This document shows positions 1 to 64,000 of a stretch of DNA of 64,000 nt, one piece after another. Made by a program: the position numbers and the translations under genes. Source of the stretch: Candidatus Aldehydirespirator sp. (GTDB lineage Bacteria > Actinomycetota > Acidimicrobiia > Acidimicrobiales > Aldehydirespiratoraceae); assembly GCA_965221185.1 (NCBI GenBank), contig OZ244866.1, positions 2,469,838 to 2,533,837 on the forward strand. Direction: 5' to 3'. The number at the start of each line of letters is the position of its first letter. The stretch's first letter is position 1. The notes under the pieces were generated by a model. It did not search any database. It saw only the letters and a list, made by a program, of their open reading frames with translations, and was not told where the DNA came from.

Positions 1-3000
1 GCCGCGCCGAGCAGGTCGCCGTCGAGGGGTCCTGGCCGAAACAGCATCCCGGTCCGGCACGCTCGCATCTCATTGAGCCAGTGGCCGTAGGACGAGCGCA
101 GCCGCTCGGCAGTGGCGGAGGCCACCAGATGGCAGATGCCGTCGCGGGCGGCGGCTATGCCGGTCAGCAGCCCGGAGGGGTCGCTGACGCGGTCGGCATC
201 GTCGATGAGCAGCAGTTGGCGCGGGCCCTCGGAGCGGCAGTCGAGCTCGGCCAGAGGGACCGGCTCCACGCCCAGGAGCGGTGCCAGATCGCCGAGCCGG
301 TCGGCCACCACGACCACCTGCACCCCGGCGAGGCGAGCCGCCGCGCCGATCGCGGCCAGAGCGGAGGTTCGCCCGGTGCGGGGAGGCCCCAGCACCAGGG
401 CGTGCTCGCCGTCGTGCAGCGCGAAGCCGGTCGGCGCCAGGCTCAGGTCGCCCAAGGCGAAGCGAACGTCGAGACGCCGATCCCCGTTGAGCGCGCTGCC
501 GGGCAGTTCCGTGAAGGAGATCGCATGTGGCAGCGAGCCGATGCGGGCCGGTCCGCGCCCGGTCGGCGGCACGGCCGCCGCCACCTCGGCCGCGGCTGTC
601 GCAAAGTCGCCAGCTGCGGGGCGGGCGACCTGGAGCTCTCTGCCGTCGCCTGCCCTAACCGCCCGGCCCGCGGCAAGCCCTGCCGTCGACGCCCGCAGGC
701 CGAAGCGCAGTCCCTCGCCGGCGTCAGCTGTCGCGTGGACCAGCACTACTCCCGCCGACGCAGCGAGGTCCGGCGGCAGGTCAGCGGCCCGGGCGATGCT
801 CACCGCAACTCTCAGGCCCACCCCGGGGCCGTCACTCCAGATGCGAGCGAAGCGTTCGTGGGGCTCGGGGTCGCGCACCGGGTCGTGGGCCCGGGCCAGT
901 CCGGCGAGATCGTCTACCAGCAGCACGATCGCCGTGGAGACTGGGCGGGACCGCCGGGCGGTGACCTCGTCGTCGAGCAGTCGCAGCAGGCGAGCCCGGC
1001 GCTCGCCGTCGGTCGGCGCTATCACCGCGCCCACATGGTGGAGGCCCTCCAGCACCGACAGCAGCCCGGCGTCCAGATCGATCGCGTAGACGTGCAGGTC
1101 GTCGGGGGAACGGGTCCGGCATAGATCGAGGGCCACCGCGGCCAGAGTGGTGGATGTGCCCGATCCGGGTCCGCCCATGACGACCAGATGACCGTCGCCG
1201 GGGTGCCACCCGCCGGCGAACTGGCGCTGCCGCTTCGGGTCGTCCATCAGCCAGGCCGCAGGCTCGCCCGCCTCGACCGTGGCCGCGAGGGCGCCCGCGG
1301 CGAGCTCGCAGGGCAGCGGTGCGGGCCACGGCGAGCGGGGCGCTCGGCCACCCCGGCGCCGGTGGGCGGCCCGCACCGCGTCCACCACTGCGTCCAAGTC
1401 GCTGCGCCCTGCGGGGTCGCGGCCCTGTTCGGAGTCGCGGCGCGGGTCGCGGTCGCGGTATGGGCGCGGTTCGGAGCGGGCATTCCGCGAGGGCTCCTCG
1501 GCCGGCGCGACCCGCAGGCCGGCGGAACCCACCGGCGTGGTGCCGGTCACCAGGGCCGACTGGAAGGCGATCAGCTCGCCCGGGCCGAGGCGGGCCAGCG
1601 CCTGGCCGGGCCGCTGCCGGGGGATGCGGGCCGCGGCGGGTGAGCCGATCACATCGTTGGAGTCGTGGCGGTCCGTCACCCGCAGAGCGATCCGGCACGA
1701 CGTGTTGGCTCTGATGTCGTCGGTCACCACCCCCGCCGGCCGCTGGGTGGCCAGGACCATGTGGACGCCCAGGCTCCGGCCCCGCTGGGCGATGCCCACC
1801 AGCGAGTGCAGGAAATCCGGCAGCTCTGCGGCCAGCGTGGCGAACTCGTCCACCACGACGACCAGACGGGGAAGCGGCTCGGCTGCGAGCCCGGTCCGGG
1901 TCCGGAAGGCGGCGAGATCCTCGGCCCCCGCGGCCCGCAGACGCTCCTCGCGGTGGCGCAGCTCGGCCTCCAGACACACCAGCGCCCGCTCGGCCAGGCG
2001 GTCGTCCAAGTCGGTGACCATCCCGGCGACGTGCGGCATCTCCGCGCAGCGGTCGAAGGCCGCCCCGCCCTTGTAGTCGATGAGCACGAAGGCGAGGTGG
2101 TCGGGGTCCGCCGACAGCGCCAGGCCGGCCACGAGCGAGCGCAGCAGTTCCGACTTGCCCGACCCGGTGGTGCCCCCGATCAGCAGATGGGGACCATCGA
2201 CCACGAGGTCGAGCACCAGCGGGCCCTCGGCGGCGGCGCCGATCGGCACGTGCAGATCGGCCGTGCCACGAGTTGCGTGCCAGCGCCTCTCCACCGACTC
2301 TGGAGTCGGCTCGCCGCCCAGAAGGTCCACCAGGGACACCGATTCGGGCAGGTTGGCGCGACCCGCTCCGAGCTCGGGGTCGTCGAGGCGGGCCAGGCGC
2401 GCCGCAGCGTGGTTGGCGGTCACGGTAGTGACGCCCCACGCGACGAGCGGCTCCATCACCGCCGCGGAGCGCGGGTCGACCAGCCGCAGGCCTCCGACCT
2501 CGTGATCGACCTGCACGATCGTGGTGCAGTTGGAGGGCAGATCGCATACGTCAGTGGTCACGATGATCCCGGCCGTGGGCGCCAGGGTGAGCAGCGCGCG
2601 GCCCGGCGCCGAGCGGCCGGTCAGCGCCTCCGCGCCGTCGATAACTGCCAGCAGGACCCGCTGGGCGCCGTCCGCGGCCGCGGCCTCGGCCACCGCCGAC
2701 ATGGCATCGCGCTCCGTGGCCACCAGCGCGCCGAGACCGCCGCCGGCCGCGTCGGCGGTGTGGGGAAGCCAGCGCGTCCACGACCACTCCGCCGCCCTGC
2801 CGGGGACTAGGCCGGCTATGGCCAGATCAGCCGGACCGTGGAGCACCGCAGCTTGCAGCACCAGGGCGCGGGCCACGGCGCGGGCCGCGGGCAGCGGGCC
2901 GACAACGCCGACAACGTCGCCAGGCGTCAGCGACACCGCCACCGGAACATCGCGCAGCGGCTCAAGCGCTCGCATTGCTTCGAGTGCCTCCGGCGCGACG

Positions 3001-4139
3001 GCGCCCTTGCCGTCCACATCGAGCGGCGGCGAGAAGGGCACGTCGGCGGTGCCGACGCCGAGCCGCATGGCGTCGGGATCGCCGCGGCGACGCTCCCAGC
3101 AGCGCAACGACGGAGTCTCGGCGCGTCGCACCAACTCGGCCAGGTCGGGGACCAGCGCCACCCTCCTGCGACGCTCGGCCGTCCGCTCCGCCGGCAGGGC
3201 GGCCACGAACCGCCTCACCTGGATGGCTACCTCCTCACTGGCCCGCTGATGGGCGCGGGCCGTCCGCCGGCGCCGCTCCAGCCAGGTGCCGATCGTGATC
3301 AACGGGCCCAGGGCCGCGAACACGGCCATGAACGGGTTCCACACCAGAGCCAGCACCAGCCCGGCCACCACCGGCAGGGCGATTCCTGCCCACGACAGGG
3401 GATCGGGCTCCGGCCGGGGCGGAGCCTCCGCGGGCACCCGCAACGTCGCCGGCGCGGTCGGGGGCCGGCGGCGAGGCGGGCGGTTGAACGGGATCCGTCC
3501 GGCGGTGGCCCCCAGCCCGGCGCGCACGGCCGCAGGAGCGTCGTCCACCGCGACCCGCCACTGGAGACAGGTGGCACCGAGCCGGACTGTGGCTCGGGCC
3601 GGCACCAGCGTCGAGGCGGTCACGGCGCGTCCCGCCACCACCGTGCCGTTGCACGAGCCGAGATCGGTGATGACCGCTCGCCCACCGGGCTCGTCCGTGC
3701 TCACCCGGGCATGGCGGCGCGAGACTGCGTGGTCGTCGAGCACGACGTCGCATTCCTCCGAGCGACCGATCACCCAGGAGCCCTTCGGGGGCGGCGAGAG
3801 GCGGGTGCCCGCTCGCAGGCCTGCCGTAGCCACCAATACCCGGCCGGGACTCGATCCCGAGGGTGGCGACCCGGCCTGCTGATGCGGTGACTGGGAGGGG
3901 GACTGCCCGGAGCCGGGAGCGATCTCGAGCAGCGCCCCCTCCCAGATCGGGACCGATGACAGGGGGGTCTCGGGACTGTGCCAGCTTCCGTCGATGCTGA
4001 CGCCAGCCGCCGCGCCGTCGTCGGCTTCATCGAGATGGCAGTTGAGAGCCGCGGCCAGATCCGCCACGGTGTAGTCCTCGAGGCGGGAGTCGATCTCCAC
4101 AATCCGTTCCGCACCGTCGCAACGGTGTCGGATCCGCAC
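1..4139 (-). CDS. FHA-domain FtsK/SpoIIIE-family ATPase, EssC/EccC-like type VII secretion motor (3' end runs off the window)
   Basis: Own minus-strand translation; absent from the ORF track because it leaves the window. FHA signature at about 3540-3800 (VIGRSEECDVVLDDHAVSRRHARV...ITDLGSCNGTVV). Hydrophobic segments at about 3290-3410. Three P-loop modules: GGTTGSGKSELL near 2150 with VVVDEF/RSLGVHMVLATQRP near 1750-1880, GGPGSGTSTT near 1170, GPPRTGRTSA near 375. GTG 4139 is preceded by AAGGA; GTG 4100 is an alternative start. Confidence 0.85.
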   Translation of the reverse strand, partial: MRIRHRCDGAERIVEIDSRLEDYTVADLAAALNCHLDEADDGAAAGVSIDGSWHSPETPLSSVPIWEGALLEIAPGSGQSPSQSPHQQAGSPPSGSSPGRVLVATAGLRAGTRLSPPPKGSWVIGRSEECDVVLDDHAVSRRHARVSTDEPGGRAVITDLGSCNGTVVAGRAVTASTLVPARATVRLGATCLQWRVAVDDAPAAVRAGLGATAGRIPFNRPPRRRPPTAPATLRVPAEAPPRPEPDPLSWAGIALPVVAGLVLALVWNPFMAVFAALGPLITIGTWLERRRRTARAHQRASEEVAIQVRRFVAALPAERTAERRRRVALVPDLAELVRRAETPSLRCWERRRGDPDAMRLGVGTADVPFSPPLDVDGKGAVAPEALEAMRALEPLRDVPVAVSLTPGDVVGVVGPLPAARAVARALVLQAAVLHGPADLAIAGLVPGRAAEWSWTRWLPHTADAAGGGLGALVATERDAMSAVAEAAAADGAQRVLLAVIDGAEALTGRSAPGRALLTLAPTAGIIVTTDVCDLPSNCTTIVQVDHEVGGLRLVDPRSAAVMEPLVAWGVTTVTANHAAARLARLDDPELGAGRANLPESVSLVDLLGGEPTPESVERRWHATRGTADLHVPIGAAAEGPLVLDLVVDGPHLLIGGTTGSGKSELLRSLVAGLALSADPDHLAFVLIDYKGGAAFDRCAEMPHVAGMVTDLDDRLAERALVCLEAELRHREERLRAAGAEDLAAFRTRTGLAAEPLPRLVVVVDEFATLAAELPDFLHSLVGIAQRGRSLGVHMVLATQRPAGVVTDDIRANTSCRIALRVTDRHDSNDVIGSPAAARIPRQRPGQALARLGPGELIAFQSALVTGTTPVGSAGLRVAPAEEPSRNARSEPRPYRDRDPRRDSEQGRDPAGRSDLDAVVDAVRAAHRRRGGRAPRSPWPAPLPCELAAGALAATVEAGEPAAWLMDDPKRQRQFAGGWHPGDGHLVVMGGPGSGTSTTLAAVALDLCRTRSPDDLHVYAIDLDAGLLSVLEGLHHVGAVIAPTDGERRARLLRLLDDEVTARRSRPVSTAIVLLVDDLAGLARAHDPVRDPEPHERFARIWSDGPGVGLRVAVSIARAADLPPDLAASAGVVLVHATADAGEGLRFGLRASTAGLAAGRAVRAGDGRELQVARPAAGDFATAAAEVAAAVPPTGRGPARIGSLPHAISFTELPGSALNGDRRLDVRFALGDLSLAPTGFALHDGEHALVLGPPRTGRTSALAAIGAAARLAGVQVVVVADRLGDLAPLLGVEPVPLAELDCRSEGPRQLLLIDDADRVSDPSGLLTGIAAARDGICHLVASATAERLRSSYGHWLNEMRACRTGMLFRPGPLDGDLLGA

Positions 4140-4190
4140 CGGCCTGCTGTCCTTGCTTCGATGCGGCGGTCCCGGCCGCCGTCGCTGCGG

Positions 4191-4466
4191 TCAGATCGTG
4201 TCGAGCGCGCTCATGCCCGCGTGAAGCTCGGCGGTGATGAACGCTGAGTGCTCCCCCAGCGCGTCGCACAGCGCCCGCAGGTTTGGACGGAACTCGCTCT
4301 CCCAGAGCTGCCTGAACCGGTCGGCCCTGGCCCCCTGCCATGTGGTGCCGTCGATGCCGGCGCCGATCGCGCTTATCACCCCCTCCGCCGTCTCCTTCTG
4401 CCGGGCGAAGATCACCGCTAGCTGCTCCATCTGCGACTTCGACATCACCAGCATGTCACCAGCCAT
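4191..4466 (-). CDS. WXG100 (ESAT-6-like) family secretion substrate
   Basis: 91-aa product from ATG 4466, with AAAGGAGGG 5 nt upstream. Central W-x-G motif (DGTTWQGARADRF). It sits 51 nt upstream of the EssC-like gene on the same strand. The extra 16 codons of track ORF 4191..4514 lack an RBS. Confidence 0.85.
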   Translation of the reverse strand: MAGDMLVMSKSQMEQLAVIFARQKETAEGVISAIGAGIDGTTWQGARADRFRQLWESEFRPNLRALCDALGEHSAFITAELHAGMSALDTI

Positions 4467-4514
4467 TGACACCCTCCTTTGGGTTGCAGCACAAGATGTG
4501 TCGTGCTGTTTCAT

Positions 4515-4673
4515 GTGATTGTCGTACCATCATGTCAGTGTGATGAGACAACAACAACCTAAAGAATGGAGAATTGATTGAAACATCTTGACAACTTATC
4601 TCGGTGTTGGACTTGAGCTGCTCTCCAGCAACCATCCGGGTGGCCGCCCAGGTCGGGCGCTCGGCTCGACCTC
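4515..4673 (-). promoter_or_regulatory. AT-rich upstream region of the WXG100 gene (putative promoter/5' UTR)
   Basis: About 160 bp of conspicuously AT-rich, ORF-free DNA (e.g. acaacaacaacctaaagaatggagaattgattgaaacatcttgacaactta) in a roughly 70% GC context. I could not assign exact -35/-10 hexamers by eye. Confidence 0.35.
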
Positions 4674-5477
4674 TCAGGCCGGCGGGGTGTCGCCGATGGC
4701 TTTCTTGACCGAGCCCAGAAGGTCGGCGATGGCGGCCTTCACCGATTCCTGGTGAGCGGCGAGGGCCTGGAACTCCTGGCCCGAGCGGATCGCAGCCCGG
4801 CCTCCGAGCACGTCGAAGGCCCTATGGACCATGCGCTTGTTGATCTGGGACAGGTCCGTGGCCACGCCGGCTATGCGCACCGCAACCGCCAGCACGGCCT
4901 CCTCCAGCTGCTCGGGCGGGTGGGCCCGGTTGGCCCAGCCCATGCGGGCTGCCTCGGCGCCGCTCACGGAGTCGCCGGTGAGCATGGCCTCCATGGCGTG
5001 ACGCATTCCCATCAGCGGCGTGTGGTATTGCCAGTCCGGCGGCGAGGCCACCCGCACCACCGGATAGCCGATGCGGGCGTCGTCGGCCACGTACACCAGG
5101 TCACAGGCCGCGGCCAGCTCGGTGCCACCGGCGTAGGCGTACCCGTGCACCTGCGCGATGACGGGCTTGGCCAGGTCCCAGATGGAGAACCAGCCGTCGC
5201 TGGCCTGGCGGGTCCACTGGCCGTCGCCGGGAGCCGACGGGTAGGGCGGGTCGTCCATCAGCCCGCCCGACAAGTCGTAGCCCGACGAGAAGCACGGTCC
5301 CGCGCCCCGCACGATGGCGACCCGGATGCCGGGGTCCTCGTCGAAGCGGTGCAGGGCGTCGAACAGCGCGGCCCGCAGCGGTGTGGAGATGGCGTTGCGC
5401 TTGTGGGGGCGGTTGAGGGTGATGCGGCGGACATGCTCGGCCGGCTCGTCGATGAGGATCATCTGCTCATCCGTCAT
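4674..5477 (-). CDS. enoyl-CoA hydratase/isomerase (crotonase) family protein
   Basis: ATG 5477 forms an ATGA overlap with the stop of the upstream LLM gene. Crotonase motifs RGAGPCFSSGYDL and VHGYAYAGGTELAAACDL. The 5' 183 codons of track ORF 4674..6026 are an Arg/Gly-rich off-frame overlap. Confidence 0.9.
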   Translation of the reverse strand: MTDEQMILIDEPAEHVRRITLNRPHKRNAISTPLRAALFDALHRFDEDPGIRVAIVRGAGPCFSSGYDLSGGLMDDPPYPSAPGDGQWTRQASDGWFSIWDLAKPVIAQVHGYAYAGGTELAAACDLVYVADDARIGYPVVRVASPPDWQYHTPLMGMRHAMEAMLTGDSVSGAEAARMGWANRAHPPEQLEEAVLAVAVRIAGVATDLSQINKRMVHRAFDVLGGRAAIRSGQEFQALAAHQESVKAAIADLLGSVKKAIGDTPPA

Positions 5478-6532
5478 GTGTCTGCTCCTCCGGTGTCTCT
5501 GGTGCCGGCCAGCTCGGCCATGAGCTCGAGGCCCTCGTCGCGACCGCACCGGATTATCACCCCTGTCAGCCCGGCCGGAACGGCTCCGGGCCACCGGGCC
5601 CGGATGCGCTGGCGCGAGCCGAGCAGGGACTGCGAGTCGATGTAGTCGTCTGGGACCGCAGCAATGGCGTCGTCTCGACGACCGGCCCGCCACTGCTCCA
5701 CGATCCGCGCCGAGGCCTCCGGCCACCCCCGCCGGGCCATGGCTTGTGCGTGGAAGTTGTGGGTGTCGCTTCCCATTCCGCCGACGTACATCGCGACCGT
5801 CGGCTTGCGGGCGTCGAGCGCGGCCTGCACGTCGCCGGTGATCTCGACCGAGAGCGACCCGAACGCCTCGAGCTCGGGCCGGAGGCCGTCGTGGCGGCGG
5901 GCCAGTCCCCGCTGCAGGGGCTCCCGGTAGGTCTGGGCCCCGTCGGGCCCGTAGCCCATCGGCAGCCAGCCGTCGGCCACCTCGGCGGCCAGGGCCACGT
6001 TGCGGGGTCCTCCGGCCGCGATCCATATCTCGATGCCGGGCGACGCATGCAGGATCGACTTCAGCGGCTTGCCCTGGCCCAGCGAGCCAGGGCCGTCGTA
6101 TGGCAGCCGGATGGCGGCACCGCAGTGGGTTACGGGCTCGTCGCGGGCCAGCACCTTGCGCATGATCGCGGCGTAGTCGCGCAGCTTGGCCGTCCGCGAC
6201 CCCCAGGCCGCGCCGTGCCAGCCCTCCACCACCTGGGGCCCCGACACGCCCAGACCGATGATCGTGCGCCCGCCCCCTGCGAGCGCGTCGATGGTCATGG
6301 CGTGCATGGCGGTGGCCGCGGGGCTGCGAGCGTCGATCTGCACCACACCGGAAGCGAGCTTGATCCGGCGGGTGTGCGCGGCCAGGTAGGCCAACGGCGA
6401 CAGCGCGTCGGCGCCGTAGGCCTCAGCCGTCCACACGCTGTGGTATCCGAGCCGCTCCGCGAGCTGCACCGCGGCCACGGGCACCTCGAGCGCGGCGCCC
6501 CGGTACAGGTCCAGGCCGAGACCCAGCTTCAC
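5474..6532 (-). CDS. LLM-class (luciferase-like) F420/flavin-dependent oxidoreductase
   Basis: 352-aa ORF from GTG 6532. LLM-type sequence (LGYHSVWTAEAYGADA, GLGVSGPQVVEGWHG). Confidence 0.85.
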   Translation of the reverse strand: MKLGLGLDLYRGAALEVPVAAVQLAERLGYHSVWTAEAYGADALSPLAYLAAHTRRIKLASGVVQIDARSPAATAMHAMTIDALAGGGRTIIGLGVSGPQVVEGWHGAAWGSRTAKLRDYAAIMRKVLARDEPVTHCGAAIRLPYDGPGSLGQGKPLKSILHASPGIEIWIAAGGPRNVALAAEVADGWLPMGYGPDGAQTYREPLQRGLARRHDGLRPELEAFGSLSVEITGDVQAALDARKPTVAMYVGGMGSDTHNFHAQAMARRGWPEASARIVEQWRAGRRDDAIAAVPDDYIDSQSLLGSRQRIRARWPGAVPAGLTGVIIRCGRDEGLELMAELAGTRDTGGADT

Positions 6533-6655
6533 GTCGATCGGTCCCCTGACCCCGCCGCCAGCGTCATTCTGCGCGGCCCGACGATTGGATCCACCCCGCC
6601 GCGCCGCCTGCAGTCCTCATCCGCTCCGACCCTAGTGTGGCTACGCTCCCTCTTC

Positions 6656-7840
6656 GTGAAGGCACTGCGCTTCTCGCGCCAGGAGGCCCGCTACGCGGCC
6701 GCGGCGCTGGCTTCGCGGCTGCGGCCTGGAGCGGGGGCGGTTTGGGGGCCGCTCAAACTGATCGACGACGATCCGCCCGAGCTGCCCGGCGAGGACTGGC
6801 AGCGGGTCTACCCGAGGCTCACCGGCATCTGCGGCTCGGACCTGGCCACCATCGACGGCCGCTCGGCGCGCTACTTCGAGGACTACGTGTCGTTCCCGTT
6901 CGTGCCCGGCCACGAGATCGTGGCCGACACCGCCGACGGGCGCCGGGTGATCGTCGAGCCGGTGCTGGGGCACGCGGCGCGCGGCTTCGGCCTGCCCTAC
7001 CCGGGGGCCGCGCCCGGCGACGGCGACGACTACCGGCACCTCATGAGCGGCCATCTGTTGCCGGGGCTGCAGACCGGCTTCTGCAAGTCCACCGGCGGGG
7101 GCTGGTCCACCGAGCTGGTGGCGCACGCCTCGCAGCTCCACGACGTCCCCGACTGGATGAGCGACGAGCTGGCCGTGATGATCGAGCCGGTGGCGGGGGG
7201 CGTGCACGCCGCTCTGCGCTCCGGCGCCCGGCCGGGCGACACCGTGGCGGTGGTCGGGGCCGGGACCATGGGGCTGGTGGCGGTGGCCGCCCTGCGGGGC
7301 CTCACCGAACCGGCGTCGATAATGGTCGGGGCCCGGTACTCGACCCAGCGGGCGCTCGCGCTGGAGTTCGGCGCCGACGCGGCCGTGGAACCCGGCGAGC
7401 TGAAGCGGGCCGTTCGCCGGGCCACCAGATCGTTCATGGTCGGAGACCACCTCTCGGGGGGTGCGGACGTGGTCATCGACGCGGTGGGCTCGTCGGCCTC
7501 GCTGGCCGAGGCGCTGTCGCTGTGCCGGCCGAGGGGCCGGGTCGTGATGCTGGGGATGCCGGCCACGGTCACGGTCGAGTTGACCGGCCTGTGGCACCGG
7601 GAGGCTGAGCTGGTGGGGTGCTACGCCTACGGCACCGAGGTCCGCGCCGACGGCCGGCTCACCACCAGCTTCGAGCTGGCCATGGAGCTCGCCGGCAAGA
7701 TCGCCGTCGACCGGCTCGTGTCGGACCTGTACCCGCTCGACCGCTACGCGGACGCTCTGGGCCACGCGGCTGAGGCGGGGCGCCGCGGTGCGGTCAAGAT
7801 CGCCTTCGACATGCGAGGCGAGCGCCGCCGTGGCAACTGA
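6656..7840 (+). CDS. zinc-dependent alcohol dehydrogenase (MDR) family protein
   Basis: GTG 6656 gives MKALRF..., in frame with track ORF 5744..7840, whose 5' part is antisense to the LLM gene. Motifs GICGSDL, PGHEIVA and VVGAGTMGLVAV. GTG 6635 is an alternative start. Confidence 0.85.
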   Translation: MKALRFSRQEARYAAAALASRLRPGAGAVWGPLKLIDDDPPELPGEDWQRVYPRLTGICGSDLATIDGRSARYFEDYVSFPFVPGHEIVADTADGRRVIVEPVLGHAARGFGLPYPGAAPGDGDDYRHLMSGHLLPGLQTGFCKSTGGGWSTELVAHASQLHDVPDWMSDELAVMIEPVAGGVHAALRSGARPGDTVAVVGAGTMGLVAVAALRGLTEPASIMVGARYSTQRALALEFGADAAVEPGELKRAVRRATRSFMVGDHLSGGADVVIDAVGSSASLAEALSLCRPRGRVVMLGMPATVTVELTGLWHREAELVGCYAYGTEVRADGRLTTSFELAMELAGKIAVDRLVSDLYPLDRYADALGHAAEAGRRGAVKIAFDMRGERRRGN

Positions 7841-7943
7841 CCACACCGGCGACAGCGACAACGGCTACGACATGCGCGACGGGCGCCGCCGTGGCAACTG
7901 ACCTCGTCCGCAGCCGCAGCAACGGCTACGACGCGGTGGTGAT
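7822..7943. repeat. imperfect 61-bp tandem duplication across the ADH stop / oxidoreductase start junction
   Basis: gcgccgccgtggcaactgacc occurs at 7822 and 7883, and caacggctacgac at 7859 and 7920. The period is 61 bp. Confidence 0.85.
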
Positions 7944-9219
7944 CGGCGCAGGAGTGATCGGCGCGGCCACCGCCTTCGAGCTGGGGCGGCGGGGCCGGCG
8001 AGTGCTGTGCGTGGACAAGCTCCCCGGCGCCGGGTTCGGCTCGACCGTCAACTCGTGCGCCATCGTGCGCTTCACCTACTCCACCTACACCGGCGTGGCC
8101 ATGGCCTACGAGGGACTGCAGTACTGGCTGGAGTGGCCCGCGTACCTTGAGGCCCCCGACGAGCTGGGCATCATCGAGTACCGGCAGTGCGGGATGGCAA
8201 CCCTCAAGGACCCCGGCGGCCACTACCTCAAGGTGCTCCCCCACTTCGACGCCATCGGCGTGGCCTACGAGGAGTGGTCCACCGACGAGCTGCTCCGCCG
8301 GATGCCGATCGTCGACGCGGGGGTGTTCGGCCCGCCCAAGCGGCCCGACGACCCAGACTTCTGGGCGGACCCGACCGAGCAGCTGCCCGGAGCGGTGTTC
8401 ACCCCCGAGGCGGGCTATGTGAGCGATCCCCAGCTCACCACCCACAACCTGCAGCGGGCCGCGGAGGCCGCCGGCGCCGAGTTCCGCTTCTCCACCGCGG
8501 TGACCGCCATCGGGCGGGCCGGCGGCCGGGTGACCGGCGTGATCCTCGACGGCGGCACCACCGTGGCCGCGCCGGTCGTGGTCAACGTGGCCGGCCCGCA
8601 CTCGTATCTGATCAACCGGACAGCCGGCGTCTACGAATCGATGAACATCAAGACCCGGGCGCTGCGCCACGAGGTCCACCACACCCCGGGTCCGGCTGAC
8701 TTCAACTACGAGCGGGACGGCTTCAACATCGCCGACGACGACAACGGCATCTACTTCCGGCCCGAGACCGGCAACCACATCCTGGTGGGCAGCACAGACC
8801 CCCGCTGCGACCCCCAGGACTGGGTGGACCCCGACGGCTACGACCAGCGCCTCGCCCCGGACCAGTGGGAGGCGCAGGTGCTGCGGCTCAACCGGCGCCT
8901 GCCGTCGCTGGGCGTGCCCCACGAGCGCAAGGGCGTGGTCGACCTCTACGACGTGAGCGACGACTGGATCCCCATCTATGACCGCACCGACCTCGACGGC
9001 TTCTACGTCGCCATCGGCACCAGCGGCAACCAGTTCAAGAACGCCGGGGTAGCCGGGCACTGCATGGCCGAGCTGATCGAGGCGGTGGAGGCCGGCCACG
9101 ACCACGACCACGACCCGCTGGTGGTGGAGGGCCGCTACACCGGCCTGCCCATCGACATGGCCACCTTCAGTCGCAACCGCGAGGTCAACCCCAACTCCTC
9201 CATGTCAGTCCACGGCTGA
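7891..9219 (+). CDS. FAD-dependent oxidoreductase (DAO family)
   Basis: 442-aa ORF with an N-terminal dinucleotide-binding motif (YDAVVIGAGVIGAATAFEL). Confidence 0.85.
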   Translation: MATDLVRSRSNGYDAVVIGAGVIGAATAFELGRRGRRVLCVDKLPGAGFGSTVNSCAIVRFTYSTYTGVAMAYEGLQYWLEWPAYLEAPDELGIIEYRQCGMATLKDPGGHYLKVLPHFDAIGVAYEEWSTDELLRRMPIVDAGVFGPPKRPDDPDFWADPTEQLPGAVFTPEAGYVSDPQLTTHNLQRAAEAAGAEFRFSTAVTAIGRAGGRVTGVILDGGTTVAAPVVVNVAGPHSYLINRTAGVYESMNIKTRALRHEVHHTPGPADFNYERDGFNIADDDNGIYFRPETGNHILVGSTDPRCDPQDWVDPDGYDQRLAPDQWEAQVLRLNRRLPSLGVPHERKGVVDLYDVSDDWIPIYDRTDLDGFYVAIGTSGNQFKNAGVAGHCMAELIEAVEAGHDHDHDPLVVEGRYTGLPIDMATFSRNREVNPNSSMSVHG

Positions 9220-9285
9220 CCAGATGAGGCGGCGGACGTGCCGACGCCGCTCGCTATGCGGATGCTTTGATGTTATGATGCGCGT

Positions 9286-9522
9286 GTGCGCACTACCGTG
9301 TCAATACGAGACGAGACTTACGAGGAAGCCCGGCGGATAGCGTTCGAATCACGCCGGACGCTCGGTGCGGTCATCAATGAACTCCTTGCCGAGGGTCTCA
9401 AGCAGGTGGCCCGACCACCGGCGCGTCGCCGACTCGGACAGCTCCGCGGCACGATCACGATCGCCGACGACTTCGACGACACGCCTGCAGAAGTCCTCGA
9501 CTCGCTCGACGACCCGCTCTAA
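9286..9522 (+). CDS. vapB: type II antitoxin, VapB-like
   Basis: 78-aa ORF (MRTTVSIRDETYEEARRIA...). Its stop overlaps the ATG of the PIN gene (TAATG). TATGAT at 9274-9279 lies 6 nt before the GTG start, consistent with a leaderless transcript. Confidence 0.8.
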   Translation: MRTTVSIRDETYEEARRIAFESRRTLGAVINELLAEGLKQVARPPARRRLGQLRGTITIADDFDDTPAEVLDSLDDPL

Positions 9523-9902
9523 TGGCCGCGCTCCTGCTGGACACGCACGTCCTGCTCTGGGCCAACGAAGCGCCGGAACGACTCTCGAGCGAGGCCGTGG
9601 CCGCACTGGAGGATCCGGCCAACGACCTCCTGGTGTCGTCGATCTCGGTCGCTGAGATCGAGATCAAGCGCCGGCTCGGCAAACTGACCCTGGAACACAG
9701 CTGCCACACACTCGCCGAACAGCTCGACGCGCTCTGGCTCGACCTCACGGCAGTTCACGCGATGGCTCTGCGAACACTGCCGTACCTGCACGCCGATCCG
9801 TTCGACCGGCTCCTGATCGCCCAGGCCATGGCCGAGGGCCACACCCTCGTCACCACCGACGAGAAGGTGCTCGCCTACCCGATTTCCACCCTCACCGCGT
9901 GA
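9522..9902 (+). CDS. vapC: PIN-domain ribonuclease toxin VapC
   Basis: 126 aa with PIN acidic residues in context (LLLDTHVLLW, SISVAEIEIK, DPFDRLLIAQA, LVTTD). Confidence 0.9.
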   Translation: MAALLLDTHVLLWANEAPERLSSEAVAALEDPANDLLVSSISVAEIEIKRRLGKLTLEHSCHTLAEQLDALWLDLTAVHAMALRTLPYLHADPFDRLLIAQAMAEGHTLVTTDEKVLAYPISTLTA

Positions 9903-10051
9903 CGACCTGATCCGCACCGCCATCTCCGATGCGCCGGATGCCAACAACTTCCGGCGACCACCGGGCGGCGACATCTTTTCAGTCGCTGCGGTCATGCGAC
10001 TTGTAGGCTCCGAATCCGCCGCCGGCCGCCTAAACGGGAAAGTGCGCAACC

Positions 10052-11890
10052 ATGGACGTCCAACAGATAGTCGGTACGGCCCGCACTGTCAGTCAACTCC
10101 TCTCGAACAGCCGCTAGGGCCTCGACTTCTACCAGCGCGAGTACAGCTGGGAGGAGGCACAGGTCGGCGACCTAATCGAGGACTTGGCCGACCGCTTCCG
10201 CAACGAGTTCGACCCCGGTCACGAACGATCTGACGTAGATTCATACCGCCCCTACTTCCTAGGGCCGATCGTTACGGTCCAGCGCGACGGCATCCGGTAC
10301 CTAGTCGATGGGCAGCAGCGGATCACGACCCTGAGCCTCCTGCTCATCCACCTACGCAGCTCCCTAGCCGGGACGCACCCGAACGAGAAGGCGGCACTCG
10401 ACTCGCTGATCTTCTCGTGGAAGTTCGGGAAGGAGACATTCAATCTCCACGTTGAACAACGCGAGGAGTGCCTTCGAGCCATCCTCAACAGCGGACACTT
10501 CGATGCGGACGGACAGCCGGAGTCGGTCCGGAACCTCTCCAATCGATACCAGACCATCGTTCACCGCTTCCCCGAAGACCTGGTCGGCGAAGCGCTCCCC
10601 TACTTCTCCGACTGGCTCCAACACCGAGTCCTCCTCGTAGACATCGTCGCGTCAGATCAGGACATGGCCCTCGAGATATTCGAGACCATGAACGACCGAG
10701 GCCTCCGGCTGAGCAACACCGACATGCTCAAGAGCTTCCTGCTTCCGCAGGTGCGCGACGAGCAGGCGATCCGCGACCTCAACGACCGATGGCGCCGCCG
10801 GATCACGGAACTGGCCGACTTGGAGCCCAATGCCGACGCGGAGTTCGTGAAGGCCTGGCTGCGGGGTAACTACGCCCTGACGCAGCGCGAGCGCAAATCG
10901 AGGGCTTCGCCACGCGATTTCGAACTGATCGGCACGGCATTCCACAAGTGGGTTCGAGACAACCGGAGCACGATAAGGCTCAGCAAGCCCGCCGATTATC
11001 GACGCTTTGTGGAAAACGAGTTCATGAGGCTCAGCGACCGCTACCTGCAACTGCTCCGATCCACACACGAGTCCGACGACGGCCTCGAAGCCGTGTACCA
11101 CAACGCCCACGCCGGGCTCACGCTGCAACTGCCGGTGATCCTGGCGGCTGTGACCCCTGACGATGATGACCAGACGTTTAGAGACAAGGCCGCTCTCGTC
11201 GCGGGAGCTCTTGATATCTACGTCGTTCGACGTATGGCCAGCTACCGCAACTTCGGCTACTCCACCGTCGTCTACACGATGTTCAACTTGATGAAGGAGT
11301 TGCGGAACCGACCGACTGAGGAGGTCAGAGAAGTTCTTGCCCGGTGGCTCGACCGCGAGCACGAGCGGCTCGACGGGTTCCTCACGCTTCGGCTCCATCA
11401 GCGCAACCGCTGGCATGTCCACTACATCCTGGCTCGGATAACAGCCTGGATGGACGCGGAGTTGGAGACCGGGACGACCTTCTTCAACTACTTCGTGGAA
11501 CGGCGTAGGCACCCATTCGAGGTGGAGCACATCTGGGCCGACCACTTCGACCTGCACTCCCACGAATTCGACAACCCCTACGAGTTCGCAGAGCACCGCA
11601 ACAAGATCGGCGGGCTGCTACTGCTCCCCAAGGACTTCAACGCCAGCTACGGCGCCATGGGCTACGAGGACAAGGTGAAGCACTATTTCCGCCAGAACCC
11701 TCTTGCCCAGTCGCTTCACCACAGAGCGTACAAGAACAACCCGAGCTTCTTGAGGCTTCGAGAGGCCCACGGTCTCGCCTTCCGGACGTACCGGTCATCG
11801 TTCACCAAGGCAGACATCGACGAGCGCCAGGCGCTGTACCGCGACCTGGCCGAGATCATCTGGGCACCAAGCCGCCACGGACTGTGTTGA
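10052..11890 (+). pseudogene. GmrSD-like DUF262/DUF1524 (type IV restriction-like) gene interrupted by an in-frame TAG
   Basis: ATG 10052 gives MDVQQIVGTARTVSQLLSNSR-TAG(10115-10117)-GLDFYQREYSWEEAQVGDLIEDL, which continues in frame into track ORF 10184..11890. That ORF carries the DGQQR motif and the C-terminal His-Me finger region (FEVEHIWADHF, NKIGGLLLLPKDFN). GC is visibly lower than in the flanks. Confidence 0.8.
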
Positions 11891-11895
11891 CGGCC

Positions 11896-11928
11896 CGGCG
11901 AGCCGCCAGCTGCGACGGCCGCTCGCCG
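11896..11928 (+). terminator. possible stem-loop terminator after the GmrSD-like gene
   Basis: CGGCGAGC-17 nt-GCTCGCCG starts 6 nt after the TGA stop. There is no clear U-tract. Confidence 0.3.
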
Positions 11929-12109
11929 CTGTGTTGGGAACGAAACACACGATCACACGCTCGGGTGCTGGTTGAAGGTGAACAATGACTCGGACTGATG
12001 GGGTGGGGACTGATGATGGCCGGACCGGCTCAGTGCAGGCGCCACGGGGACTCGCAGGCTCGGGCGGCTCAAGAGTATGCAGTTGCGCATGTTTATTTGT
12101 GATGGATAT

Positions 12110-12388
12110 ATGCAGAAACAGCGGGTGACGATCACGGTGGACGAGGCCCTTCTCGACGAGGCGAACAGCGCGGTTAGCGCGGGGCGCTCCCGCTCGGTCA
12201 GCGAATGGATCGGCGAGGCGATGGCACAGCGGCGGGACAGAGATCATCGACTCGCCGTGCTGAGCCGATTGCTCTCCGAGTACGAAACCGAGCACGGCTT
12301 CATCACCGATGACGAGATTGCGGAGCAAGCCGAGCGGGATCGGGACGCGGCCGCATCGTTTCGAGTGGCGACTCGACGAGTCGGATGA
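12110..12388 (+). CDS. ribbon-helix-helix (CopG-like) antitoxin
   Basis: ATG 12110 gives MQKQRVTITVDEALLDEANSAV.... ATGA overlap with the following PIN-type ORF. Confidence 0.7.
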   Translation: MQKQRVTITVDEALLDEANSAVSAGRSRSVSEWIGEAMAQRRDRDHRLAVLSRLLSEYETEHGFITDDEIAEQAERDRDAAASFRVATRRVG

Positions 12389-12540
12389 GCGACACTCTGG
12401 ACTCGGGTGCGTTCCTCGCGCTCGAGGGCAACGACCGCCGGATGTGGCGCCGCCTCAAGGGCTCTCTGCAGGCCGCAAGCCCGCCCAAGACCCACGGCGG
12501 CGTGGTCGCGCAAGTATGGCGCGGCGGACCCGGCCGGCAA
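12385..12540 (+). pseudogene. 5' fragment of a PIN-domain (VapC-like) toxin gene
   Basis: MSDTLDSGAFLALEGNDRRMWRRL...VVAQVWRGGPGRQ looks like a PIN N-terminus. Similarity stops near 12540, where an IS21-type fragment begins on the opposite strand. Confidence 0.6.
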
Positions 12541-13000
12541 ACACGACCGGACCCAGGGCGCAGACCCCGGTCCCGGATGCGGCGCACGAACGTCGAATAC
12601 GACGCCCCATAGCCCAGCGCCCGCGCCTCCGCGAACAGCACCGTCGCCCGCACATGGGGGTCCTCCGCCAGCCGCTGGCGCACATAGTCCGCCACCGCGT
12701 CGAAGGGATCGACAGAGCTGCTGCGGCGCACCCCCGCCTCGCGGTCGCCGGCCAGATGGGCGCGCACCGTCTTGTGGTCAAGGCCCAAATGGCGGGCGAT
12801 CGCCGAGATCGACCATCCCTGCCCTCTCAGTGCGTGAATCTCCACGTCTTCTCCATGTGTGGTCATCTGAGCCGGGGCTCCTCTGGTCGCTGAACATCTC
12901 TCAACGCCCAGCACAGAGGAGCTCCACCCCAACCGGGTGGATCCCCCGCAGGTGGGGAACTTCAGTGATCAGAACTGGGGAATTTCAGTGATCGCCGTCA
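12541..13000 (-). mobile_element. IS21-family insertion sequence remnant (left end plus about 104 N-terminal codons of IstA)
   Basis: ATG 12866 with AGAGGAG upstream gives MTTHGEDVEIHALRGQGWSISAIARHLGLDHKTVRAHL...VLFAEARALGYGASYSTFVRRIRDRGLRP, an IstA-type HTH N-terminus. Two 18-bp direct terminal repeats, tggggaa(c/t)ttcagtgatc, lie at 12953-12970 and 12976-12993. No istA C-terminus, istB or right end is present. Confidence 0.65.
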
Positions 13001-13126
13001 GCTCGAGCGAGGCTTTCGCACACCGAACGCGCACCGGAGCCCTCGTGCCACAGATTTGAACTCAGAGCACCGAAGGCATTGAACACCCGGCGGCGCGTCG
13101 CCCCGAGGACTCCGAAGTGTCGGGGT

Positions 13127-13681
13127 CTACGGCTGCTGGTCGGGGAGGAGGGCTTGATAGGCGTCGAGGGTCTCGCGGTTGAAGCAGACGAAGCGCACTA
13201 CGCGGACCTGGGTCGGCGCCGTTCGCACCGCGTGGACCGCGATCGCTGCCGCCGGCTGGACCGGAAAGCCGTAGACGCCGGTGGAGATGGCCGGGAACGC
13301 CACGGACTCGGCGCCGACCTCGTCGGCTCGCGCCAGAGACTCCCGGTAGCACGACGCCAGCAGGGCGGGCTCGTCCTGCTCACCTCCTCGCCATACAGGG
13401 CCGACAGTGTGAATGACCCAGCGCGCCGCGAGGCGGTAGCCGGGCGTGATCTTGGCGTCACCGGTGTCGCAACCGCCGAGACCCCGGCAGAACTCAAGCA
13501 GCTCGGGACCGGCAGCCCGATGAATGGCCCCGTCCACGCCCCCGCCGCCCAGCAGCGATGAGTTGGCTGCGTTGACGATCGCGTCCACCCCCTCGACCGT
13601 GATATCGCCGAGGTCGACCTCTAGGCGGGGGCCGCCAGCATCTGAGGGAGCTGACAAGCCGGAACTGTCCATGCCCGTCAT
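13127..13681 (-). CDS. macro-domain protein (ADP-ribose / O-acetyl-ADP-ribose processing)
   Basis: Motifs [34 protein letters not shown] and [14 protein letters not shown] prefer ATG 13681 as the start; the ORF stays open up to 13780. Confidence 0.85.
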
Positions 13682-13784
13682 TCTGCCCGCCGTCGAATCG
13701 TCCACACCTCGCTCGGCGGCGAACCGCTTCCGACCGACCCGGCACCGTGAGACCCGGAATGGGCCGAGCCTTGCGGGCAACTCT

Positions 13785-15320
13785 CTAGGCGAGGGTGAAC
13801 AGCGGCTCGGATTGGTGGGTTTCGGCCGATGAGCGTGCGTTCGGGTCGGCTCGACCTGATGCCAGCCCGGCTACGGAACCCATCCCAGGGTGCCTTGCTG
13901 CCCGCTGGGGCGGGAGTCCGTGGGCTGGCGGGGGGTCGGGGGCGTGTGCGGGTCCGTGGCGGATCCGCTCAGGCGGCGCGATCGTGTAGAGGCCCCTACC
14001 GTCGGGCATCACCCGCCAACCGTGGTGGTGCACCTTCTGGTGGCAGGCCCAACACAACAACATCATGTTGTCGATGTTCGTGGGCCCGCCCTCAGAGACT
14101 GGTCTGATGTGATGGCTCTGGCACAGCCACATGTCGGCGCCACAGCCCCCGCAGGCCCCATAAAGGGCTCGCAGCGCGCTCATCTGGGCCTGGGTGGCGA
14201 GCCGTTTGGCGTGGCTGTGCCACAGAGGCAGCCCCTGATGACTGAACACCACCCCTTTGATCCGGGCGCCGCAGAAGTACTCCTCAAGCACGCTCACAGG
14301 GATCACGCCGCCCCCAGCGACCTCCGCGAACGCCGCAGCGCCATCCGCGCTGAGATGCTGCACGATGGTGATGTCAGCCGACGGCCGGCTCGCACACCCG
14401 CACTTCCTGCCACCTGCGGAGCCGCCTTTGGCGGTCCCGCTCACATCGCGGCCGTTGCCGATATCAGACTCACTCATGACACCGACACCGCCACTGGCCC
14501 GGCTCCCACCGCCATTGCCGATATCAGACTCGCTCATGACCGTGCTGGCGTTGGTGGCGCCGCGGCCATGTCCGGTGGGTGGCGCGCTTGTGGCGCTGGA
14601 GTGGATGCTTCCGTGCGAGGTCAAGGTGTCGAGCGCGTCGGCCATGCGCTGGTTGAGGCTGCGCTTCTCCCCGCCAGCACTGTGCAAGTCCAACCGACGC
14701 AGCCGCTCAGCCTCCAACAAGAACCGCTTGCGCACCTTGGCCCCAGTAACCGGATCCAACTCGCCCCGCAGGTGCACCATGCCGTCGTCGCCGTCCCAGA
14801 TGTTCAACCGACGTCGAGCCCGCTGCCTGCGATAGGCGTCTTCGCCGCCGATGGCTTGGCGCCGTGCAGCCCACCGGCCCGCCTCGCGGACAAAATGCTC
14901 TTGCGCAAGCCCGGCGGCCATCTCTAGCAGTTCGGTGTCGCTCTCAACCTGTTCGGCGCTGGTCTTGTCACTGGCAGCCGCAAGCACCCTGGCGTTCGCA
15001 ACAGAGATGCCACCGGTCTCGACCGCGTCACGCACCGCGGGCATCGACTGCAGGCTGTGCGCGGTCCTCACCTGACCGGCGGCTTCGCGACGGGACAGCC
15101 CGGCAGCCTGCGCTAGCACTCCAACACCGCCGTCGCCGTGACGCTCACGCCCGGCAACCCCGGCAGCGGTATCGGCCTGCAACACCGCCAGCTGCCCGCC
15201 GAAGGTCTTGCACTCGGTCAGAACGGTCCTCAAGTCCGAGGTCGGGGTAGCCGGGTCGTTCACAAAACGGATCAACTCCGCCAGTCCCTCCCGCACCTGT
15301 CGTACCGTCCCAATACCCAT
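13785..15320 (-). CDS. DUF222 / HNH endonuclease (13E12-repeat-like) protein
   Basis: C-terminal HNH region ([36 protein letters not shown]) and a DUF222-like N-terminal part. Internal 60-nt duplication at 14451-14540 ([10 protein letters not shown] twice). I prefer ATG 15320 as the start. Confidence 0.85.
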
Positions 15321-15326
15321 AAACAC

Positions 15327-15356
15327 ATGATGCCATAGGGGTGTGACAATTGTCAA
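15327..15356 (-). promoter_or_regulatory. putative promoter of the HNH gene with embedded palindrome
   Basis: On the minus strand: TTGACA (15356-15351), 18 nt, then TGG-CATCAT (15332-15327), then 6 nt to ATG 15320, which implies a leaderless transcript. The perfect palindrome TGACAATTGTCA (15344-15355) overlaps the -35. Confidence 0.45.
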
Positions 15357-15460
15357 GCATTTACATGATTTTTCAAACCAACTGAACGTTCACCACTCTA
15401 CTCCAGCCGATCAGCGCCGCGAGACCGGTAGGCGCACTTGCCAGCGCGTACTGTCGGGGC

Positions 15461-15964
15461 GTGCCGCGGTTGTTCGTCGCGCTCTGGCCGCCTGAGAATG
15501 TGGTGCGGGAGCTGGCTGGGATGCCCCGGCCTGAGGTGGACGGTCTGCGCTGGACCAAACCCGAGCGGTTGCACATCACCCTGCGGTTCCTGGGCCAGTG
15601 CGACGAGGCCGAGGCGGCCCGAGCGCTGCGCCGGGTCAGCTTCGCGCCGGTGCGGGTCGCGCTGGGACCGTTGCTCAAGCGCCTGGGACGCGGCATCGTC
15701 ATGTTGCCGGCCAGCGGCGTGGACGGTCTCGCCGCTTCGGTAACGGAGGCGACCGACCGCATCGGCCAGCCTCCTCCGGAGCGTCGCTTCACCGGTCACA
15801 TGACCGTCGCTCGCTTCCGGCGCGATCCACCATCGGGCCAATGGCCGCCCGAGGGCCTGCCCACGCTCGATGCCTCGTTCACCGCATCGGACATGGCTCT
15901 GGTACGCGTGGAGCCTTCCGGCGCTTACGTGAACGTGGAGCACTTCGACCTGAGTCCTCCATGA
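15461..15964 (+). CDS. thpR: 2H phosphoesterase, RNA 2',3'-cyclic phosphodiesterase / 2'-5' RNA ligase family (copy 1)
   Basis: 167 aa with two H-x-T motifs (HITLRF, HMTVARF). Confidence 0.85.
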   Translation: MPRLFVALWPPENVVRELAGMPRPEVDGLRWTKPERLHITLRFLGQCDEAEAARALRRVSFAPVRVALGPLLKRLGRGIVMLPASGVDGLAASVTEATDRIGQPPPERRFTGHMTVARFRRDPPSGQWPPEGLPTLDASFTASDMALVRVEPSGAYVNVEHFDLSPP

Positions 15965-15978
15965 TGTAGCTCCGACTC

Positions 15979-16830
15979 TCAGCCGGCCGCGATGAGCGCA
16001 ACCGCCACCAGCGCGACGCCGAGTCCCAGCACCTGGACCCTTCGCAACTTCTCGCGGAATACGAGCCAAGCCCAGAACACGGTCACCGCAGTGAACAACG
16101 ACGTGAGGACGGCCGCCACCGACGTAGACCCCACTCGGGTCGCCGTCAGGAACAGCGCATTGCCGACGGTAACCAGTGCCGCAATGGCGAGCACGTGAGG
16201 CCACACGTCACGAGACACCGACCTGGGAATCCCCCTTGTGGCGATGACGAGCGCTAGCACCACGAACCCGGACCCGCGTGCGGCCACAATCGGCCACAGG
16301 CCGCCGTTCTCCGACGTCCGGGAAAGGCACAGGAACAAGAGCCCGATTCCGAGTGCCCCGCCCAACCCGTAGAGCAGGCTGGATCCGACGCTGCCCCGCT
16401 GATCGGAGCGGGCGATGCTGACGAGCCCAATGGCCACCAGTCCAAGAAGAATCCCTGCGATCGCCCTGATCGACAAATCGTCATCACCGAAGAGCGATTC
16501 GACGATGACGGGCAGAGCGGCCGCGCCCACACCAGCCACCGGCGCGGCCACAGTGACCCGAGCGCAGGCGTATCCCGCGTACAGCGCGACCAGCCCGGCC
16601 GACACTCCGACACCGCCCAGCGCCCCCCAGGCCGCATCGGTGGCCGTGACCTCCCCTACTACGACCAACGCCGCGACGAACGCCATCGCGAAGCCAGCGA
16701 GGTTCGAAGAGGCAGTCACCACAACCGGCTCGGCTCGCCGGCTGCTCAAACCACCCAGAAAGTCCGACGTCCCCACTGACAGCGCGGCCAACAAGCCCAA
16801 GAGCACCGTCACAACGACATCACCTCGCAA
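15979..16830 (-). CDS. EamA/DMT-family membrane transporter
   Basis: 283-aa, highly hydrophobic protein with about 10 predicted helices arranged as a duplicated 5-TM pattern. Confidence 0.75.
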   Translation of the reverse strand: MRGDVVVTVLLGLLAALSVGTSDFLGGLSSRRAEPVVVTASSNLAGFAMAFVAALVVVGEVTATDAAWGALGGVGVSAGLVALYAGYACARVTVAAPVAGVGAAALPVIVESLFGDDDLSIRAIAGILLGLVAIGLVSIARSDQRGSVGSSLLYGLGGALGIGLLFLCLSRTSENGGLWPIVAARGSGFVVLALVIATRGIPRSVSRDVWPHVLAIAALVTVGNALFLTATRVGSTSVAAVLTSLFTAVTVFWAWLVFREKLRRVQVLGLGVALVAVALIAAG

Positions 16831-17010
16831 GTCTGGTGGGCGGTGCGGTCATTGTCGACTGCTGCCAAACGACAGTGCGGGCGCAGCCCTCCCAGCCGTG
16901 GTGATGTCCCCTCTGACAGCAGCCGGAACCGATTGGCGGTTTGACCGCTCAGTCCTGGCGCGGCCCGAGCGGTCCGGTCGCGAAAGGTCGCTCTGGCATA
17001 ATGTCCGGAA

Positions 17011-17508
17011 ATGCCACGGCTGTTCGTTGCCGTCTGGCCGCCCGACGATGTGTTGGGGGAGCTGGCCGCAATGCCCCGGCCCACAGTGGACGGTTTGCGT
17101 TGGACCAAACCCGAGCGGCTGCACATCACCCTGCGGTTCCTGGGCCAGTGCAACGAGACCGCGGCGACCGCGGCACTGCACCGAGTGAGCTTCGCGCCGA
17201 TCAGAGTGACGCTGGGACCGACGCTCAAGCGCCTGGGGCGCGGCGTCGTGATGTTTCCGGCTAGCGGCGTGGACGGCCTTGCCGCTTCGGTCACGGAGGC
17301 GACCGACCGCATCGGCCAGCCTCCCCCGAAGCGTCGCTTCACCGGTCATATGACCGTGGCCCGCTTCCGGCGCGATCCGCCATCGGGCCAATGGCCACCC
17401 GAGGATCTGCCCACGCTCGATGCCTCGTTCACCGCGCCGGATATGGCCCTAGTGCGCGTGGAGCCCTCGGGCACCTACGTGAACGTGGAGCGCTTTGGCC
17501 CTCGCTGA
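17011..17508 (+). CDS. thpR: 2H phosphoesterase, RNA 2',3'-cyclic phosphodiesterase family (copy 2)
   Basis: 165 aa, collinear with copy 1 and highly similar over most of its length (MPRLFVA(L/V)WPP..., HITLRFLGQC, HMTVARFRRDPPSGQWPPE). CATAAT at 16997-17002 lies 8 nt before the ATG. Confidence 0.85.
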   Translation: MPRLFVAVWPPDDVLGELAAMPRPTVDGLRWTKPERLHITLRFLGQCNETAATAALHRVSFAPIRVTLGPTLKRLGRGVVMFPASGVDGLAASVTEATDRIGQPPPKRRFTGHMTVARFRRDPPSGQWPPEDLPTLDASFTAPDMALVRVEPSGTYVNVERFGPR

Positions 17509-17618
17509 CGCGGCAGGAGCGCCACGGTCAGTTCGGGGCCGGGGCTCAGTCGAGCAGGGCGTCGGAGCGATCGAGCAGGTTCATCGGTGCTACCTGCTGC
17601 ATCTGTCCTGCTTCGGCG

Positions 17619-18569
17619 TCACTTCTCCCAGTGGGGAGTCCAGTCGCCTTCCAGTTGCATTGACATCCTGGCGTCGTCGGCTACACGCCGGGCCACGCAC
17701 ATCTCTCCCGCATCGAGGCCGTAGCGAGCCGCAGCCCGCTCGAAGGCGCTCCGGGCCGCCGCGGTCACCGGCAGGTCCGCGTCCACGCTCGACTCGAGGT
17801 CGGCCAGCAAGCCCAGATCCTTGACGCACAGAGCGAGCGGAAACGACGGGTCATAGTGACCGGCGAAGATACTGGGGGCGTCGTGACGGGCAACAAAACT
17901 GTCACCCACGCTGTTAAGGATGGACTCCCACAGGATCCTCAACTCCACGCCGTTGGCCACGCCCACCGCGAGACCCTCGCCCAGGACGGCGGCGGCCGCA
18001 AACCACAACTGGTTGGTCACGAGCTTCACGACGTTGCCGGAACCGAGCGGACCGCACTCGATCACGGTCCCGAGAATCTCGAGCAGGGGCCGAGCCACGG
18101 CCACTGGCTCCGGCTCACCTCCCACGAACAGGGTGAGCGTGCCGAGGCGGGCGCCGTCAACTGCGCCCGTCACCGGCGAGTCGACCACGGCCACGCCTGC
18201 GGGTGCGGTCGAAGCCAGCCCCAGCACCAGTTCTCGGCTGTTGGTGGTGAGATCGACCCACACTGAGCCGGGTCTCATCGCGCCGAGCGCACCGCCGGCC
18301 CCGGCCATGACCGCCTCCACCTGTGGGGGTCCGGGCAGTGACGTCATGAACAGATCGGTGTCGCGAGCGCAGTCGCGAGCCGACGATGCGGCCGTGGCCC
18401 CGGCGTCCACCGCCGCGGCCAGCGCATCTGCGTCGAGGTCGTAGGCCCTGACGTGGTAGCCCGCGGCCACCAGCCGCCGGCACATCGGTCCCCCCATCGT
18501 CCCGAGTCCCACGAACCCGATCCTGCGACGGGCCCGAGCCTCTCCGGATGCGGGCGCTGAGCCGTCCAT
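17619..18569 (-). CDS. NAD(P)-dependent beta-hydroxyacid (3-hydroxyisobutyrate-type) dehydrogenase
   Basis: N-terminal Rossmann motif IGFVGLGTMGGPM, with family-typical central and C-terminal regions. Confidence 0.85.
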   Translation of the reverse strand: MDGSAPASGEARARRRIGFVGLGTMGGPMCRRLVAAGYHVRAYDLDADALAAAVDAGATAASSARDCARDTDLFMTSLPGPPQVEAVMAGAGGALGAMRPGSVWVDLTTNSRELVLGLASTAPAGVAVVDSPVTGAVDGARLGTLTLFVGGEPEPVAVARPLLEILGTVIECGPLGSGNVVKLVTNQLWFAAAAVLGEGLAVGVANGVELRILWESILNSVGDSFVARHDAPSIFAGHYDPSFPLALCVKDLGLLADLESSVDADLPVTAAARSAFERAAARYGLDAGEMCVARRVADDARMSMQLEGDWTPHWEK

Positions 18570-18654
18570 GAGCCCAGAAAGCTACCGCAGAGCACACGGC
18601 CGATCCCACGGTCAGATGTCCAGTTCCCGCAGCCAGCGAAAGGGCCGCCACAAC

Positions 18655-19881
18655 TCAGACCAAGTCGAGGGGATAGCGCGAGAGGCGTTCGTTGCCGGTG
18701 TCGGTGATGAGGACCTGCTCCTCGAGCTTGACGCCCTCGCCGCCGGACTTCGGGCCGACAAAGGCCTCGACGCACATCACCGTGCCCGGCTGCAGTTCGG
18801 TGTCGTAACCCTCCCTGCCCCAGCGCTCACGCGTGTACACCGACGGGTACTCGTCGCACAGGCCCACGCCGTGCGACAGCAGGGTGTAGCAGTTGTAGTG
18901 CTCCCGCGACGGATGCCACGACCGCTCAGACATCTCGCGCACCGACGCGCCCGGCTGGTGCAGCTCGATGTTTCGCTCGATCTGCTCCCTGGCCAGAGAC
19001 CACACATCGTTCTGGGCCGGTGTCGGGCGCCCGCCGCCGCACAGCCAGGTCCGGGAGATGTCCACGCACGCTCCGTATGCGCACACCATGTCGGTGTCGA
19101 AGCCCATCAGCTCACCAGCCTGCACGCGGCGGCTGCTGGCCTCCTGGTACCAGGGGTTGGTGCGCGGGCCCGACGCAAGCAGCCGGGTCTCGATCCACTC
19201 CCCGTAGCGGGCGAAGTTGCCGGCCTGCAACTCTGCCCACAGACCCATCTCAGTGATGCCGGGCTCGAAGACAGCCCGCATGTCGTCGATCGCCGCCTCG
19301 CAGGCATGGACGGCGCAGCGCATCGCCGCGATTTCCTCGGAGGACTTCACCACGCGCGCCTCCTCCATGAGCGCCCACGCGTCGACGAGGCTCACGCCGC
19401 GCTTCTCCAGCGCTCGCACGCCGATCAGGTCGATCTGGTCGACGGCGAGCCGCACATCGCCCCGGCCGTGCTCAGCCAGCAGGCCGGCGATCTCTTCCGC
19501 CCATCGGTCCGCGACCTCCTCGGCCCGGGACCCCGCATAGAAGTAGATGTGCGACAGCCCCGGGCGGATCTCGTCCACAACCTCGGAGTGCGTGTTCAGG
19601 AACTCTCCCTTGGAGAACTCGAACATCACCACCGGGCCGTCGGTGGCCACAAGGGCGTAGCGCACGGCGTTGTGCATCGTCCAGATCGACATGTTGGTGG
19701 TGTCGGTGGCGTAGCGGATGTTGAGCGGGTCGTACAGCAGCGCGGCGTCGCATCCCGCGGCCCGCAGCTGCGCCCGCACCCGCTCCAGGCGGTAGCGCCG
19801 GATCGCGGGGCGGTCCGGCAGCCGAAGCCCGGCCGCAAGCCACTCCGCCTCCAGCTCCGGTCCCGGCCCCAGCGCGTGCAT
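18655..19881 (-). CDS. M24-family metallohydrolase (creatinase / Xaa-Pro peptidase fold)
   Basis: ATG 19881 gives MHALGPGPELEAEWL.... Creatinase-like N-domain and pita-bread C-domain (GFDTDMVCAYGACVDISRTW, HGVGLCDEYP, MCVEAFVG). The substrate cannot be inferred from sequence. Confidence 0.8.
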   Translation of the reverse strand: MHALGPGPELEAEWLAAGLRLPDRPAIRRYRLERVRAQLRAAGCDAALLYDPLNIRYATDTTNMSIWTMHNAVRYALVATDGPVVMFEFSKGEFLNTHSEVVDEIRPGLSHIYFYAGSRAEEVADRWAEEIAGLLAEHGRGDVRLAVDQIDLIGVRALEKRGVSLVDAWALMEEARVVKSSEEIAAMRCAVHACEAAIDDMRAVFEPGITEMGLWAELQAGNFARYGEWIETRLLASGPRTNPWYQEASSRRVQAGELMGFDTDMVCAYGACVDISRTWLCGGGRPTPAQNDVWSLAREQIERNIELHQPGASVREMSERSWHPSREHYNCYTLLSHGVGLCDEYPSVYTRERWGREGYDTELQPGTVMCVEAFVGPKSGGEGVKLEEQVLITDTGNERLSRYPLDLV

Positions 19882-20147
19882 GTTGCGCTCGCCATGGTCG
19901 AGCAGCCAATCTGGCGGCTCTGTTCGAGCCGACCCGATCCTCGGTCGGTGCCTCAGTGAGTTCACGGCGGAATTCTGCCGTACGATCAGCGCATCTCGAT
20001 GGACCCCGAGCACGGATCGCCGTCCGGCACCCCCGCGAGGATCACAGTGGTGATGAATCCGTGAGCCGGTCAATCGCCGGGACTAGCTTCGACGATGTGG
20101 CAGACACCGCCGCAGGGCGCCCGACAGCCGCTTCGCGGGACTGAGTC

Positions 20148-21665
20148 ATGGTCAGGCGAGGCAGGCCCCGCGTCACGACCCGGTCGTCCGCGATCGCGCA
20201 GCTGCCCTGGCGTTCTGTCGAGAACCCGCACGGAACCCTGCAGGTGCTCGACGATGAAGGGCTCTCCACCATCCACTCCGCTTCGATGCGGGTGCTCGAG
20301 GAGCTGGGCATCGAGCTGTGGTCGCTGGAGGCCCGCAAGCTCTTCGCCGATGCCGGCGCGATTGTCGAGGGCGAGGTCGTGCGGATCGGCCGCGACATCG
20401 TGGAGGCGGCGGTGGCCAGCGCCCCCGCCGAGTTCACGCTCACGTCCCGCAATCCGGCCAAGGAGCTTCGCATGGGCGGCCGGAGCATGGCGTTCGGCCT
20501 GGTGGCCGGCCCGGCCGCGGTTCATGATGAGATCGCCGGCCGGCGCAGCTCCAACATGGCCGACTACGAGAACTTCATCAGGCTCGGCCACTACTTCAAC
20601 GCCATCCACATCATCGGCAACCAGGTCGTCGCGCCTATGGAACTGCCCGCCAACACCCGCCACCTCGACGCCTACCGGGCCAACCTGACGCTGTCGGACC
20701 TCTCGTATCACTGCACGTCGATCGGCCGGGGAAGGGCACTCGACGGGATCCAGATGATGGCGATCAGCCGGGGCAACACCCTCGAGGAGATGGCGGCCTC
20801 GCCCGGGGTGACCACCATCATCAACGTCAACTCGCCGCGCCGCTTCGACCCCGAGATGGCAAACGGCCTGATGACCATGGCCGAGCACGGCCAGCCGGTG
20901 TCGGTGACTCCGTTCACGCTGATGGGGGCCATGGCCCCGGTGACGCTCGCAGCCGCGCTGGTGCAGCAGAACGCCGAGGCCCTCTTCGGCATCGCCCTCA
21001 CCCAGCTCGTCCGTCCCGGCGCGCCGGTGCTGTACGGCGCGTTCACCTCCAATGTCGACATGCGCTCGGGCGCCCCCGCGTTCGGCACGCCGGAGCAGGT
21101 CAAGGCCAACGTGGCATCGGGGCAGCTGGCCCGCCGTTACGGACTCCCCTATCGGGCATCGAACTCGAGCGCGTCCAACGTTGTCGACGCCCAGGCCGCT
21201 TACGAGACACAGATGTCGCTGTGGGGCTGCATCCTGGGGGGAGCCAACCTCGTGTACCACGCGGCCGGATGGATGGAGGGTGGGCTGCAGGCCAGCTACG
21301 AGAAGCTGATCCTCGACGTGGAGATGCTCCAGCAGACGATGGAGTTCCTAACGCCTCTTCCCTGCTCCGGTCCCGACCTCGCGTTCGAGGCCATGCAGCG
21401 GGTGCCCACCGGCGGCCACTTCTTCGGCGACGAGCACACCCTCGAGCGCTACCAGACCGCCTTCTACCCGCCGCTGATCTCCGACTGGCAGAACTATGGC
21501 GCCTGGGCCGACTCGGGCGGGCTCAACGCCACCCAGCGGGCCACGGCAATCTGGCAGGCCGCGCTGGAGGAGTACGCCGAGCCGCCTTTGGACAGCGCCC
21601 GGCGCGAGCAGCTCGACGAGTACGTCGAGCGCCGCAAGCTGGAGATCGGCGACGGCGAGCCGTAA
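20148..21665 (+). CDS. trimethylamine methyltransferase (MttB) superfamily protein, non-pyrrolysine type
   Basis: 505 aa with no in-frame TAG. MttB-family sequence throughout (LDDEGLSTIHSASMRVLEELG, PFTLMGAMAPVT, GGHFFGDEHTLERY). Confidence 0.9.
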   Translation: MVRRGRPRVTTRSSAIAQLPWRSVENPHGTLQVLDDEGLSTIHSASMRVLEELGIELWSLEARKLFADAGAIVEGEVVRIGRDIVEAAVASAPAEFTLTSRNPAKELRMGGRSMAFGLVAGPAAVHDEIAGRRSSNMADYENFIRLGHYFNAIHIIGNQVVAPMELPANTRHLDAYRANLTLSDLSYHCTSIGRGRALDGIQMMAISRGNTLEEMAASPGVTTIINVNSPRRFDPEMANGLMTMAEHGQPVSVTPFTLMGAMAPVTLAAALVQQNAEALFGIALTQLVRPGAPVLYGAFTSNVDMRSGAPAFGTPEQVKANVASGQLARRYGLPYRASNSSASNVVDAQAAYETQMSLWGCILGGANLVYHAAGWMEGGLQASYEKLILDVEMLQQTMEFLTPLPCSGPDLAFEAMQRVPTGGHFFGDEHTLERYQTAFYPPLISDWQNYGAWADSGGLNATQRATAIWQAALEEYAEPPLDSARREQLDEYVERRKLEIGDGEP

Positions 21666-21741
21666 GCAGCGCCGCCGACTCGCCGCTCTGGATCAGACAT
21701 CGACAGGCGCTCGTCGGCGGCCACGCGCTTCGACCGAAAGC

Positions 21742-21771
21742 AGATGGGCGGGGCCGAAGCCCCGCCCATCT
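21742..21771. terminator. bidirectional stem-loop between convergent mttB-family and proX genes
   Basis: Perfect hairpin AGATGGGCGGGGC-cgaa-GCCCCGCCCATCT with a 13-bp stem, followed by a T-rich stretch (agtcgtttggtcgtgttt). Confidence 0.65.
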
Positions 21772-21821
21772 AGTCGTTTGGTCGTGTTTGAGGCCTCAGG
21801 CCTCAGGTCTTGTCAGTGCTG

Positions 21822-23087
21822 TCAGCCCGCGGCTAGCGCTGCGTGGATCCACTCGTCAACCTGGTCGCGGTTGTCGGCGATCCACTGGGTGGCCAGGTCG
21901 TTCGGGTGTGCGCCGTCGGCCTGCGCCACGTTGGCCAGTGACACGTCGATCACAGACAGCTTGACCGCCTCGAAGAGCGCTGCGGCCGCCGGGTTCTCGT
22001 CAAGGAAGCCGTTGCGCGCTGTGACCAGGATGTCGGCAGCGATCCAGCCGATCGGGCACTTGCCATCCGCGGTGTCGGCCGCTGACGGGCACTGGTCTGG
22101 GCCAATGGCGGCGAAGCCGCCGCTGCCGTCCTCGCCGCGCTGGTTGTGCTTCTCACCGCCTTCTTGGTTGGCAGGGTTGGAGTCGTCGAGGACGTCCTCA
22201 ACTCCTATCCAGTAGACGTTGTCGCCAGGCCGCAACTCGGTGATGTACGCCGACGGGGTCCACGTGTAGGCCACCATTGGCACGCCTGAATTGGCGTTGT
22301 CAACTGCCTGGGCGAACATAGCGTCATAGCCCGCGATCGTCTCCTGAATGTTGTCCCAGCCGGAGAAGGCGATCTGATTGAGGATGATATTGTCGCAGGT
22401 CCACGACTCGGGGCAGCCGAAGATGTCGGCTATGCCGTTGCCGGGAACGGGGTCGGTAGCGTCGAACGCGGCGAGCGCCTCCGCATTCCGGTTGAGTTCG
22501 TCCATCGTGTACACGCCGTACTCGTCTGCGAAGGACTTGGTGACCAGGAAGCCCTGCAGGCCGCCAGCGATCATCTCCTCACCAATGATGGTTACGTGAT
22601 CGCCGACTAGCGAGCCGTCGGGCATCTCACCCGCGAGCCAAGCCAAGTGGCCCGGATACCAGCTGTTGGGCCAGAAGTCCATGGCACCTTGGGCCATGGC
22701 CACGTAGCCGTTGTTGGGTCCGAGCTCCAGTTCAGCGGGATCGGACACGTTGTAGCCCAGCTCTTCCATCAACTGCCGGTAGACGTACGCTTGGAAGTAG
22801 CCGGTGCTCCAGTCGGCCCGGCCAGCAATGACGTCGACACCCTCGCCGGGCAGCGCCATCTCTTCCATTGGCTCCTCCTCGACCATTGGCTCTTCCTCGA
22901 CCATTGGCTCTTCCTCGACCATTGGCTCTTCCTCGACCATGGGCTCTTCCTCGACCATGGGCTCTTCCTCGACCGCCGGAGCCGGCTCGGCTGTCGTCCC
23001 GCCGTCGTCGTCGTCGCCGCAGGCTGCAGCGATCAGCGAGAACGCTGCGAGTAGGGCGAGCCAGATGCTCGCGTGCCTCTTCTTCAT
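21822..23087 (-). CDS. proX: glycine betaine/proline betaine ABC transporter substrate-binding lipoprotein
   Basis: Lipoprotein signal (LIAAACG), an acidic linker, then an OpuAC/ProX-type domain. GGAGGGA RBS upstream of the start. Confidence 0.85.
   Translation of the reverse strand: MKKRHASIWLALLAAFSLIAAACGDDDDGGTTAEPAPAVEEEPMVEEEPMVEEEPMVEEEPMVEEEPMVEEEPMEEMALPGEGVDVIAGRADWSTGYFQAYVYRQLMEELGYNVSDPAELELGPNNGYVAMAQGAMDFWPNSWYPGHLAWLAGEMPDGSLVGDHVTIIGEEMIAGGLQGFLVTKSFADEYGVYTMDELNRNAEALAAFDATDPVPGNGIADIFGCPESWTCDNIILNQIAFSGWDNIQETIAGYDAMFAQAVDNANSGVPMVAYTWTPSAYITELRPGDNVYWIGVEDVLDDSNPANQEGGEKHNQRGEDGSGGFAAIGPDQCPSAADTADGKCPIGWIAADILVTARNGFLDENPAAAALFEAVKLSVIDVSLANVAQADGAHPNDLATQWIADNRDQVDEWIHAALAAG
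22866..22973. repeat. 6 x 18-bp tandem repeat inside proX
   Basis: cat(t/g)ggctc(c/t)tcctcgac repeated six times. It encodes (VEEEPM)x6 in the post-lipobox linker. Confidence 0.95.
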
Positions 23088-23215
23088 AATTGTTCCCTCC
23101 TAGGGTGGGCTTGTTGCGCCGCGTCGCAGGCTAGGCCATGTGGGGCCGAGGATCAACACCGCGCCTTGGCCGACATGATCGAAGCTGGCGAAGAGTGTTT
23201 GTCGGCATGGCTCCA

Positions 23216-23270
23216 GTCCGTCGCTCCTGCGCCCGGCAAGCTCGTGGACCTGGCCACGTGAAGCGACGGA
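23216..23270 (-). other. intercistronic stem-loop between proW and proX
   Basis: 10-bp arms GTCCGTCGCT / AGCGACGGAC enclose a second 5-bp hairpin (CGTGG...CCACG). It lies within an unusually long (203 nt) gap inside the operon. Confidence 0.5.
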
Positions 23271-23290
23271 CTTGCTCGACCACGACGATC

Positions 23291-25948
23291 TCAGGCGTTG
23301 CTGGCCGCTTCGGGGATGTCGTCGTAGCTCTTGTTGCGCTCGAACTCCGAAAGAGTCCCTAGCGTCGACGCGAATATCGTCCCTCCTGCTGCCATGACGA
23401 AGACCGCGCCGACGCCCGAGACGAACTTGGGGTCCGCGACCCGCACGATGGTGACGATCCAGCTGAGCGGTATCACCGCGATGGCCAGTCCCACACCACC
23501 GACAAGGGTGCCCCAGCGGTAGCGGAGGACTTCGTCGATCCCGAACACTCCGATGGCGGGGAGCGACAGCCCCAAAGCCGCGATACCGGCGATGAGCGTC
23601 CATATGCCCAGACCAGCACCCGTTCGTTCGAAGCCATCGTGGATCACATCGCCGGTGCGCTCAGCCTTGGCGATCGCTGAGGAGATGTCCGCCCCCCTCA
23701 CCCCTGCGAGCGCTAGAGCATCGATCTCGATGCGGTGGAGCTCGGCGGCGCGCTCTACGTCGCCCGCGGCCTCTGCCTCATCTGACTCCCGGCCAGCAAC
23801 CACGGCTTCCGCCTGAGCAGCGGCGCCCTCGGCTGCGATCTGGTCGAGCTCGGCCCGCAACTCCGGGCTGATCACGGACTCGGTTCGGGTATCGAAGCTC
23901 CATCCCGAGTACCCGCCCATTACCAGCAACAACACGGCGAAGACGGCACCGATCAGCCTGCCCCAACCAATGCCGGCAGCCAACGGGTGACGGGCTGTCA
24001 TGGGTGCTCGCCACAGCCACGCGACCGCGCCAATCGCGGCGATCAGGGCTCCGGCGACCGCGACCCACACTCCGACGCCTGTCGAGTACACAGTCACGCC
24101 GTCCGGCGGATTGGCCAGCAGGTACATCAGCGAGGTACCGAGTGCGGCCATCGAGAACACGACTGCGCCGTGAGCAGAGAACCACTGTGAACCCGACCCC
24201 GGACGCCACAGTGTGTTGAATGCGGACCAAGCGACGACCGCCGCTGCCATCGCGGCGAAAATGCCGAACCACGAACCGCCTGAAGCCGACACGCCGTTGA
24301 AGCTGTTGGAGATCCACTGGATGTCGCTCGTGCAGGTCAGCCCGGGGGCCGTCGCGCCCGCCAAGGGGTCGAGCACAGTGGTCTCGATCCATTCTCCGGT
24401 GCATTGCTCGGTTCGCAGATCGACATCGGCGGAACGGGCATAGGACGAGACAAGGCCCGCGTTGACGCTCCACGGCAACAAGAGCGCGACGAGCAACACC
24501 AACGCGCCAACGCCGGTGGCGATGATGGCACTGCGCTCGACGCCAGTGGCCGGAATGAACGCATCCTCTGGTGCAACCGGCTCCTCGGCCAGCTTCGCGA
24601 TCTTCTCGTCGGCGGTGGCCTGGGCCTCTTCCAGCAGAAGCTCCGGGGTACGCCAGTTGGCCCACGCCTTGGCCATGCGGGAGAGCAGGTTGCTCGAGTC
24701 GGCGTCCGTCTGAGTGAGCCTGTCGAGCACCACCGCGACAAGGAAGAACGCCAGGCCGGCAGAACCAGCCTGGGGCAGGTCGAGATTGGCGATGGCCTGG
24801 AACAGCAGCCGTCCCAAGCCGCCTGCGCCCATTATCGCTGCGATGCCCAGCATGGAGATGGAGAGCAGCAGCGTCTGGTTGAGGCCAGTCATGATGGCGG
24901 GCCGGGCCAGCGGGAGCTGCACGTCAGTCAGCACCCTCCATTCGGGGGCGCCGTAGGCTCGCGATGCCTCCACCACGTCCTCGGGCACCTGTCTGATGCC
25001 CAGATTCGTCAATCGGACAAGCGGCGGCAGAGCGAAGGTCATTGTCACCATGGTTGCCGGCACCCAGCCGACAGTGAAGAAGAAGATGAAGGGGAGCATG
25101 TAGACGAAGGAGTGCACGACCTGCATGGCGTCCAGCACGGGCCTGACCACTTTCCACGCGCCGTCGACGCGTCCGCACAGCACGCCTAAGGGGATGCCGA
25201 TGATCACGCACAGCAGCACCGAAACGCTGATGAAGCCGAGAGTGAGTGCCGTCTCCCTCCAGTAGGCCTGTCCCAGCAGGCCGCAAATCAGCAGGCCGAC
25301 GAAGCACAGCGCGCCGATCTGGAAGTTGCGAATTGCCCAGCCCAGAGCGAATACCACGAGGCAAATGGTCAGCCAGGACATGCCCAGCAGCCAGTCGTCC
25401 ACGATGACATTCAGCAGCCGCAAGAACGGCCACCTGATGACATCGAGGGTGGCCTTCAGGTTGTTGTCCACCCAGAAGACCGTCTGCTCGACCCAGTCGC
25501 CGACCGGTATCTCCCACCGGTCCAGAACCGTGTTCTGTCGTATCTGTGCGACCAAGCCTGAGCTGCACTCCAGCAGATCGCCTTCGGAGTCGACCGTTGC
25601 ATCGAGACACTCGAACGTCTCGCCGTCCCGCGTGAAGGTCCGGTTGCCCGAAGCCACGATCTCTTCGGGCCGGGTGCGGTACCACAAAGCCGCGAGCCCC
25701 CCGATCAGCCCGCCGGCGGCCAGGCCGTAGCGGCGACTTCTGACGCCTCCGAAGATCATCAGCGCCGGCACCGCGATCATAAGGATCACGACCAGCCACT
25801 CGACACCGGTGACGCCCCAGTCGACGAAACGGTCGCCAGCTTCTGGGCTGGTCACCGTGTCGAAGAAACGGTCGAAGAAGTGCCCCTGGTACTCGTCGCT
25901 GTTGGCTTGAGCCAGCACTCCAGCCCCGACTGCCGTTTGCGGGCTCAC
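23291..25948 (-). CDS. proW: betaine ABC transporter permease (ProW/OpuAB core) fused to large extra membrane domains
   Basis: GTG 25948 forms a GTGA overlap with the proV stop. The permease core with its EAA-type loop (EDVVEASRAYGAPEWRVLTDVQLPLARPAIMTG) lies at about 24720-25400. A roughly 470-aa multi-TM C-terminal extension occupies 23291 to about 24700. Confidence 0.8.
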   Translation of the reverse strand: MSPQTAVGAGVLAQANSDEYQGHFFDRFFDTVTSPEAGDRFVDWGVTGVEWLVVILMIAVPALMIFGGVRSRRYGLAAGGLIGGLAALWYRTRPEEIVASGNRTFTRDGETFECLDATVDSEGDLLECSSGLVAQIRQNTVLDRWEIPVGDWVEQTVFWVDNNLKATLDVIRWPFLRLLNVIVDDWLLGMSWLTICLVVFALGWAIRNFQIGALCFVGLLICGLLGQAYWRETALTLGFISVSVLLCVIIGIPLGVLCGRVDGAWKVVRPVLDAMQVVHSFVYMLPFIFFFTVGWVPATMVTMTFALPPLVRLTNLGIRQVPEDVVEASRAYGAPEWRVLTDVQLPLARPAIMTGLNQTLLLSISMLGIAAIMGAGGLGRLLFQAIANLDLPQAGSAGLAFFLVAVVLDRLTQTDADSSNLLSRMAKAWANWRTPELLLEEAQATADEKIAKLAEEPVAPEDAFIPATGVERSAIIATGVGALVLLVALLLPWSVNAGLVSSYARSADVDLRTEQCTGEWIETTVLDPLAGATAPGLTCTSDIQWISNSFNGVSASGGSWFGIFAAMAAAVVAWSAFNTLWRPGSGSQWFSAHGAVVFSMAALGTSLMYLLANPPDGVTVYSTGVGVWVAVAGALIAAIGAVAWLWRAPMTARHPLAAGIGWGRLIGAVFAVLLLVMGGYSGWSFDTRTESVISPELRAELDQIAAEGAAAQAEAVVAGRESDEAEAAGDVERAAELHRIEIDALALAGVRGADISSAIAKAERTGDVIHDGFERTGAGLGIWTLIAGIAALGLSLPAIGVFGIDEVLRYRWGTLVGGVGLAIAVIPLSWIVTIVRVADPKFVSGVGAVFVMAAGGTIFASTLGTLSEFERNKSYDDIPEAASNA

Positions 25949-27159
25949 ATGAACACCTCCCGCTCGAAGCCGTCTATCAACTGCTCGACACGGCCCATCT
26001 CCTCCATGATGAGACGGGGGTCGAGGTTGCCGACGAGCCGGCCGTCGTCGTCCACGACCGCTATCGAGAGTCCTCGGCCAGCCGCCGCGTACATCTCGTT
26101 GAGCGTGGCGTCGGGGCCGCATTTGTCGAAGTCGGTGCGCAGTGCGGCCTGCAGATCGTCCGAGTCCATGGAACGGACCCTCAAAGCGTCCGCGGCCGTG
26201 AGCAGCGCCGCAGGCCGGCCGTCCGCATCACAACAGAAGCGCCCCATGGCATCGTCGAGATGGGTCAGAGCCTCCGAGAGCGATCGATCCTTCGACACCG
26301 GCCTCGGCTTGCTCATCACCTCGTGCACCTTGATCACCCGGCCCTGGTCGACGTCCTGGACGAACTCGGCCACGTAGCCGGTGGCGGGCTCGGTGAGGAT
26401 CTCCTCAGGCGTGCCGATCTGAACCACCGCTCCATCCTTCATGATGCAGACCCGGTCGCCGATGCGCAGCGCCTCGTTGAGATCATGGGTGATGAACAGG
26501 ATCGTCTTGTGGACCCGTGACTGGATCTCCATCATCTCGTCTTGCATCTGGCGGCGGATTAGAGGGTCGAGGGCCGAGAACGCCTCGTCCATCAGCAGGA
26601 TGTCGGGGTCGGAGGCGAGCGCCCGGGCCAAGCCGACTCGCTGCTGCATGCCCCCAGACAGCTGCGCCGGACGATGGTCGGCGAACGGCGCCAGGCCGAC
26701 GAGCGCCAACGCGTCCAGGGCGGCCCGGTTGCGCTCATCGCGGCTCACCCTCTGAACCTTGAGGCCATAACCGACGTTGTCGATCACGTTGCGGTGGGGG
26801 AACAGCGCGAAGTGCTGGAAGACCATTCCCATCTTCTCGCGACGGAAGGTCTGCAGTTCGGTGCCCTCCAGCTTCTGAACGTCCACCCCGCCCACCAGCA
26901 CCTCGCCATGGGTGACATCGTGGAGCTTGTTGACCATCCGGATGGCGGTGGACTTGCCCGACCCCGACAGGCCCATCACCACGAAGATCTCGCCCCGACC
27001 AACAGAGAAGTTGACGTCGGTAATGCCTACCACGTGCCCCGTCAGCCGCTGCACCTCGTTCTTGGGGATGCCAGCTCGAGCCATTTCGAAGGGCCGTCCC
27101 CGCGGCTGCGGGCCGAAGATCTTGTAAACATCCTTGAACTCGATGATGGTGTCGCTCAT
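25945..27159 (-). CDS. proV: betaine/proline ABC transporter ATP-binding protein with C-terminal CBS pair
   Basis: Walker A GLSGSGKST, signature LSGGMQQRV, Walker B ILLMDEAFSALD. Confidence 0.9.
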   Translation of the reverse strand: MSDTIIEFKDVYKIFGPQPRGRPFEMARAGIPKNEVQRLTGHVVGITDVNFSVGRGEIFVVMGLSGSGKSTAIRMVNKLHDVTHGEVLVGGVDVQKLEGTELQTFRREKMGMVFQHFALFPHRNVIDNVGYGLKVQRVSRDERNRAALDALALVGLAPFADHRPAQLSGGMQQRVGLARALASDPDILLMDEAFSALDPLIRRQMQDEMMEIQSRVHKTILFITHDLNEALRIGDRVCIMKDGAVVQIGTPEEILTEPATGYVAEFVQDVDQGRVIKVHEVMSKPRPVSKDRSLSEALTHLDDAMGRFCCDADGRPAALLTAADALRVRSMDSDDLQAALRTDFDKCGPDATLNEMYAAAGRGLSIAVVDDDGRLVGNLDPRLIMEEMGRVEQLIDGFEREVFM

Positions 27160-27208
27160 AACCCAGTTCCGTTGCCGCTCAGTGCTGGCTGGCTACCATA
27201 GTCGTTCC

Positions 27209-28069
27209 ATGTCCGAGGCTGCAGCGAGTGCCAAGTCCGCTACCAAGCGCAAAGCGACAGGCGAGGCCAGAGCCCACACGTCGAGGCGTCAGGGCGCACC
27301 AGCGGGCACGATCGTGCGAACCCTCGACGATGAGACCGCGGCTGCCCTGACGCTGTTCAACACCTATCTGGTCGCCGACCGGGAGCAGCAGGCCCACGAG
27401 CGGGCCCTCAAGAAGGCTGAGAAGGCAAAGGACGAGGCGGCCGCCGCCGTGCGCAAGCTCAATGACAAGAAGGCGTCGTCATCTGAGACCGCCGCGGCCG
27501 AGGCCGCCTACCGCGAGGCCGCTGACGCGCTGCGCCGACTTCGCGACGGTGACCAAGCAGCCGCGCAAGACGCAAGTGATGAGGCTGAAGCCGATGCCGC
27601 CGAGGAAGAGGCTCCCGCCGCAGACACCGAGGAACAGGCACCTGCCGCCGAAGCCGACGCTGCCACCGCCGAGGATGCCGAGGCCGCCGACGGAGAGGCT
27701 CCCGCCGCAGACACCGAGGAACAGGCACCTGCCGCCGAAACTGACGCCACCGCCGAGCATGCCAACGATGAGGCGACCGCCGAGGCCGACGCCCCACACG
27801 CCGAGGAAGAAGCCCTGGCAGCCGACGCCGAGGAAGAAGCCCTGGCAGCCGACGCCGAGGATGTCGCCACCACTGACGTAGAGGCAAGCACCGAGGAAGA
27901 GGCACCAGCCGCCGAAGCGGAAGCCGCCGAAGCCGGTGCCGAGGAACAGGCACCTGCCGTCGACGGCGAGGAAGCCGCCGAAGCCCAAGAGCCCGAGTCA
28001 GTGAGGGTGGAGGCCTCCGTCGGCGACGATGACCTGGCCGGTGATGAACCGGCCGGCGTCGCTGGCTAG
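27209..28069 (+). CDS. hypothetical acidic Ala/Glu/Asp-rich repeat protein
   Basis: ATG 27209 with CATAGT 6 nt upstream. High GC at third codon positions. An 87-nt repeat at 27608-27739 encodes EAPAADTEEQAPAAE twice, and a 27-nt repeat at 27800-27853 encodes AEEEALAAD twice. The 3' end overlaps the convergent SDR gene by 72 nt. Confidence 0.5.
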   Translation: MSEAAASAKSATKRKATGEARAHTSRRQGAPAGTIVRTLDDETAAALTLFNTYLVADREQQAHERALKKAEKAKDEAAAAVRKLNDKKASSSETAAAEAAYREAADALRRLRDGDQAAAQDASDEAEADAAEEEAPAADTEEQAPAAEADAATAEDAEAADGEAPAADTEEQAPAAETDATAEHANDEATAEADAPHAEEEALAADAEEEALAADAEDVATTDVEASTEEEAPAAEAEAAEAGAEEQAPAVDGEEAAEAQEPESVRVEASVGDDDLAGDEPAGVAG

Positions 28070-28768
28070 CAGCAGCGCAGGGCCCACCATCTCGTCGGGA
28101 TGGGCCAAGCGGCCCAGCAGCGTGCCCGCGCCCATCGACTTCGCCGCATCAGGCCCCTGATTGCGCACCATGTCGGTGTCCACCGGGCCAGGCGCCAGGG
28201 CGTTCACCCGGATCCCTCTGGGGGCCAGCTCACCGGCCGCGGACCGGGTGTAGGCCAGCAGCGCAGCCTTCATCGCCCCGTAGATCGAGAAGCCCCGCGA
28301 GAACATGAAGGCCCCGACGCTGATCACGTTGACCACCGAGGCGTGAGGGCTCTCCTCCAACTGCGGCAGGCAGGCCTGGGTCAGCAGGGCGGGGCCGCGC
28401 AGGTTCACCTCGAACGACTTCTGCCACGCGACCGCGGTCTGGGCGCCGATGGGCTGAGCCAGGGCGTTGGCCGCGTTGTTGACCAAGATGTCGACCCCGC
28501 CGAAGCGATCCGCCGCGGCGGCAGCCAGCGCTTCGACCGCGTCAAGGTCGCCCATATGGGTGGGTACTCCCAGGGCGTCGAAACCCGCTTCCGTCAGACG
28601 CTCCTCGGCGGCGGCGCAGGACTCCGCTGAGCGCGACGCCACCACCACCCGGGCACCGGCGCAGGCCAGCCCCTCGGCAACGGCGCGGCCTATGCCCCGG
28701 GTGCCGCCGGTCACAATGGCGGTGCGACCGTTCAGATCAAACAGGCTGCCATAGGAATCAGAGTCCAT
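27998..28768 (-). CDS. short-chain dehydrogenase/reductase (SDR)
   Basis: VTGGTRGIGRAV cofactor motif and YGAMKAA catalytic motif. Confidence 0.85.
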   Translation of the reverse strand: MDSDSYGSLFDLNGRTAIVTGGTRGIGRAVAEGLACAGARVVVASRSAESCAAAEERLTEAGFDALGVPTHMGDLDAVEALAAAAADRFGGVDILVNNAANALAQPIGAQTAVAWQKSFEVNLRGPALLTQACLPQLEESPHASVVNVISVGAFMFSRGFSIYGAMKAALLAYTRSAAGELAPRGIRVNALAPGPVDTDMVRNQGPDAAKSMGAGTLLGRLAHPDEMVGPALLLASDAGRFITGQVIVADGGLHPH

Positions 28769-28942
28769 GTTCGGGGCAGCGTAGGCGCCCCCGACTCACA
28801 CCACGCGACCGCCTCGCCGGGGATGGCACCGGGCAAGGAGAGGGCGGCCCGTCCGTCACCAGGCCGCACCCGCTACAGGATCCGCCGGCCGGAACCATTC
28901 GACGACCAAGACGAACCGGGCCCGCCGGTAGCCTGATCGGCC

Positions 28943-31900
28943 ATGACCGAAGGCGACGACGGCCCCTACCCATCCGTCGGCAGCCCCGATTTTCCTGCCA
29001 TCGAGCAGCGGGTGCTGGCCCGCTGGAAGGCCGAAGGAACCTTCGAGGAGTCGGTGAGGGCCCGGCCCGCCGACCGGGACTGGGTGTTCTACGACGGGCC
29101 GCCGTTCGCCAACGGGCTCCCCCACCACGGCCACTTACTTACTGGTTACGTGAAGGATGTCGTGCCCCGGTACCAGACCATGAGGGGCAACCGGGTCGAC
29201 CGCCGCTTCGGATGGGACTGCCACGGGCTGCCCGCGGAGATGGAGACCGAGCGCGAGCTGGGCGTCGCCGGACGGGCCGCCGTCGCCGAGTTCGGCATCG
29301 CCGAGTTCAACCAGCGCTGCCGCCAGTCGGTTGTTCGCTACACCCGCGAGTGGGAGGACACGGTCACCCGGCAGGCCCGCTGGGTGGACTTCGGCAACGA
29401 CTACAAGACCATGGACCTGACCTACATGGAGTCGGTCATGTGGGCCTTCGCCCAGCTCCACCGCAAGGGGCTGGTGTACGAGGCGTACAGGGTGATGCCC
29501 TACTCGTGGGGCGCGGAGACGCCGCTGTCGAACTTCGAGATCCGCCTGGACGACGCTACCCGGCCCCGCCAGGACCCGGCCATCACAGTGGCATTCGACC
29601 TCGTGCCCCAGCCCGGCGACCCGGGACCGATGAGGCTTCTGGCCTGGACGACCACGCCGTGGACGCTGCCGTCGAATCTCGCACTCGCGGTAGGGCCGGA
29701 CATTCCCTACGCAGTGATGGAGTCCGACGGTGTCCACTGCGTGCTGGCCGAGGCCACCGTGGCCGCCTACGACGCCCAGCTGTCGCAGGCCCGCCGGGTC
29801 GGCACCGTCGGCGGCGATGAGCTCGTGGGGCGGGCCTACGCCCCGCTGTTCGACTTCTTCGCCCACCGCACCGAGGCCTTCCGGGTGCTGGCCGCCGACT
29901 TCATCGACACCGCCGAGGGCACCGGCATCATCCACATGGCGCCGGGCTTCGGCGCCGAGGACCAGGAGGTGTGCGAGGCCAACGGGATCGCCATCGCCGA
30001 CGCGGTGCCCGTGGACGACCGGGGCCGGTTCACCGAGCCGGTGTCGGACTGGGCCGGCATCAACGTGTTCGAGGCCAACGCCGGGATCATCCGCCATCTC
30101 AAGGCCCAGGGCCGCATCCTGCGCCACGACAGCTACGAGCACAACTACCCGTACTGCTGGCGCACCGACACCCCCATCATCTACCGGGCCATCAACAGCT
30201 GGTACGTGCAGGTGACCGCCATCCGGGACCGGCTCTCAGAGCTCAACCAGCAGATCAACTGGGTGCCGGACCATGTGCGCGACGGCCGCTTCGGCATGTG
30301 GCTGGAGGGCGCCCGGGACTGGTCGATCAGCCGCAACCGGTTCTGGGGCTCGCCCATCCCGGTGTGGCGCAGCGACGACCCCGCGTACCCGCGCATCGAC
30401 GTGTACGGCTCGCTCGACGAACTCGAACGCGACTTCGGGGTGCGCCCCGACGACCTGCACCGGCCCTTCATCGACGCCCTCACCCGCCCCAACCCTGACG
30501 ACTCCACCGGTCGCTCGGTGATGCGGCGGGTGCCGGAGGTGCTCGACTGCTGGTTCGAGTCGGGCTCCATGCCCTTCGCGCAGGTCCACTACCCCTTCGA
30601 GAACACCGAGTGGTTCGAGAGCCACTTCCCGGCCGACTTCATCGTGGAGTACATCAATCAGACCCGGGGCTGGTTCTACACGCTGCACGTCCTGGCCGGG
30701 GCGCTGTTCGACCGGCCCGCTTTCTCCAATGTGATCTGCCACGGGATCCTGCTCGCCGCCGACGGCACCAAGCTGTCCAAGAAGCTGCGCAACTACACCG
30801 AGCCCGCCGACATCTTCGGGAATCAGGGCGCCGACGCCATGCGCTGGTACCTGATGGCGGCCAACATCGTGCGGGGCGGCGACCTGCGGGTGAGCGACGC
30901 CGGCATCGACGAGGTCACCCGCCAGGTGCTGCTGCCGGTCTGGAACGCCTATTCGTTCTTCACGATGTACGCCAACGCCGAGGGCTACCGGGCCGAGGCG
31001 CGCACCGACAGCGACGACGTGCTGGACCGCTACGTGCTGGCCCGCACCCGGACGATGGTGCAGCAGGTGACCGAGCGCATGGACGCCTACGACCTGCCCG
31101 GCGGCGCGACCGAGATCGCCTCGTTCATCGACGCGCTGAACAACTGGTACATCCGCCGCTCCCGGGACCGCTTCTGGAACGCGGGCGGCGCCGACACCGA
31201 CCGGGCCGCCTTCGACACCCTGTATGTGGTGCTGACCACCCTGACCCGGGTGGCCGCGCCGTTCCTGCCCATGATCGCCGAGGAGATCCACAGCGGGCTG
31301 ACCGGCGGCTCGTCGGTGCATCTTGCCGACTGGCCCGACCCCGACGCCGAGGGCCTGCCCGCCGACGACGCCCTGGTGGCCCGCATGGAGCGCCTGCGCG
31401 ACGCGGCCTCCGCGGCGCTGCGGGTGCGCGAGGACGCCGGACTGCGGGTGCGCCTGCCGCTGGCCCGCGCCACCGTGGCCGGCGAGGGCGCCGAGGACAT
31501 CGCCCCGCTCGTGGACCTGCTGGCCGACGAGATCAACGTCAAGTCGGTGGTGCTCACCGACGACCTGTCCGCCCACGCCTCGCTGGCGCTGAGGCCCAAC
31601 GGCGCAGTGCTGGGCCCCCGCCTGGGCGGGGATGTGCAGGCCGTGTTCAAGGCGGCCCGCTCGGGCGCCTGGACCCGCAACGACGACGGCACCGCCACCG
31701 TCGCCGGCCACGTGCTGGAGGCGGGCAGCTTCGACCTGGCCGTGGAGCCGTCGGAGGGCGGCGCCGCGGCCGGCCTGCAGTCCGGCGACGCCGTGGTCGT
31801 GCTCGACGCCGAGGTCACGCCGGAGCTGGAGGCCGAGGGCTGGGCCCGCGACGCGGTGCGGGTCATCCAGGACTGCCGACGCACCGACGGCTACGTGGTG

Positions 31901-32191
31901 ACCGACCGCATCGAGGTGTCGCTGGCGCTGGCCTCAGCGGAGCAGGCCGCAGCCGTGGAGCAATGGCACGACTACGTAGCCGGGCAGGTGCTGGCCACCG
32001 AACTGGAGGTCGCCGCCTTCGAGGCCACCGGAGGCGACGCCAGCGGGGCCTCCGAGTCGTACACAACCAGCCGCTGGCTGGCAGGCTTCGTCGCCCACGA
32101 CGTCACCATTGACGGGCAGGCGGGCCGCTGTTACCTGATGCCCAGCACAACCCGGCGCCGCCGACCCGGCGACAGCACCCGGCAGTTCTGA
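28943..32191 (+). CDS. ileS: isoleucine--tRNA ligase
   Basis: 1082 aa. HIGH-type motif (PPFANGLPHHGHLLTGY), KMSKS-type motif (KLSKKLRNY), a CP1 editing region and a class I Ile/Val/Leu-type layout. Confidence 0.95.
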   Translation: MTEGDDGPYPSVGSPDFPAIEQRVLARWKAEGTFEESVRARPADRDWVFYDGPPFANGLPHHGHLLTGYVKDVVPRYQTMRGNRVDRRFGWDCHGLPAEMETERELGVAGRAAVAEFGIAEFNQRCRQSVVRYTREWEDTVTRQARWVDFGNDYKTMDLTYMESVMWAFAQLHRKGLVYEAYRVMPYSWGAETPLSNFEIRLDDATRPRQDPAITVAFDLVPQPGDPGPMRLLAWTTTPWTLPSNLALAVGPDIPYAVMESDGVHCVLAEATVAAYDAQLSQARRVGTVGGDELVGRAYAPLFDFFAHRTEAFRVLAADFIDTAEGTGIIHMAPGFGAEDQEVCEANGIAIADAVPVDDRGRFTEPVSDWAGINVFEANAGIIRHLKAQGRILRHDSYEHNYPYCWRTDTPIIYRAINSWYVQVTAIRDRLSELNQQINWVPDHVRDGRFGMWLEGARDWSISRNRFWGSPIPVWRSDDPAYPRIDVYGSLDELERDFGVRPDDLHRPFIDALTRPNPDDSTGRSVMRRVPEVLDCWFESGSMPFAQVHYPFENTEWFESHFPADFIVEYINQTRGWFYTLHVLAGALFDRPAFSNVICHGILLAADGTKLSKKLRNYTEPADIFGNQGADAMRWYLMAANIVRGGDLRVSDAGIDEVTRQVLLPVWNAYSFFTMYANAEGYRAEARTDSDDVLDRYVLARTRTMVQQVTERMDAYDLPGGATEIASFIDALNNWYIRRSRDRFWNAGGADTDRAAFDTLYVVLTTLTRVAAPFLPMIAEEIHSGLTGGSSVHLADWPDPDAEGLPADDALVARMERLRDAASAALRVREDAGLRVRLPLARATVAGEGAEDIAPLVDLLADEINVKSVVLTDDLSAHASLALRPNGAVLGPRLGGDVQAVFKAARSGAWTRNDDGTATVAGHVLEAGSFDLAVEPSEGGAAAGLQSGDAVVVLDAEVTPELEAEGWARDAVRVIQDCRRTDGYVVTDRIEVSLALASAEQAAAVEQWHDYVAGQVLATELEVAAFEATGGDASGASESYTTSRWLAGFVAHDVTIDGQAGRCYLMPSTTRRRRPGDSTRQF

Positions 32192-32208
32192 CCCCCGCAT
32201 GAAGCGGA

Positions 32209-32487
32209 CTATCGGGCCCTAGGCGGAGCAGTCGTCCCGCGGGCCTTCTCGTGGCCGTCGGCGAGCGCCTTGCCGAATAGCCCGTCGGCACCGCTGGAGC
32301 CGGAGCTGGAACCACCCGCCGCGCCCTGGACATGCATGGCGCCGCGCACCTGTTTGGCGGCCTTCGCTCGCTCAGCGGCGGCGCTGTTCGGGGCCGATGG
32401 TTTTGTCGGCATCCGGAACAGTGCCATCAGGAAGTGGTCGACGTGCTCAAAGGCGCTTCGGATGCCCCCGAGAATCTTGTTGAACAT
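32209..32487 (-). CDS. small hypothetical protein (92 aa)
   Basis: ATG 32487 gives MFNKILGGIRSAFEHVDHFLMALF.... Third-position GC is high. The RBS is weak and I recognise no family. Confidence 0.35.
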   Translation of the reverse strand: MFNKILGGIRSAFEHVDHFLMALFRMPTKPSAPNSAAAERAKAAKQVRGAMHVQGAAGGSSSGSSGADGLFGKALADGHEKARGTTAPPRAR

Positions 32488-32635
32488 CTCACATCCATTA
32501 CATGACGTGCCCTCTTGCGGGCACTGCCAACCTAGCAGCCAGGCAGGACACAGCACCCGCTGTCGGCCTGTCTGCGATAAACGGGGACGCGCCCGCCGTG
32601 GCCGGGCCACGGGCGCTTCGAGCCGGGCGTAGTGC

Positions 32636-33607
32636 CTAGCCGGCTCCGATGCGGCGGCCGTCCTCAACCAGGTTGATCTCCCAGATCACCTTGGCCAGGG
32701 CGTCGGCCGCGGAGATCGAGGGGTAGCGCAGCGGATTGTCGTCGGTGACGCAGGTTGGCAGCGGCGTCAGGATCGTCCAAGGCGTGGGGTGGGCGAACTG
32801 CACCACCGAGTAGCGGTCGCCGGGCTGGCCCTCGGTGGCTGCCACCCGGTGGATGCCCGCACCGATGACGCCGTTGGTCAGGTGGTCGAGCATCATGCCC
32901 GTGTTGATGATGGCGCTGCCCTCGGGGGGGATCGCGTCGACCCAGCCCCGGTCGGTGCGCACCTGCAGGCCCGGGGCCGTGGCCCGCGGCAGCATGGTGA
33001 TCAGGTTGATGTCGCCGTGCTCGGCCGCCCACATGAAGCCCTCGCCGGGCGCGGTGCTCATCGGCGGGTAGTGGATGGCCCGGGTGAGGGTCGAACCGTG
33101 CTCCAGCATGGTGTCGAAGAAGTCCTCGTGGATCCCTATCCCGGCCGCGATCACCCTCAGCACCCGCCGCTGGATATCGAGCACCGAGACGTGGAACCCG
33201 AGCAGGAGTTCGGTGACGCCGGGCAGGTCGTCCTCGGGCAGCACGGGCGGCCCGTAGCGCTGCGGGTAGCGCTGGCGAAGCGGATGGCCCGCCGGCGCGG
33301 GCTCGCCCCAATTGAGCATCTCCTTGAGGTCGGGGATGTCGGAGATGGCTGCCGTCTCGGTCATCATCGGGGTGTAGCCGGTCTCGCCGTGGGCGCCGGC
33401 CACGATGTAGCGGTCCTTGCGCTCCTTGGGCAGGTCGAAGAACGCCTCGAGCTGCCCGTAGGCCTCATCGATCACTCCCGCGCCCAGGTCGTGGGCCACG
33501 TACACGAAGCCGGTGACCAGGCTGCGCATCACGCCGTCCACCACCGCGGCCCGCTCGGTCCGGTTGCCCCGCTCGAAAGCCGCCAGATCGACGTCGAGTA
33601 TCTCCAC
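32636..33607 (-). CDS. 2-oxoglutarate/Fe(II)-dependent oxygenase (isopenicillin N synthase-like family)
   Basis: 323 aa. H-x-D (EHGDINLITML) and a distal His (GIHRV) form the facial triad. Confidence 0.85.
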   Translation of the reverse strand: MEILDVDLAAFERGNRTERAAVVDGVMRSLVTGFVYVAHDLGAGVIDEAYGQLEAFFDLPKERKDRYIVAGAHGETGYTPMMTETAAISDIPDLKEMLNWGEPAPAGHPLRQRYPQRYGPPVLPEDDLPGVTELLLGFHVSVLDIQRRVLRVIAAGIGIHEDFFDTMLEHGSTLTRAIHYPPMSTAPGEGFMWAAEHGDINLITMLPRATAPGLQVRTDRGWVDAIPPEGSAIINTGMMLDHLTNGVIGAGIHRVAATEGQPGDRYSVVQFAHPTPWTILTPLPTCVTDDNPLRYPSISAADALAKVIWEINLVEDGRRIGAG

Positions 33608-33672
33608 CCTCGCAACGCTAGTCGCACGCCGGGATCAAGAAGCCCTGCTCAAGGGGGGTGGCGGGGCGCAAT

Positions 33673-33702
33673 TTGACACGCGTGTAGTTACGGTGCTGTA
33701 AT
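33673..33702 (+). promoter_or_regulatory. putative sigma-70-type promoter of nrdAB
   Basis: TTGACA (33673-33678), 18 nt, then TGTAAT (33697-33702). The palindrome ACACGCGTGT overlaps the spacer. Confidence 0.5.
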
Positions 33703-33788
33703 TCATACTCTGAAGTGGTGGCCGGCCCGCATCGGGACTCGCAGGATTCCGAGAGCCCCGATGCGCCGGTGAAGGGAGGCGCACCGAC

Positions 33789-36233
33789 GTGACGACGATC
33801 CAGGACCGCCTGACCACCGTCGCCGATGCGCCGCCGGCTGCGTCAGCGCCGACGACCATGCGAGTGCGCAAGCGCAACGGCAACCTCGAGCCAGTCGACG
33901 TGAACAAGATCGTCAACGCGGTGGCCCGGGCCGCCGAGGGACTGCTGGGCATCGATCCCCTGACGGTCAGCACCCGCACCATCGCGGCCCTCGCCGACGG
34001 GGCCACCACCCGCGAGCTCGACGAGCTGAGCATCCGCACCGCGGCCGGGCTCATCGTGGAGGAGCCCAACTACTCCAAGCTCGCGGCCCGCATGCTGGCC
34101 ACCTACATCGACAAGGAGGTCCGCAACCAGAACATCCCCTGGTTCTCCGAGGCGATAGAGACCGGCCACCGGCTCGGGCTGATCGGCGACGACACCGCAG
34201 AGTTCGTGCGAGCCCACTCCCCCGGCCTCAACGCGGCCATCGACTCGGGCCGGGACCGCAACTTCGAGTTCTTCGGCCTCCGAACCGTCTACGACCGCTA
34301 CCTGCTGCGCCACCCTGAAACCCGCCGCGTGATCGAGACCCCGCAGCACTTCATGCTGCGAGTGGCCTGCGGGCTGAGCACCGACCCCGAAGAGGCCATC
34401 GCGTTCTACGACCTGATCTCGTCGCTGGCCTACCTGCCGTCGAGCCCGACGCTGTTCAACTCGGGCACGATGCATCCGCAGATGTCGAGTTGCTACCTGC
34501 TCGACTCCCCCGTGGACTCCCTCGAGGGCATCTATCAGCGCTACACCGACATCGCCCGGCTCTCGAAATACGCGGGCGGCATCGGCGTGGGATGGCACCG
34601 GGTCCGCTCCAAGGGATCGCTCATCAAGGGCACCAACGGGCTGTCCAACGGCATCGTGCCATGGATCAAGACCCTCGACTCGTCGGTGGCCGCGGTCAAC
34701 CAGGGCGGCCGGCGCAAGGGCGCGGCCTGCGTGTACCTGGAGTCCTGGCACGCGGACATCGAGCAGTTCCTCGAGATGCGCGACAACACCGGCGACCACG
34801 CCCGGCGCACCCACAACATCAACCTGGCCAACTGGGTGCCCGACCTGTTCATGGAGCGGGTGGAGAAGGACTGGCAGTGGAGCCTGTTCGACCCCAAGAA
34901 GGTGCCCGAGCTCACAGACACCTACGGCGACGAGTTCCGGACCATCTACGAGCAAGCCGAAGCCGACGGCCGCTTCGAGCGCCAGGTGCCGGCCCGCCAG
35001 CTCTACACCCGGATGATGCGAACCCTGGCCGAGACCGGCAACGGCTGGATGACGTTCAAGGACGCCTCCAACGCCAAGTGCAACCAGACCGGGCCCGGAC
35101 CGGCGGGCGACACCAACGCCCGAGACCGGGTGGTGCACCTATCGAACCTGTGCACCGAGATCATCGAAGTGACCAGCGACGCCGAGACCGCGGTCTGCAA
35201 CCTCGGGTCGGTCAACCTCGGCGCGTTCGTTCACCGAACTACGGCAACCTCCAACGGCAGCGCCCCGACCGGATTCGACTTCGAGCGGCTCGGCGAGGTG
35301 GTCCGGCTGGTGGTCGGCTTCCTCGACCGTGTAATCGACATCAACTACTACCCGACCAGCGAGTCCCAGGCCTCCAACCGGCGCTGGCGCCCGGTGGGCC
35401 TGGGCCTCATGGGCCTTCAGGACGTGTTCTTCAAGCTGGGCCTGGCCTTCGACTCCGCCGAGGCCCGATCCCTCAGCCGCCGCATCTCCGAGGAGATCTA
35501 CTTCAACGCCCTCTGGGCCTCCACGGAGCTCGCCGAGGCCAGCGGGTCCCACCCCGGCTTCTCCGACACCCGGGCCGCGGCCGGCGATCTGCAGTTCGAC
35601 CTCTGGGGGGCCGAGCCGTCCGACCCCGAGCGCTGGACGCCGCTGCGGGCGCGAGTCGCAAAGCACGGGCTGCGCAACTCTCTGCTGATCGCGATCGCAC
35701 CGACGGCCACCATCGCCGCCATCGCCGGCTGCTACGAGTGCATCGAGCCCCAGGTGTCGAACCTGTTCAAGCGCGAGACCCTCTCGGGCGAGTTCATGCA
35801 GGTGAACCGCTACCTCGTGGCCGAGCTGAAGGCCAGAGGACTGTGGGACGACAAGATGATCGCCGACGTCAAGAAGGCGGAAGGCTCGATCCAACAGATC
35901 GAGCGCATCCCCGAGGATCTTCGAGCCATGTATCGCACCGCGTGGGAGATCCCGCAGCGCTCGCTCATCGAGATGGCCGCCGATCGGGGCGCCTTCATCG
36001 ACCAGAGCCAGTCGCTCAACCTGTTCATCGAGGCCCCGACCATCGGGAAGCTGTCGTCTATGTACATGCACGCGTGGAAGCAGGGCCTCAAGACCACCTA
36101 CTACCTGCGGTCGAGGCCAGCGACGCGGATCAACCAGACCACCACCAACGGCAACGGCACCTCCCCCACCGACGCGGAGGCCGCGGTGGCCTGCTCCTTG
36201 GAAAATCCTGAGACCTGCGAGGCATGCGACTGA
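33789..36233 (+). CDS. nrdA: class I ribonucleoside-diphosphate reductase alpha subunit with N-terminal ATP-cone
   Basis: GAAGGGAGG RBS before GTG 33789. ATP-cone (RVRKRNGNLEPVDVNKIVNAV), catalytic regions (NLCTEI, PTATIA) and a C-terminal Cys pair (ETCEAC). Confidence 0.9.
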   Translation: MTTIQDRLTTVADAPPAASAPTTMRVRKRNGNLEPVDVNKIVNAVARAAEGLLGIDPLTVSTRTIAALADGATTRELDELSIRTAAGLIVEEPNYSKLAARMLATYIDKEVRNQNIPWFSEAIETGHRLGLIGDDTAEFVRAHSPGLNAAIDSGRDRNFEFFGLRTVYDRYLLRHPETRRVIETPQHFMLRVACGLSTDPEEAIAFYDLISSLAYLPSSPTLFNSGTMHPQMSSCYLLDSPVDSLEGIYQRYTDIARLSKYAGGIGVGWHRVRSKGSLIKGTNGLSNGIVPWIKTLDSSVAAVNQGGRRKGAACVYLESWHADIEQFLEMRDNTGDHARRTHNINLANWVPDLFMERVEKDWQWSLFDPKKVPELTDTYGDEFRTIYEQAEADGRFERQVPARQLYTRMMRTLAETGNGWMTFKDASNAKCNQTGPGPAGDTNARDRVVHLSNLCTEIIEVTSDAETAVCNLGSVNLGAFVHRTTATSNGSAPTGFDFERLGEVVRLVVGFLDRVIDINYYPTSESQASNRRWRPVGLGLMGLQDVFFKLGLAFDSAEARSLSRRISEEIYFNALWASTELAEASGSHPGFSDTRAAAGDLQFDLWGAEPSDPERWTPLRARVAKHGLRNSLLIAIAPTATIAAIAGCYECIEPQVSNLFKRETLSGEFMQVNRYLVAELKARGLWDDKMIADVKKAEGSIQQIERIPEDLRAMYRTAWEIPQRSLIEMAADRGAFIDQSQSLNLFIEAPTIGKLSSMYMHAWKQGLKTTYYLRSRPATRINQTTTNGNGTSPTDAEAAVACSLENPETCEACD

Positions 36234-37360
36234 TGGCCATCACCGACGTTTCTGTTGATCATCTCGATCTCCCGGGCCGGGACTCCGCCGTCCACGCCCC
36301 TCCCGCAGGCACCCAGCCTGATTCGGATGCCGAGGCCCGGCCCGGGCAGCCCTCCGTTCGGTCCAACATCCTGGACCCGGGCTTCGACCTGACGCTGCGA
36401 CCGATGCGCTACCCGCAGTTCTTCGAGATGTACCGCGACGCGATCAAGAACACCTGGACGGTCGACGAGATCGACTTCTCCGACGACCTCGTCGACCTGG
36501 ACCGCAAGTTGATGCCGGCCGAGAAGCACCTGATACGCCGGCTGGTGGCCTTCTTCGCCACCGGCGACTCCATCGTGGCCAACAACTTGGTCCTCAACCT
36601 CTACGAGCACATCAACGCGCCCGAAGCCCGGATGTACCTGTCGCGCCAGCTCTACGAAGAGGCGCTGCACGTGCAGTTCTACCTGAACCTGCTCGACAAC
36701 TACATCCCCGACCACGATGAGCGGGCCGAGGCGTTCGCGGCCATCGAGAACATCCCGTCGCTACGGGCCAAGGCCGAGTTCTGCTTCAAGTGGATGGGCT
36801 CCGTCGGCGACGGGCCGCTTCGCACCGCGGCCGACCGGCGCCGGTTCCTGCTGAACCTGATCTGCTTCGCGGCCTGCATCGAGGGCCTGTTCTTCTTCGC
36901 CGCCTTCGCCTACGTGTACTTCCTGCGGTCCAAGGGCCTGCTCAACGGGCTGGCCGCGGGCACCAACTGGGTGTTCCGCGACGAGTCGATGCACATGAAC
37001 TTCGCCTTCGAGGTGATCCGCACGGTGCGGAGCGAGGAGCCTGAGCTGTTCGACGAGGAGCTCGGCCGCGACATCAGCGACATGCTGGCGGAGGCGGTGG
37101 ACGCCGAGCACGAGTTCGCGGCGGACCTGCTGGGCGAGGGCGTGCCGGGCATGTCGGTGGCCGACACCCGGTCCTACCTCGAGTTTGTGGCCGATCAACG
37201 GCTAGTGCAGCTGGGTTTGCCCCGCCGCTTCGGCAGCCGAAACCCGTTCTCGTTCATGGAGCTGCAGGACGTGCAGGAGCTTTCGAACTTCTTCGAGCGC
37301 ACCGTCTCCGCGTACCAGGTGGGCGTCGAGGGCGAGGTCTCCTTCGACGAGGACTTCTGA
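36224..37360 (+). CDS. nrdB: class I ribonucleotide reductase beta subunit
   Basis: Di-iron ligand motifs (FFATGDSIV, EEALHVQFY with Tyr at His+4, ESMHMNF). ATG 36233, in a TGATG overlap, is an alternative start. Confidence 0.9.
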   Translation: MRLMAITDVSVDHLDLPGRDSAVHAPPAGTQPDSDAEARPGQPSVRSNILDPGFDLTLRPMRYPQFFEMYRDAIKNTWTVDEIDFSDDLVDLDRKLMPAEKHLIRRLVAFFATGDSIVANNLVLNLYEHINAPEARMYLSRQLYEEALHVQFYLNLLDNYIPDHDERAEAFAAIENIPSLRAKAEFCFKWMGSVGDGPLRTAADRRRFLLNLICFAACIEGLFFFAAFAYVYFLRSKGLLNGLAAGTNWVFRDESMHMNFAFEVIRTVRSEEPELFDEELGRDISDMLAEAVDAEHEFAADLLGEGVPGMSVADTRSYLEFVADQRLVQLGLPRRFGSRNPFSFMELQDVQELSNFFERTVSAYQVGVEGEVSFDEDF

Positions 37361-37410
37361 CGTCGGCGAGAGCTGTCCGAAATGGCCGCTGATGTGATAC
37401 ACAGAGCGGC

Positions 37411-38064
37411 ATGCTGAGATTCGCCGAAGAGATCATCCTGTTGATGCTGCACGACGACGACGGCAAGTTCGCGCGCGTGCCGTCGTGGTCGATGGACCGG
37501 GCCCTGGCAGGGGCGGTGCTCATGGACCTGGCCCTGGAGAACCGGATCGACACCGACCCGGAAAACCTCATCCTCGTCGACGCCATCCCCGTCGGCGACA
37601 GCCTGCTCGACCCGACGCTGGCCGAGATCGCGGCCGGCGACCAGCGCGACGCCCGCTACTGGGTGGAGCACACGGCCAAGAAGGGCGAGCAGATCCGCGA
37701 GGAGGCGCTGTCCCGTCTGGTCGACGCCGGCATCCTGGAGCCGCACGAGGACCGCTTCCTGTGGGTGTTCCGCTCCCGGCGCTACCCGCTGATCGACGGC
37801 AATGCCGAGCGCGAGGTGAAGCTGCGCATCATGGAGGTGCTGTTCTCGGACCAGATCCCCGCACCCCGCGACGTTGTGATCATCGCCCTCGCCGACGCCT
37901 GCGGGATCTTCCGGGAGCTGCTGTCCAAGCGGGAACTCGAGCAGGCCGCCGCCCGCATCGAGCAGGTGCGCAAGCTGGACCTGATCGGCCAGGCCATGGC
38001 CCAGACCATCTACGACATGGAGATGTGGCTGGCCGCCTCCCGCATAGAGGGCCGCATGTTCTAA
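37411..38064 (+). CDS. GPP34/GOLPH3-like family protein
   Basis: N-terminus LRFAEEIILLMLHDDDGKF... and the overall pattern are typical of actinobacterial GPP34 proteins. Confidence 0.75.
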   Translation: MLRFAEEIILLMLHDDDGKFARVPSWSMDRALAGAVLMDLALENRIDTDPENLILVDAIPVGDSLLDPTLAEIAAGDQRDARYWVEHTAKKGEQIREEALSRLVDAGILEPHEDRFLWVFRSRRYPLIDGNAEREVKLRIMEVLFSDQIPAPRDVVIIALADACGIFRELLSKRELEQAAARIEQVRKLDLIGQAMAQTIYDMEMWLAASRIEGRMF

Positions 38065-39527
38065 CCCCCCGCCGCGCCGTTGGCGAGGATGTGGGTCTTT
38101 AGGTCGCTGTGGAAGTCGAGGGCGTGGTCGCCGCCCTCGCGGCCTATGCCGGATAGGCCGCAGCCGCCGAATGGGGCGGCCAGGTCGCGCACTAGGAAGG
38201 TGTTGGTCCAGACGATTCCGGCCCGCACCGCTCTGCCGACGCGCTCGGCCCTGGCTGAGGAGCCCGTGTAGACGATGGCGGACAGGCCGTAGCGGGTGGA
38301 GTTGGCCAGCTCGACGGCCTCCGCCTCGGTGGCGAACGTCTGGAGGGTGAGCACCGGGCCGAAGACCTCGCGCTGGACTATCTCAGAGTCGTTGGAGGCG
38401 GGCACGATCAGGGTCGGCTCGTAGTGGAGGGAGCCGGCGCGGCGCTGGCCGCCCCACACGATCGTGTCGCCCGCGGACCGGGCCCGGTCCACGAAGGCCT
38501 CGACCCTGGTCAGGTGGTCGGGGTGGACCATCGGGGCGATGGTGGTGGCGTCGTCGCGGCTGTCGCCCAGCACGTGGGCCTCGGTGCTGGCCCGCAGAGC
38601 CTCCACGAACTCGTCGCGGACCGAGGCCTCCACCAGCAGGCGGGTGCCGGCCAGGCACACCTGGCCCGAGTCCTCGTATTGGGCCGCGGCCTGCCTGGCC
38701 GCCGCCTCCAGGTCGCAGTCGGCGAACACGATGAGCGGACCCTTGCCGCCGAGCTCGGCCGTGAAGGGCACGATGTTGGCCGCGGCGGCCGCGCCGATGC
38801 TGCGGGCCGTCTCCGGTGAGCCGGTGAAGCTGATGCGCCGCACCCGAGGATCAGCGGTGAGAGCCGCTCCTACCTCGGAGCCGATGCCCTGCACCAGATT
38901 GAACGCGCCCGCAGGCAGGCCCGCCTCCACCGTCAGGTCGGCCAGTAGCGACGCCGACAGCGGCGACCACTCCGCCGGCTTGAGCACCACGCTGTTGCCC
39001 GCCGCCAGCGCCGGGGCGACCTTCCAGGTGGCCAGCATGAACGGCGCGTTCCACGGGGTGATCACCACCGCCGGCCCGGCCGGCATGCGCTGCACGGTGT
39101 GGGTGGTGCCCCGCGCCGGCCAGCGGGGCTCGGCGTGGGCCTCGGCCATGTCCGCGTAGAACCGGAAGTTGAGCGCGCCCCGGGCCACCAGCCGCTCCCG
39201 CATGGAGCGGTGCAGGAACCCCATGTCGAGCGTCTCGACCAGGGCGATGTCGTCATTGCGGGCCTCAATCAGGTCGGCCAGGCGGCGCAGGGCCGCAGCC
39301 CGCTCTCCCACCGGCAGCGCGCTCCACGCGCCGAATCCGTCAACCGCCGCACCCACGGCCTGCTCGGCTGTGGCCACGTCGCCCCGGGCCACTTCGGCGA
39401 GCTTGCGGTCCCAGTCCAGCGGTGAGCGGCACTCGAACGTATGCGCCGACGCGACCCTCTCGCCGCCGATCAGGTGATCGACGCTGACCTCCACCCCACC
39501 GACAGCGCCCCGCGGCGACTCCGTCAT
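38061..39527 (-). CDS. NAD(P)-dependent aldehyde dehydrogenase
   Basis: Motifs FTGSPETARSI, ELGGKGP and catalytic Cys GQVCLAGTRL. I prefer ATG 39527 (GGGGAGGG upstream); ATG 39569 is an alternative start. Confidence 0.85.
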   Translation of the reverse strand: MTESPRGAVGGVEVSVDHLIGGERVASAHTFECRSPLDWDRKLAEVARGDVATAEQAVGAAVDGFGAWSALPVGERAAALRRLADLIEARNDDIALVETLDMGFLHRSMRERLVARGALNFRFYADMAEAHAEPRWPARGTTHTVQRMPAGPAVVITPWNAPFMLATWKVAPALAAGNSVVLKPAEWSPLSASLLADLTVEAGLPAGAFNLVQGIGSEVGAALTADPRVRRISFTGSPETARSIGAAAAANIVPFTAELGGKGPLIVFADCDLEAAARQAAAQYEDSGQVCLAGTRLLVEASVRDEFVEALRASTEAHVLGDSRDDATTIAPMVHPDHLTRVEAFVDRARSAGDTIVWGGQRRAGSLHYEPTLIVPASNDSEIVQREVFGPVLTLQTFATEAEAVELANSTRYGLSAIVYTGSSARAERVGRAVRAGIVWTNTFLVRDLAAPFGGCGLSGIGREGGDHALDFHSDLKTHILANGAAGG

Positions 39528-39580
39528 CTGCCCTCCCCGCTGGTGCCGATCCTCCGCGTGATCAGCCATCCACTCCCCAC

Positions 39581-39700
39581 AGCCGGTTTCTGTGAGCAGA
39601 GGTGCCGACTAGAGCGGCTTCGTTGCACAGAATTCTCCGTAGCCGGTTTCTGTTAGGAGCGGTGCCGACTGAAGCGGCTTCGTTGCACAGATTTCGTCCA
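39581..39700. repeat. 2 x 60-bp tandem direct repeat upstream of the aldehyde dehydrogenase gene
   Basis: agccggtttctgt(g/t)ag(c/g)ag(a/c)ggtgccgact(a/g)(g/a)agcggcttcgttgcacag(a/-)atttc... at 39581-39640 and again at 39641-39700. The track ORFs covering it look spurious. Confidence 0.9.
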
Positions 39701-39752
39701 GTCCACATCGACTCACGACTCGGGACGCCGTACCCGAGCCTCAGCGAGACCA

Positions 39753-40643
39753 TCATCGGTCGTCCTCGTCCAGAGCCGACTGGTAGTGGCGGGTGCCCGG
39801 TCCCCGGGGCGCCCGCTTGCCCCGGTGCTCCCAGTCGCCGCCCATGGCGGTGGATACGACCTCTTCGCTACTGGACGGCTGGGCGCCCACATCGGACCGC
39901 ACTGGCTCGGGGCCGGCCACGATCGTGTTGGTCAGGGCGCCCAGGCCCTCCACCTCCACAGTGACGACATCGCCGGGCACCACCGGGCGCGAGTTGGCCG
40001 GCGTGCCCGACAGCACCAGGTCGCCAGGCACCAGCGTGATGGTGCGGGCCAGGTCCGCCACCAGGTAGTGCATGTCCCATTCCATCTCGTCGGTGTTGCC
40101 GTCCTGGCGGACCGCGCCGTTCACAAGGGTGCGGATCTGCTTGTGGCGGAAGTCCCAGCCGGTCACCAGGGCCGGGCCTACCGGGCACAGGGTGTCGCCG
40201 CCCTTGACCCGCAACATCGACCCCGCGTCGGTGTCGCGGAAGTCGTGCAGCCCGTAGTCGTTGGCCACGGTGTAGCCGGCGACGTAGTCGCCCGCCTCGG
40301 CCGGCGACACGTTGCGGCAGGAGCGCCCGATGACGATGCCGATCTCGCCCTCGTAGTTGAGCCACCGGCACGGCTCGGGCCGCACCACGTCGGCGCCGTG
40401 GGCGCTGAGGGCGGTGATCGGCTTGTGGAAGTAGGTGGGGGCGGGCGGCAGCCTGGTTATGAACTCGGCGACGCGGCTGGAGTAGTTCAGGTGGACGCAG
40501 AGGATCTTGGTCGGCTCGCACGGCGCCAGATTCACGGCGCCGGACGCGGCGACGCTGCGCCCGTCGCGGGCGACCAGTCTCTTACCGTGGCGTTCGACCA
40601 GCGTCGGATACCCGTCGAGCAGGATGCGTCGATACTCAGTCAT
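39753..40643 (-). CDS. fumarylacetoacetate hydrolase (FAH) family protein
   Basis: FAH-fold motifs (KILCVHLNY, NYEGEIGIVIG, GDLVLSGTP). There is a roughly 50-aa low-complexity C-terminal tail. Confidence 0.85.
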   Translation of the reverse strand: MTEYRRILLDGYPTLVERHGKRLVARDGRSVAASGAVNLAPCEPTKILCVHLNYSSRVAEFITRLPPAPTYFHKPITALSAHGADVVRPEPCRWLNYEGEIGIVIGRSCRNVSPAEAGDYVAGYTVANDYGLHDFRDTDAGSMLRVKGGDTLCPVGPALVTGWDFRHKQIRTLVNGAVRQDGNTDEMEWDMHYLVADLARTITLVPGDLVLSGTPANSRPVVPGDVVTVEVEGLGALTNTIVAGPEPVRSDVGAQPSSSEEVVSTAMGGDWEHRGKRAPRGPGTRHYQSALDEDDR

Positions 40644-40646
40644 GGC

Positions 40647-40807
40647 TCATGACCTCCCAGCGTCGCGTGGCGGTGTGCGATCTCGGCGGCGGGCCAGCGG
40701 TTCCCACGGCGGTCTCATCGCGCCGAAGGTAGCTGCGATCCCCAGCGCGAGGAGCGCGTGGATGGAGCCCCGGCCCAGACCGTCGATCAGGTTCTGCAGC
40801 AGTTCGA

Positions 40808-40811
<4 letters not shown>
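40647..40811 (-). pseudogene. remnant of a LivH-type branched-chain amino acid permease gene (first ~31 codons)
   Basis: ATG 40811 forms an ATGA overlap with the livF-like stop and gives MIELLQNLIDGLGRGSIHALLALGIAATFGAM, a typical LivH N-terminus. It then continues as unrelated Arg/Pro-rich sequence to TGA 40647. At 54 codons it is below the track cut-off. Confidence 0.55.
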
Positions 40812-41527
<716 letters not shown>

Positions 41528-41599
41528 CGCGGAACCCTACTCCAGGGCCGTGATCCGACCCGGAGCGGGGTTGTCCAGCCTCCGAGATCGGATACTGTC

Positions 41600-41615
41600 C
41601 GTTTGGTAGCAAACG
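41600..41615. promoter_or_regulatory. palindrome upstream of the MarR gene (candidate operator)
   Basis: CGTTTG-gtag-CAAACG ends 16 nt before GTG 41632. It lies in the divergent livF/marR intergenic region. Confidence 0.4.
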
Positions 41616-41631
41616 AAATCGGGGGCCCGTA

Positions 41632-42135
41632 GTGCAGAATCGAGCCGATCCGCGCCTGCTCGACGCTGAGCGCCTCATCCAGGAGCGCCTCGGCGACCGG
41701 CACCTCGACTTCGACTCGATGCTGGCCGTGTCCAACATCTACCGGGCCGCGACCGCGGTGCGCCGCCGGGCCGAGCGGGCCGTGCTGTCCGAGTTCGGCC
41801 TTTCCTGGGGCGGTTTCACCACCTTGTGGGTGCTGTGGGTGTGGGGGGAGATGCAGACAGCGGACCTAGCGGACGAGTGCGACCTGTCCAAGGGCACGCT
41901 GACCGGCGTGGTCAAGACGTTGGAGAAGCGCGGGTTCGTGGAGCGCACACCGGTGGAGTCGGATCGCCGTCGGGTGACGGTCTCACTGACCGACGCCGGC
42001 CTCGACACGATCGAGCGGCTCTTCCCCCGCTTCAACCTCTACGAGGGCGAGATGGTGGGTGAACTGTCGACGACCGAGAAGCAGGAACTGGCAGAACTGC
42101 TTCGCCGGGTGATCGTCACAGCCGGCGAGGAGTGA
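41632..42135 (+). CDS. MarR-family transcriptional regulator
   Basis: Winged-helix region (TADLADECDLSKGTLTGVVKTLEKRGFVERTPVESDRRRVTVSLT). Confidence 0.85.
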   Translation: MQNRADPRLLDAERLIQERLGDRHLDFDSMLAVSNIYRAATAVRRRAERAVLSEFGLSWGGFTTLWVLWVWGEMQTADLADECDLSKGTLTGVVKTLEKRGFVERTPVESDRRRVTVSLTDAGLDTIERLFPRFNLYEGEMVGELSTTEKQELAELLRRVIVTAGEE

Positions 42136-42168
42136 GCGCTACGGGGCGATTGCGGGTCGTCCCGGCAG

Positions 42169-42489
42169 CTACACCATGCTGGTGACAGAACCCCCACCGA
42201 TGGCGACGAGACCGACGGAGTTGAGCCCGCCTATCGCGACCAGACCCACCGAGTTGATGCCGCCGATCGATACGAGACCGATCGAGTTGATGCCCCCTAT
42301 CGCGATCAGACCCATGGAGTTCAAGCCGCCGAGCGTGACGATGCCCATCGCATTCAGGAGGCTCAACGCGCCGATTCCCACCGCATTCAGGCGTCCGGCG
42401 GCCGCGACGCCGATCGCGGACCAGCGACTCATGGCAACGATGCCGACCCCGCAATACTCGGACGTGGCTTCATCAGACACTTCTGGCAC
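42169..42489 (-). CDS. small hydrophobic Gly/Asn repeat protein (six 11-residue repeats)
   Basis: GTG 42489. Residues 32-97 (nt 42199-42396) are GRLNAVGIGAL-SLLNAMGIVTL-GGLNSMGLIAI-GGINSIGLVSI-GGINSVGLVAI-GGLNSVGLVAI. The nucleotide units diverge at synonymous sites and third-position GC is high, which favours this frame over the two overlapping track ORFs. Confidence 0.55.
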   Translation of the reverse strand: MPEVSDEATSEYCGVGIVAMSRWSAIGVAAAGRLNAVGIGALSLLNAMGIVTLGGLNSMGLIAIGGINSIGLVSIGGINSVGLVAIGGLNSVGLVAIGGGSVTSMV

Positions 42490-42533
42490 CTCGGGCTATC
42501 TCTGTTGGCATCTGCGACACTTCGGCTGATCGC

Positions 42534-43469
42534 TCAAGCGCCGCAGCGTTCACAGTAGTCGACCATGCGGCGACAGATGCCGGCCACCTCCCGGATGTCG
42601 TCGGTGTACTGCGACGGCTTCATGCAGAACAGGGAATAGCCCGCGGCGACCTGCTCGTCGATGGCGGCCATGGCGTCGTCGACGTCGGCGACGGCATCGG
42701 GGGAGGCGAACGTGGCCCGGGTGCCCCCGATCAGCTCAATCTCAGAAATGTCGCGCCCCGCGACGGCCAGACCCTCGGCCAGCTCGGCGAGGTCGTCGGC
42801 GGTGGGCGTGCCGAAGGGATGGAAGCCGCTGCCGTAGCGGACCATGCGCCGGATGAGCGCCGGGTGCATCCACTCGCCCCCGAACCACATGCGGGGCCCC
42901 GTCGGCCGCCAGGCCTTGGGCTCGCAATATGCATCCTCGAAGCTGAAGTACCGGCCCGAGAAGCTGGCGGGCGACCCGGCCCACAGCCGCGACATGGCCT
43001 CAAGGTGCTCATCGAGGATGCGGCCCCGCTCAGAGAACGCCACGCCGTGGGCCTCGTACTCGGCCTGCTGCCACGACACGGTGGGTTGCACCACCAGCCG
43101 GCCCTCGCACAGCAGATCGATGGTGGCCAGGTCCTTGGCCAGCAGGATGGGATGGCGCAGCGAGGGGATGATGGCTCCCGCTACCACTCGCACCCTGCTG
43201 GTGGCCGCCGCCACCGCGGCCAGGGTGGCCACCGAGCTGGGCCACGGCGTCATCGGGTCCTGGTTGCCGACGGCCGCGTACATCCGGGGATTGCTCATGA
43301 GGCCCTCGATGGCAGCGTCGGGGCCGAGCATGGTCTGCTCGCTCACCATCACAGCGTCGAACCCGCTGTCCTCGGCAATCCTGGCCAGATCCACCAGGCC
43401 CCGCATGTCGCGCGGATCCAGCATCGTGTGGTTCTCGGTCAGGATCATCAGCATCCCCGGCGCGGCCAT
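42534..43469 (-). CDS. LLM-class F420/flavin-dependent oxidoreductase
   Basis: ATG 43469 (MAAPGMLMILTENH...) was chosen by alignment with the paralogue at 56453..57409 (MAPPRLLLILTENH...). Confidence 0.85.
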   Translation of the reverse strand: MAAPGMLMILTENHTMLDPRDMRGLVDLARIAEDSGFDAVMVSEQTMLGPDAAIEGLMSNPRMYAAVGNQDPMTPWPSSVATLAAVAAATSRVRVVAGAIIPSLRHPILLAKDLATIDLLCEGRLVVQPTVSWQQAEYEAHGVAFSERGRILDEHLEAMSRLWAGSPASFSGRYFSFEDAYCEPKAWRPTGPRMWFGGEWMHPALIRRMVRYGSGFHPFGTPTADDLAELAEGLAVAGRDISEIELIGGTRATFASPDAVADVDDAMAAIDEQVAAGYSLFCMKPSQYTDDIREVAGICRRMVDYCERCGA

Positions 43470-43565
43470 GTCAGCGCTCGGCGGCAGATTCGGCACAATG
43501 CGTGGTTGGCCGCCTCACCTCAGCGCTCCGCAGACTCGGCGCCGTGCGCAGCTAGCGGCCTCACG

Positions 43566-44324
43566 TCAGCGCTGCACCATGTCGAAGGGTCCCAGAGCCA
43601 CTGCGCCGCCGTCGAGGCGGAACGACGCTCCGGTGGCGAAACGGCCTGCCGGAGCCACCAGATAGTGGACCAGCGCGGCGATCTCGTCGGGCTCGCCGGC
43701 CCGGCCCGCGATGTTCACGGAGATGCCGGCCGTGGACAGCTCACGGATCGCGTCTGCTGCCATGGGCGTGTCCACAATGCCTGGGTCGACCTGCGTGACC
43801 CGGATGCCGTCGGCCCGCCACTCCTTGGCCAGCGCCACCGTGACCGCGGCCAGCCCAGCCTTGGTCGCCCCGTAGACGGCGCCGCCCGCCGAGGGCCGCA
43901 CCGCGTCCACCGAGCCGATCATCACCACGGCCGAGTCATCGCCCGCGGCCAGGTACGGCTGGGCAAGCTGGCAGAGCCGGAGAGGCGCCCAAAGGTTGAG
44001 CCCGACCAGCCCGTCGAAGTATTCGCGGTTCAGCTGGTCGAGGGGGAGCCAGTCGCCCCGCCCCGCATTGTTCACCAGTATGTCGAGCCCCCCCAGCTCG
44101 GCGACGGCCACGTCGATCACCCCATCGACAGCCTCGGCGTCGCTCAGGTCAGCTACGAGGGGACGCACCGAGCCCCCCGCCTCCGGCACGCGCCCCGACC
44201 GCGAGACCGCAACCACGTTGGCACCTGCACCGGCCAGACGGGCGGCGATGGCCGCCCCGATCCCAGCCGACGCACCGGTGACCACGGCGCGTCTGCCGGT
44301 CAGGTCGAACGCAGCATCAGGCAC
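43566..44324 (-). CDS. short-chain dehydrogenase/reductase (SDR)
   Basis: VTGASAGIGAAIA cofactor motif and YGATKAG catalytic motif. Confidence 0.85.
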   Translation of the reverse strand: MPDAAFDLTGRRAVVTGASAGIGAAIAARLAGAGANVVAVSRSGRVPEAGGSVRPLVADLSDAEAVDGVIDVAVAELGGLDILVNNAGRGDWLPLDQLNREYFDGLVGLNLWAPLRLCQLAQPYLAAGDDSAVVMIGSVDAVRPSAGGAVYGATKAGLAAVTVALAKEWRADGIRVTQVDPGIVDTPMAADAIRELSTAGISVNIAGRAGEPDEIAALVHYLVAPAGRFATGASFRLDGGAVALGPFDMVQR

Positions 44325-44354
44325 GGTGCCACGATAATCACCCGTGCCCCGCCC

Positions 44355-44383
44355 TTGATCGTTCGGTGCCTAACGATTAGAGT
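44355..44383 (+). promoter_or_regulatory. putative promoter with embedded inverted repeat (copy 1 of a duplicated module)
   Basis: TTGATC (44355-44360), 17 nt, then TAGAGT (44378-44383), then 6 nt to GTG 44390. Inverted repeat ATCGTT-N8-AACGAT at 44358-44377. The first 16 nt are identical to 51766-51781. Confidence 0.5.
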
Positions 44384-44389
44384 TCGGGC

Positions 44390-44509
44390 GTGGCGGAGCT
44401 CCAAGGGTTCATGCATCCCCGGACCCACTGCCGGAAGGTGTTCGCAGCTGGCGACCCCGAGGATTCGGGGGCGATCGACTGCACCAGGCTGTGCTCGTGC
44501 GGTCGGTGA
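44390..44509 (+). other. 39-codon leaderless upstream ORF / relic of an acetoacetate decarboxylase-family N-terminus
   Basis: It begins VAELQGFMHPRT, compared with MAELQGFMYPRT at the ADC-family gene (51801). Its TGA (44507-44509) overlaps the in-frame GTG 44506 of the LuxR ORF (GTGA). Confidence 0.35.
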
Positions 44510-45213
44510 CGGACGTCGCCCGCTTCGTCGGCTCCGTGGCCGCGGCCGCGACTTCGGCGGCACCGGCCCAGGACCGCATCGAGGCCATCGTCGACGAGAT
44601 AGGCCAAGTGCTCCCGTTCCTCGGCATGTGCATCAACTCAGCCCCGGACTCGAACGGGCGCAGCGGGATCGTCTGCAGCCGCGACTACCCCGACACGGTT
44701 CTCGCCTGGCTGGGAAGCAGACACTTTCTCGCTGAGTGGCAGGGGCTCAGGCCGTCACCACGGGGAACCCGACTCCGGGAGACATTGGAACTCGATCCGC
44801 TGCCCGCCACAGTCAGTGACTACATCGTGCCGCTCGGCTTCGGCGGCGGCGTCTCCGTGCCCCTGTGCTCCGCGGCGGGCGAAGTTCTCGGGGGCATGCA
44901 CTTCTCGACCGAGTCCGCCGACGACATCACCGACCTGGCCCACGACGGCCTCTGCCTGATTGCTCCGGCGGTCAAGAACCTGGTCCAGTCGCTGCCTCGG
45001 CCCATCGAGAAGACTCCTCTGAGCCCGCGAGAGGTCGAGGTTCTGGAACTAATAGCTCGTGGCAAGTCGAACGCTGACATAGCAGCCGACCTCTTCATCG
45101 CCCAGCGAACGGCGGCAACCCACATCGAGCACATCCTCTCCAAGCTCGGCGCAGCGAACCGGGCCCAGGCCGCCGTGCTGGGCGTGCAACTCCAGCTGAT
45201 AGCGGCCAACTAG
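44491..45213 (+). CDS. LuxR-family transcriptional regulator (GAF-like N-domain plus C-terminal HTH)
   Basis: C-terminal LuxR HTH (LSPREVEVLELIARGKSNADIAADLFIAQRTAATHIEHILSKLG). The start is uncertain: GTG 44491, 44497 or 44506. Confidence 0.8.
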   Translation: MLVRSVTDVARFVGSVAAAATSAAPAQDRIEAIVDEIGQVLPFLGMCINSAPDSNGRSGIVCSRDYPDTVLAWLGSRHFLAEWQGLRPSPRGTRLRETLELDPLPATVSDYIVPLGFGGGVSVPLCSAAGEVLGGMHFSTESADDITDLAHDGLCLIAPAVKNLVQSLPRPIEKTPLSPREVEVLELIARGKSNADIAADLFIAQRTAATHIEHILSKLGAANRAQAAVLGVQLQLIAAN

Positions 45214-45218
45214 CCGCC

Positions 45219-45938
45219 TCACCCGGCGGCCGGGTCTGTTCCTGCACCCAAGTATGCGCGCTGCAGGACTGTCGGATCCTCGACCAAGACGTCGGCGCGC
45301 TCGCGCAGGACGGTCTCCCCGCGCACCAGCACCATCACCACATCGGCCACGCCGAGAGCGACCGACGTGAACTGCTCCACAAGCAGCACCGCCGTTCCGG
45401 ACCGAGCTGCTTCCTTGACCACAGCGGTCAGGCGTCGTACGACCGTCGGAGCAAGACCGAGGGATATCTCGTCGATCAGCAGGCACGATGGTCGGGCAAT
45501 GAGCGCCCGGGCCAGTACCAGCATCTGCTGCTCCCCTCCCGAGAGCTCTCTGGCTCGCGTGTGTGACCTCGCCCGCAACTCAGGGAACATCTCGTAGGCG
45601 CGATCGGTGTCGTGCGCCGCGACCCGCAAGTTCTCCTCGACGGAGAGCTCAGCAAAGACGGCCCGACCCTGGCGCACGTGCCCGAGGCCGAGACGGTTGC
45701 GTCGCCGGCGCGACGCCCTAGTGATGTCGGAATCGTGCAACGCGACCGAGCCCCCCTCGACCTTGACGACGCCTGAGACGGCCTCGAGCATCGACGTCTT
45801 GCCAGAACCGTTGGGACCCACGATCGCCATCACTTCAGCGGCGCTGACATCAAGCGACACTCCGCGCACCACCGGCACGCCGCCACGGGCCACGACCAAG
45901 CCGCGCACAGCAAGGACCGGTTGCTTCGCAGGGCTCAC
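45219..45938 (-). CDS. livF: branched-chain amino acid-type ABC transporter ATP-binding protein
   Basis: Walker A GPNGSGKTS, signature LSGGEQQML, Walker B LLIDEISLGL. Confidence 0.9.
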   Translation of the reverse strand: MSPAKQPVLAVRGLVVARGGVPVVRGVSLDVSAAEVMAIVGPNGSGKTSMLEAVSGVVKVEGGSVALHDSDITRASRRRRNRLGLGHVRQGRAVFAELSVEENLRVAAHDTDRAYEMFPELRARSHTRARELSGGEQQMLVLARALIARPSCLLIDEISLGLAPTVVRRLTAVVKEAARSGTAVLLVEQFTSVALGVADVVMVLVRGETVLRERADVLVEDPTVLQRAYLGAGTDPAAG

Positions 45939-47629
45939 GGGGCCTCGTCCTCCACCCCCAGATAGGAAGCCATCACCTGTCGGTCAGCCAGCGTTCGCTG
46001 GGTCGGACCGGCCGCTATGACCGCACCCCGGTCGAGAACGACAAGTGACTGGCAGACCTGCCGCACGAGCCGGAGGTCGTGCTCTATGAGCACTATTCCG
46101 ACGCTCCACTCGCTCGCGACGATCCGAAGGGCCCTTCCGAGACGACCGGACTCCTCATCAGTGAGGCCGGCCGCGGGCTCGTCGATCAGAGCCACCGACG
46201 GCGCGGCGCTGAAGGCGGCCACCAGTTCCAGGCGACGGCGCTCGGCGCTGTCGAGCTGCGCTATCGGCGTGGCCGCAGCGGGCAAGTCGAAGAGCGCGAG
46301 CAGCCAGTCCCTCTGTGTGGCCGATGTTCGTTCGCGCCCGGTCACGGCAAGGAAGTGACCTACCGAGAGGTTCGTCGGCGTCCGCTCCCGCTGGAACGTG
46401 CGCGACAGCCCTGCCTGGACCCGGCGATGAACCGGCAGTGCGGCCAGCGGGACATGCCCCAAGCTCACGCGTCCGCCGCTGATCGGCACGTATCCCGTCA
46501 CCGCGTCGACGAAGGTCGACTTCCCGGCTCCATTGGGCCCGATCAGTCCCATCACCTCGCCCGGCCTCACCTCAGCCGACACCCGGTCGACGGCTCGTAC
46601 CGACCCGTAGTCCACGGTGAGATCCTCGACCAACAACGGAAGCCGGCGCGCGGACGGCGGTGGGCAATGGCCAACAACGCGCCTAGCCCGTGGCCGCTCG
46701 CCTCCCCGGCGGCTGAATCTTGCGGCCAGAGCGAGCCACTGTCCGGCGATGCCGCCCCCGCCCTGGCTCAGCACCTGCGCCGCCCCGACGGCGAAGATCA
46801 TCGGCCCGATGTCCTGGGACCAGCCCAACACCCGCAGGATCTCTGGCATCCACGACGACAGCGCCCCGGCCAGCGCAGCGCCCAGCGCGCTCGTTGATCC
46901 GGCCATAACCGCCAGCGCGAACATGACCAGCGAATCGAAAGGCTCTAGCTGGCGGGCCGACAGTCGTCCGATCTGAATGGAGAGAAGCCCTCCGGCTATG
47001 CCCGCGACGAAGGCACTGGCCGCGAACGCGGTGAGCTTGGTGACAACGACAGAATGTCCTGCGGCCGCAGTCGCCCGCTCCGATTGCCCGACCAGAGCCC
47101 ACATGGACCCAGCCGTCCGCCGCCGCACCAGACGCAGACCCAACTCGATGAGCACCGCAACGACCAGCGTGAACCACAGGAAGCGCACCTCGGACGCCGC
47201 AAACCGGGGGCGGGGCACCGCGAAGTTCGTACGGGCCCCAGGAAAGCCGCGGTTGAACACCGCAACCTGGATCGCGGCCGCAAATCCGAGGGTCACCACC
47301 GCGAGGTCCACGCCGCGCAGGCGCAGGGCGGGAAGGCCCACCACAACGCCCACGGGAACTGCGGCGAGGCCACCCAAAAGCAGGGCCGCCTCAACCGGAA
47401 CTCCGGAGTTCAGCGTGAGCCACCCGACTGTCCAACCCCCGACGCCGGCCAGGCTCACCTGGCAGAGTGACACCATTCGCGTGTCCGCGTAAAGGAACCC
47501 GACGGAGCGAGCGATGACAGCGGTGATGATCGCGCCGGTCGCGAGGAATAGGCGGAAGTCGCTCAGGGATGAGACCGCGACACCAGCCAGGATCGCGACG
47601 AGCGCGAAGCGAGCATCAGCGCGCGTCAT
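45935..47629 (-). CDS. fused LivM-type permease / LivG-type ATPase
   Basis: ATG 47629 overlaps the livH end by 14 nt. The N-terminal half is a multi-TM permease. The C-terminal half carries GPNGAGKSTF and IDEPAAGL. Confidence 0.85.
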   Translation of the reverse strand: MTRADARFALVAILAGVAVSSLSDFRLFLATGAIITAVIARSVGFLYADTRMVSLCQVSLAGVGGWTVGWLTLNSGVPVEAALLLGGLAAVPVGVVVGLPALRLRGVDLAVVTLGFAAAIQVAVFNRGFPGARTNFAVPRPRFAASEVRFLWFTLVVAVLIELGLRLVRRRTAGSMWALVGQSERATAAAGHSVVVTKLTAFAASAFVAGIAGGLLSIQIGRLSARQLEPFDSLVMFALAVMAGSTSALGAALAGALSSWMPEILRVLGWSQDIGPMIFAVGAAQVLSQGGGGIAGQWLALAARFSRRGGERPRARRVVGHCPPPSARRLPLLVEDLTVDYGSVRAVDRVSAEVRPGEVMGLIGPNGAGKSTFVDAVTGYVPISGGRVSLGHVPLAALPVHRRVQAGLSRTFQRERTPTNLSVGHFLAVTGRERTSATQRDWLLALFDLPAAATPIAQLDSAERRRLELVAAFSAAPSVALIDEPAAGLTDEESGRLGRALRIVASEWSVGIVLIEHDLRLVRQVCQSLVVLDRGAVIAAGPTQRTLADRQVMASYLGVEDEAP

Positions 47630-48473
47630 CCCACACCTCCGCCCGGCGCTGCCAGAGCAGCAGCGCCAGGATGAACAGGAACGGGATCGTGCCGCGGTAG
47701 CGGCTGATGCTTGAGAACCGCCCGGAGTACGCCTCCAGGAAGGCAATGAAGAACCCCGTACCCAAGGTGGGCCATACCCGTGAGAATCGACCCGCGAGGC
47801 CCGCGGCTAGGCCCGGTAGCAACAGGAACACCAACGGCGCGAAGGCGGCCGGCCTGCTGGGGCCAACAAGAATGGCGCCGAGCGCTGCGACTGCCCCGGA
47901 CACTCCCCACACGGTCACCGTCAATCCGCCGACCGGCACGCCGTCCAGTTCGGCGGTCACGGAGTCCTCGGCCATGGCACGCAGGCGGATGCCGACACGG
48001 GTCCGGTGCAGGACCAGGCTTGCAGCCGTGGCAATGGCCAGGGCAAGAATCACCGCCATCATCGTGTCGTAGGTGACTCGCACGCCGGCGAGCTCCTCGA
48101 AGCGCCCCGAGAAGAACGGGCGAGCCGCCCGCGGCTTGTCGCCGAAGACTCTGAACCCAGCGGCCAGCAGGCCCAGCAGGACCGCGATGGCGACGGTGCT
48201 CCTTGTCAGCCGCTCACTGTCGCGGAACCACGACGCGAACACCGCTCCCATCGCCACGCCGATCGCGGCGCCCAAGGCCACGGCCGCGATGGCGGCAGGG
48301 ACGATGGCGGTGCCTGCCTCGACCAGCGCGAGCATCGTGAACGCGCTGAGCGCGCCGACGGCGGTGATGGCGAAGTTGAGCGTGCCCGTCATGCGATACA
48401 TGAGCACGATGCACACGCCGAACAACGCGTAGGCCGCGCCCGAACTCAGCGACGCCGCCAGCGAGCGGATCAT
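47616..48473 (-). CDS. livH: LivH-type ABC transporter permease
   Basis: 285-aa hydrophobic protein with a LivH-like N-terminus (GAAYALFGVCIVLMYRMTGTLNFA). Confidence 0.85.
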   Translation of the reverse strand: MIRSLAASLSSGAAYALFGVCIVLMYRMTGTLNFAITAVGALSAFTMLALVEAGTAIVPAAIAAVALGAAIGVAMGAVFASWFRDSERLTRSTVAIAVLLGLLAAGFRVFGDKPRAARPFFSGRFEELAGVRVTYDTMMAVILALAIATAASLVLHRTRVGIRLRAMAEDSVTAELDGVPVGGLTVTVWGVSGAVAALGAILVGPSRPAAFAPLVFLLLPGLAAGLAGRFSRVWPTLGTGFFIAFLEAYSGRFSSISRYRGTIPFLFILALLLWQRRAEVWDDAR

Positions 48474-48509
48474 GGCCCGGTGGTCCGGCTGCGGCCCCTC
48501 AGGCCGTCA

Positions 48510-49913
48510 TCATGGAACGACGATCCACCCCGGCGTCTTGACCACCCAGGCGCCGTCGACAAGCTCGACGAACTTCGCGGCGCGATTCGATCCATGGGCA
48601 TCACCCTCACCGAACTCGTAGGGAGTCCCGCTGAGGCCGGTGTCGACGGGCTCAAGCCCGAGCAGGGCCGCGGCCACCGATTCCCGGGTGATCTCGCCTT
48701 CGATCCCCTCCAAGACGCCAACCATGATCGTTGCCGCCAGGTAGCCGCCCTCGGCGAAGGATGTCTGGGGCACGCCGGCCTCGTTCATCAGCGCCCGCCA
48801 GTCGCTCAGCACAGCGCTGTCCAAGTCGGTGAAAGGCTCGAACTCCGACGCCAGCACGAGGCCGTTGCCGGTTGCGCCCAGCTGCTCGGCCACGGCCGCC
48901 GTGTATCCCGAGGTGAGCCCGATGATCTGCACGTCGAGGCCTTGGGCCTCACGGAGCTGCATCATCGCCACGTAGTGGAAGTCGTTGGCCTGCACGACGG
49001 CTGCGTCGCAGCCGTTGCTCTCGAGCTCGAGCATGAAGGGCGTCAGGTCGCCGTCGAAGATCAGCGTCGTGTCGCCGTACGCCAGTTCCTTGCCGGTGGC
49101 CGCGGTCCATTCGGCTATGGCCGCTTCGTACGCGGGCTGAAAATCAGGGACGTTGAAGGCCCCGAAGCAGACGTTGTCGGCACCCAGTTCCTCGCTCGCG
49201 TAGAACAGGGCCACCGCATCGGAGAAGAAAGGGCCCGTGTTCACTGGCGAGATGTTTGAAGTGGCGAAACAGACCGGATCGATGCCGGTGCCCTGGATGG
49301 AGTAGAGGCCGACTTCGGCATAGAACTGGGCATTCACGGCGCACTCGAGCAGACTCGCCGATCCAACCATGGCCACGACACCCGGCTCGTCGGCGAGCCG
49401 CCGAGCAGCCTGCGCCGCGAGAGCCGGATCGAATCCGTCGTCCTCGACGATGTAGGAGATCATGCGCCCGCCAATCCCACCGGCGGCGTTGACCCGGTCG
49501 AACACAGCCTGCGCAGCCGAGTGCGATTCGGGGAACGAGGCCGGTCCGGTGAGAGTGGAGATCGCTCCGAGCCGGATCGGACCGGAGCTGGGGGCCGCGG
49601 CCGCCTCGACGACCTCCTCCGCGGGCCTTTCGGTCGTCGGAGACGGGTCCTCCACTGACGGGGCCTGTTCCTGCGTCGACGGAGCTTCCCCGCCGCCGTC
49701 GACGGAGGCGCCTTCGTCGACGGCGGTGCTGCTCGCCGGTGCCTCTTCGACGGCAGTGCTGCTCGCCGGTGCCTCTTCGACGGTGGCCGACGGCACCGGT
49801 TCGGCCGCTGGTCCTTGATCCGACTCGGAGTCGCCGCCGCACCCGGACGCGATCGCGACCAGGACGGCCAGCGGAATCGCTAGACGTTTCAGTGGGTTTG
49901 TTGTCTTGGGCAC
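48510..49913 (-). CDS. livK: LivK-type periplasmic/lipoprotein substrate-binding protein
   Basis: Lipobox (VAIASGCGG). The linker contains a 30-nt tandem repeat at 49722-49781 (VEEAPASSTA twice). A type I periplasmic binding fold follows. Confidence 0.85.
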   Translation of the reverse strand: MPKTTNPLKRLAIPLAVLVAIASGCGGDSESDQGPAAEPVPSATVEEAPASSTAVEEAPASSTAVDEGASVDGGGEAPSTQEQAPSVEDPSPTTERPAEEVVEAAAAPSSGPIRLGAISTLTGPASFPESHSAAQAVFDRVNAAGGIGGRMISYIVEDDGFDPALAAQAARRLADEPGVVAMVGSASLLECAVNAQFYAEVGLYSIQGTGIDPVCFATSNISPVNTGPFFSDAVALFYASEELGADNVCFGAFNVPDFQPAYEAAIAEWTAATGKELAYGDTTLIFDGDLTPFMLELESNGCDAAVVQANDFHYVAMMQLREAQGLDVQIIGLTSGYTAAVAEQLGATGNGLVLASEFEPFTDLDSAVLSDWRALMNEAGVPQTSFAEGGYLAATIMVGVLEGIEGEITRESVAAALLGLEPVDTGLSGTPYEFGEGDAHGSNRAAKFVELVDGAWVVKTPGWIVVP

Positions 49914-49940
49914 TTGTATCCCTCCAGTGGCTTGTTGGTG

Positions 49941-51653
49941 CTAGGTCAGGGGGCTCCCGTTCTTAGGGAATTCACCGAAGACCAGTTGCCCGTCCACGAC
50001 GGTCGCGGCGATCGGGGTCTTGGCGATCTGATGCTCGTCCGTGCCGAGGAGTCGGCCATCCAGGACGCAGTAGTCGGCGGCCATTCCCGGCACCAGGCTG
50101 CCTTTCCATCCCTCCGCCCCGTCCTGCCATGCGCCGTTGACGGTGAATGTCCGGATCGCCTCCAGGACCGATATGCGCTCCTCGGGTCCGTGAACCTCGC
50201 CACTGGCCTTGGACTCGCGGAGAACCGCGGTCTCGACGCCCTGACGCCAACTCGGGAAGGTGATCGGCGCGTCCGAGCTCGATGTGACCGGCACGCCAGC
50301 ATCCAGCGCGGACCGCATCGGCCACTGGTAGTCGGCCCGCTCCTTGCCGATCATCTCCCTCATGAGGTCGGCGATGGTCCACTTGATGGCCGGCTGCATG
50401 CTCGCGCCGAACCCGTGGACCGCCAGGAGGTTCAGTGCTTTCGCGCTGGCAAGGTCGGCGTGGATCACATAGTGCCTGGGATCAGGACGGGGACTGCGGT
50501 TCTGGGCTCTCACCAGGGAGGCGATCGTCGCGTCGATGGCGCGGTCACCGGTCACGTGAACGCCGATCTGATGGCCCGCGCCGTGGCCGAGCTCGATCAT
50601 GGCTTCAAGATCCGCGAGCCGTTCATCGTCGGTCTCGCCGGCGACCGTGAGACAACCGCAGCCGCCTCCCACATACTGCTGCGTCAACCAGCCCGTCTTG
50701 TTCGGTGGGACCCCGTCAGCGAAGAACTTGATGCCGGCGACACGGAACCAGCCGGGCTTCTCCGGCGGTGGCATGAAGGAGTCCAGATGCTGGGTCACGT
50801 CATTGAGACTCGATGTGGTGGGCGGACTGAAGGCCAGCAGCACCGTCGTGCGGAGGGCGAAATCCTCCCGGCCGGCCCGCTCGCCCAGCCGCTGCAGGAA
50901 GCGCTCCCCGGCAGCCCCTCCCTCGAATGCGTTCCCGCCCGGGCCGAGCGCCGCGTCGGTGACCGAGGTGATGCCTTCGGCATGCACGATCTCGCGGACC
51001 GTGTCCAGCGCTTGATCGAGCTCCATGTCCGTCAGAGGTGGCACGATCCGGTCGATCATGGCGCCCGCCGCTTCGCGTAGTAGGCCCGTCGGTCGCCGGC
51101 TTCGGTTCCTGACGATCACACCGCCGGTTGGATCCGGGGTGTCCTCATGGATGCCCGCCAGCTCAAGCGCCCTGCTGTTGACCCAGAGCTGGTGTCCGGA
51201 GAAGTCGCGCAGCGCGACGGGTACATCGGCGCTGGCCGCGTCGAGGTCGTCTCGATTCGGGAGGCGTCCCGGATGGGCGTCCTGGAGGTAGCCGATGTCC
51301 CATCCAGTCCCCTTCACCCATCCGTTGACCGGTCGGGCAGACCCAACCGCGTCGATCACGTCCGCGATGGACCTGACCGCGGGGAATCCGACGTCCACTG
51401 CGAGCGGAGGACGCACCGCGCCGAAGTAGCCGATGTGCATGTGGGAGTCGTTGATGCCGGGCACAACGGTCCGCCCGTCCAGGTCGACAACCTCGGTGCG
51501 CGGTCCGGCCAGGGAGGTGACGTCGTCGTTTCGACCGACTGCGCACACGCGGCTGCCGCGCACGGCCATGGCCTCGACGACGTTGTCGCCGCATGCAGTC
51601 ACGATCTGCCCGTGCCGAAGAATCCGGTCGGGTGCGTCCAGGTCGCGAGCCAT
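49941..51653 (-). CDS. metal-dependent amidohydrolase (YtcJ-like)
   Basis: ATG 51653 gives MARDLDAPDRILRHGQIV.... HxH motif (GINDSHMH). The upstream 338 codons of track ORF 49941..52667 are antisense to the ADC-family gene. Confidence 0.85.
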   Translation of the reverse strand: MARDLDAPDRILRHGQIVTACGDNVVEAMAVRGSRVCAVGRNDDVTSLAGPRTEVVDLDGRTVVPGINDSHMHIGYFGAVRPPLAVDVGFPAVRSIADVIDAVGSARPVNGWVKGTGWDIGYLQDAHPGRLPNRDDLDAASADVPVALRDFSGHQLWVNSRALELAGIHEDTPDPTGGVIVRNRSRRPTGLLREAAGAMIDRIVPPLTDMELDQALDTVREIVHAEGITSVTDAALGPGGNAFEGGAAGERFLQRLGERAGREDFALRTTVLLAFSPPTTSSLNDVTQHLDSFMPPPEKPGWFRVAGIKFFADGVPPNKTGWLTQQYVGGGCGCLTVAGETDDERLADLEAMIELGHGAGHQIGVHVTGDRAIDATIASLVRAQNRSPRPDPRHYVIHADLASAKALNLLAVHGFGASMQPAIKWTIADLMREMIGKERADYQWPMRSALDAGVPVTSSSDAPITFPSWRQGVETAVLRESKASGEVHGPEERISVLEAIRTFTVNGAWQDGAEGWKGSLVPGMAADYCVLDGRLLGTDEHQIAKTPIAATVVDGQLVFGEFPKNGSPLT

Positions 51654-51765
51654 GAGGCGATTGAAGCAAGCGGCGAGGCTCGCGCCAATCGGCAGATCTA
51701 CCGATTCTTGGCTGATCACGTCCCCATCTCTGCGGTATGTCTGGCCGACGAAGTCGATTTGCCCG

Positions 51766-51794
51766 TTGATCGTTCGGTGCCAAACAATTATGCT
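51766..51794 (+). promoter_or_regulatory. putative promoter/operator (copy 2 of the duplicated module)
   Basis: TTGATC (51766-51771), 17 nt, then TATGCT (51789-51794), then 6 nt to ATG 51801. The inverted repeat is degenerate here (ATCGTT-N8-AACAAT). Confidence 0.5.
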
Positions 51795-51800
51795 CGGAGC

Positions 51801-52619
51801 ATGGCCGAGCTCCAGGGGTTCATGTACCCGCGGACGCCCACCGGGATCGCAGGCATCGTGCCAGCACCCCCCTGGCACTACTCCGGTGAAATGCTCACCG
51901 TCGAGTACCGCACCGACCCGGACCGGGTGGCCGAGCTGCTTCCCGATCCCCTGGAGCCGGCCCCGGACGACCCGGGCGCGGTGGCCATGATCTGGGCCGA
52001 GTGGCAGAGCTGCAGCAACACCTTCGAGGAGCTGCTCGACCCGGTGCGAGCCCAGTACCGGGAGGTGTTCGCGGTCGTGCGCTGCCGCTACCGGGGCTCC
52101 ACCTACAGCCGGGCGTCCTACATCTGGGTGGACAAGGACTTCGCCATGGCCCGGGGCCACGTGCAGGGCTACCCCAAGAAGATGGGCGAGATCGCCATGA
52201 CCAGGCCGGTGACGGTGGGCCGGGCCGGGCCCCGTCTGGAGCCTGGCGGGCGCTTCGGAGCCACCTTGAGCACCTGGGGCCGACGAATCGCCGAGGCCCA
52301 GTTCACGATTACCGGCACGGCCGAGACCCCCGGCTTCGTCAACGGTCATCCGATGCTGCACAGCCGCCAGATACCGGCCATCGAAGTCGACGGGGCCGAC
52401 TCGCTCGACGAGCTGGTCACCATGCGGGGCTACGACGCCGACCTCGGACCGGTGTACTCGGGCGACGCCGAGCTGATGCTGCCCGAGTGCCCCACCGAGG
52501 AGCTGCACGTCCTCCAGCCCGTCGAGATGATCGGCGGCTACTACCGCCAGGTCGGCATGTCCATGGCGGGGGGCACAACCCTGTGGGCCGCCCCCAACCC
52601 CAAGACCGGGAGCGAATAG
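51801..52619 (+). CDS. acetoacetate decarboxylase (ADC) family protein
   Basis: ATG 51801. N-terminus MAELQGFMYPRTPTGIAGIVPAPPWHYSGEMLTVEYRTDPDRV is typical of the ADC family. Confidence 0.8.
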   Translation: MAELQGFMYPRTPTGIAGIVPAPPWHYSGEMLTVEYRTDPDRVAELLPDPLEPAPDDPGAVAMIWAEWQSCSNTFEELLDPVRAQYREVFAVVRCRYRGSTYSRASYIWVDKDFAMARGHVQGYPKKMGEIAMTRPVTVGRAGPRLEPGGRFGATLSTWGRRIAEAQFTITGTAETPGFVNGHPMLHSRQIPAIEVDGADSLDELVTMRGYDADLGPVYSGDAELMLPECPTEELHVLQPVEMIGGYYRQVGMSMAGGTTLWAAPNPKTGSE

Positions 52620-52705
52620 CCCGTGGATGCGCTCCCCAGCGGCTTTCGTCGCGCTTTCTGGTGACATGCGCCAGAAATCGCGATGAAACAGCGAGAGGAC
52701 CGTCG

Positions 52706-53986
52706 TTGAGCCCGGCCGCAGCCACGTTCGTGGACGGCTACCTCGACGACCACGGCGATGACGACGCCGACCTGTCGTCGCACGACTCGTTCACCTCCGG
52801 CGTGCCCCACGCCACCTTCAGCCGGCTGCGCCGCGATGATCCAGTGCACTGGACTCCCGAGACCGACGGTTCCGGATTCTGGTCGATCACCCGCTACCAC
52901 GACGCCGTCTCCGTGAGCCGCGACGTCGAGACGTTCACCTCCACCAAGGGCATCCGCCTCGAGGAGATGGACGACGACCAGCTCGAGGCCCGCGGCACGA
53001 TGATGGAGCTCGACCCGCCCGAGCACACCCGGCTGCGCCGGCTGGTGAACCGGGGATTCACCCGCCGCACCGTCGAGTCCTACGAGGACTCCATCCGGGC
53101 CCTGGCCGCCGAGGTGCTCGACGAGGCCCTCACCGCCGGCACCTTCGACTTCGTGACCGATGTGGCGGCCAAGCTGCCCATGCGGATGCTGGGACGGCTC
53201 CTGGGCACCAGCGACTCCGACGGCCACCAGCTGGTGGAGTGGGGCGACGCCTTCCTGGGGAACAGCGACCCCGAGTTCACCACCCACGTGGTCGACACGG
53301 CCGACACCGAGGAGTTCCGGCTGATGCCGTTCCGCAGCCCGGCCGCCATCGAGGTGTTCCGGTACGCCGAGCGTGCGGCCGCGGCGCGCCGGGCCTGCCC
53401 CCGCAACGACGTGATCACCCAACTGCTGGCCCCCACCCGGGACGGCGAGCCGCTGAGCGACCTCGAGTTCAAGAACTTCTTCACCCTGCTCATCGCGGCG
53501 GGCAACGACACCACCCGCTACACGATGACTCACGGGATCGACACGATGATGCGCCATCCCAGCCTGTGGCGAGCCTGGCGGGCCGATCCCTGCCTCACCC
53601 ACACCGCGGTGGAGGAGGTTCTGCGCACCAGCGCGGTGACAATGCACTTCCGCCGCACCGCTACCCGTCCCACGGCCATCGGCGGAAAGCAAATCGCCAC
53701 CGGCGACAAGGTGGTGATGTGGTTCTGCTCCGCCAACCACGACGAAGACGGTTTCGGTGCCCCCTGGCGCTTCGATCTGGCCCGCGACCCCAACGACCAC
53801 ATGGCCTTCGGGCGCAACGGCCCGCACCTGTGCCTGGGCGCCTGGCTGGCCCGCATGGAGGCCCGGCTCGTGTTCGAGGAGCTGATGAAGCGGGTCGACC
53901 GCCTCGAGCCCGACGGCGAGCCCCAGTACCTGCGCTCCAACTTCATCGCCGGCATCAAGCACCTGCCCGTTCGGGTGGTGGCATGA
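52706..53986 (+). CDS. cytochrome P450
   Basis: TTG 52706 with GAGAGGA upstream; GTG 52661 is an alternative start. EXXR motif (VEEVLR) and heme loop FGRNGPHLCLGAWLA. Confidence 0.9.
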   Translation: MSPAAATFVDGYLDDHGDDDADLSSHDSFTSGVPHATFSRLRRDDPVHWTPETDGSGFWSITRYHDAVSVSRDVETFTSTKGIRLEEMDDDQLEARGTMMELDPPEHTRLRRLVNRGFTRRTVESYEDSIRALAAEVLDEALTAGTFDFVTDVAAKLPMRMLGRLLGTSDSDGHQLVEWGDAFLGNSDPEFTTHVVDTADTEEFRLMPFRSPAAIEVFRYAERAAAARRACPRNDVITQLLAPTRDGEPLSDLEFKNFFTLLIAAGNDTTRYTMTHGIDTMMRHPSLWRAWRADPCLTHTAVEEVLRTSAVTMHFRRTATRPTAIGGKQIATGDKVVMWFCSANHDEDGFGAPWRFDLARDPNDHMAFGRNGPHLCLGAWLARMEARLVFEELMKRVDRLEPDGEPQYLRSNFIAGIKHLPVRVVA

Positions 53987-54040
53987 TGCCCAGAGGCCGA
54001 GTGGAAGGGCCCGGCCCGCTGGGAATCGTCACAAGATGCA

Positions 54041-54090
54041 GAGCGAGGCCGTGGCCCGAGCGGCCCGTGAGCGCAGCGAACAAGAGCGGG
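54041..54090 (+). repeat. copy A of a perfect 50-bp inverted repeat
   Basis: GAGCGAGGCCGTGGCCCGAGCGGCCCGTGAGCGCAGCGAACAAGAGCGGG lies 75-124 nt upstream of the LigB-type gene start. It is the exact reverse complement of 58893-58942. Confidence 0.95.
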
Positions 54091-54164
54091 AGACACGACG
54101 CTGCACCGCGAGACGGCAGATACCCGTCCATGCTTGCTCTCAGCAGCCGCCGGGAGGTCTGACC

Positions 54165-55025
54165 ATGGGTGCGATAGTGGGTGCCGCGCTGGTGTCGCAC
54201 GTGCCGCCGCTGGTGATGTCCGAGAGCGATCGGCGGGCGCTGAACGGCGGCGAGGACACCTCCCTGTTCGCGGGTCTGCACGCGCTGCGGGCCGAGCGCC
54301 TGGCTCCCGCCGCGGCCGACACCGTGGTGGTGGTCGACACCCACTGGTTCACCACCATCGAGCACGTGATCTCCGCCCATGAGCGGCGCAAGGGACTGTT
54401 CACCTCCGACGAACTGCCCCGGGGCATGTGCGCCATGCCCTACGACATGCCCGGCGACCCCGAGCTGGCCCACGCCTTCGCGGCGGCCGCGGCCGGCCGC
54501 GACGACGCCTGGGTGACAGCCATAGACGACCCCCACCTGCCGGTGCACTACCCAACCATCAACCTGCTCGGCTTCCTGCAGGGCGACGAGCGCTGGGTGT
54601 CGATGGGCGTGTGCCAGACCGCCGAGCCAGCGGACTTCCTGCTGGCCGGCCAGCTTCTGGCCTCCGCGGTGGCCGGTCTCGACCGCCGGGTGGTGGTGCT
54701 GGCCAGCGGCGGGCTCAGCCACCGGTTCTGGCCGCTGCGGCAGTTCCGCGACCACGAGGGCGCCGATCCCGACCTCCACATCCGCACCCCCGAGGCGGCC
54801 GCGGCCGACCGCAGGGTGCTCGCTTGGATGGCCGCCGGCGACCACGCCGCCATCATCGACTTCCTGCCCGAATACTCCCGCCACGCCCCCGAGGGCTACT
54901 TCGGCCACTACCTGGTCATGGTGGGGGCGCTCGGCGGACCGGCCTGCACCGCACCGGGCGTCCAGTTCGGACAGTACGAGTCGGTGTCGGGCACAGGCCA
55001 GGCCCACGTATGGTTCGACCTGTGA
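54165..55025 (+). CDS. class III extradiol ring-cleavage dioxygenase (LigB family)
   Basis: ATG 54165 with GGGAGG 7 nt upstream. LigB-type sequence (VVVVDTHWF, LASGGLSHRF). Confidence 0.7.
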   Translation: MGAIVGAALVSHVPPLVMSESDRRALNGGEDTSLFAGLHALRAERLAPAAADTVVVVDTHWFTTIEHVISAHERRKGLFTSDELPRGMCAMPYDMPGDPELAHAFAAAAAGRDDAWVTAIDDPHLPVHYPTINLLGFLQGDERWVSMGVCQTAEPADFLLAGQLLASAVAGLDRRVVVLASGGLSHRFWPLRQFRDHEGADPDLHIRTPEAAAADRRVLAWMAAGDHAAIIDFLPEYSRHAPEGYFGHYLVMVGALGGPACTAPGVQFGQYESVSGTGQAHVWFDL

Positions 55026-55750
55026 GCAAGTCGCGGCGGGCCCTGGTGCTCGCCCACGAACCCCAGGGCACCAGCGCGCTGGTGGGCGAGCGGCTGGCGC
55101 AGCAGGGCTACGACGTGCACGAACATGTGGTGACCGCAGACCTGGACCGCCCCAACGACGCCGCGCCCTTTCCCGACGCCGCCGGCTACGACGTACTGGT
55201 GCCGATGGGCTCGATCCGCTCACTCACCAACACCGGCGAGATCGACAGCTGGATCTTCGACGAGATCGACATGATGAGAACGGCGCGACAGCGGGGCACG
55301 CCCATCCTCGGTGTGTGCTTCGGCGGCCAGCTGCTGGCTGCTTCCTTCGGTGGAGCCGTCGAGGAAGCGCCGGTCCCCGAGATCGGCTGGTACGAGGTCT
55401 ACGAACCCGACGGCTCACCCAACGGGGCGCGCAACCCGCTGGGTCCCGGGCCGTGGTTCCAGTGGCACCACGACCGTTTCACCCCTCCTGAGGAGGCAGA
55501 CGTCCTGGCCGTGAACGACAACGCCGTGCAGCTGTTCCGGCTGGACCGCTGCGTGGGCACGCAGTTCCACCCCGAGGTGACCTACGCCCACCTCGAAGGC
55601 TTCCTGTCAGGGGCAGACGAGGAGTACCTGGCCGAGCACGGCCTGAGCCGGGAGGGACTGCTGGAGAGCGTGCGTCACCACGAAGACCGCAACGCCCGGC
55701 AGTGCACCGCCCTAGTCGACTGGTTCCTCGACGAGGTGGCCGACTCTTAG
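55022..55750 (+). CDS. class I glutamine amidotransferase-like protein
   Basis: GTG 55022 forms a GTGA overlap with the LigB-type gene's stop. Nucleophile elbow GVCFGGQLL and the His/Glu region QFHPE. Confidence 0.8.
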   Translation: MSKSRRALVLAHEPQGTSALVGERLAQQGYDVHEHVVTADLDRPNDAAPFPDAAGYDVLVPMGSIRSLTNTGEIDSWIFDEIDMMRTARQRGTPILGVCFGGQLLAASFGGAVEEAPVPEIGWYEVYEPDGSPNGARNPLGPGPWFQWHHDRFTPPEEADVLAVNDNAVQLFRLDRCVGTQFHPEVTYAHLEGFLSGADEEYLAEHGLSREGLLESVRHHEDRNARQCTALVDWFLDEVADS

Positions 55751-55760
55751 GCTCCCTCCT

Positions 55761-56186
55761 GTGACCAGCCGCTGGATCGTCTTGGCCTGTGCGCTGTGCG
55801 CTGCGGTCGTGGTGGCGTCGGCGTGCTCGGGGACTAGGGCGCTCAGCTGCCCGGAGGGAACCGAGCGGTGGGTCGAATACCAGCTGTTCATGGGCCGAAG
55901 CGGCCCCGAGGGCGAGACCGTGGACGACGCCTCCTGGGACGCCTTCCTCGCGGAGGCGGTGACCCCCCGGTTCCCCGACGGGCTCACCGTGGTCGACGGA
56001 CGGGGCCAGTGGCGGGGCTCCGACGGCACCATCAAGCAGGAGCGTTCGAAGCTGCTGGTGATCCTCGCGCCCCCCGGAGGCGACGCCCGGCAACGACTGG
56101 ACGAGATATCTCAGGAGTACAGGCTCCGGTTCAGCCAGGAGGCAGTGCTCCAAACGGCTACCGAGACCTGCGCAGCCTTCCTGTAG
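55761..56186 (+). CDS. DUF3574-like lipoprotein
   Basis: Signal/lipobox (VVVASACSG). Core YQLFMGRSGPEGETVDDASWDAFLAEAVTPRFPDGLTVVDGRGQW. Confidence 0.65.
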   Translation: MTSRWIVLACALCAAVVVASACSGTRALSCPEGTERWVEYQLFMGRSGPEGETVDDASWDAFLAEAVTPRFPDGLTVVDGRGQWRGSDGTIKQERSKLLVILAPPGGDARQRLDEISQEYRLRFSQEAVLQTATETCAAFL

Positions 56187-56195
56187 CGTGGGTTC

Positions 56196-56393
56196 GTGCC
56201 GTCGAACACGACCAGAACACTGAGCCCACTGATCGCGGCGGGCATCTTCATCGCACTCTTCGTGCTGCTGACCCTGACCGGTGCGACCCTGGGTGGTGTC
56301 GGGCAATACGAGCTATTGGTCATCGCCTTGATCTCGCTCGGAGGCGCGTATCTCGCTTATCGAAGGCTCGTAAGGTCCACCGACACCGAGTAG
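56196..56393 (+). CDS. small two-TM membrane protein
   Basis: 65 aa from a GTG start, with two hydrophobic helices. It is the last gene of the plus-strand operon. Confidence 0.45.
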   Translation: MPSNTTRTLSPLIAAGIFIALFVLLTLTGATLGGVGQYELLVIALISLGGAYLAYRRLVRSTDTE

Positions 56394-56452
56394 CGGGCGG
56401 CCACGACTCGGGGCTCGCTTGAGCACGGCGCTCTTGTGAAACCCCCTGCGCA

Positions 56453-57409
56453 TCAGTTGTCATCGGCCGGAGTCTCGAGGCGGGCGGCTCGGACGACGAT
56501 GTGCTCGCACAGCGCCCGGACCTCGGAGGGGTCGTCGGTGTGCTGGGAGGGCTTCACGCAGAGCGTGGTGAACCCGGCTGCGATCTGGTCCTCGAAGTCG
56601 GCCATGGCCTCGTCGATGTCGGCGGTGTCGTCGGCGCCGGCGAAGACCGCCCGAGTGCCGCCCACCATCTCGATCCCGTCTGGGTCGCGGCCCACGGCGG
56701 CCAACCCGGCCCGAAGCGCCGCCAGATCCTCAGCGCTGGCTGCGCCGAAGGGATGGAAGCCGTCCCCGTAGGACACCAACCGGCTGAGCAGCGCCGGGTG
56801 CATCGACTGGCCGCCGAACCACATCCTGGGACGGGCCGGATCGGTCCGCCACGGCTTGGGCACGCAGTAGACGTCGTCGAAGGCGAAGCGAGGGCCGGGG
56901 TGCGAGGCCGGGGTGTGCTCCCACAGCGCGGCCATGGCCGCGAGCTGCTCGTCGAGGATGTCACCCCGCTCGGCGAAGGGCACGCCGAGGGCGTGGTACT
57001 CCTCGCGGTGCCAAGAAACTGTGGGCTGCACCACCAGCCGGCCCTCGCTCAGCCGGTCCAGGGTGGCCAGCTCCTTGGCCAGTAGCACCGGATGGCGCAG
57101 CGGGGCGATCACCGCACCCATCACCAGCCGCACTCGCCGGGTTGCCGCGGCCACCGCGGCCAGCAGCACATTGGAGCTGGGCCAGGACGTGGCCGGGTCC
57201 TGGTTGCCCGGAGCGGCGTAGGCGCGGGGGTTGACGGGTCGGCCCAGGGCTCCGGCCGAGGGGCCGAGGACGACATGCTCGCTGGCCATCACCGCGTCGA
57301 ACCCTGCCGCCTCGGCGTCCGTGGCCAGGCGCACCAAGCCGACCAGGTCGTCGGGGTCGACCAGGGTGTGGTTCTCGGTGAGGATCAGCAGCAGCCGGGG
57401 TGGAGCCAT
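56453..57409 (-). CDS. LLM-class F420/flavin-dependent oxidoreductase (paralogue of 42534..43469)
   Basis: ATG 57409, 10 nt after the GS-like stop. Collinear with the 42.5-kb paralogue (LILTENHT, RLVVQPTVSW, MWFGG). Confidence 0.85.
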   Translation of the reverse strand: MAPPRLLLILTENHTLVDPDDLVGLVRLATDAEAAGFDAVMASEHVVLGPSAGALGRPVNPRAYAAPGNQDPATSWPSSNVLLAAVAAATRRVRLVMGAVIAPLRHPVLLAKELATLDRLSEGRLVVQPTVSWHREEYHALGVPFAERGDILDEQLAAMAALWEHTPASHPGPRFAFDDVYCVPKPWRTDPARPRMWFGGQSMHPALLSRLVSYGDGFHPFGAASAEDLAALRAGLAAVGRDPDGIEMVGGTRAVFAGADDTADIDEAMADFEDQIAAGFTTLCVKPSQHTDDPSEVRALCEHIVVRAARLETPADDN

Positions 57410-57419
57410 CAAGAGCCGC

Positions 57420-58778
57420 TCAGTGGTAGGGCAGGTACTGCTTGAACTCCCATTCGGACACGGGCTCGCTGCCGGTGATCGCGTCCCAATCACCGACGAC
57501 CCCGTCGCCCGCCTGATCCGTGTAGCGGTCCCACTCGGCGCGCTTGTTGAACACGAAGTTGGCGCACAGCTCCGAGCCGAGCGCCTCGCAGAGGGCCTCG
57601 TCGGCTTCCATGTCGTCGAGGGCCGCACTCAGGCTGTGGGCGCAGTGGACGTCGGTGTCGACCTCGTCGAAGCCGTCGGTGGTCATGGGATCGGGGCATT
57701 CCAGCCCGCCGACGACGCCGAGGCGGGCCGCCTGCAGCACGGTGGCTACCAGGGTGTGGACATTGGCGGCCCCGTCGCCGATGCGGCTCTCCACGCGCAT
57801 GTGAGATCCGGGGCCCCGGGGCACCCGGTTGCCTGCGCAGCGGTGCTCCACGCCCCAGTTGGCCCAGTACCCGTTGAGCTCGCCGTGACGCAGGCGCCGG
57901 TAGGCGTTGACGGTGGGCGCAGCCAGCGCCGTCATCCCCACGTGGTGGTTGACAAGGCCCGCCATGGCGCCCCGGGCCAGGTCCGACATGCCGTGGGCGC
58001 CGCCCGCGTCCGAGAAGGCGTTCTGACCCTGCGCGTTGGCCAGCGAGAGGTTCACATGCACACCGCTGCCGGAGATGCCGGGGAAGGGCTTGCCCAGGAA
58101 GGTGAGGTCCAGGCCGAGGGGCCGGCCGGAGCGGTCGGTCGCGGTCAGCACCGTCTCGCGGGCCAGCAGCCGGAACAGGAACGCATCGTCGGCGGCCCGC
58201 ATGGCGTCGCCGTACTCGAGGGTGAGCTCGAACTGGCCCTCGTCGTACTCGGCGTTGACCGACTCCATGGCCATGCCCGAGGCCTCCGCCCGGCGCACCA
58301 CCGAGGTGATCACTCCGGCGGGATCGGTCGCCACGCCGGTGCCGTAGACCATCGCGCCGGGCGTCTCGTAGGGCCGGGGGTTCTTCAGGCCGCCGCTGAA
58401 CACGTAGGCCTCGAGCTCGATGCCGACCTTGGGGGTGTAGCCGAGGGCCTCCCAGTCGGCCACCGCCCGGCGCAGCGCCTCGCGAGGCGACACCGGCAGG
58501 GCCTCCCCGTGCATCGACAGGTCGCCGATGACGACACCGGTGGCGTCGTCATCCCAGCCCTGGCGGATGTCGCCGGTGTCGAAGCTGATCTGCGTGTCGG
58601 GCAGGCCGTCGAGCAGGTAGGCGCCGGGCGCGGGAACCATGCTGCGGTCATAGCCGAGCGCGAACACGCATACGCAGTGGCTGGTGCCCTTGTGGGCCAG
58701 CCGGGACGGCAGGTACTTGCCCCGGGCCAGCCCGAGGTGGTCGGGCCAGAGCACCCGGACGCGGTCCCAGTCGGTCAT
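57420..58778 (-). CDS. glutamine synthetase-like gamma-glutamyl ligase (GlnA family)
   Basis: ATG 58778 with GGGAGA upstream. GS catalytic motifs (NAEYDEGQFELTL, GSGVHVNLSL, NRVPRGPG...RVESR). The 46 upstream codons of the track ORF cover the repeat element. Confidence 0.85.
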   Translation of the reverse strand: MTDWDRVRVLWPDHLGLARGKYLPSRLAHKGTSHCVCVFALGYDRSMVPAPGAYLLDGLPDTQISFDTGDIRQGWDDDATGVVIGDLSMHGEALPVSPREALRRAVADWEALGYTPKVGIELEAYVFSGGLKNPRPYETPGAMVYGTGVATDPAGVITSVVRRAEASGMAMESVNAEYDEGQFELTLEYGDAMRAADDAFLFRLLARETVLTATDRSGRPLGLDLTFLGKPFPGISGSGVHVNLSLANAQGQNAFSDAGGAHGMSDLARGAMAGLVNHHVGMTALAAPTVNAYRRLRHGELNGYWANWGVEHRCAGNRVPRGPGSHMRVESRIGDGAANVHTLVATVLQAARLGVVGGLECPDPMTTDGFDEVDTDVHCAHSLSAALDDMEADEALCEALGSELCANFVFNKRAEWDRYTDQAGDGVVGDWDAITGSEPVSEWEFKQYLPYH

Positions 58779-58892
58779 GGCATCTCCCGAAATCGAGTTG
58801 GAACGCTGAACGTTTGGCCCCAAACGGTAGCCCGCACCGCGGTCGGGGTCACACTGGCCGCGCCGCCCAGCCGGCGACGGCTCTCCGTGCTG

Positions 58893-58942
58893 CCCGCTCT
58901 TGTTCGCTGCGCTCACGGGCCGCTCGGGCCACGGCCTCGCTC
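58893..58942 (-). repeat. copy B of the perfect 50-bp inverted repeat
   Basis: Reverse complement of 54041-54090. It lies 115-164 nt upstream of the GS-like start and overlaps the last codons of the acyl-CoA dehydrogenase ORF. Confidence 0.95.
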
Positions 58943-60193
58943 AGCGCCCCGCGAAGTCCATGTGGATCGCGTCCATCCGCTCGGCCTCTCGGGTGCTTCG
59001 TCCTGTTCGGGATAGAGACCGGTGCGGCCCAGGCGTTCAAGGCAGACCTCGACGCTCCAGGGCAGCATGGCCACGCCGCAGCGGGCGTCGCGATAGGCCT
59101 GCTCCAGGTAGGAGGGGCGCAGCATGCTGCGGCCCCCGCACACCTGCAGAGCCAGCGACGCCACCGCGGGGGCGCCCTCCATTACCGTGACCACCGACGA
59201 CCAGGCCCGCCGCACCTGCTCGGCACTGGGATCGATCCCGCACTCGTCCAGCACCCGGTAGGTGAGCGACTGGGCCCGATCGTACATCAGGTTCATCTGG
59301 GCCCAGCCCTGCTGCTTGATCGGGTGGTCGCGCCGGGCCGGGCCCCCGCCGCCGTCGCCTCGCAGGTAGGCGGCGGTGGCGTCGAGTATCCCCCGCATGA
59401 GGCCCAGGTAGGCGAACGACAACGTCATGTAGAAGTAGGGCCAACGGGCCGCAGCCTGGTCGAAGGCGCCCGGCGGCAGCCACTCGTTCTCGGCGGGCAC
59501 CAGGGCGTTGTCGAGCACCAGAGTGCGAGAGTCGGTGCCCCTCATGCCGAGGGGATCCCACTCCCCTTCGATGGTCGCGCCGGTCGCGTCGGAGGGCACG
59601 CCCATGAAGCGGATCCGCTCATCGCCGGGCACCAGGCAGACCACGTTGTGGATGTTCGCCGCTCCCGACAGGGAGGCGAAGATCTTGCGTCCCGTCACCC
59701 GGTAGCCGCCGCTGGCGCCCTCGACGGGCACGGCCCGGGTGGAGTAGCCGGCGGTGGCGCCTGCGGCCACTCCTTCAGAGAAGGGCTGGCTGTGGATCGT
59801 GCCGTTCTCGACGATGCCGCGACGCAGCTCGGCGCGCCGCTCCACCAGCAGGGACCGCTCGGCCGTGGTGAGATCCAGATCGTCAGCGATCTGGCCCACG
59901 AGGATGGTGGTGGCGGTGTGCATGTTGAACGTGAGCGCGGTGGTGGCGCAGTGGCGGCCCAGCTCCTCGGCCACCAGGGCGTAGCCCACGAAGTCGCCGC
60001 CGAGCCCGCCGTCGCCGGTGGGGATGCACAGCCCGAGCAGGCCGGCGTCGCGCAGGTCGGCCCAGTTCTGGGTAGGGAACGTGGCGTCGCGGTCGTGGGC
60101 CTCAGCCCGCTGCGCGAAGCGCGGCCCGAGGGCCGCCATGCGCTGCACGAGCCCGGCCCGCTCCGGGGTGAGTATGTCTGCTGCTACTCCCAC
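58913..60193 (-). CDS. acyl-CoA dehydrogenase-fold flavoprotein
   Basis: 426 aa from GTG 60193 with an ACAD-type three-domain pattern. The last roughly 32 aa (PERPSGWTRSTWTSRGAERGRGPSGP) come from read-through into the repeat module. Confidence 0.8.
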   Translation of the reverse strand: MGVAADILTPERAGLVQRMAALGPRFAQRAEAHDRDATFPTQNWADLRDAGLLGLCIPTGDGGLGGDFVGYALVAEELGRHCATTALTFNMHTATTILVGQIADDLDLTTAERSLLVERRAELRRGIVENGTIHSQPFSEGVAAGATAGYSTRAVPVEGASGGYRVTGRKIFASLSGAANIHNVVCLVPGDERIRFMGVPSDATGATIEGEWDPLGMRGTDSRTLVLDNALVPAENEWLPPGAFDQAAARWPYFYMTLSFAYLGLMRGILDATAAYLRGDGGGGPARRDHPIKQQGWAQMNLMYDRAQSLTYRVLDECGIDPSAEQVRRAWSSVVTVMEGAPAVASLALQVCGGRSMLRPSYLEQAYRDARCGVAMLPWSVEVCLERLGRTGLYPEQDEAPERPSGWTRSTWTSRGAERGRGPSGP

Positions 60194-60204
60194 GCGCCGA
60201 TCAT

Positions 60205-61101
60205 CTACTCACCAAAGTCGTCGATTGCACCATTCTGTTGCCCGAAGTAGCCGGGATCCGCCCATCTCGGGGCGGAGGTGCCGAACTCCTGGCGGCGACC
60301 GAGGAAGTCGCGCACCCGGCGGTTGAAGGTATGCGGAGCCTCCGAGACGCCGAGATGGCCCACACCGTCGAGCACTACCAACTCGGCTCGCGGCAATCCG
60401 TCGGCGAGGATACGGGAGTAAGCCACCGGAGTCTCGGCGTCGCACTCTCCCGCTACTACGAGCGCGGGCGAGGCGATCTCGCCCAGCCGATCGCGCAGGT
60501 CGTGGGTCGGGAGGCACTCGATGGCAGCCCGCAGACCCGCCACCGGTATGCGAGCAAAGCCGGCAATCCGCATGGCAAGCAGATCGGGGCTGAGATCGGG
60601 ACCGGCGATCGCAGTCAGGACGTCCGCCGCGATGTCGCCTGGGGTCAGGCCCGCGTCGAGCGGGGCTAGACGGGCGGCGCTCCAATCGGAGGGGTCGGTG
60701 CCGTCGAGGCCGAACGCAGGGCTCGTGTTGGCCACCACAAGCCGGCCGATCCGGTCGGGATGGCGCAGTGCGGTGTGCAGCGCATGCATCCCGCCGAAGG
60801 ACTCTCCCACCAGATGAGCCCGCTGCACGCCGACGGCGTCGAGCAGCCGGGCCACCGAATCGGCGATGGCGGCGAAGGTCAGAGGCTCCATGGGGGCCGA
60901 GACTCCGTAGCCGGGCATGTCCCAGGCGATGCACCGGAATGCGCCGCTCAGACCAGCAAGTTGCGGCTCCCATGAAGTACGCGAGCCGCCGAGCCCGTGA
61001 AGGAACACAATCGGCGCACCGCGGCCCTGCTCGCGCCAAGCCAGCGGCCCGTCCACATCCACGGCACCAGCCGCGGCTTGGGGAGCGAACAGAGCGGACA
61101 C
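60205..61101 (-). CDS. alpha/beta hydrolase
   Basis: Oxyanion region FLHGLGG and nucleophile elbow GESFGG. The start is GTG 61101, or 61116/61140. Confidence 0.8.
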   Translation of the reverse strand: MSALFAPQAAAGAVDVDGPLAWREQGRGAPIVFLHGLGGSRTSWEPQLAGLSGAFRCIAWDMPGYGVSAPMEPLTFAAIADSVARLLDAVGVQRAHLVGESFGGMHALHTALRHPDRIGRLVVANTSPAFGLDGTDPSDWSAARLAPLDAGLTPGDIAADVLTAIAGPDLSPDLLAMRIAGFARIPVAGLRAAIECLPTHDLRDRLGEIASPALVVAGECDAETPVAYSRILADGLPRAELVVLDGVGHLGVSEAPHTFNRRVRDFLGRRQEFGTSAPRWADPGYFGQQNGAIDDFGE

Positions 61102-61124
61102 GGTCGGAACATACACTCTTGGCC

Positions 61125-61832
61125 GTGACGAGAACACCACTGATCGGCATTTCGGGACGCACGAGGAAAGCTGGCGAACTCGGTCTCAAGCCAGCATCGA
61201 TGGGGGGCTCGGAGATCGACCTGTTCTTCGGCGACTACGCCCGAGGTGTGCTGGCCGCCGGCGGCCTGCCGATATTCCTTCCCACCTGTACCGACCCGGC
61301 CGACTATGCCGAGCGACTGGACGGGGTGCTGTTGACCGGCGGCACCGACGTCGACCCGGCCCGGTACGGCCAGGAGCCGTGTGCCGAACTGATCACGCCC
61401 GAGCCGGGCCGCGACGCGTTCGAGATCGGCCTGCTCGATGGTGCGGCCAAGGCCGGATTGCCCGTGTTGGGGATCTGTCGCGGCCTCCAAGTGCTCAATG
61501 TGCACGGCGGGGGCACGCTTCACCAGCACGTTGCCCCTCATGCCTGTCAGGCCCAGCCCCCGAACGCCGTCGCCCACCGAGTCGATCTCGCCGAGGGCTC
61601 GCTGGCGGCGTCGCTCTACGGCCCTTCGGTAGAGGTCAACTCGCTGCACCACCAGACGGTCGACGCCATCGCCGACGGCTTCTTGGCGACCGGCCACAGC
61701 GACGACGGCGCCATCGAGGCGATCGAGTCGCCTTACCGGCCGTGGCTGGGGGTCCAGTGGCATCCCGAGATGATGGACTCCCGCGACCACGACCCCGTAT
61801 TCGACTGGCTGGTCCAGGCTGCCTCGGCCTGA
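61125..61832 (+). CDS. gamma-glutamyl hydrolase-type class I amidotransferase (peptidase C26, PuuD-like)
   Basis: GTG 61125 gives VTRTPLIGISG.... Nucleophile GICRGLQVLNV and His region GVQWHPE. Confidence 0.85.
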   Translation: MTRTPLIGISGRTRKAGELGLKPASMGGSEIDLFFGDYARGVLAAGGLPIFLPTCTDPADYAERLDGVLLTGGTDVDPARYGQEPCAELITPEPGRDAFEIGLLDGAAKAGLPVLGICRGLQVLNVHGGGTLHQHVAPHACQAQPPNAVAHRVDLAEGSLAASLYGPSVEVNSLHHQTVDAIADGFLATGHSDDGAIEAIESPYRPWLGVQWHPEMMDSRDHDPVFDWLVQAASA

Positions 61833-61853
61833 TCCAGTCTCAGATGTCCTCCG

Positions 61854-63233
61854 TCAGGAGGCGGTGCGCTCCACGTGGCCGCCGTATCCGACGGTGCCTG
61901 AGACTCCGGCCGCGGAGCCGAGACGGTGCAGCGGCACGGTGTTGTACGACGGCGATGGCGTGTAGGCCACCGGCAGGCGCTTCACCCCGCCGATGAAGTT
62001 GGACCGCAGATAGTCGGGCTCGCCGTCGAGATGGATGTCGGGCATCCGCCGGGCGATCTCCCGGAAGGTCAGGCGGATCTCCATCTTGGCCAGACTCGTG
62101 CCCAGGCAGTAGTGCGGGCCGCCGCCGCCGAAGCCGACGTGGTCGTTGGGGGTGCGCTCGATGTCGAAGCGCCACGGGTCCTCGAAGGCGCGCGGGTCGC
62201 GGTTGGCGGCCACGTGCCACATGAGCACCTTGTCGCCCGCGGCGATCTTGACCCCGCCGATCTCGTAGTCGGACAGGGCCTGGCGGCGGAAGTACATGAC
62301 CGGGGTGGCCCATCGCACGATCTCCTCCACCGCGGTCTCCATGTGCCGGTCGGGGTCGGCGGTGAACTTCTCCCACTGGTCACCGAAGTCGAAGAAGGCC
62401 ATCATCCCCCGGGTGATCGAGTTGCGGGTGGTCTCGTTGCCGGCCACGCACAGGATCAGGAAGAACATGTCGAACTCGAGCTCGGTGAGGGCCTCGCCGT
62501 CGATGTCGGCCGACAGCAGCGTGGTGACGATGTCGTCGGCGGGCGTGCTGCGGCGCTCCGTCTGGAGCTGGTGGGAGTAGCCGAACAGTTCGGCCGCGGC
62601 CTGGAGGATGTCGTCGCGGCTCTTGACGAACTCGGGGTCCTCGCTGCCGATCATGGCGTTGGTCCAGTCGAACACCTTGGCGCGGTCCTCGATGGGTATG
62701 CCCATCATCTCGGCGATTGCCTGCAGGGGCAGCTCTGCCGAGATGCTGCGCACGAAGTCGCAGCGGCCCTTGTCCACCACCTCGTCGAGGATGATGTCGA
62801 TGCGGTTCTGGAGGTAGTCCTCGAGCAGGCCGATCATTCGGGGGGTGAAGCCCCGGTTGACAAGCTTGCGATAGCGGGTGTGGCGGGGCGGGTCCATATC
62901 GATCAGCGTCAGGTCGCTCGCGATGCCCGATATCCCCTCTCTCTGACCGGGATCGCGCATCTGCGTGCCGCTGTGGCCGGACGAGAACACATCAGCCCGT
63001 CGGTTCACCTCCTTGAGGTGGGCCTGGCGGGTGATGGCCCAGTAGCCGGAACCCTCGTCCCCCTCGTCCACCCAGTGGATGCCGGGGTCGGTCTCTCGCA
63101 GCCGCGCCAGCGCGTCGTGGTGCTCCTGGCGCTGGAACATGTCGAAGTCCCACGTGTCCACGCCGGAGGCGGGGCATCGCCCGGCTCCGTGGTCGACGGG
63201 ACAGCCTGTCAGCTGCTCATCAGTGATCGCCAT
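61854..63233 (-). CDS. cytochrome P450
   Basis: ATG 63233. EXXR motif (VEEIVR) and heme loop FGGGGPHYCLGTSLA. Confidence 0.9.
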   Translation of the reverse strand: MAITDEQLTGCPVDHGAGRCPASGVDTWDFDMFQRQEHHDALARLRETDPGIHWVDEGDEGSGYWAITRQAHLKEVNRRADVFSSGHSGTQMRDPGQREGISGIASDLTLIDMDPPRHTRYRKLVNRGFTPRMIGLLEDYLQNRIDIILDEVVDKGRCDFVRSISAELPLQAIAEMMGIPIEDRAKVFDWTNAMIGSEDPEFVKSRDDILQAAAELFGYSHQLQTERRSTPADDIVTTLLSADIDGEALTELEFDMFFLILCVAGNETTRNSITRGMMAFFDFGDQWEKFTADPDRHMETAVEEIVRWATPVMYFRRQALSDYEIGGVKIAAGDKVLMWHVAANRDPRAFEDPWRFDIERTPNDHVGFGGGGPHYCLGTSLAKMEIRLTFREIARRMPDIHLDGEPDYLRSNFIGGVKRLPVAYTPSPSYNTVPLHRLGSAAGVSGTVGYGGHVERTAS

Positions 63234-63307
63234 GCTCGCACCTCGCTGTCGGGGCTCTAGGTCTTGCACCAGCCGCGTGCCTCGGGACGGCCGGCGGCAC
63301 AATTTAC

Positions 63308-63335
63308 CTTCCTAGGAAGTTGTCTTCCTAGGAAG
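63308..63335. promoter_or_regulatory. two copies of the perfect palindrome CTTCCTAGGAAG (candidate tandem operators)
   Basis: Copies at 63308-63319 and 63324-63335, 16 bp start-to-start and 75-102 nt upstream of the P450 ATG. A TAAATT -10-like hexamer (minus strand, 63301-63306) is adjacent. Confidence 0.6.
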
Positions 63336-63387
63336 ATACCTCACAGAGCAGCCCTGCGCAACTCAACAGGACCAAGCCCCAGCGAGG

Positions 63388-64000
63388 TCAGCTGATGGTG
63401 CTGGTGGGAACCCCTGCCTGCACGACTGAAGCTTCCACCACCGGCACCTCGTGACGCTCGAGGGGACGCATCCGCTCCTTGCGGGCCAGGGCCTTCTCGA
63501 TATAGGGGGCCAACTCGTCAGCCTTGGCCGCCTCACGCTCTTCGCGGCCTGCCGAGAAGTGGCCCAGCACCTCTGATCCGAACAGGCGCAGGCTTGCGCA
63601 GATGTCTTCGTGGCGGTTCTTGCCGCCCTGCTGCAGGAATATCACATGGTCGATGCGTGCGTCCTCGGCCTCCTTGAGCCAGCGCACCGCGTCGGCAGGG
63701 GTGCCGATGGTGTCGGAGTAGTCGTCGCCCGCGTCCAGTGCGGCGGCCACCGCGTCCTGTTGCGCCGAGCCGCGCTGGACCTGGTAGCGGTCCCAGATGT
63801 TCGAGTGGCCCGGGATGGTGTGGTGCACCACCAGTTGGCGCAGGGCGTAGGCGAAGAAGTGGAACCCGTCGAAGCCCCTTCGGATGGCCTCGGCCCGGTC
63901 CTCGTGCAGCGAGAAGCCGGTGACCACCGCGATATTGGCGTTGACGCTGTGCCCCAGGGGCACGCACTCGTCGCTGCGGATGATGTCGTAGTACGCCTCG
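63388..64000 (-). CDS. LLM-class flavin-dependent oxidoreductase (5' end outside the window)
   Basis: The open frame continues to the window edge. The C-terminal half resembles luciferase-like monooxygenases (RIDHVIFLQQGG...). Confidence 0.6.
   Translation of the reverse strand, partial: EAYYDIIRSDECVPLGHSVNANIAVVTGFSLHEDRAEAIRRGFDGFHFFAYALRQLVVHHTIPGHSNIWDRYQVQRGSAQQDAVAAALDAGDDYSDTIGTPADAVRWLKEAEDARIDHVIFLQQGGKNRHEDICASLRLFGSEVLGHFSAGREEREAAKADELAPYIEKALARKERMRPLERHEVPVVEASVVQAGVPTSTIS

Follow-up and report, generated by a model that had tools for sequence, protein, structure and literature searches.

A conserved gene cluster of Candidatus Aldehydirespirator that most likely degrades an aromatic amine through glutamylation, P450 oxidation and ring opening

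The window, i.e., the whole 64,000-nucleotide stretch of DNA analyzed here, comes from Candidatus Aldehydirespirator, a member of the Acidimicrobiia belonging to a lineage of sponge symbionts. Gene families were called with Pfam and NCBIfam profiles, and comparison with a relative of 90% identity (L001) served to refine the gene starts. All families listed in an earlier note on this DNA were recovered at their places with these profiles, except for a small membrane protein (see below). The features are the following:

38061..39569, minus strand: aldehyde dehydrogenase (ALDH), HpaE-like, candidate ring-fission semialdehyde dehydrogenase (Pfam Aldedh)
39753..40643, minus: FAA-hydrolase family enzyme (FAAH), HpaG-like, isomerase/decarboxylase candidate (Pfam FAA_hydrolase)
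40808..41527, minus: ABC-transporter ATPase (Pfam ABC_tran)
41632..42135, plus: MarR-family regulator, candidate for the cluster (Pfam MarR)
42534..43496, minus: accessory F420-type LLM oxidoreductase (TIGR03619, 167.5 bits; cut-off 166.9)
43566..44324, minus: accessory short-chain dehydrogenase, SDR (Pfam adh_short)
44491..45213, plus: LuxR-family regulator (Pfam GerE)
45219..49913, minus: Liv-type ABC importer (Pfam), with ATPase 45219-45938, permease-ATPase fusion 45935-47746, permease 47616-48473 and Peripla_BP_6 binding protein 48510-49913
49941..51653, minus: Amidohydro_3 metal-dependent hydrolase (88% identical to an L001 gene annotated PF07969)
51801..52619, plus: ADC-superfamily enzyme, MppR/Sbi00515-like (PF06314)
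52706..53986, plus: P450a, CYP124/125/142-like (PF00067; haem-Cys motif present)
54165..55025, plus: LigB-type (class III) extradiol dioxygenase, HpaD-like (PF02900)
55022..55750, plus: class I GATase-type hydrolase (PF00117), overlapping LigB by 4 nt
55761..56186, plus: DUF3574 lipoprotein (PF12098; lipobox seen)
56196..56393, plus: hydrophobic 65-aa ORF (ORF list; two-span-like by eye)
56453..57409, minus: accessory F420-type LLM oxidoreductase (TIGR03619, 184.7 bits; cut-off 166.9)
57420..58778, minus: GS-like protein, candidate γ-glutamyl-amine ligase (PF00120)
58913..60193, minus: ACAD-fold protein (Pfam Acyl-CoA_dh N/M/C)
60205..61101, minus: α/β-fold hydrolase, abH, PcaD/RutD/BioH-like (PF00561; GESFG nucleophile motif)
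61125..61832, plus: Peptidase C26, candidate γ-glutamyl-amide hydrolase, IpuF/PuuD-like (PF07722, 189 bits)
61854..63233, minus: P450b (PF00067), a lineage-specific paralogue 41% identical to P450a
63388..64000, minus: 3' part of an LLM-class gene, matching a Bac_luciferase gene (L001 3049-4296)

These genes form a genuine cluster that is kept across several bacterial groups, and their grouping is far beyond chance. Among 55 full-length related genome loci, all from Acidimicrobiia, the partners co-occur in 42-50 (ACAD-fold protein 50, α/β hydrolase 48, C26 47, P450a 46, LigB 44, GATase 44, ADC 42), and the grouping of these seven survives rearrangements. One locus (L003) carries a consecutive same-strand run, ADC-P450-LigB-GATase-ACAD-GS, and three others (L021, L023 and L028) share the contiguous order C26-abH-ACAD-GS-GATase-LigB-P450a-ADC-(SDR)-MarR-ABC-FAAH-ALDH. 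The neighbors are thus co-conserved, across phyla as well, the property on which the earlier note had staked its reading. That note had placed the cluster at 51801-63335; the genes there are real, but lower-pathway genes and MarR at 38.0-42.1 kb were missed. Because ALDH, the FAA-family enzyme and MarR abut the cluster in close relatives, we extend it upstream to ~38.0 kb, giving a functional cluster of ~25 kb (about 38.0-63.2 kb). The term accessory, also used earlier, is not borne out for this lineage: the cluster is chromosomal and normal in composition, and most of the related genomes carry it. Its counterparts in other phyla do lie on plasmids.

The GS-like protein, whose homologues have 452 aa, keeps all metal, ATP and glutamate motifs when compared with B. 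subtilis GS. Its scores against the curated NCBIfam models for GS, PuuA and type III enzymes are all below the cut-off, and its identity to each of IpuC, a TdnQ-like protein and a GlnA is only ~30%. A housekeeping GlnA identity was rejected, as anticipated, on the grounds of its TIGR00653 score (150 bits; cut-off 429) and of a neighbor-joining tree that places it outside GlnA, IpuC and TdnQ-like sequences and groups it with other GS-like proteins linked to a P450. In agreement with this linkage, 31/31 long metagenome loci have a P450a-like gene (44-55% identical) next to GS, as do Ruegeria, Novosphingobium and Streptomyces canus (47-50% identical). The closest solved structure to P450a is CYP125MRCA (414 bits), followed by CYP268A2, CYP124 and CYP125 (~255 bits). 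Orthologues of P450b (at least 81% identity) were found only in closer relatives, i.e., Aldehydirespirator and allied Acidimicrobiales MAGs with a GS at least 70% identical.

Both amidotransferase-type hydrolases appear catalytically intact. The GATase has a C99/H183/E185 triad and matches an M. smegmatis GATase (PDB 7d54, 153 bits), whereas C26 matches Lin1909 (126 bits) and PuuD (82 bits), with its Cys (GICRG) and His-Glu (WHPE) motifs aligned. The start codons of C26 and the α/β hydrolase lie on opposite strands 23 nt apart, in line with the approximate figure given earlier, and 24 related loci share this spacing. The α/β hydrolase scores 138-154 bits against PcaD models, under their cut-off. 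The two amidotransferase-type hydrolases are frequent but dispensable rather than universal: Novosphingobium, S. canus and L006 lack them within 10-12 kb, and 12/19 type-1 loci have a GATase-like ORF, a patchy pattern that fits glutamine release and hydrolytic glutamate removal alike.

The ACAD-fold protein has the fold previously assigned to it. A dehydrogenase identity was nevertheless rejected on the grounds of its Foldseek matches and the loss of the catalytic Glu, the YEGT motif being replaced by LPWS in a hand alignment. The AF2 model (pLDDT 81) finds its top Foldseek matches in TdsC/DszC, KijD3, 5z8t (a flavin-containing monooxygenase) and nitrososynthases; from model and sequence, a two-component flavin monooxygenase of group D is the most likely identity of the protein.

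For each of LigB, ALDH and the FAA-family enzyme, the best curated match is an Hpa enzyme: LigB scores 130 bits against HpaD_Fe (cut-off 316), ALDH 473 bits against HpaE (cut-off 638) and the FAA-family enzyme 190 bits against HpaG-C (cut-off 276). The scores of their counterparts in Novosphingobium and S. canus are also under the curated cut-offs. Since all the Hpa-like scores fall short, the ring-cleavage substrate may differ from homoprotocatechuate. LigB matches an HPC 2,3-dioxygenase (PDB 8iq8, 78 bits) and AmnB (47 bits), and has H12, H60, H186 and E243 at what we take to be the positions of the LigB iron and catalytic residues. The ADC-like enzyme scores 222 bits against TIGR04460 MppR (cut-off 380); its closest PDB matches are MppR (193 bits) and 4zbo/6eej (169 bits), which perform lysine Schiff base chemistry on 4-hydroxy-2-oxo or 2-oxo-3-enoic acids, and KK126-127 and E88 are present.

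Plasmids of Novosphingobium and S. canus also carry the set of P450, GS, LigB, ALDH, ADC-like enzyme and FAA hydrolase. In Novosphingobium sp. EMRT-2 (LigB 53%, P450 47%, GS 48%, ALDH 66%, ADC 62%, FAAH 74% identity), the set adds a 2Fe-2S ferredoxin and MarR; in S. canus (FAAH 69%, LigB 54%, ALDH 55%, ADC 58%, P450 47%), it adds a ferredoxin and a reductase, and GS is divergent at 33%. With metagenome loci and L006 included, ALDH orthologues adjoining GS/P450 are 55-69% identical; the FAA-family enzyme is 69-78% identical to cluster members of L006, Novosphingobium and S. canus, and the ADC-like enzyme 58-62% to those of the latter two. Given the recurrence of this set on both plasmids and the P450a-like neighbor of GS in 31/31 long metagenome loci, we take the constant core to be P450, GS and a homoprotocatechuate-like meta-cleavage set. 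The earlier proposal of a cluster centered on GS and two hydrolases needs correction: the constant partner of GS is P450, together with LigB, ALDH, FAA hydrolase and the ADC-like enzyme. Additionally, Ruegeria TM1040 and freshwater loci have a sister operon, GATase-P450-GS-Fdx-ALDH plus a class III aminotransferase, which is consistent with α-carbon oxidation of glutamylated amines.

Other genes are less constant. In L021 and L023, MarR is flanked directly by ADC on one side and ABC/FAAH/ALDH on the other; it is also found in Novosphingobium and type-1 metagenome loci; the ABC ATPase (68-92% identity) occurs in many related loci and adjoins SBP and permeases in L005 and L006, where different Peripla_BP_6 ABC systems adjoin the cluster. 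The two F420-type LLM paralogues are 61% identical; that at 42534-43496 lies beside ADC in L009, L013, L018, L035 and L066, and SDR adjoins ADC in L009, L028, L062, L066 and L075. The LuxR gene, without a match in 55/55 full-length loci, opens a 7.2-kb block (44491-51653); in close relatives, nothing separates ADC from SDR or MarR at this place. Within this block, the Liv-type importer and Amidohydro_3 are each present in 5/55 loci; Amidohydro_3, whose PDB matches are uncharacterized hydrolases only, could possibly release an amine from an amide conjugate. DUF3574 (4/55 loci) and the LLM gene at 56453-57409 (14/55) are lineage-specific extras. The presumed small membrane protein exists as the 65-aa ORF; it is doubtful as a gene because L001 has only a 14-nt gap there. 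The end of the window truncates a 415-aa LLM gene, of which ORF 63388-63963 represents the 3' part.

Gene content, intact catalytic motifs and cross-phylum co-conservation are what we observe; from these we infer all substrates and reactions below. Most likely, at chances little better than even, the cluster serves to glutamylate an aromatic amine, oxidize it with a P450 and open its ring for food. As to mechanism, we hold with moderate confidence that an Ipu-like glutamylation/P450 front end feeds a catechol meta-cleavage route. The substrate would be an amine that already is, or turns into, a catechol. The GS-like protein would join it to the γ-carboxyl of glutamate at the expense of ATP, and P450a, the constant neighbor of this GS clade, would oxidize the γ-glutamyl amide. 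The HpaD-like LigB dioxygenase would open the catechol, the HpaE-like ALDH and HpaG-like FAA-family isomerase/decarboxylase would process the ring-fission product, and the ADC-like enzyme could act as a lysine-Schiff-base hydratase-aldolase in place of HpaH/HpaI, yielding pyruvate and an aldehyde. MarR would regulate the cluster and an ABC system import the substrate.

The specific version that we prefer, with low confidence, invokes a tyramine- or dopamine-type arylethylamine, substrate and P450 regiochemistry being conjectural. P450a would hydroxylate the carbon adjoining the amide nitrogen, and the resulting carbinolamide would give an arylacetaldehyde plus glutamine, or glutamate and ammonia via the GATase/C26 hydrolases. 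ALDH would then make (hydroxy)phenylacetate or DOPAC, the ACAD-fold flavin monooxygenase could add the second ring hydroxyl in this lineage, and homoprotocatechuate would enter the meta-cleavage route.

Several observations count against the proposed pathway. Solved P450a relatives act on terminal methyls of lipids or sterols, not on amide α-carbons; the window holds neither a ferredoxin nor a reductase for ferredoxin or flavin; and five loci have GS, ACAD and the α/β hydrolase, but neither P450 nor LigB within 10 kb. The α/β hydrolase is among the tightest GS partners, yet it has no place in the scheme. Deaminating an amine with ATP and NAD(P)H is also costly compared with using an amine oxidase or transaminase.

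The earlier note did not recognize a known pathway in this combination, and our literature searches likewise found no paper describing it. The closest precedent is the Ipu pathway, which combines a GS-like enzyme, P450/Fdx/FdR, an amidotransferase-type hydrolase and ALDH (PMC6776027). The γ-glutamylation logic recognized at the outset is supported by this comparison, the cluster having in common with Ipu the use of GS, P450 and an amidotransferase-type hydrolase (PMC6776027). Its C26 protein shares 39% identity with the GATase that neighbors the Ipu P450.

Because the window has a G+C content of ~69%, its genes were called by means of third-position GC, and start codons were set by comparison with a 90%-identical relative (L001). 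The earlier note had read 51801-63335 as a catabolic cluster around a glutamine synthetase (GS)-like ligase and two amidotransferase-type hydrolases, and each gene family that it listed was found in its place by Pfam and NCBIfam searches:

51801-52619, plus strand: ADC-family protein
52706-53986, plus strand: cytochrome P450 (P450a)
54165-55025, plus strand: LigB-type dioxygenase
55022-55750, plus strand: class I GATase-type hydrolase, overlapping the LigB gene by 4 nt
55761-56186, plus strand: DUF3574 lipoprotein
56453-57409, minus strand: F420-type LLM oxidoreductase
57420-58778, minus strand: GS-like protein (452 aa)
58913-60193, minus strand: ACAD-fold protein
60205-61101, minus strand: α/β hydrolase
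61125-61832, plus strand: Peptidase C26 protein, a γ-glutamyl hydrolase candidate
61854-63233, minus strand: second P450 (P450b), a paralogue of P450a

A small membrane protein on the same list is doubtful: a 65-aa hydrophobic ORF does exist, but L001 has no space for it. The start codons of the α/β hydrolase and C26 genes do lie 23 nt apart on opposite strands, and this gap (61102-61124) is kept in 24 related loci; since it leaves no space for conventional leaders, leaderless or overlapping divergent promoters are suggested. Promoter and terminator scans were uninformative. A near-perfect 20-bp palindrome (AATCGGCAGA and TCTACCGATT) occupies 51687-51706 in the divergent intergenic region between the Amidohydro_3 and ADC genes, and none of the fetched loci yielded a conserved copy.

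The interpretation in the earlier note was largely right, but the core and boundaries of the cluster need correcting; the functional cluster extends upstream to aldehyde dehydrogenase (ALDH), FAA-family and MarR genes, the best curated matches of the first two being enzymes of the homoprotocatechuate meta-cleavage (Hpa) pathway:

38061-39569: ALDH, best match HpaE (473 bits against a cut-off of 638)
39753-40643: FAA-family protein (FAAH), best match HpaG-C (190 bits against a cut-off of 276)
41632-42135: MarR regulator

An ABC ATPase, a second LLM protein and an SDR also lie in this upstream part, and a 7.2-kb block (44491-51653) encoding a LuxR regulator, a Liv-type ABC importer and an Amidohydro_3 hydrolase sits between the ADC and SDR genes. 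PDB searches with the binding protein and the amidohydrolase gave no clue to the ligand. Beside the binding-protein gene lies an Amidohydro_3 gene in the window (49941-51653) and a NicX-family gene in Candidatus Poriferisocius (L005, 16324-17364); either product could release the amine from a conjugate. At the other end of the region, an ORF without a Pfam match (63388-64000, minus strand) encodes the C-terminus of a 415-aa LLM protein whose gene the window end cuts. In relatives, TauD and S-methyltransferase genes follow this LLM gene; in L001 (2105-4296), a citrate-synthase-like gene is inserted between it and P450b.

The closest relatives of the GS-like protein (93-94% identity) are encoded by metagenome-assembled genomes of Candidatus Aldehydirespirator, and more distant ones by Candidatus Poriferisocius and other Acidimicrobiales, many of them from sponge metagenomes. 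The family Aldehydirespiratoraceae (UBA11606) includes a sponge-symbiont lineage (PMC11706023). A GPP34 (Golgi phosphoprotein 3) family gene (37411-38064, plus strand), a reported hallmark of sponge-symbiotic Actinobacteriota (PMC11706023), abuts the ALDH end of the cluster, as it does in the related locus L028. Elsewhere in the window, a creatinase/M24 peptidase (18655-20073), an MttB-family methyltransferase (20148-21665), an OpuAC-type binding protein (21822-23087) and an ABC permease with a CBS-ATPase (23291-27159) form a likely quaternary-amine utilisation block (18655-27159). What looks like a defence or mobile islet (10184-17508) holds a low-GC patch (0.61 at 10-12 kb) with a GmrSD restriction enzyme, then a Macro-domain protein, a DUF222-HNH nuclease and two LigT/2'-5' RNA ligase-like genes. 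The window start cuts an ORF of ~75% GC and ~1380 aa with FHA and FtsK/SpoIIIE ATPase domains (3-4139, minus strand).

A genome scan returned 318 confirmed relatives of the GS-like protein, of which 80 loci, nearly all from uncultured Acidimicrobiia and many from sponge symbionts, were compared by tblastn; the 55 with full 10-kb flanks were counted.

Neighbours of the GS-like gene in the 55 loci with full 10-kb flanks
ACAD-fold protein: 50 of 55
α/β hydrolase: 48 of 55
C26: 47 of 55
P450a: 46 of 55
LigB: 44 of 55
GATase: 44 of 55
ADC-family protein: 42 of 55
LLM oxidoreductase: 14 of 55
Liv transporter and Amidohydro_3 of the window: 5 of 55
DUF3574 lipoprotein: 4 of 55

Seven partners are thus kept with the GS-like gene in 42-50 of the 55 loci, and linkage persists across phyla, which bears out the co-conservation that the earlier note had proposed to look for. 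The α/β hydrolase and the ACAD-fold protein are the tightest partners in Acidimicrobiia, and five loci have these two with the GS-like gene and neither a P450 nor LigB within 10 kb. Among the loci compared, orthologues of P450b (at least 81% identical) occur only in closer relatives. Gene linkage outlasts rearrangement: in L003, where the GS is 70% identical, the order ADC-P450-LigB-GATase-ACAD-GS is consecutive and on one strand, and L021, L023 and L028 carry a contiguous [LLM-P450b]-C26-α/β hydrolase-ACAD-GS-GATase-LigB-P450a-ADC-(SDR)-MarR-ABC-FAAH-ALDH-(GPP34) array. A minimal version in L006 (GS 64% identical) consists of ADC-P450-LigB and GS-SBP-ABC-FAAH-ALDH-MarR. Where GS identity has fallen to 59%, the ADC-family protein (~80%), LigB (~75%) and P450a (~71%) are all better conserved than the GS itself.

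Outside Acidimicrobiia, tblastn searches of plasmids uncovered relatives much closer than IpuC or TdnQ. Plasmid pABRDHK22 of Novosphingobium sp. EMRT-2 encodes MarR, LigB (53% identity), P450 (47%), GS (48%), ALDH (66%), ADC-family (62%) and FAAH (74%) proteins, together with a second ALDH and a 2Fe-2S ferredoxin. A Streptomyces canus plasmid (L174, 107-8606) bears in one arm TetR, FAAH (69%), LigB (54%), ALDH (55%), ADC-family (58%), reductase and ferredoxin genes, and in a divergent arm a P450 (47%) and a GS-like protein of only 33% identity, so the GS partner may have been swapped while the pathway was retained; this plasmid, with its own ferredoxin and reductase, could conveniently supply redox partners for the P450. 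On the Ruegeria sp. TM1040 megaplasmid the order is GATase-P450 (50%)-GS (43%).

A metagenome scan seeded with the Novosphingobium GS gave at least 497 relatives, and in the loci then examined by tblastn a P450a-like gene adjoins the GS in all 31 that reach 12 kb among the matches listed. Two architectures recur. Type 1, in hosts of 45% to 69% G+C, comprises LigB, P450-GS-ALDH (HpaE-like), ADC and FAAH genes, with or without MarR, a second ALDH and ferredoxin. In type 2 (L149-L155, L159 and the Ruegeria megaplasmid, L089, 9755-13281), the order GATase-P450-GS-ferredoxin-ALDH is accompanied by genes for a class III aminotransferase, a UPF0261/Tm-1-like protein and Tct transporters; this has the look of an Ipu/Pip-like pathway, so far uncharacterised, by which cultured roseobacters and freshwater bacteria would use an aliphatic or cyclic amine. 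The paa genes beside the Ruegeria GS-P450 pair were considered as a clue to phenylethylamine and rejected: the genes shared with a freshwater locus (class III aminotransferase, Tm-1-like/UPF0261 and Tct transporter) lie on the opposite, non-paa side, so the paa adjacency may be coincidence.

The GS-like protein starts 46 codons downstream of the start of a 498-aa ORF. It falls below the cut-offs of the type I GlnA (TIGR00653, 150 bits against 429), PuuA (GGputSyn, 182 against 650) and type III GS (176 against 470) models, matches its best solved relative at only 131 bits in a PDB comparison and NpaA1 at 85 bits, and is ~30-35% identical to each of the S. canus GS, IpuC, a TdnQ-like protein and a plasmid GlnA. 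In a neighbour-joining tree it belongs to a distinct P450-linked clade that excludes these four. The grouping with housekeeping GlnA that the earlier note had named as fatal to its reading is therefore not what the tree, the ~30% identity or the model score give. When aligned with Bacillus subtilis GS, the protein displays the E-x-E, NAE...QFE, GSG-H-x-N-x-S, N-x-Y-R-R-L, R...R and R-x-E-x-R motifs, and 22 homologues show no variation in its motifs for metal, ATP and glutamate binding. Judged by these motifs, it is predicted to be a competent γ-glutamyl ligase, and ammonium specificity is not implied by them.

Both P450s keep the haem-Cys motif, and the nearest solved group of P450a is CYP124/125/142/268 (PDB comparison). 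No ferredoxin, reductase or flavin reductase was found within the window. In the ACAD-fold protein, a hand alignment places 'LPWS' (MLPWSVEV) where dehydrogenases have the base motif 'YEGT', and L377, P378, W379 and S380 are invariant in 25 homologues. Its AlphaFold model (pLDDT 81) best matches TdsC/DszC, KijD3, the 'flavin-containing monooxygenase' 5z8t and nitrososynthases. Given the loss of the dehydrogenase base and these fold matches, the protein is most likely a group D two-component flavin monooxygenase. A 73%-identical homologue lies among LLM, PNPOx, GMC oxidoreductase and sulfatase genes in a 6.3-Mb genome (L088, 10001-11191) with no GS nearby, and the enzyme is thus not exclusive to this pathway.

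The LigB protein (PF02900, 82 bits) has H12, H60, E243 and H186, which we take to correspond to H12, H61, E242 and H195 of LigB, the Fe(II) ligands and catalytic histidine. Its best curated match is HpaD (130 bits, cut-off 316), and 2-aminophenol dioxygenases come second among its PDB matches. Two ideas arising from these oxygenases were rejected. Steroid catabolism, raised by the CYP125-like P450 and HsaA/HsaD-like matches, would leave the GS and GATases unexplained, the matches are weak, and no Kst or Ksh genes are present. N-N bond or nitroso chemistry, raised by the nitrososynthase-like fold, is disfavoured by the importers, regulators and Hpa-like lower pathway, which speak for catabolism. 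Searches on PDB codes 5GJ7/5Z8T and on Swit_4259/Sbi00515 returned nothing usable.

Both candidate amidotransferase-type hydrolases keep a Cys-His-Glu triad (GICRG and WHPE in C26, aligned with Lin1909; GVCFGGQ and QFHPE in the GATase). The nearest solved proteins are Lin1909 and PuuD for C26, which also shares 39% identity with the GATase encoded next to the Ipu P450 and has PuuD as its best NCBIfam match (81 bits, cut-off 266), and a Mycobacterium smegmatis stand-alone GATase for the GATase. The α/β hydrolase is PcaD/RutD/BioH-like and keeps G-x-S-x-G. A tblastn impression that proteobacterial type 1 clusters do without amidotransferase hydrolases was discarded after an HMM re-scan, which located GATase-type ORFs in 12 of 19 type 1 and 11 of 12 type 2 long metagenome loci. 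Since L006, Novosphingobium and S. canus showed none within 10-12 kb in the same re-scan, such a hydrolase is frequent, and not obligatory, in the GS neighbourhood.

In the lower pathway, 2-hydroxymuconic semialdehyde dehydrogenase is the second-best match of the ALDH. The nearest solved structures to the ADC-like protein are MppR and 4zbo/6eej, and it scores 222 bits against a cut-off of 380 on the MppR model TIGR04460; its Lys126/Lys127 and Glu88 presumably represent the expected Schiff-base lysine pair and active-site glutamate. MppR and Sbi00515 are lysine Schiff-base enzymes that act on 4-hydroxy-2-oxo and 2-oxo-3-enoic acids, the MppR substrate being a nitrogen-bearing 4-hydroxy-2-oxo acid. 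Pfam scans found no MppP/MppQ partners or PLP enzymes in the cluster and no DAO or amine oxidase between 38 and 63 kb. Likewise, no HpaH hydratase, HpaI aldolase or HpaBC hydroxylase was found at 38-64 kb, and it is plausible that their roles are taken by the ADC-superfamily protein and the ACAD-fold monooxygenase.

Together, these comparisons point to a γ-glutamyl ligase of a distinct clade with a constant P450 partner, a constant set of LigB, HpaE-, HpaG- and ADC-like proteins, and associated regulators and importers. It is fairly probable that glutamylation and a P450 serve here as a front end into catechol meta-cleavage. An amine would be glutamylated by the GS-like protein, and the P450 would oxidise the γ-glutamyl amide, according to the documented Ipu logic (PMC6776027); a catechol would subsequently be opened by LigB and processed by the Hpa-like enzymes, with the ADC-like enzyme providing the hydratase-aldolase function. 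The aniline and naphthylamine systems, too, must glutamylate their substrate before it can be oxygenated (PMC11335346).

For the substrate and the chemistry we advance hypotheses. The one we tentatively prefer is that the P450 hydroxylates the carbon beside the amide nitrogen of a glutamylated arylethylamine. This would yield glutamine and an arylacetaldehyde, which would proceed via (hydroxy)phenylacetate or DOPAC to the homoprotocatechuate route, the ring hydroxyl coming, in this lineage, from the ACAD-fold monooxygenase. Three observations favour such a course: sp3 C-H bonds are the target of the Ipu P450 and of the solved P450a relatives, P450-GS-ALDH is one unit in both architectures, and complete clusters exist without any hydrolase. 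By extension, and with some doubt, the GS-like protein and the P450 might constitute a general ATP-driven module that converts primary arylethylamines such as dopamine and tyramine to an aldehyde, capturing the nitrogen directly as glutamine and coupled to a variant homoprotocatechuate route in which an acetoacetate-decarboxylase-fold enzyme performs the hydratase and aldolase steps. If so, Acidimicrobiia (including sponge symbionts), Alphaproteobacteria, Streptomyces plasmids and low-GC marine bacteria would carry an as yet unrecognised substitute for amine oxidases and transaminases. Literature searches for γ-glutamyl-tyramine and γ-glutamyl-dopamine returned only methanofuran, mollusc and metabolomics papers.

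An alternative that we regard as rather unlikely is that P450a, with the ACAD-fold monooxygenase, hydroxylates the ring, and that the γ-glutamyl group is kept through ring cleavage as a mask preventing the catechol or the ring-fission aldehyde from cyclising onto the amine. γ-Glu-tyramine would become γ-Glu-dopamine and pass through LigB, ALDH, FAAH and the ADC-like enzyme to pyruvate, CO2 and γ-Glu-4-aminobutanal; oxidation of this aldehyde would give γ-Glu-GABA, from which the PuuD-like C26 would release glutamate and GABA. Derived from the established Hpa and Puu pathways, the carbon bookkeeping arrives exactly at a Puu intermediate, a PuuC/PuuD-type substrate, and PuuD is both the top NCBIfam match of C26 and among its PDB matches. 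A modified substrate would also account for the sub-cut-off scores of the HpaD-, HpaE- and HpaG-type proteins, which recur in Novosphingobium and S. canus, and the 4-nt LigB/GATase overlap, the two ALDHs of the Novosphingobium cluster and the kinship of the ADC-like protein to MppR, whose substrate carries nitrogen, are in line with it. However, this route needs the very hydrolase that is missing from the 10-12 kb around the GS in Novosphingobium, S. canus and L006, the solved relatives of P450a are aliphatic C-H hydroxylases, and no second ALDH was found in the window cluster.

Less likely still, the substrate could be an arylamine or aminophenol that the GS-like protein turns into a γ-glutamyl anilide, the P450, in place of a Rieske dioxygenase, exchanging the glutamylated nitrogen for a hydroxyl to give catechol and glutamine. 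The catechol would continue via LigB, ALDH, the FAA-family decarboxylase and the ADC-like hydratase-aldolase, with the GATase as a dispensable safety valve like AtdA2/NpaA2. There is precedent, in a Delftia locus among others, for a GS-like protein, a GAT-like protein and an oxygenase acting on a γ-glutamyl anilide, the GAT-like protein not being required (PMC11335346). The patchy occurrence of the GATase fits such a non-essential role, the scheme assigns exactly one step to each core enzyme, and the second-best matches of LigB (2-aminophenol dioxygenases) and ALDH (2-hydroxymuconic semialdehyde dehydrogenase) agree with it. Nevertheless, the GS is only ~30% identical to the TdnQ-like protein and reaches only 85 bits with NpaA1, a Rieske oxygenase is absent, a monooxygenase would give a catechol only if the arylamine were already hydroxylated, the sister operon with its aminotransferase looks aliphatic, and the best matches of LigB, ALDH and FAAH are homoprotocatechuate enzymes, which implies a catechol bearing a side chain.

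It is very improbable that the cluster is biosynthetic, with LigB opening a catechol, GATase-derived ammonia closing a pyridine- or betalamic-type ring, and the GS, P450s and flavin monooxygenase tailoring a small metabolite. The adjacent, 4-nt-overlapping LigB and GATase genes, the biosynthetic role of MppR as nearest characterised kin of the ADC-like protein and the nitrososynthase-like fold matches would agree with this, but the clusters have importers and MarR/TetR/LuxR regulators on their flanks, they constantly include HpaE- and HpaG-like genes of the lower pathway, carrier proteins, ligases, exporters and MppP/MppQ partners were not found, and several otherwise complete clusters have no GATase. 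That an ordinary nitrogen-assimilation glutamine synthetase merely happens to lie beside unrelated oxidative genes, as the complete set of catalytic motifs and the name 'glutamine synthetase' in source annotations might suggest, is already largely refuted and has next to no probability, given its 150 bits against 429 on the type I model, its mere ~30% identity to a GlnA and a linkage kept across Acidimicrobiia, Alphaproteobacteria and Streptomyces plasmids.

Few amines are known to be metabolised through γ-glutamylation, namely putrescine, ethanolamine, methylamine, isopropylamine, anilines and naphthylamine. As far as our searches show, the cluster is a real and widespread variant of amine catabolism by γ-glutamylation that has not been described before: the literature searched yielded no paper on glutamylation, P450 and ring-cleavage genes in combination. 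It would join a glutamylation/P450 front end to aromatic ring cleavage and would give the poorly understood ADC-like (MppR/Sbi00515-type) enzymes a catabolic role. With 318 relatives in genomes and at least 497 in metagenomes, the GS-like protein is common rather than a one-off, and the hypothesis is directly testable, since three cultured strains, Novosphingobium sp. EMRT-2, Streptomyces canus NBC_00633 and Ruegeria sp. TM1040, carry the genes on a plasmid or megaplasmid. If the substrate were a host-derived amine of the catecholamine or tyramine type, the pathway would be relevant to nitrogen salvage by sponge symbionts and to their use of host or algal metabolites as food.

In a Pseudomonas strain that degrades piperidine, the P450 acts on γ-glutamylpiperidide. 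In actinobacterial loci for the cyclic amines piperidine, pyrrolidine and morpholine, the P450 (PipA/MorA, CYP151) adjoins a 'glutamine synthetase' gene (PMC9477822), an arrangement shared with the window and resembled by the sister type 2 operon; these systems have no aromatic ring-cleavage module, whereas the window cluster does. The Puu pathway and Streptomyces GlnA2/3/4 would share with it ATP-dependent γ-glutamylation of amines, an ALDH step and a C26 (PuuD-type) hydrolase (PMC9397018), but the window cluster has no PuuB-type oxidase and is dominated by oxygenases and a dioxygenase. With the Tdn/Atd/Npa systems it would have in common glutamylation of an aromatic amine before oxygenation, a GAT-like hydrolase and meta or ortho cleavage of a catechol (PMC11335346; locus L172). 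Unlike Delftia pLME1, which has a Rieske dioxygenase, no window cluster gene contains a Rieske domain; P450s and a flavin monooxygenase stand there instead, and LigB-type ring cleavage is physically part of the cluster.

In the Ipu systems of Pseudomonas sp. KIE171 and Paenarthrobacter aurescens TC1 (pTC1), a P450 acts on the γ-glutamyl amide and an amidotransferase-type hydrolase removes the glutamate (PMC6776027). The extended cluster likewise unites a GS-like protein, a P450, an amidotransferase-type hydrolase and an ALDH (compare the pTC1 locus, L171). However, at 31% identity to IpuC and 27% to the Ipu P450 the window proteins are not orthologues, the dedicated ferredoxin and reductase of Ipu have no counterpart in the window, and Ipu lacks the ring-cleavage dioxygenase, FAA-family enzyme, ADC-like enzyme and flavin monooxygenase that the window cluster has. 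The cluster resembles the Hpa pathway in that HpaD, HpaE and HpaG are the best curated matches of its LigB, ALDH and FAA-family proteins, and the predicted order, in which dehydrogenation, decarboxylation and a pyruvate-yielding aldol cleavage follow ring cleavage, would fit. It differs in that these three members score below equivalog cut-offs (130/316, 473/638 and 190/276 for HpaG-C), that an ADC-superfamily enzyme stands for HpaH/HpaI, and that HpaBC is absent, an ACAD-fold monooxygenase being present in Acidimicrobiia only. The Hpa pathway includes neither a GS nor a P450, whereas the window set is coupled to both. On the evidence of sequence comparison, the cluster appears to combine an Ipu-like front end with an Hpa-like back end while being an orthologous member of neither.

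Follow-up and report, generated by a model that had tools for sequence, protein, structure and literature searches.

A perfect 50-bp inverted repeat in an acidimicrobial gene cluster as the probable conserved middle of two copies of an IS5-type-mobilised MITE

The inverted repeat pair and its setting

The window, by which we mean the whole 64-kb stretch of DNA analysed here, contains a P450 gene followed by a LigB gene and, on the other side of the intervening segment, an ACAD-fold ORF followed by a GS-like gene; these four assignments of the first-pass annotation, which had been made from the letters alone, agree with Pfam (Table 1). Each of the two gene junctions carries one copy of the 50-mer GAGCGAGGCCGTGGCCCGAGCGGCCCGTGAGCGCAGCGAACAAGAGCGGG, the copy at the ACAD-GS junction being the exact reverse complement of the other. 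With up to 3 mismatches allowed the 50-mer has 2 matches in the window and none in 100 shuffles. The perfect inverted repeat claimed previously is therefore real, with both of its positions reproduced and no chance matches expected, and a repeat search of the window extends the inverted pair to 60 nt at 93% identity. The distances to the downstream genes also hold: LigB begins 75 nt from the core of copy A, and the GS-like gene 115 nt from that of copy B. A further conserved block that had been noticed about 52 nt upstream of each copy (AGAGGCCGAGTGGAAGGG at 53992-54009 and AGAGGCCGAGCGGATGGA at 58972-58989 on the minus strand) is likewise genuine, and is the left terminal inverted repeat of a mobile element. 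Finally, the ACAD ORF does enter the module and terminates at a TGA inside the 50-mer, as had been proposed.

Table 1. Features of the two repeat copies and of the genes adjoining them (window coordinates)
Feature	Position	Strand	Remarks
P450 gene	end 53986		Pfam
Putative target duplication CCA, left flank of copy A	53990..53992		basis: family flanks T/C-N-A
Copy A, complete MITE, long-left-arm subtype	53993..54139	+	147 nt; sense, within the P450-LigB gap
Left terminal inverted repeat, copy A	53993..54010	+	GAGGCCGAGTGGAAGGGC
Conserved core, copy A	54041..54090	+	the 50-mer
Right terminal inverted repeat, copy A	54121..54139	+	TACCCGTCCATGCTTGCTC; 12/19 positions equal family consensus CACCTATCCGCGCACGCTC
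Flanking TCA, right side of copy A	54140..54142		partner of CCA; 2/3 bases match
LigB gene	start 54165		Pfam
GS-like gene	start 58778	-	Pfam
Copy B, shortened/degenerate MITE	58858..58988	-	~131 nt; sense, upstream of the GS-like gene, inside the last ACAD-fold codons
Conserved core, copy B	58893..58942	-	other arm of the 50-mer pair
ACAD-fold ORF	end 58913		Pfam
ACAD-fold ORF 3' end encoded by copy B	58913..58990	-	
Left terminal inverted repeat, copy B	58971..58988	-	GAGGCCGAGCGGATGGAC

A repeat family with terminal repeats and target duplications

Searches with the core pattern recovered at least 114 DNA stretches from at least about 47 Acidimicrobiales genomes, with several per genome, and among the matches listed all of these stretches came from Acidimicrobiia MAGs. 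A profile search with nhmmer identified 181 copies in the fetched loci and the window together, two of them in the window. The element is non-coding and typically about 140-155 nt long, with family members measuring about 120-160 nt, and they contain no transposase gene because an element of this size is too short to encode one. Their neighbouring genes are unrelated, and convergent, divergent and co-directional gaps are all occupied (47 sense, 19 antisense, 23 divergent and 21 convergent contexts after removal of clusters). Tandem arrays of the 44-46-nt core also occur, one locus (L103) having 6.1 copies at 99% identity.

The family is bounded by imperfect terminal inverted repeats, GAGGCCGAGCGGATAGGCG on the left and CACCTATCCGCGCaCGCTC on the right (written also GAGGCCGAGCGGATAGG / CCTATCCGCGCaCGCTC); the consensus left end AGAGGCCGAGCGGATAGGCGAG agrees with the reverse-complemented right end AGAGCGTGCGCGGATAGGTGAG at about 17 of 22 positions, and conservation per column over the family is 80-99% at the left terminus and 50-90% at the right. 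Identical 3-mers flank 13 of 64 copies where chance would give 3.8, and none of 10,000 shuffles exceeded 12; the triplets seen are TAA, TTA, CTA, TGA and TCA. Among the listed copies there are TTA/TTA and TAA/TAA flank pairs and no TTA/TAA pair, the kind to be expected of an inverted and not of a direct repeat. The element is flanked by a 3-bp T-N-A-like target duplication. The arms yielded no RNA-type signal, either in own versus cross complementarity (9.86 versus 9.52 of 18) or in their mismatches, where G:T (24) is not above A:C (33).

Per-column conservation between these ends is 90-99% in the core, a range that also holds for the 49 copies which the search pattern had not selected, and 30-80% in the spacers and right arm. 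Five cross-species comparisons of orthologous insertions gave 42-46 identical positions out of 46 in the core, with identities of 35-80% in the spacers, 34-73% in the right arms and 44-95% in the flanks. The 50-mer itself recurs unchanged in 18 other copies at 17 other loci in other species, and its inner 44-mer in 72 other copies. The earlier argument from 100% identity to constraint thus stands for the 50-mer, with the qualification that this constraint is family-wide and not peculiar to the pair in the window: the two copies look identical because all family copies, in dozens of Acidimicrobiales species, keep the core of about 50 nt, and the two do not interact to stay identical.

Compared with shuffled sequence, the core shows no folding advantage (z = 0.10 and 0.86), and folding z-scores of the two leaders in the window are -1.7 and -1.1. 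RNAalifold returned a covariation term of -0.27 with compensatory changes at 0 of 19 pairs, Rfam gave 0 matches at gathering thresholds and only chance-level ones at E up to 10, and simple scans detected neither a promoter-like nor a terminator-like site.

Empty sites in orthologous clusters

Three orthologous loci (L001, L003 and L005) share the gene order and orientation of the window and all lack the repeat pair. Their P450-LigB gaps measure 50, 28 and 0 nt respectively, against 178 nt in the window, and the ACAD-GS gap is 83 nt in L001 and 67 nt in L005, against about 165 nt in the window. L001 and L005 have no insertion at either site; L003 has none between P450 and LigB, but it has a related core copy upstream of the GS gene and no ACAD gene there. 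By comparison with these loci both copies in the window are insertions.

Copy A matches the family model at positions 19-195 (nhmmer, E = 1.1e-32), and its left and right terminal repeats agree at 12 of 18 positions. The corresponding empty site in L001 reads GATGCC-CAG-A, and copy A entered 6 nt past the P450 stop codon, so that the P450-LigB junction, once short and probably coupled, was widened to its present length. Copy B consists of a left terminus, spacer and core; it has only the left terminal repeat, no right arm is recognisable, and its match to the model covers positions 38-138 only (E = 1.4e-25). The ancestral end of the ACAD gene, GACGAAGC.CC.GT.TGA, is unbroken in L001 and L005, where the protein closes with ...DEAPV and the stop, which bears out the suggestion that the module was acquired at this end. 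The ancestral C-terminus ...YPEQDEAPV here reads ...YPEQDEAP-ERPSGWTRSTWTSRGAERGRGPSGP, and the junction of copy B (CGA/GAGGCC ... GCGCGG/CCAGTGTGA) shows no clean T-N-A duplication. Copy B landed in the last ACAD codons, giving a foreign tail of 25 residues, and lost its right end later; it is probably immobile. We infer that the insertions may also influence expression of the two operons.

A probable IS5-family partner

An insertion sequence with the same ends is present in related genomes. The transposase at L068:7092-7934(-) scores 139.9 bits against NCBIfam NF033580 transpos_IS5_3 (cut-off 110) and contains the Pfam domains DUF4096 and DDE_Tnp_1, and the end of this IS adjoins TAA as CACCTATCCGCTGACGCTC/TAA. 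In L121 and L123-L126 five identical IS copies end in GAGGCCGCGCCAATAGGCG / CACCTATTGGCGCATCCTC, and all 5 of them are flanked by perfect TAA/TTA duplications; a sixth (L120), with the ends GAGGCCGCGCGGATAGGCG / CGCCTATCCGCTGACGCTC, has a TTA duplication, so that such duplications accompany 6 of 6 IS copies overall. The partner is 968 bp long and encodes one ORF of 281 aa. The IS1031 group of the IS5 family is characterized by a single ORF and a 3-nt target (PMC2516522); its expected length of about 0.8-1 kb, ORF number and target duplication, rather than phylogeny, make the partner an IS1031/IS427-like element. The partner IS does not contain the 50-nt core, and the MITE is thus not a simple internal deletion of it. 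No IS5-type transposase was found in the window or in the other MITE loci. Judging from the shared ends and duplications, an IS5-family IS of about 970 bp most likely supplies the DDE transposase that moves the MITE in trans.

Weighing the explanations

The above observations make it very probable that the 50-mer represents the conserved interior of a MITE, present here in two copies and mobilised by an IS5-type transposase. Of the roles put forward in the first-pass annotation, that of a small mobile element is the one supported by the terminal repeats, the target duplications, the empty orthologous sites and the IS with the same ends. Against it one may set that the partner IS is known from related genomes and not from the source window, that the flanks of copy A agree at 2 of 3 bases and copy B has no clean duplication, that the evidence consists of transposition footprints, and that the right repeat is far less conserved than the left repeat and core, which would be unusual if recognition by a transposase alone had shaped the element. 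The annotation had also offered a shared cis-regulatory RNA or protein-binding array, and a dedicated leader for joint control of the LigB and GS-like operons, whether an operator array or an RNA of the riboswitch kind, might seem attractive in that both copies lie in sense, 75-115 nt upstream of the next gene, with a strongly conserved core. Nevertheless, the module is missing from the same sites in orthologous clusters with the same genes, and about 180 copies of a family that has terminal repeats and target duplications are spread over many unrelated loci, in each of the four intergenic contexts and in both orientations, two findings either of which the first-pass annotation had itself named as refuting a regulatory role; the lack of any Rfam match or compensatory pair and the leader z-scores also speak against this role, which we consider very improbable. 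As the module is scattered over sponge-associated Acidimicrobiales genomes, it is not a regulatory element specific to this pair of operons. Similarly unlikely is a programmed inversion of the 4.9-kb segment that would swap the upstream genes feeding the downstream operons, the further role envisaged for the repeats as recombination sites. The pair is indeed inverted, perfect over 50 nt and still 93% identical over 60 nt, and a flipped state would continue to read both downstream operons in sense. However, a single orientation of the segment is seen in the window and the three orthologous loci, the latter without the repeat pair, no recombinase gene is seen among those identified from 51.1 to 63.3 kb, and inverted pairs of the element in L086 and L083 bracket ordinary unrelated genes, as the density of copies alone predicts. 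Rare inversion by homologous recombination may nevertheless occur.

Two other transposition scenarios are, if anything, less credible still. The ends that face outwards, AGAGGCCGAGTGGAAGGG and AGAGGCCGAGCGGATGGA, are inverted relative to each other and MITE pairs are able to move intervening DNA (Poirel et al. 2009, reviewed in PMC3184786), so that 53993-58988 could be imagined as a composite transposon whose two MITEs brought in the LigB-GATase-luciferase-GS genes; yet relatives without the MITEs have the same genes in the same place and order, and the outer triplets CCA and TCG (plus strand) do not form a direct duplication. A REP/REPIN-type element, mobilised by a RAYT tyrosine transposase, would be short, GC-rich, intergenic, high in copy number and sometimes clustered, as is the family described here, but it is hard to reconcile with a core that has no significant hairpin, with long-range terminal inverted repeats and 3-bp target duplications, and with the existence of a DDE IS that has the same ends. 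A different kind of proposal, which adds to the MITE explanation rather than replacing it, is that the core has a function of its own, as the binding site of a host protein or as a short RNA signal, and is distributed through the genome by the MITE; if so, both operons in the window would come under a common genome-wide factor. This idea draws on the per-column conservation and near-identity of the core across orthologous insertions, its absence from the partner IS, the three direct GAGCGG/GAGCGC motifs inside it, the sense bias in co-directional gene pairs (47 versus 19, p = 7.6e-4) and the precedent of other bacterial MITEs that carry IHF sites and promoters (PMC3184786). It has to contend with the absence of a fold above shuffles, of compensatory pairs, of an Rfam match and of promoter-like or terminator-like sites, and with unrelated neighbours in all gap types. 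Moreover, conservation could stem from selection for transposition competence, for example if the core provides additional sites for the transposase, or from gene conversion between the many copies together with horizontal IS/MITE spread among co-resident symbionts; the IS transposases, which are 75-87% identical across families when the GS-like orthologues are only about 60% identical, fit such spread. We accordingly regard a functional core as a tentative possibility. More speculative again is its fuller form, in which the core is a sequence-specific site (e.g. a GAGCGG array to which a host protein binds, or a short RNA signal) under purifying selection in at least two Acidimicrobiales families and the IS5-type MITE serves as a mobile wiring element, placing many sponge-symbiont operons, including the two in the window, under one factor.

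Implications and relation to known elements

On the MITE explanation, the striking repeat of the window is to be taken as two transposon footprints and not as a device for regulation or switching. At one of them the C-terminus of the ACAD-fold protein was rewritten, and at the other a tight P450-LigB junction was pulled apart. Because ORFs extend into the element, gene calling will be misled by it, and assembly and the discovery of repeats or 'motifs' in these Acidimicrobiales genomes will also be confused. A literature search found no MITE described for the host clade, and this family and its IS5-type partner in uncultured, mostly sponge-associated Acidimicrobiales are apparently undescribed. 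The core, in being foreign to the IS, better conserved than neighbouring genes and prone to tandem expansion, merits specialist attention. As a separate observation, its conservation also exceeds that of the right end of the element, though it is foreign to the IS.

The closest parallels are other bacterial MITEs (Correia/CREE of Neisseria, RUP, ERIC and Nezha; PMC3184786), which likewise measure less than 200 bp, lack a transposase gene, have terminal inverted repeats around a core, target duplications, many intergenic copies and ends that match an IS, and insert at gene ends and alter them; the present element differs in its 3-bp T-N-A target, as opposed to TA, and in that its core and left terminus, not both termini, are the most conserved parts. 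The 968-bp partner, with its single ORF of about 280 aa and 3-bp duplication, resembles the IS1031/IS427 type of IS5, whereas the interior of the MITE is not IS-derived. Eukaryotic relatives of the IS5 type are found in PIF/Harbinger elements and the Tourist MITEs, which duplicate TAA/TTA. Canonical Harbinger elements are IS5-related and generate 3-bp duplications (PMC12730594).

REP/BIME and REPIN-RAYT systems are comparable as short, GC-rich, high-copy extragenic repeats able to bind host proteins, and REP sequences are also conserved well beyond a single strain. REP units, however, are hairpins without target duplications that are moved by Y1 transposases, whereas the element here has DDE-type ends with duplications, and its conserved part forms no significant hairpin. 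BOX modules have the form boxA-boxB(n)-boxC, with two ends and a middle that can be repeated in tandem. The pneumococcal BOX is a tandem repeat array and a non-autonomous unit, presumed to depend on an IS for its movement (PMC3184786); the likeness lies in modularity and a tandem middle, here the arrays of the 44-46-nt core, but there is no sequence similarity, and the stable RNA structures predicted for BOX have no counterpart signal here. Lastly, integron mobilisation units and MITE-flanked integrons (Poirel 2009; Gillings 2009; via PMC3184786) present the same picture of two MITEs bracketing genes. They differ from the window in that here the bracketed genes are ancestral at their position and no duplication lies outside the pair, so that the bracketing is incidental.

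The repeat pair and its gene context

The 50-mer GAGCGAGGCCGTGGCCCGAGCGGCCCGTGAGCGCAGCGAACAAGAGCGGG recurs within the window as a perfect inverted repeat, just as the first-pass annotation had reported, and the pair extends to 60 nt at 93% in a repeat search of the window; no match to it arose in 100 shuffles of the sequence. The analysis also confirmed the second conserved block, which had been placed about 52 nt upstream of both copies, and Pfam bears out the accompanying gene calls. An exact-protein look-up of the LigB product gave no record. A common coding N-terminal extension of LigB and the GS-like protein through the 50-mer was ruled out, since the two genes would read it in different frames. 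The presence of copy A does give rise to an ORF (54036-55025) that opens with the ATG at 54036 and runs in frame through the element into LigB, with 329 codons versus 286 from the conserved start, and an automatic gene caller could wrongly lengthen LigB by 43 residues.

Features of the window that bear on the repeat pair, and other repeats
Feature	Position	Strand	Remark
ADC-like gene		+	Pfam
P450	ends 53986	+	Pfam
50-mer, copy A	54041-54090	+	P450-LigB gap (site A)
LigB	from 54165	+	Pfam; conserved start
GATase		+	Pfam
Luciferase-like monooxygenase		-	Pfam
GS-like gene	starts 58778	-	Pfam
50-mer, copy B	58893-58942	-	ACAD-GS junction (site B); exact reverse complement
ACAD-fold gene	ends 58913	-	Pfam
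Alpha/beta hydrolase		-	Pfam
Second P450		-	Pfam
Direct repeat, 84 nt	44352-44435 / 51763-51846		76% identity
Luciferase-like gene pair	42586-43469 / 56520-57409 (-)		72-78% DNA identity
Tandem repeat, 61 nt x 2	7801-7922		unrelated to 50-mer pair
Tandem repeat, 18 nt x 7	22842-23003		unrelated to 50-mer pair
Tandem repeat, 87-nt units x 5	27587-27985		unrelated to 50-mer pair; probably acidic, Ala/Glu-rich coding repeat
Tandem repeat, 60 nt x 2	39574-39693		unrelated to 50-mer pair
Tandem repeat, 33 nt x 4	42193-42324		unrelated to 50-mer pair

Among the other repeats, the best-conserved part of the 84-nt direct repeat, TTGATCGTTCGGTGCC(T/A)AAC(G/A)ATTA, is an imperfect palindrome situated just upstream of the starts of two paralogous ADC-like genes (MAELQGFM...), and if a shared operator or promoter is sought, this repeat is a stronger candidate than the 50-mer pair. 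The two similar luciferase-like genes lie at a constant offset of ~13.94 kb; part of the catabolic cluster is accordingly duplicated within the window.

Comparison with orthologous loci

Using the GS-like protein as query we recovered three orthologous loci from relatives (L001, L003 and L005; 90%, 88% and 86% protein identity), all of which keep the gene order and orientation of the window. Between P450 and LigB, the gap of 178 nt in the window compares with 50 nt (L001), 28 nt (L003) and 0 nt (L005); between ACAD and GS, about 165 nt in the window compares with 83 nt (L001) and 67 nt (L005). Read side by side at both sites, the window consists of the orthologous sequence plus an extra block, which begins at site A after GCATGATGCC-CA, 6 nt past the P450 stop, and at site B sits within the last codons of the ACAD gene. 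The ACAD product ends ...YPEQDEAPV* in L001 and ...YPEHDEAPV* in L005; that of the window reads ...YPEQDEAP and continues for 25 foreign residues, its TGA stop falling within the 50-mer. The earlier remark that the ACAD frame enters the module and stops at an internal TGA is matched by orthologs with the uninterrupted end ...DEAPV*. By these comparisons the module is identified as an insertion at both sites.

The first-pass annotation had further suggested that the 4.9-kb cassette between the copies might invert. The arrangement in the window is, however, the ancestral one, as found in the three orthologous loci, and inverted pairs of the element elsewhere also bracket ordinary genes. A composite transposon formed by copies A and B is excluded by the synteny in relatives and by the lack of a duplication outside the pair. 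As regards the surroundings, the hydrolase and ACAD genes are missing from the cluster in L003, and that of L005 has an RHH/PIN toxin-antitoxin-like gene pair (8085-8734) between these two genes and an unrelated DDE transposase ~5 kb downstream; the borders of the orthologous cluster are rearrangement-prone.

A dispersed family with terminal repeats

The core of the module is present elsewhere in the relatives, namely in another intergenic gap of L005 and upstream of GS in L003. Searching species-representative genomes for 21 bases taken from the core recovered at least 114 stretches; among the matches listed, essentially all are in Acidimicrobiia MAGs, the hosts including Ca. Aldehydirespirator and Ca. 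Poriferisodalis (two different families of Acidimicrobiales), sponge-derived Acidimicrobiaceae bins and others, and several genomes have 5-7 stretches each. A profile built from the copies detects 181 of them in the fetched DNA and the window. The window itself holds only the two known copies, copy A spanning the whole model and copy B only the left arm and core. A plasmid search with the 116-nt module gave a single irrelevant 27-nt match. Another 18 copies contain the exact 50-mer, and another 72 its inner 44-mer. The perfect identity of the window pair, which had been taken to argue for strong constraint or recent gene conversion, is real but, given these counts, is a property of the family rather than of copies A and B.

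A typical copy has the form T-N-A, GAGGCCGAGCGGATAGGCG, variable spacer, GCGAGGCCGTGGCCCGAGCGGCCCGTGAGCGCAGCGAACAAGAGCGGGA, variable right arm, CACCTATCCGCGCaCGCTC, T-N-A, with short, medium and long left-spacer subtypes, to the last of which both window copies belong. The imperfect inverted repeats at the two ends of the element behave like terminal repeats of DNA rather than the arms of an RNA stem: the left arm fits its own right arm (9.86/18) barely better than those of other copies (9.52/18), and G:T mismatches between the arms (24) are not above A:C (33). In 13 of 64 copies the trinucleotides on either side are the same (3.8 expected; at most 12 in 10,000 shuffles), a count that is likely to be an underestimate as the right end was placed by a crude automatic rule. 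These triplets are mostly TAA, TTA, CTA, TGA and TCA; TTA/TTA and TAA/TAA flank pairs occur among the listed copies and a TTA/TAA pair does not, a pairing that fits direct duplication and not extension of the inverted repeat.

Many copies lie immediately next to a stop codon: TAA and TGA conform to the T-N-A target, and such targets are otherwise scarce in these GC-rich genomes. Also found were small elements that share the terminal inverted repeats but have no core (L025 7597-7688, L037 6190-6260, L006 6179-6216), one of 92 nt and another a ~40-nt end-to-end fusion, indicating that ends and core are separable modules. A second repeated motif, GGTGGATYCAGGCT, directly adjoins insertion points of the family and of the insertion sequence (IS) described below (L009, L011, L018, L024, L025, L124), often as an inverted pair ~245 nt apart (e.g. 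L025 975-988, 1221-1234, 7690-7703 and 7935-7948), and is probably another small element whose ends supply the TAA target.

A probable IS5-type partner

We located a putative partner through end motifs lacking the core. In L068 the right end CACCTATCCGCTGACGCTC, then TAA, directly follows a 280-aa ORF that scores 139.9 against NCBIfam transpos_IS5_3 (curated cut-off 110) and contains the Pfam domains DUF4096 and DDE_Tnp_1. Homologs of this transposase are common in Acidimicrobiales and Ca. Poriferisodalis, many on contigs of ~970 bp, and alignment of five identical copies, 3 of them from one chromosome, yielded a 968-bp IS (L124:1400-2367) whose ends are GAGGCCGCGCCAATAGGCG and CACCTATTGGCGCATCCTC; all five copies are flanked by a perfect TAA or TTA duplication. 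A second related IS (L120) has the form GAGGCCGCGCGGATAGGCG ... CGCCTATCCGCTGACGCTC with a TTA duplication. The IS1031 group of the IS5 family has a single ORF and a 3-nt target (PMC2516522), and three-base duplications are typical of its eukaryotic relatives, the Harbinger elements (PMC12730594). The ends and duplication of the IS are those of the dispersed family, and the window module is accordingly a small non-coding mobile element (MITE) by the usual definition (PMC3184786). No transposase of this type is encoded in the window or at the other MITE loci, and the IS5-type enzyme would probably mobilize the element in trans. Two other candidates were rejected: 1) the DDE transposase of L005 (18795-20477), which has no family end motif beside its ORF; 2) inverted left-end pairs 2.4-3.3 kb apart (L083, L086, L087, L093), dropped as full-length elements because the two examined, L083 and L086, enclose ordinary genes (hydrolases, ABC-3 permease, SDR).

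Regulatory readings and the conserved core

The first-pass annotation had also proposed a cis-regulatory RNA shared by the two operons, to be checked by Rfam and covariation. Rfam at gathering thresholds gave no match in the whole window, and at E up to 10 only chance-level matches to copy A and a typical copy. When folded as single sequences, neither leader did better than its shuffles, the core alone had z = 0.10 and 0.86, and the consensus element formed a long hairpin with z about -2, as expected wherever the ends are inverted. An RNA structure found no support in RNAalifold runs on 32, 26 and 22 copies; for the 22 long-arm copies the covariation term is -0.27, and none of 19 pairs is compensatory. 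Simple scans found no sigma-70-like promoter or intrinsic terminator in 53.8-59.2 kb. Judging the strand of neighboring genes by codon-position GC (a local frame test checked on the window), and with clustered copies removed, 47 copies in co-directional pairs are sense and 19 antisense (p = 7.6e-4), divergent gaps contain 23 and convergent ones 21; the neighbors looked at are unrelated (hydrolases, transporter, SDR, phosphoglucomutase). The occurrence in all gene contexts, along with the lack of an Rfam family and of covariation, speaks against the shared RNA.

Per-column conservation is 90-99% in the ~50-nt core and the 13-nt left terminus, also among the 49 copies outside the search-pattern selection; it is only 30-80% in the spacers and across the right arm with its terminal repeat. 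The core is absent from the IS. Five comparisons of orthologous insertions between species, defined by homology of both flanks, gave 42-46/46 identities in the core, 35-80% in spacers, 34-73% in right arms and 44-95% in flanks. Within the core lie three direct GAGCGG/GAGCGC motifs and a further copy, interrupted, of the terminal motif (GAGGCCG...AGCGG). One reading of the conservation is selection at the level of the element for extra transposase-binding sites. Concerted evolution together with horizontal spread among co-resident symbionts fits as well. The orthologous insertions L076 661-818 and L107 5476-5629 of two close sponge-derived genomes share 93-95% identity in the flanks and 46/46 positions in the core, but their left spacers agree at just 17 of 41, which suggests that one spacer was replaced when copies recombined. 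Tandem expansion of the core is seen as well: L103 4936-5203 (OY759762.1) has 6.1 copies of a 44-nt unit at 99% identity, and further arrays of period 43-46 nt or 71 nt lie in L117, L111, L112, L109 and L093. A third reading of the conservation, that the cell itself selects the core as a host-protein or RNA signal, we consider unlikely. The conserved core is a modest curiosity worth follow-up.

Comparison with known systems

Of the roles first proposed, the small mobile element is the one supported: the module is a dispersed repeat with terminal repeats, target duplications, empty orthologous sites and an IS with the same ends. It works like a bacterial MITE with an IS5-family (IS1031/IS427-like) partner and has the features tested for one; it is not a REP or a riboswitch, and probably not an invertible switch. 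We found no description of the element, or of any MITE or REP in Acidimicrobiia, in the searchable literature. The repeat pair is thereby explained and ordinary, as a MITE family that is apparently undescribed but of a known type. Its modular construction, with a middle part that expands in tandem, resembles that of the pneumococcal BOX elements, and its 3-bp T-N-A target that of the Tourist/Harbinger elements.
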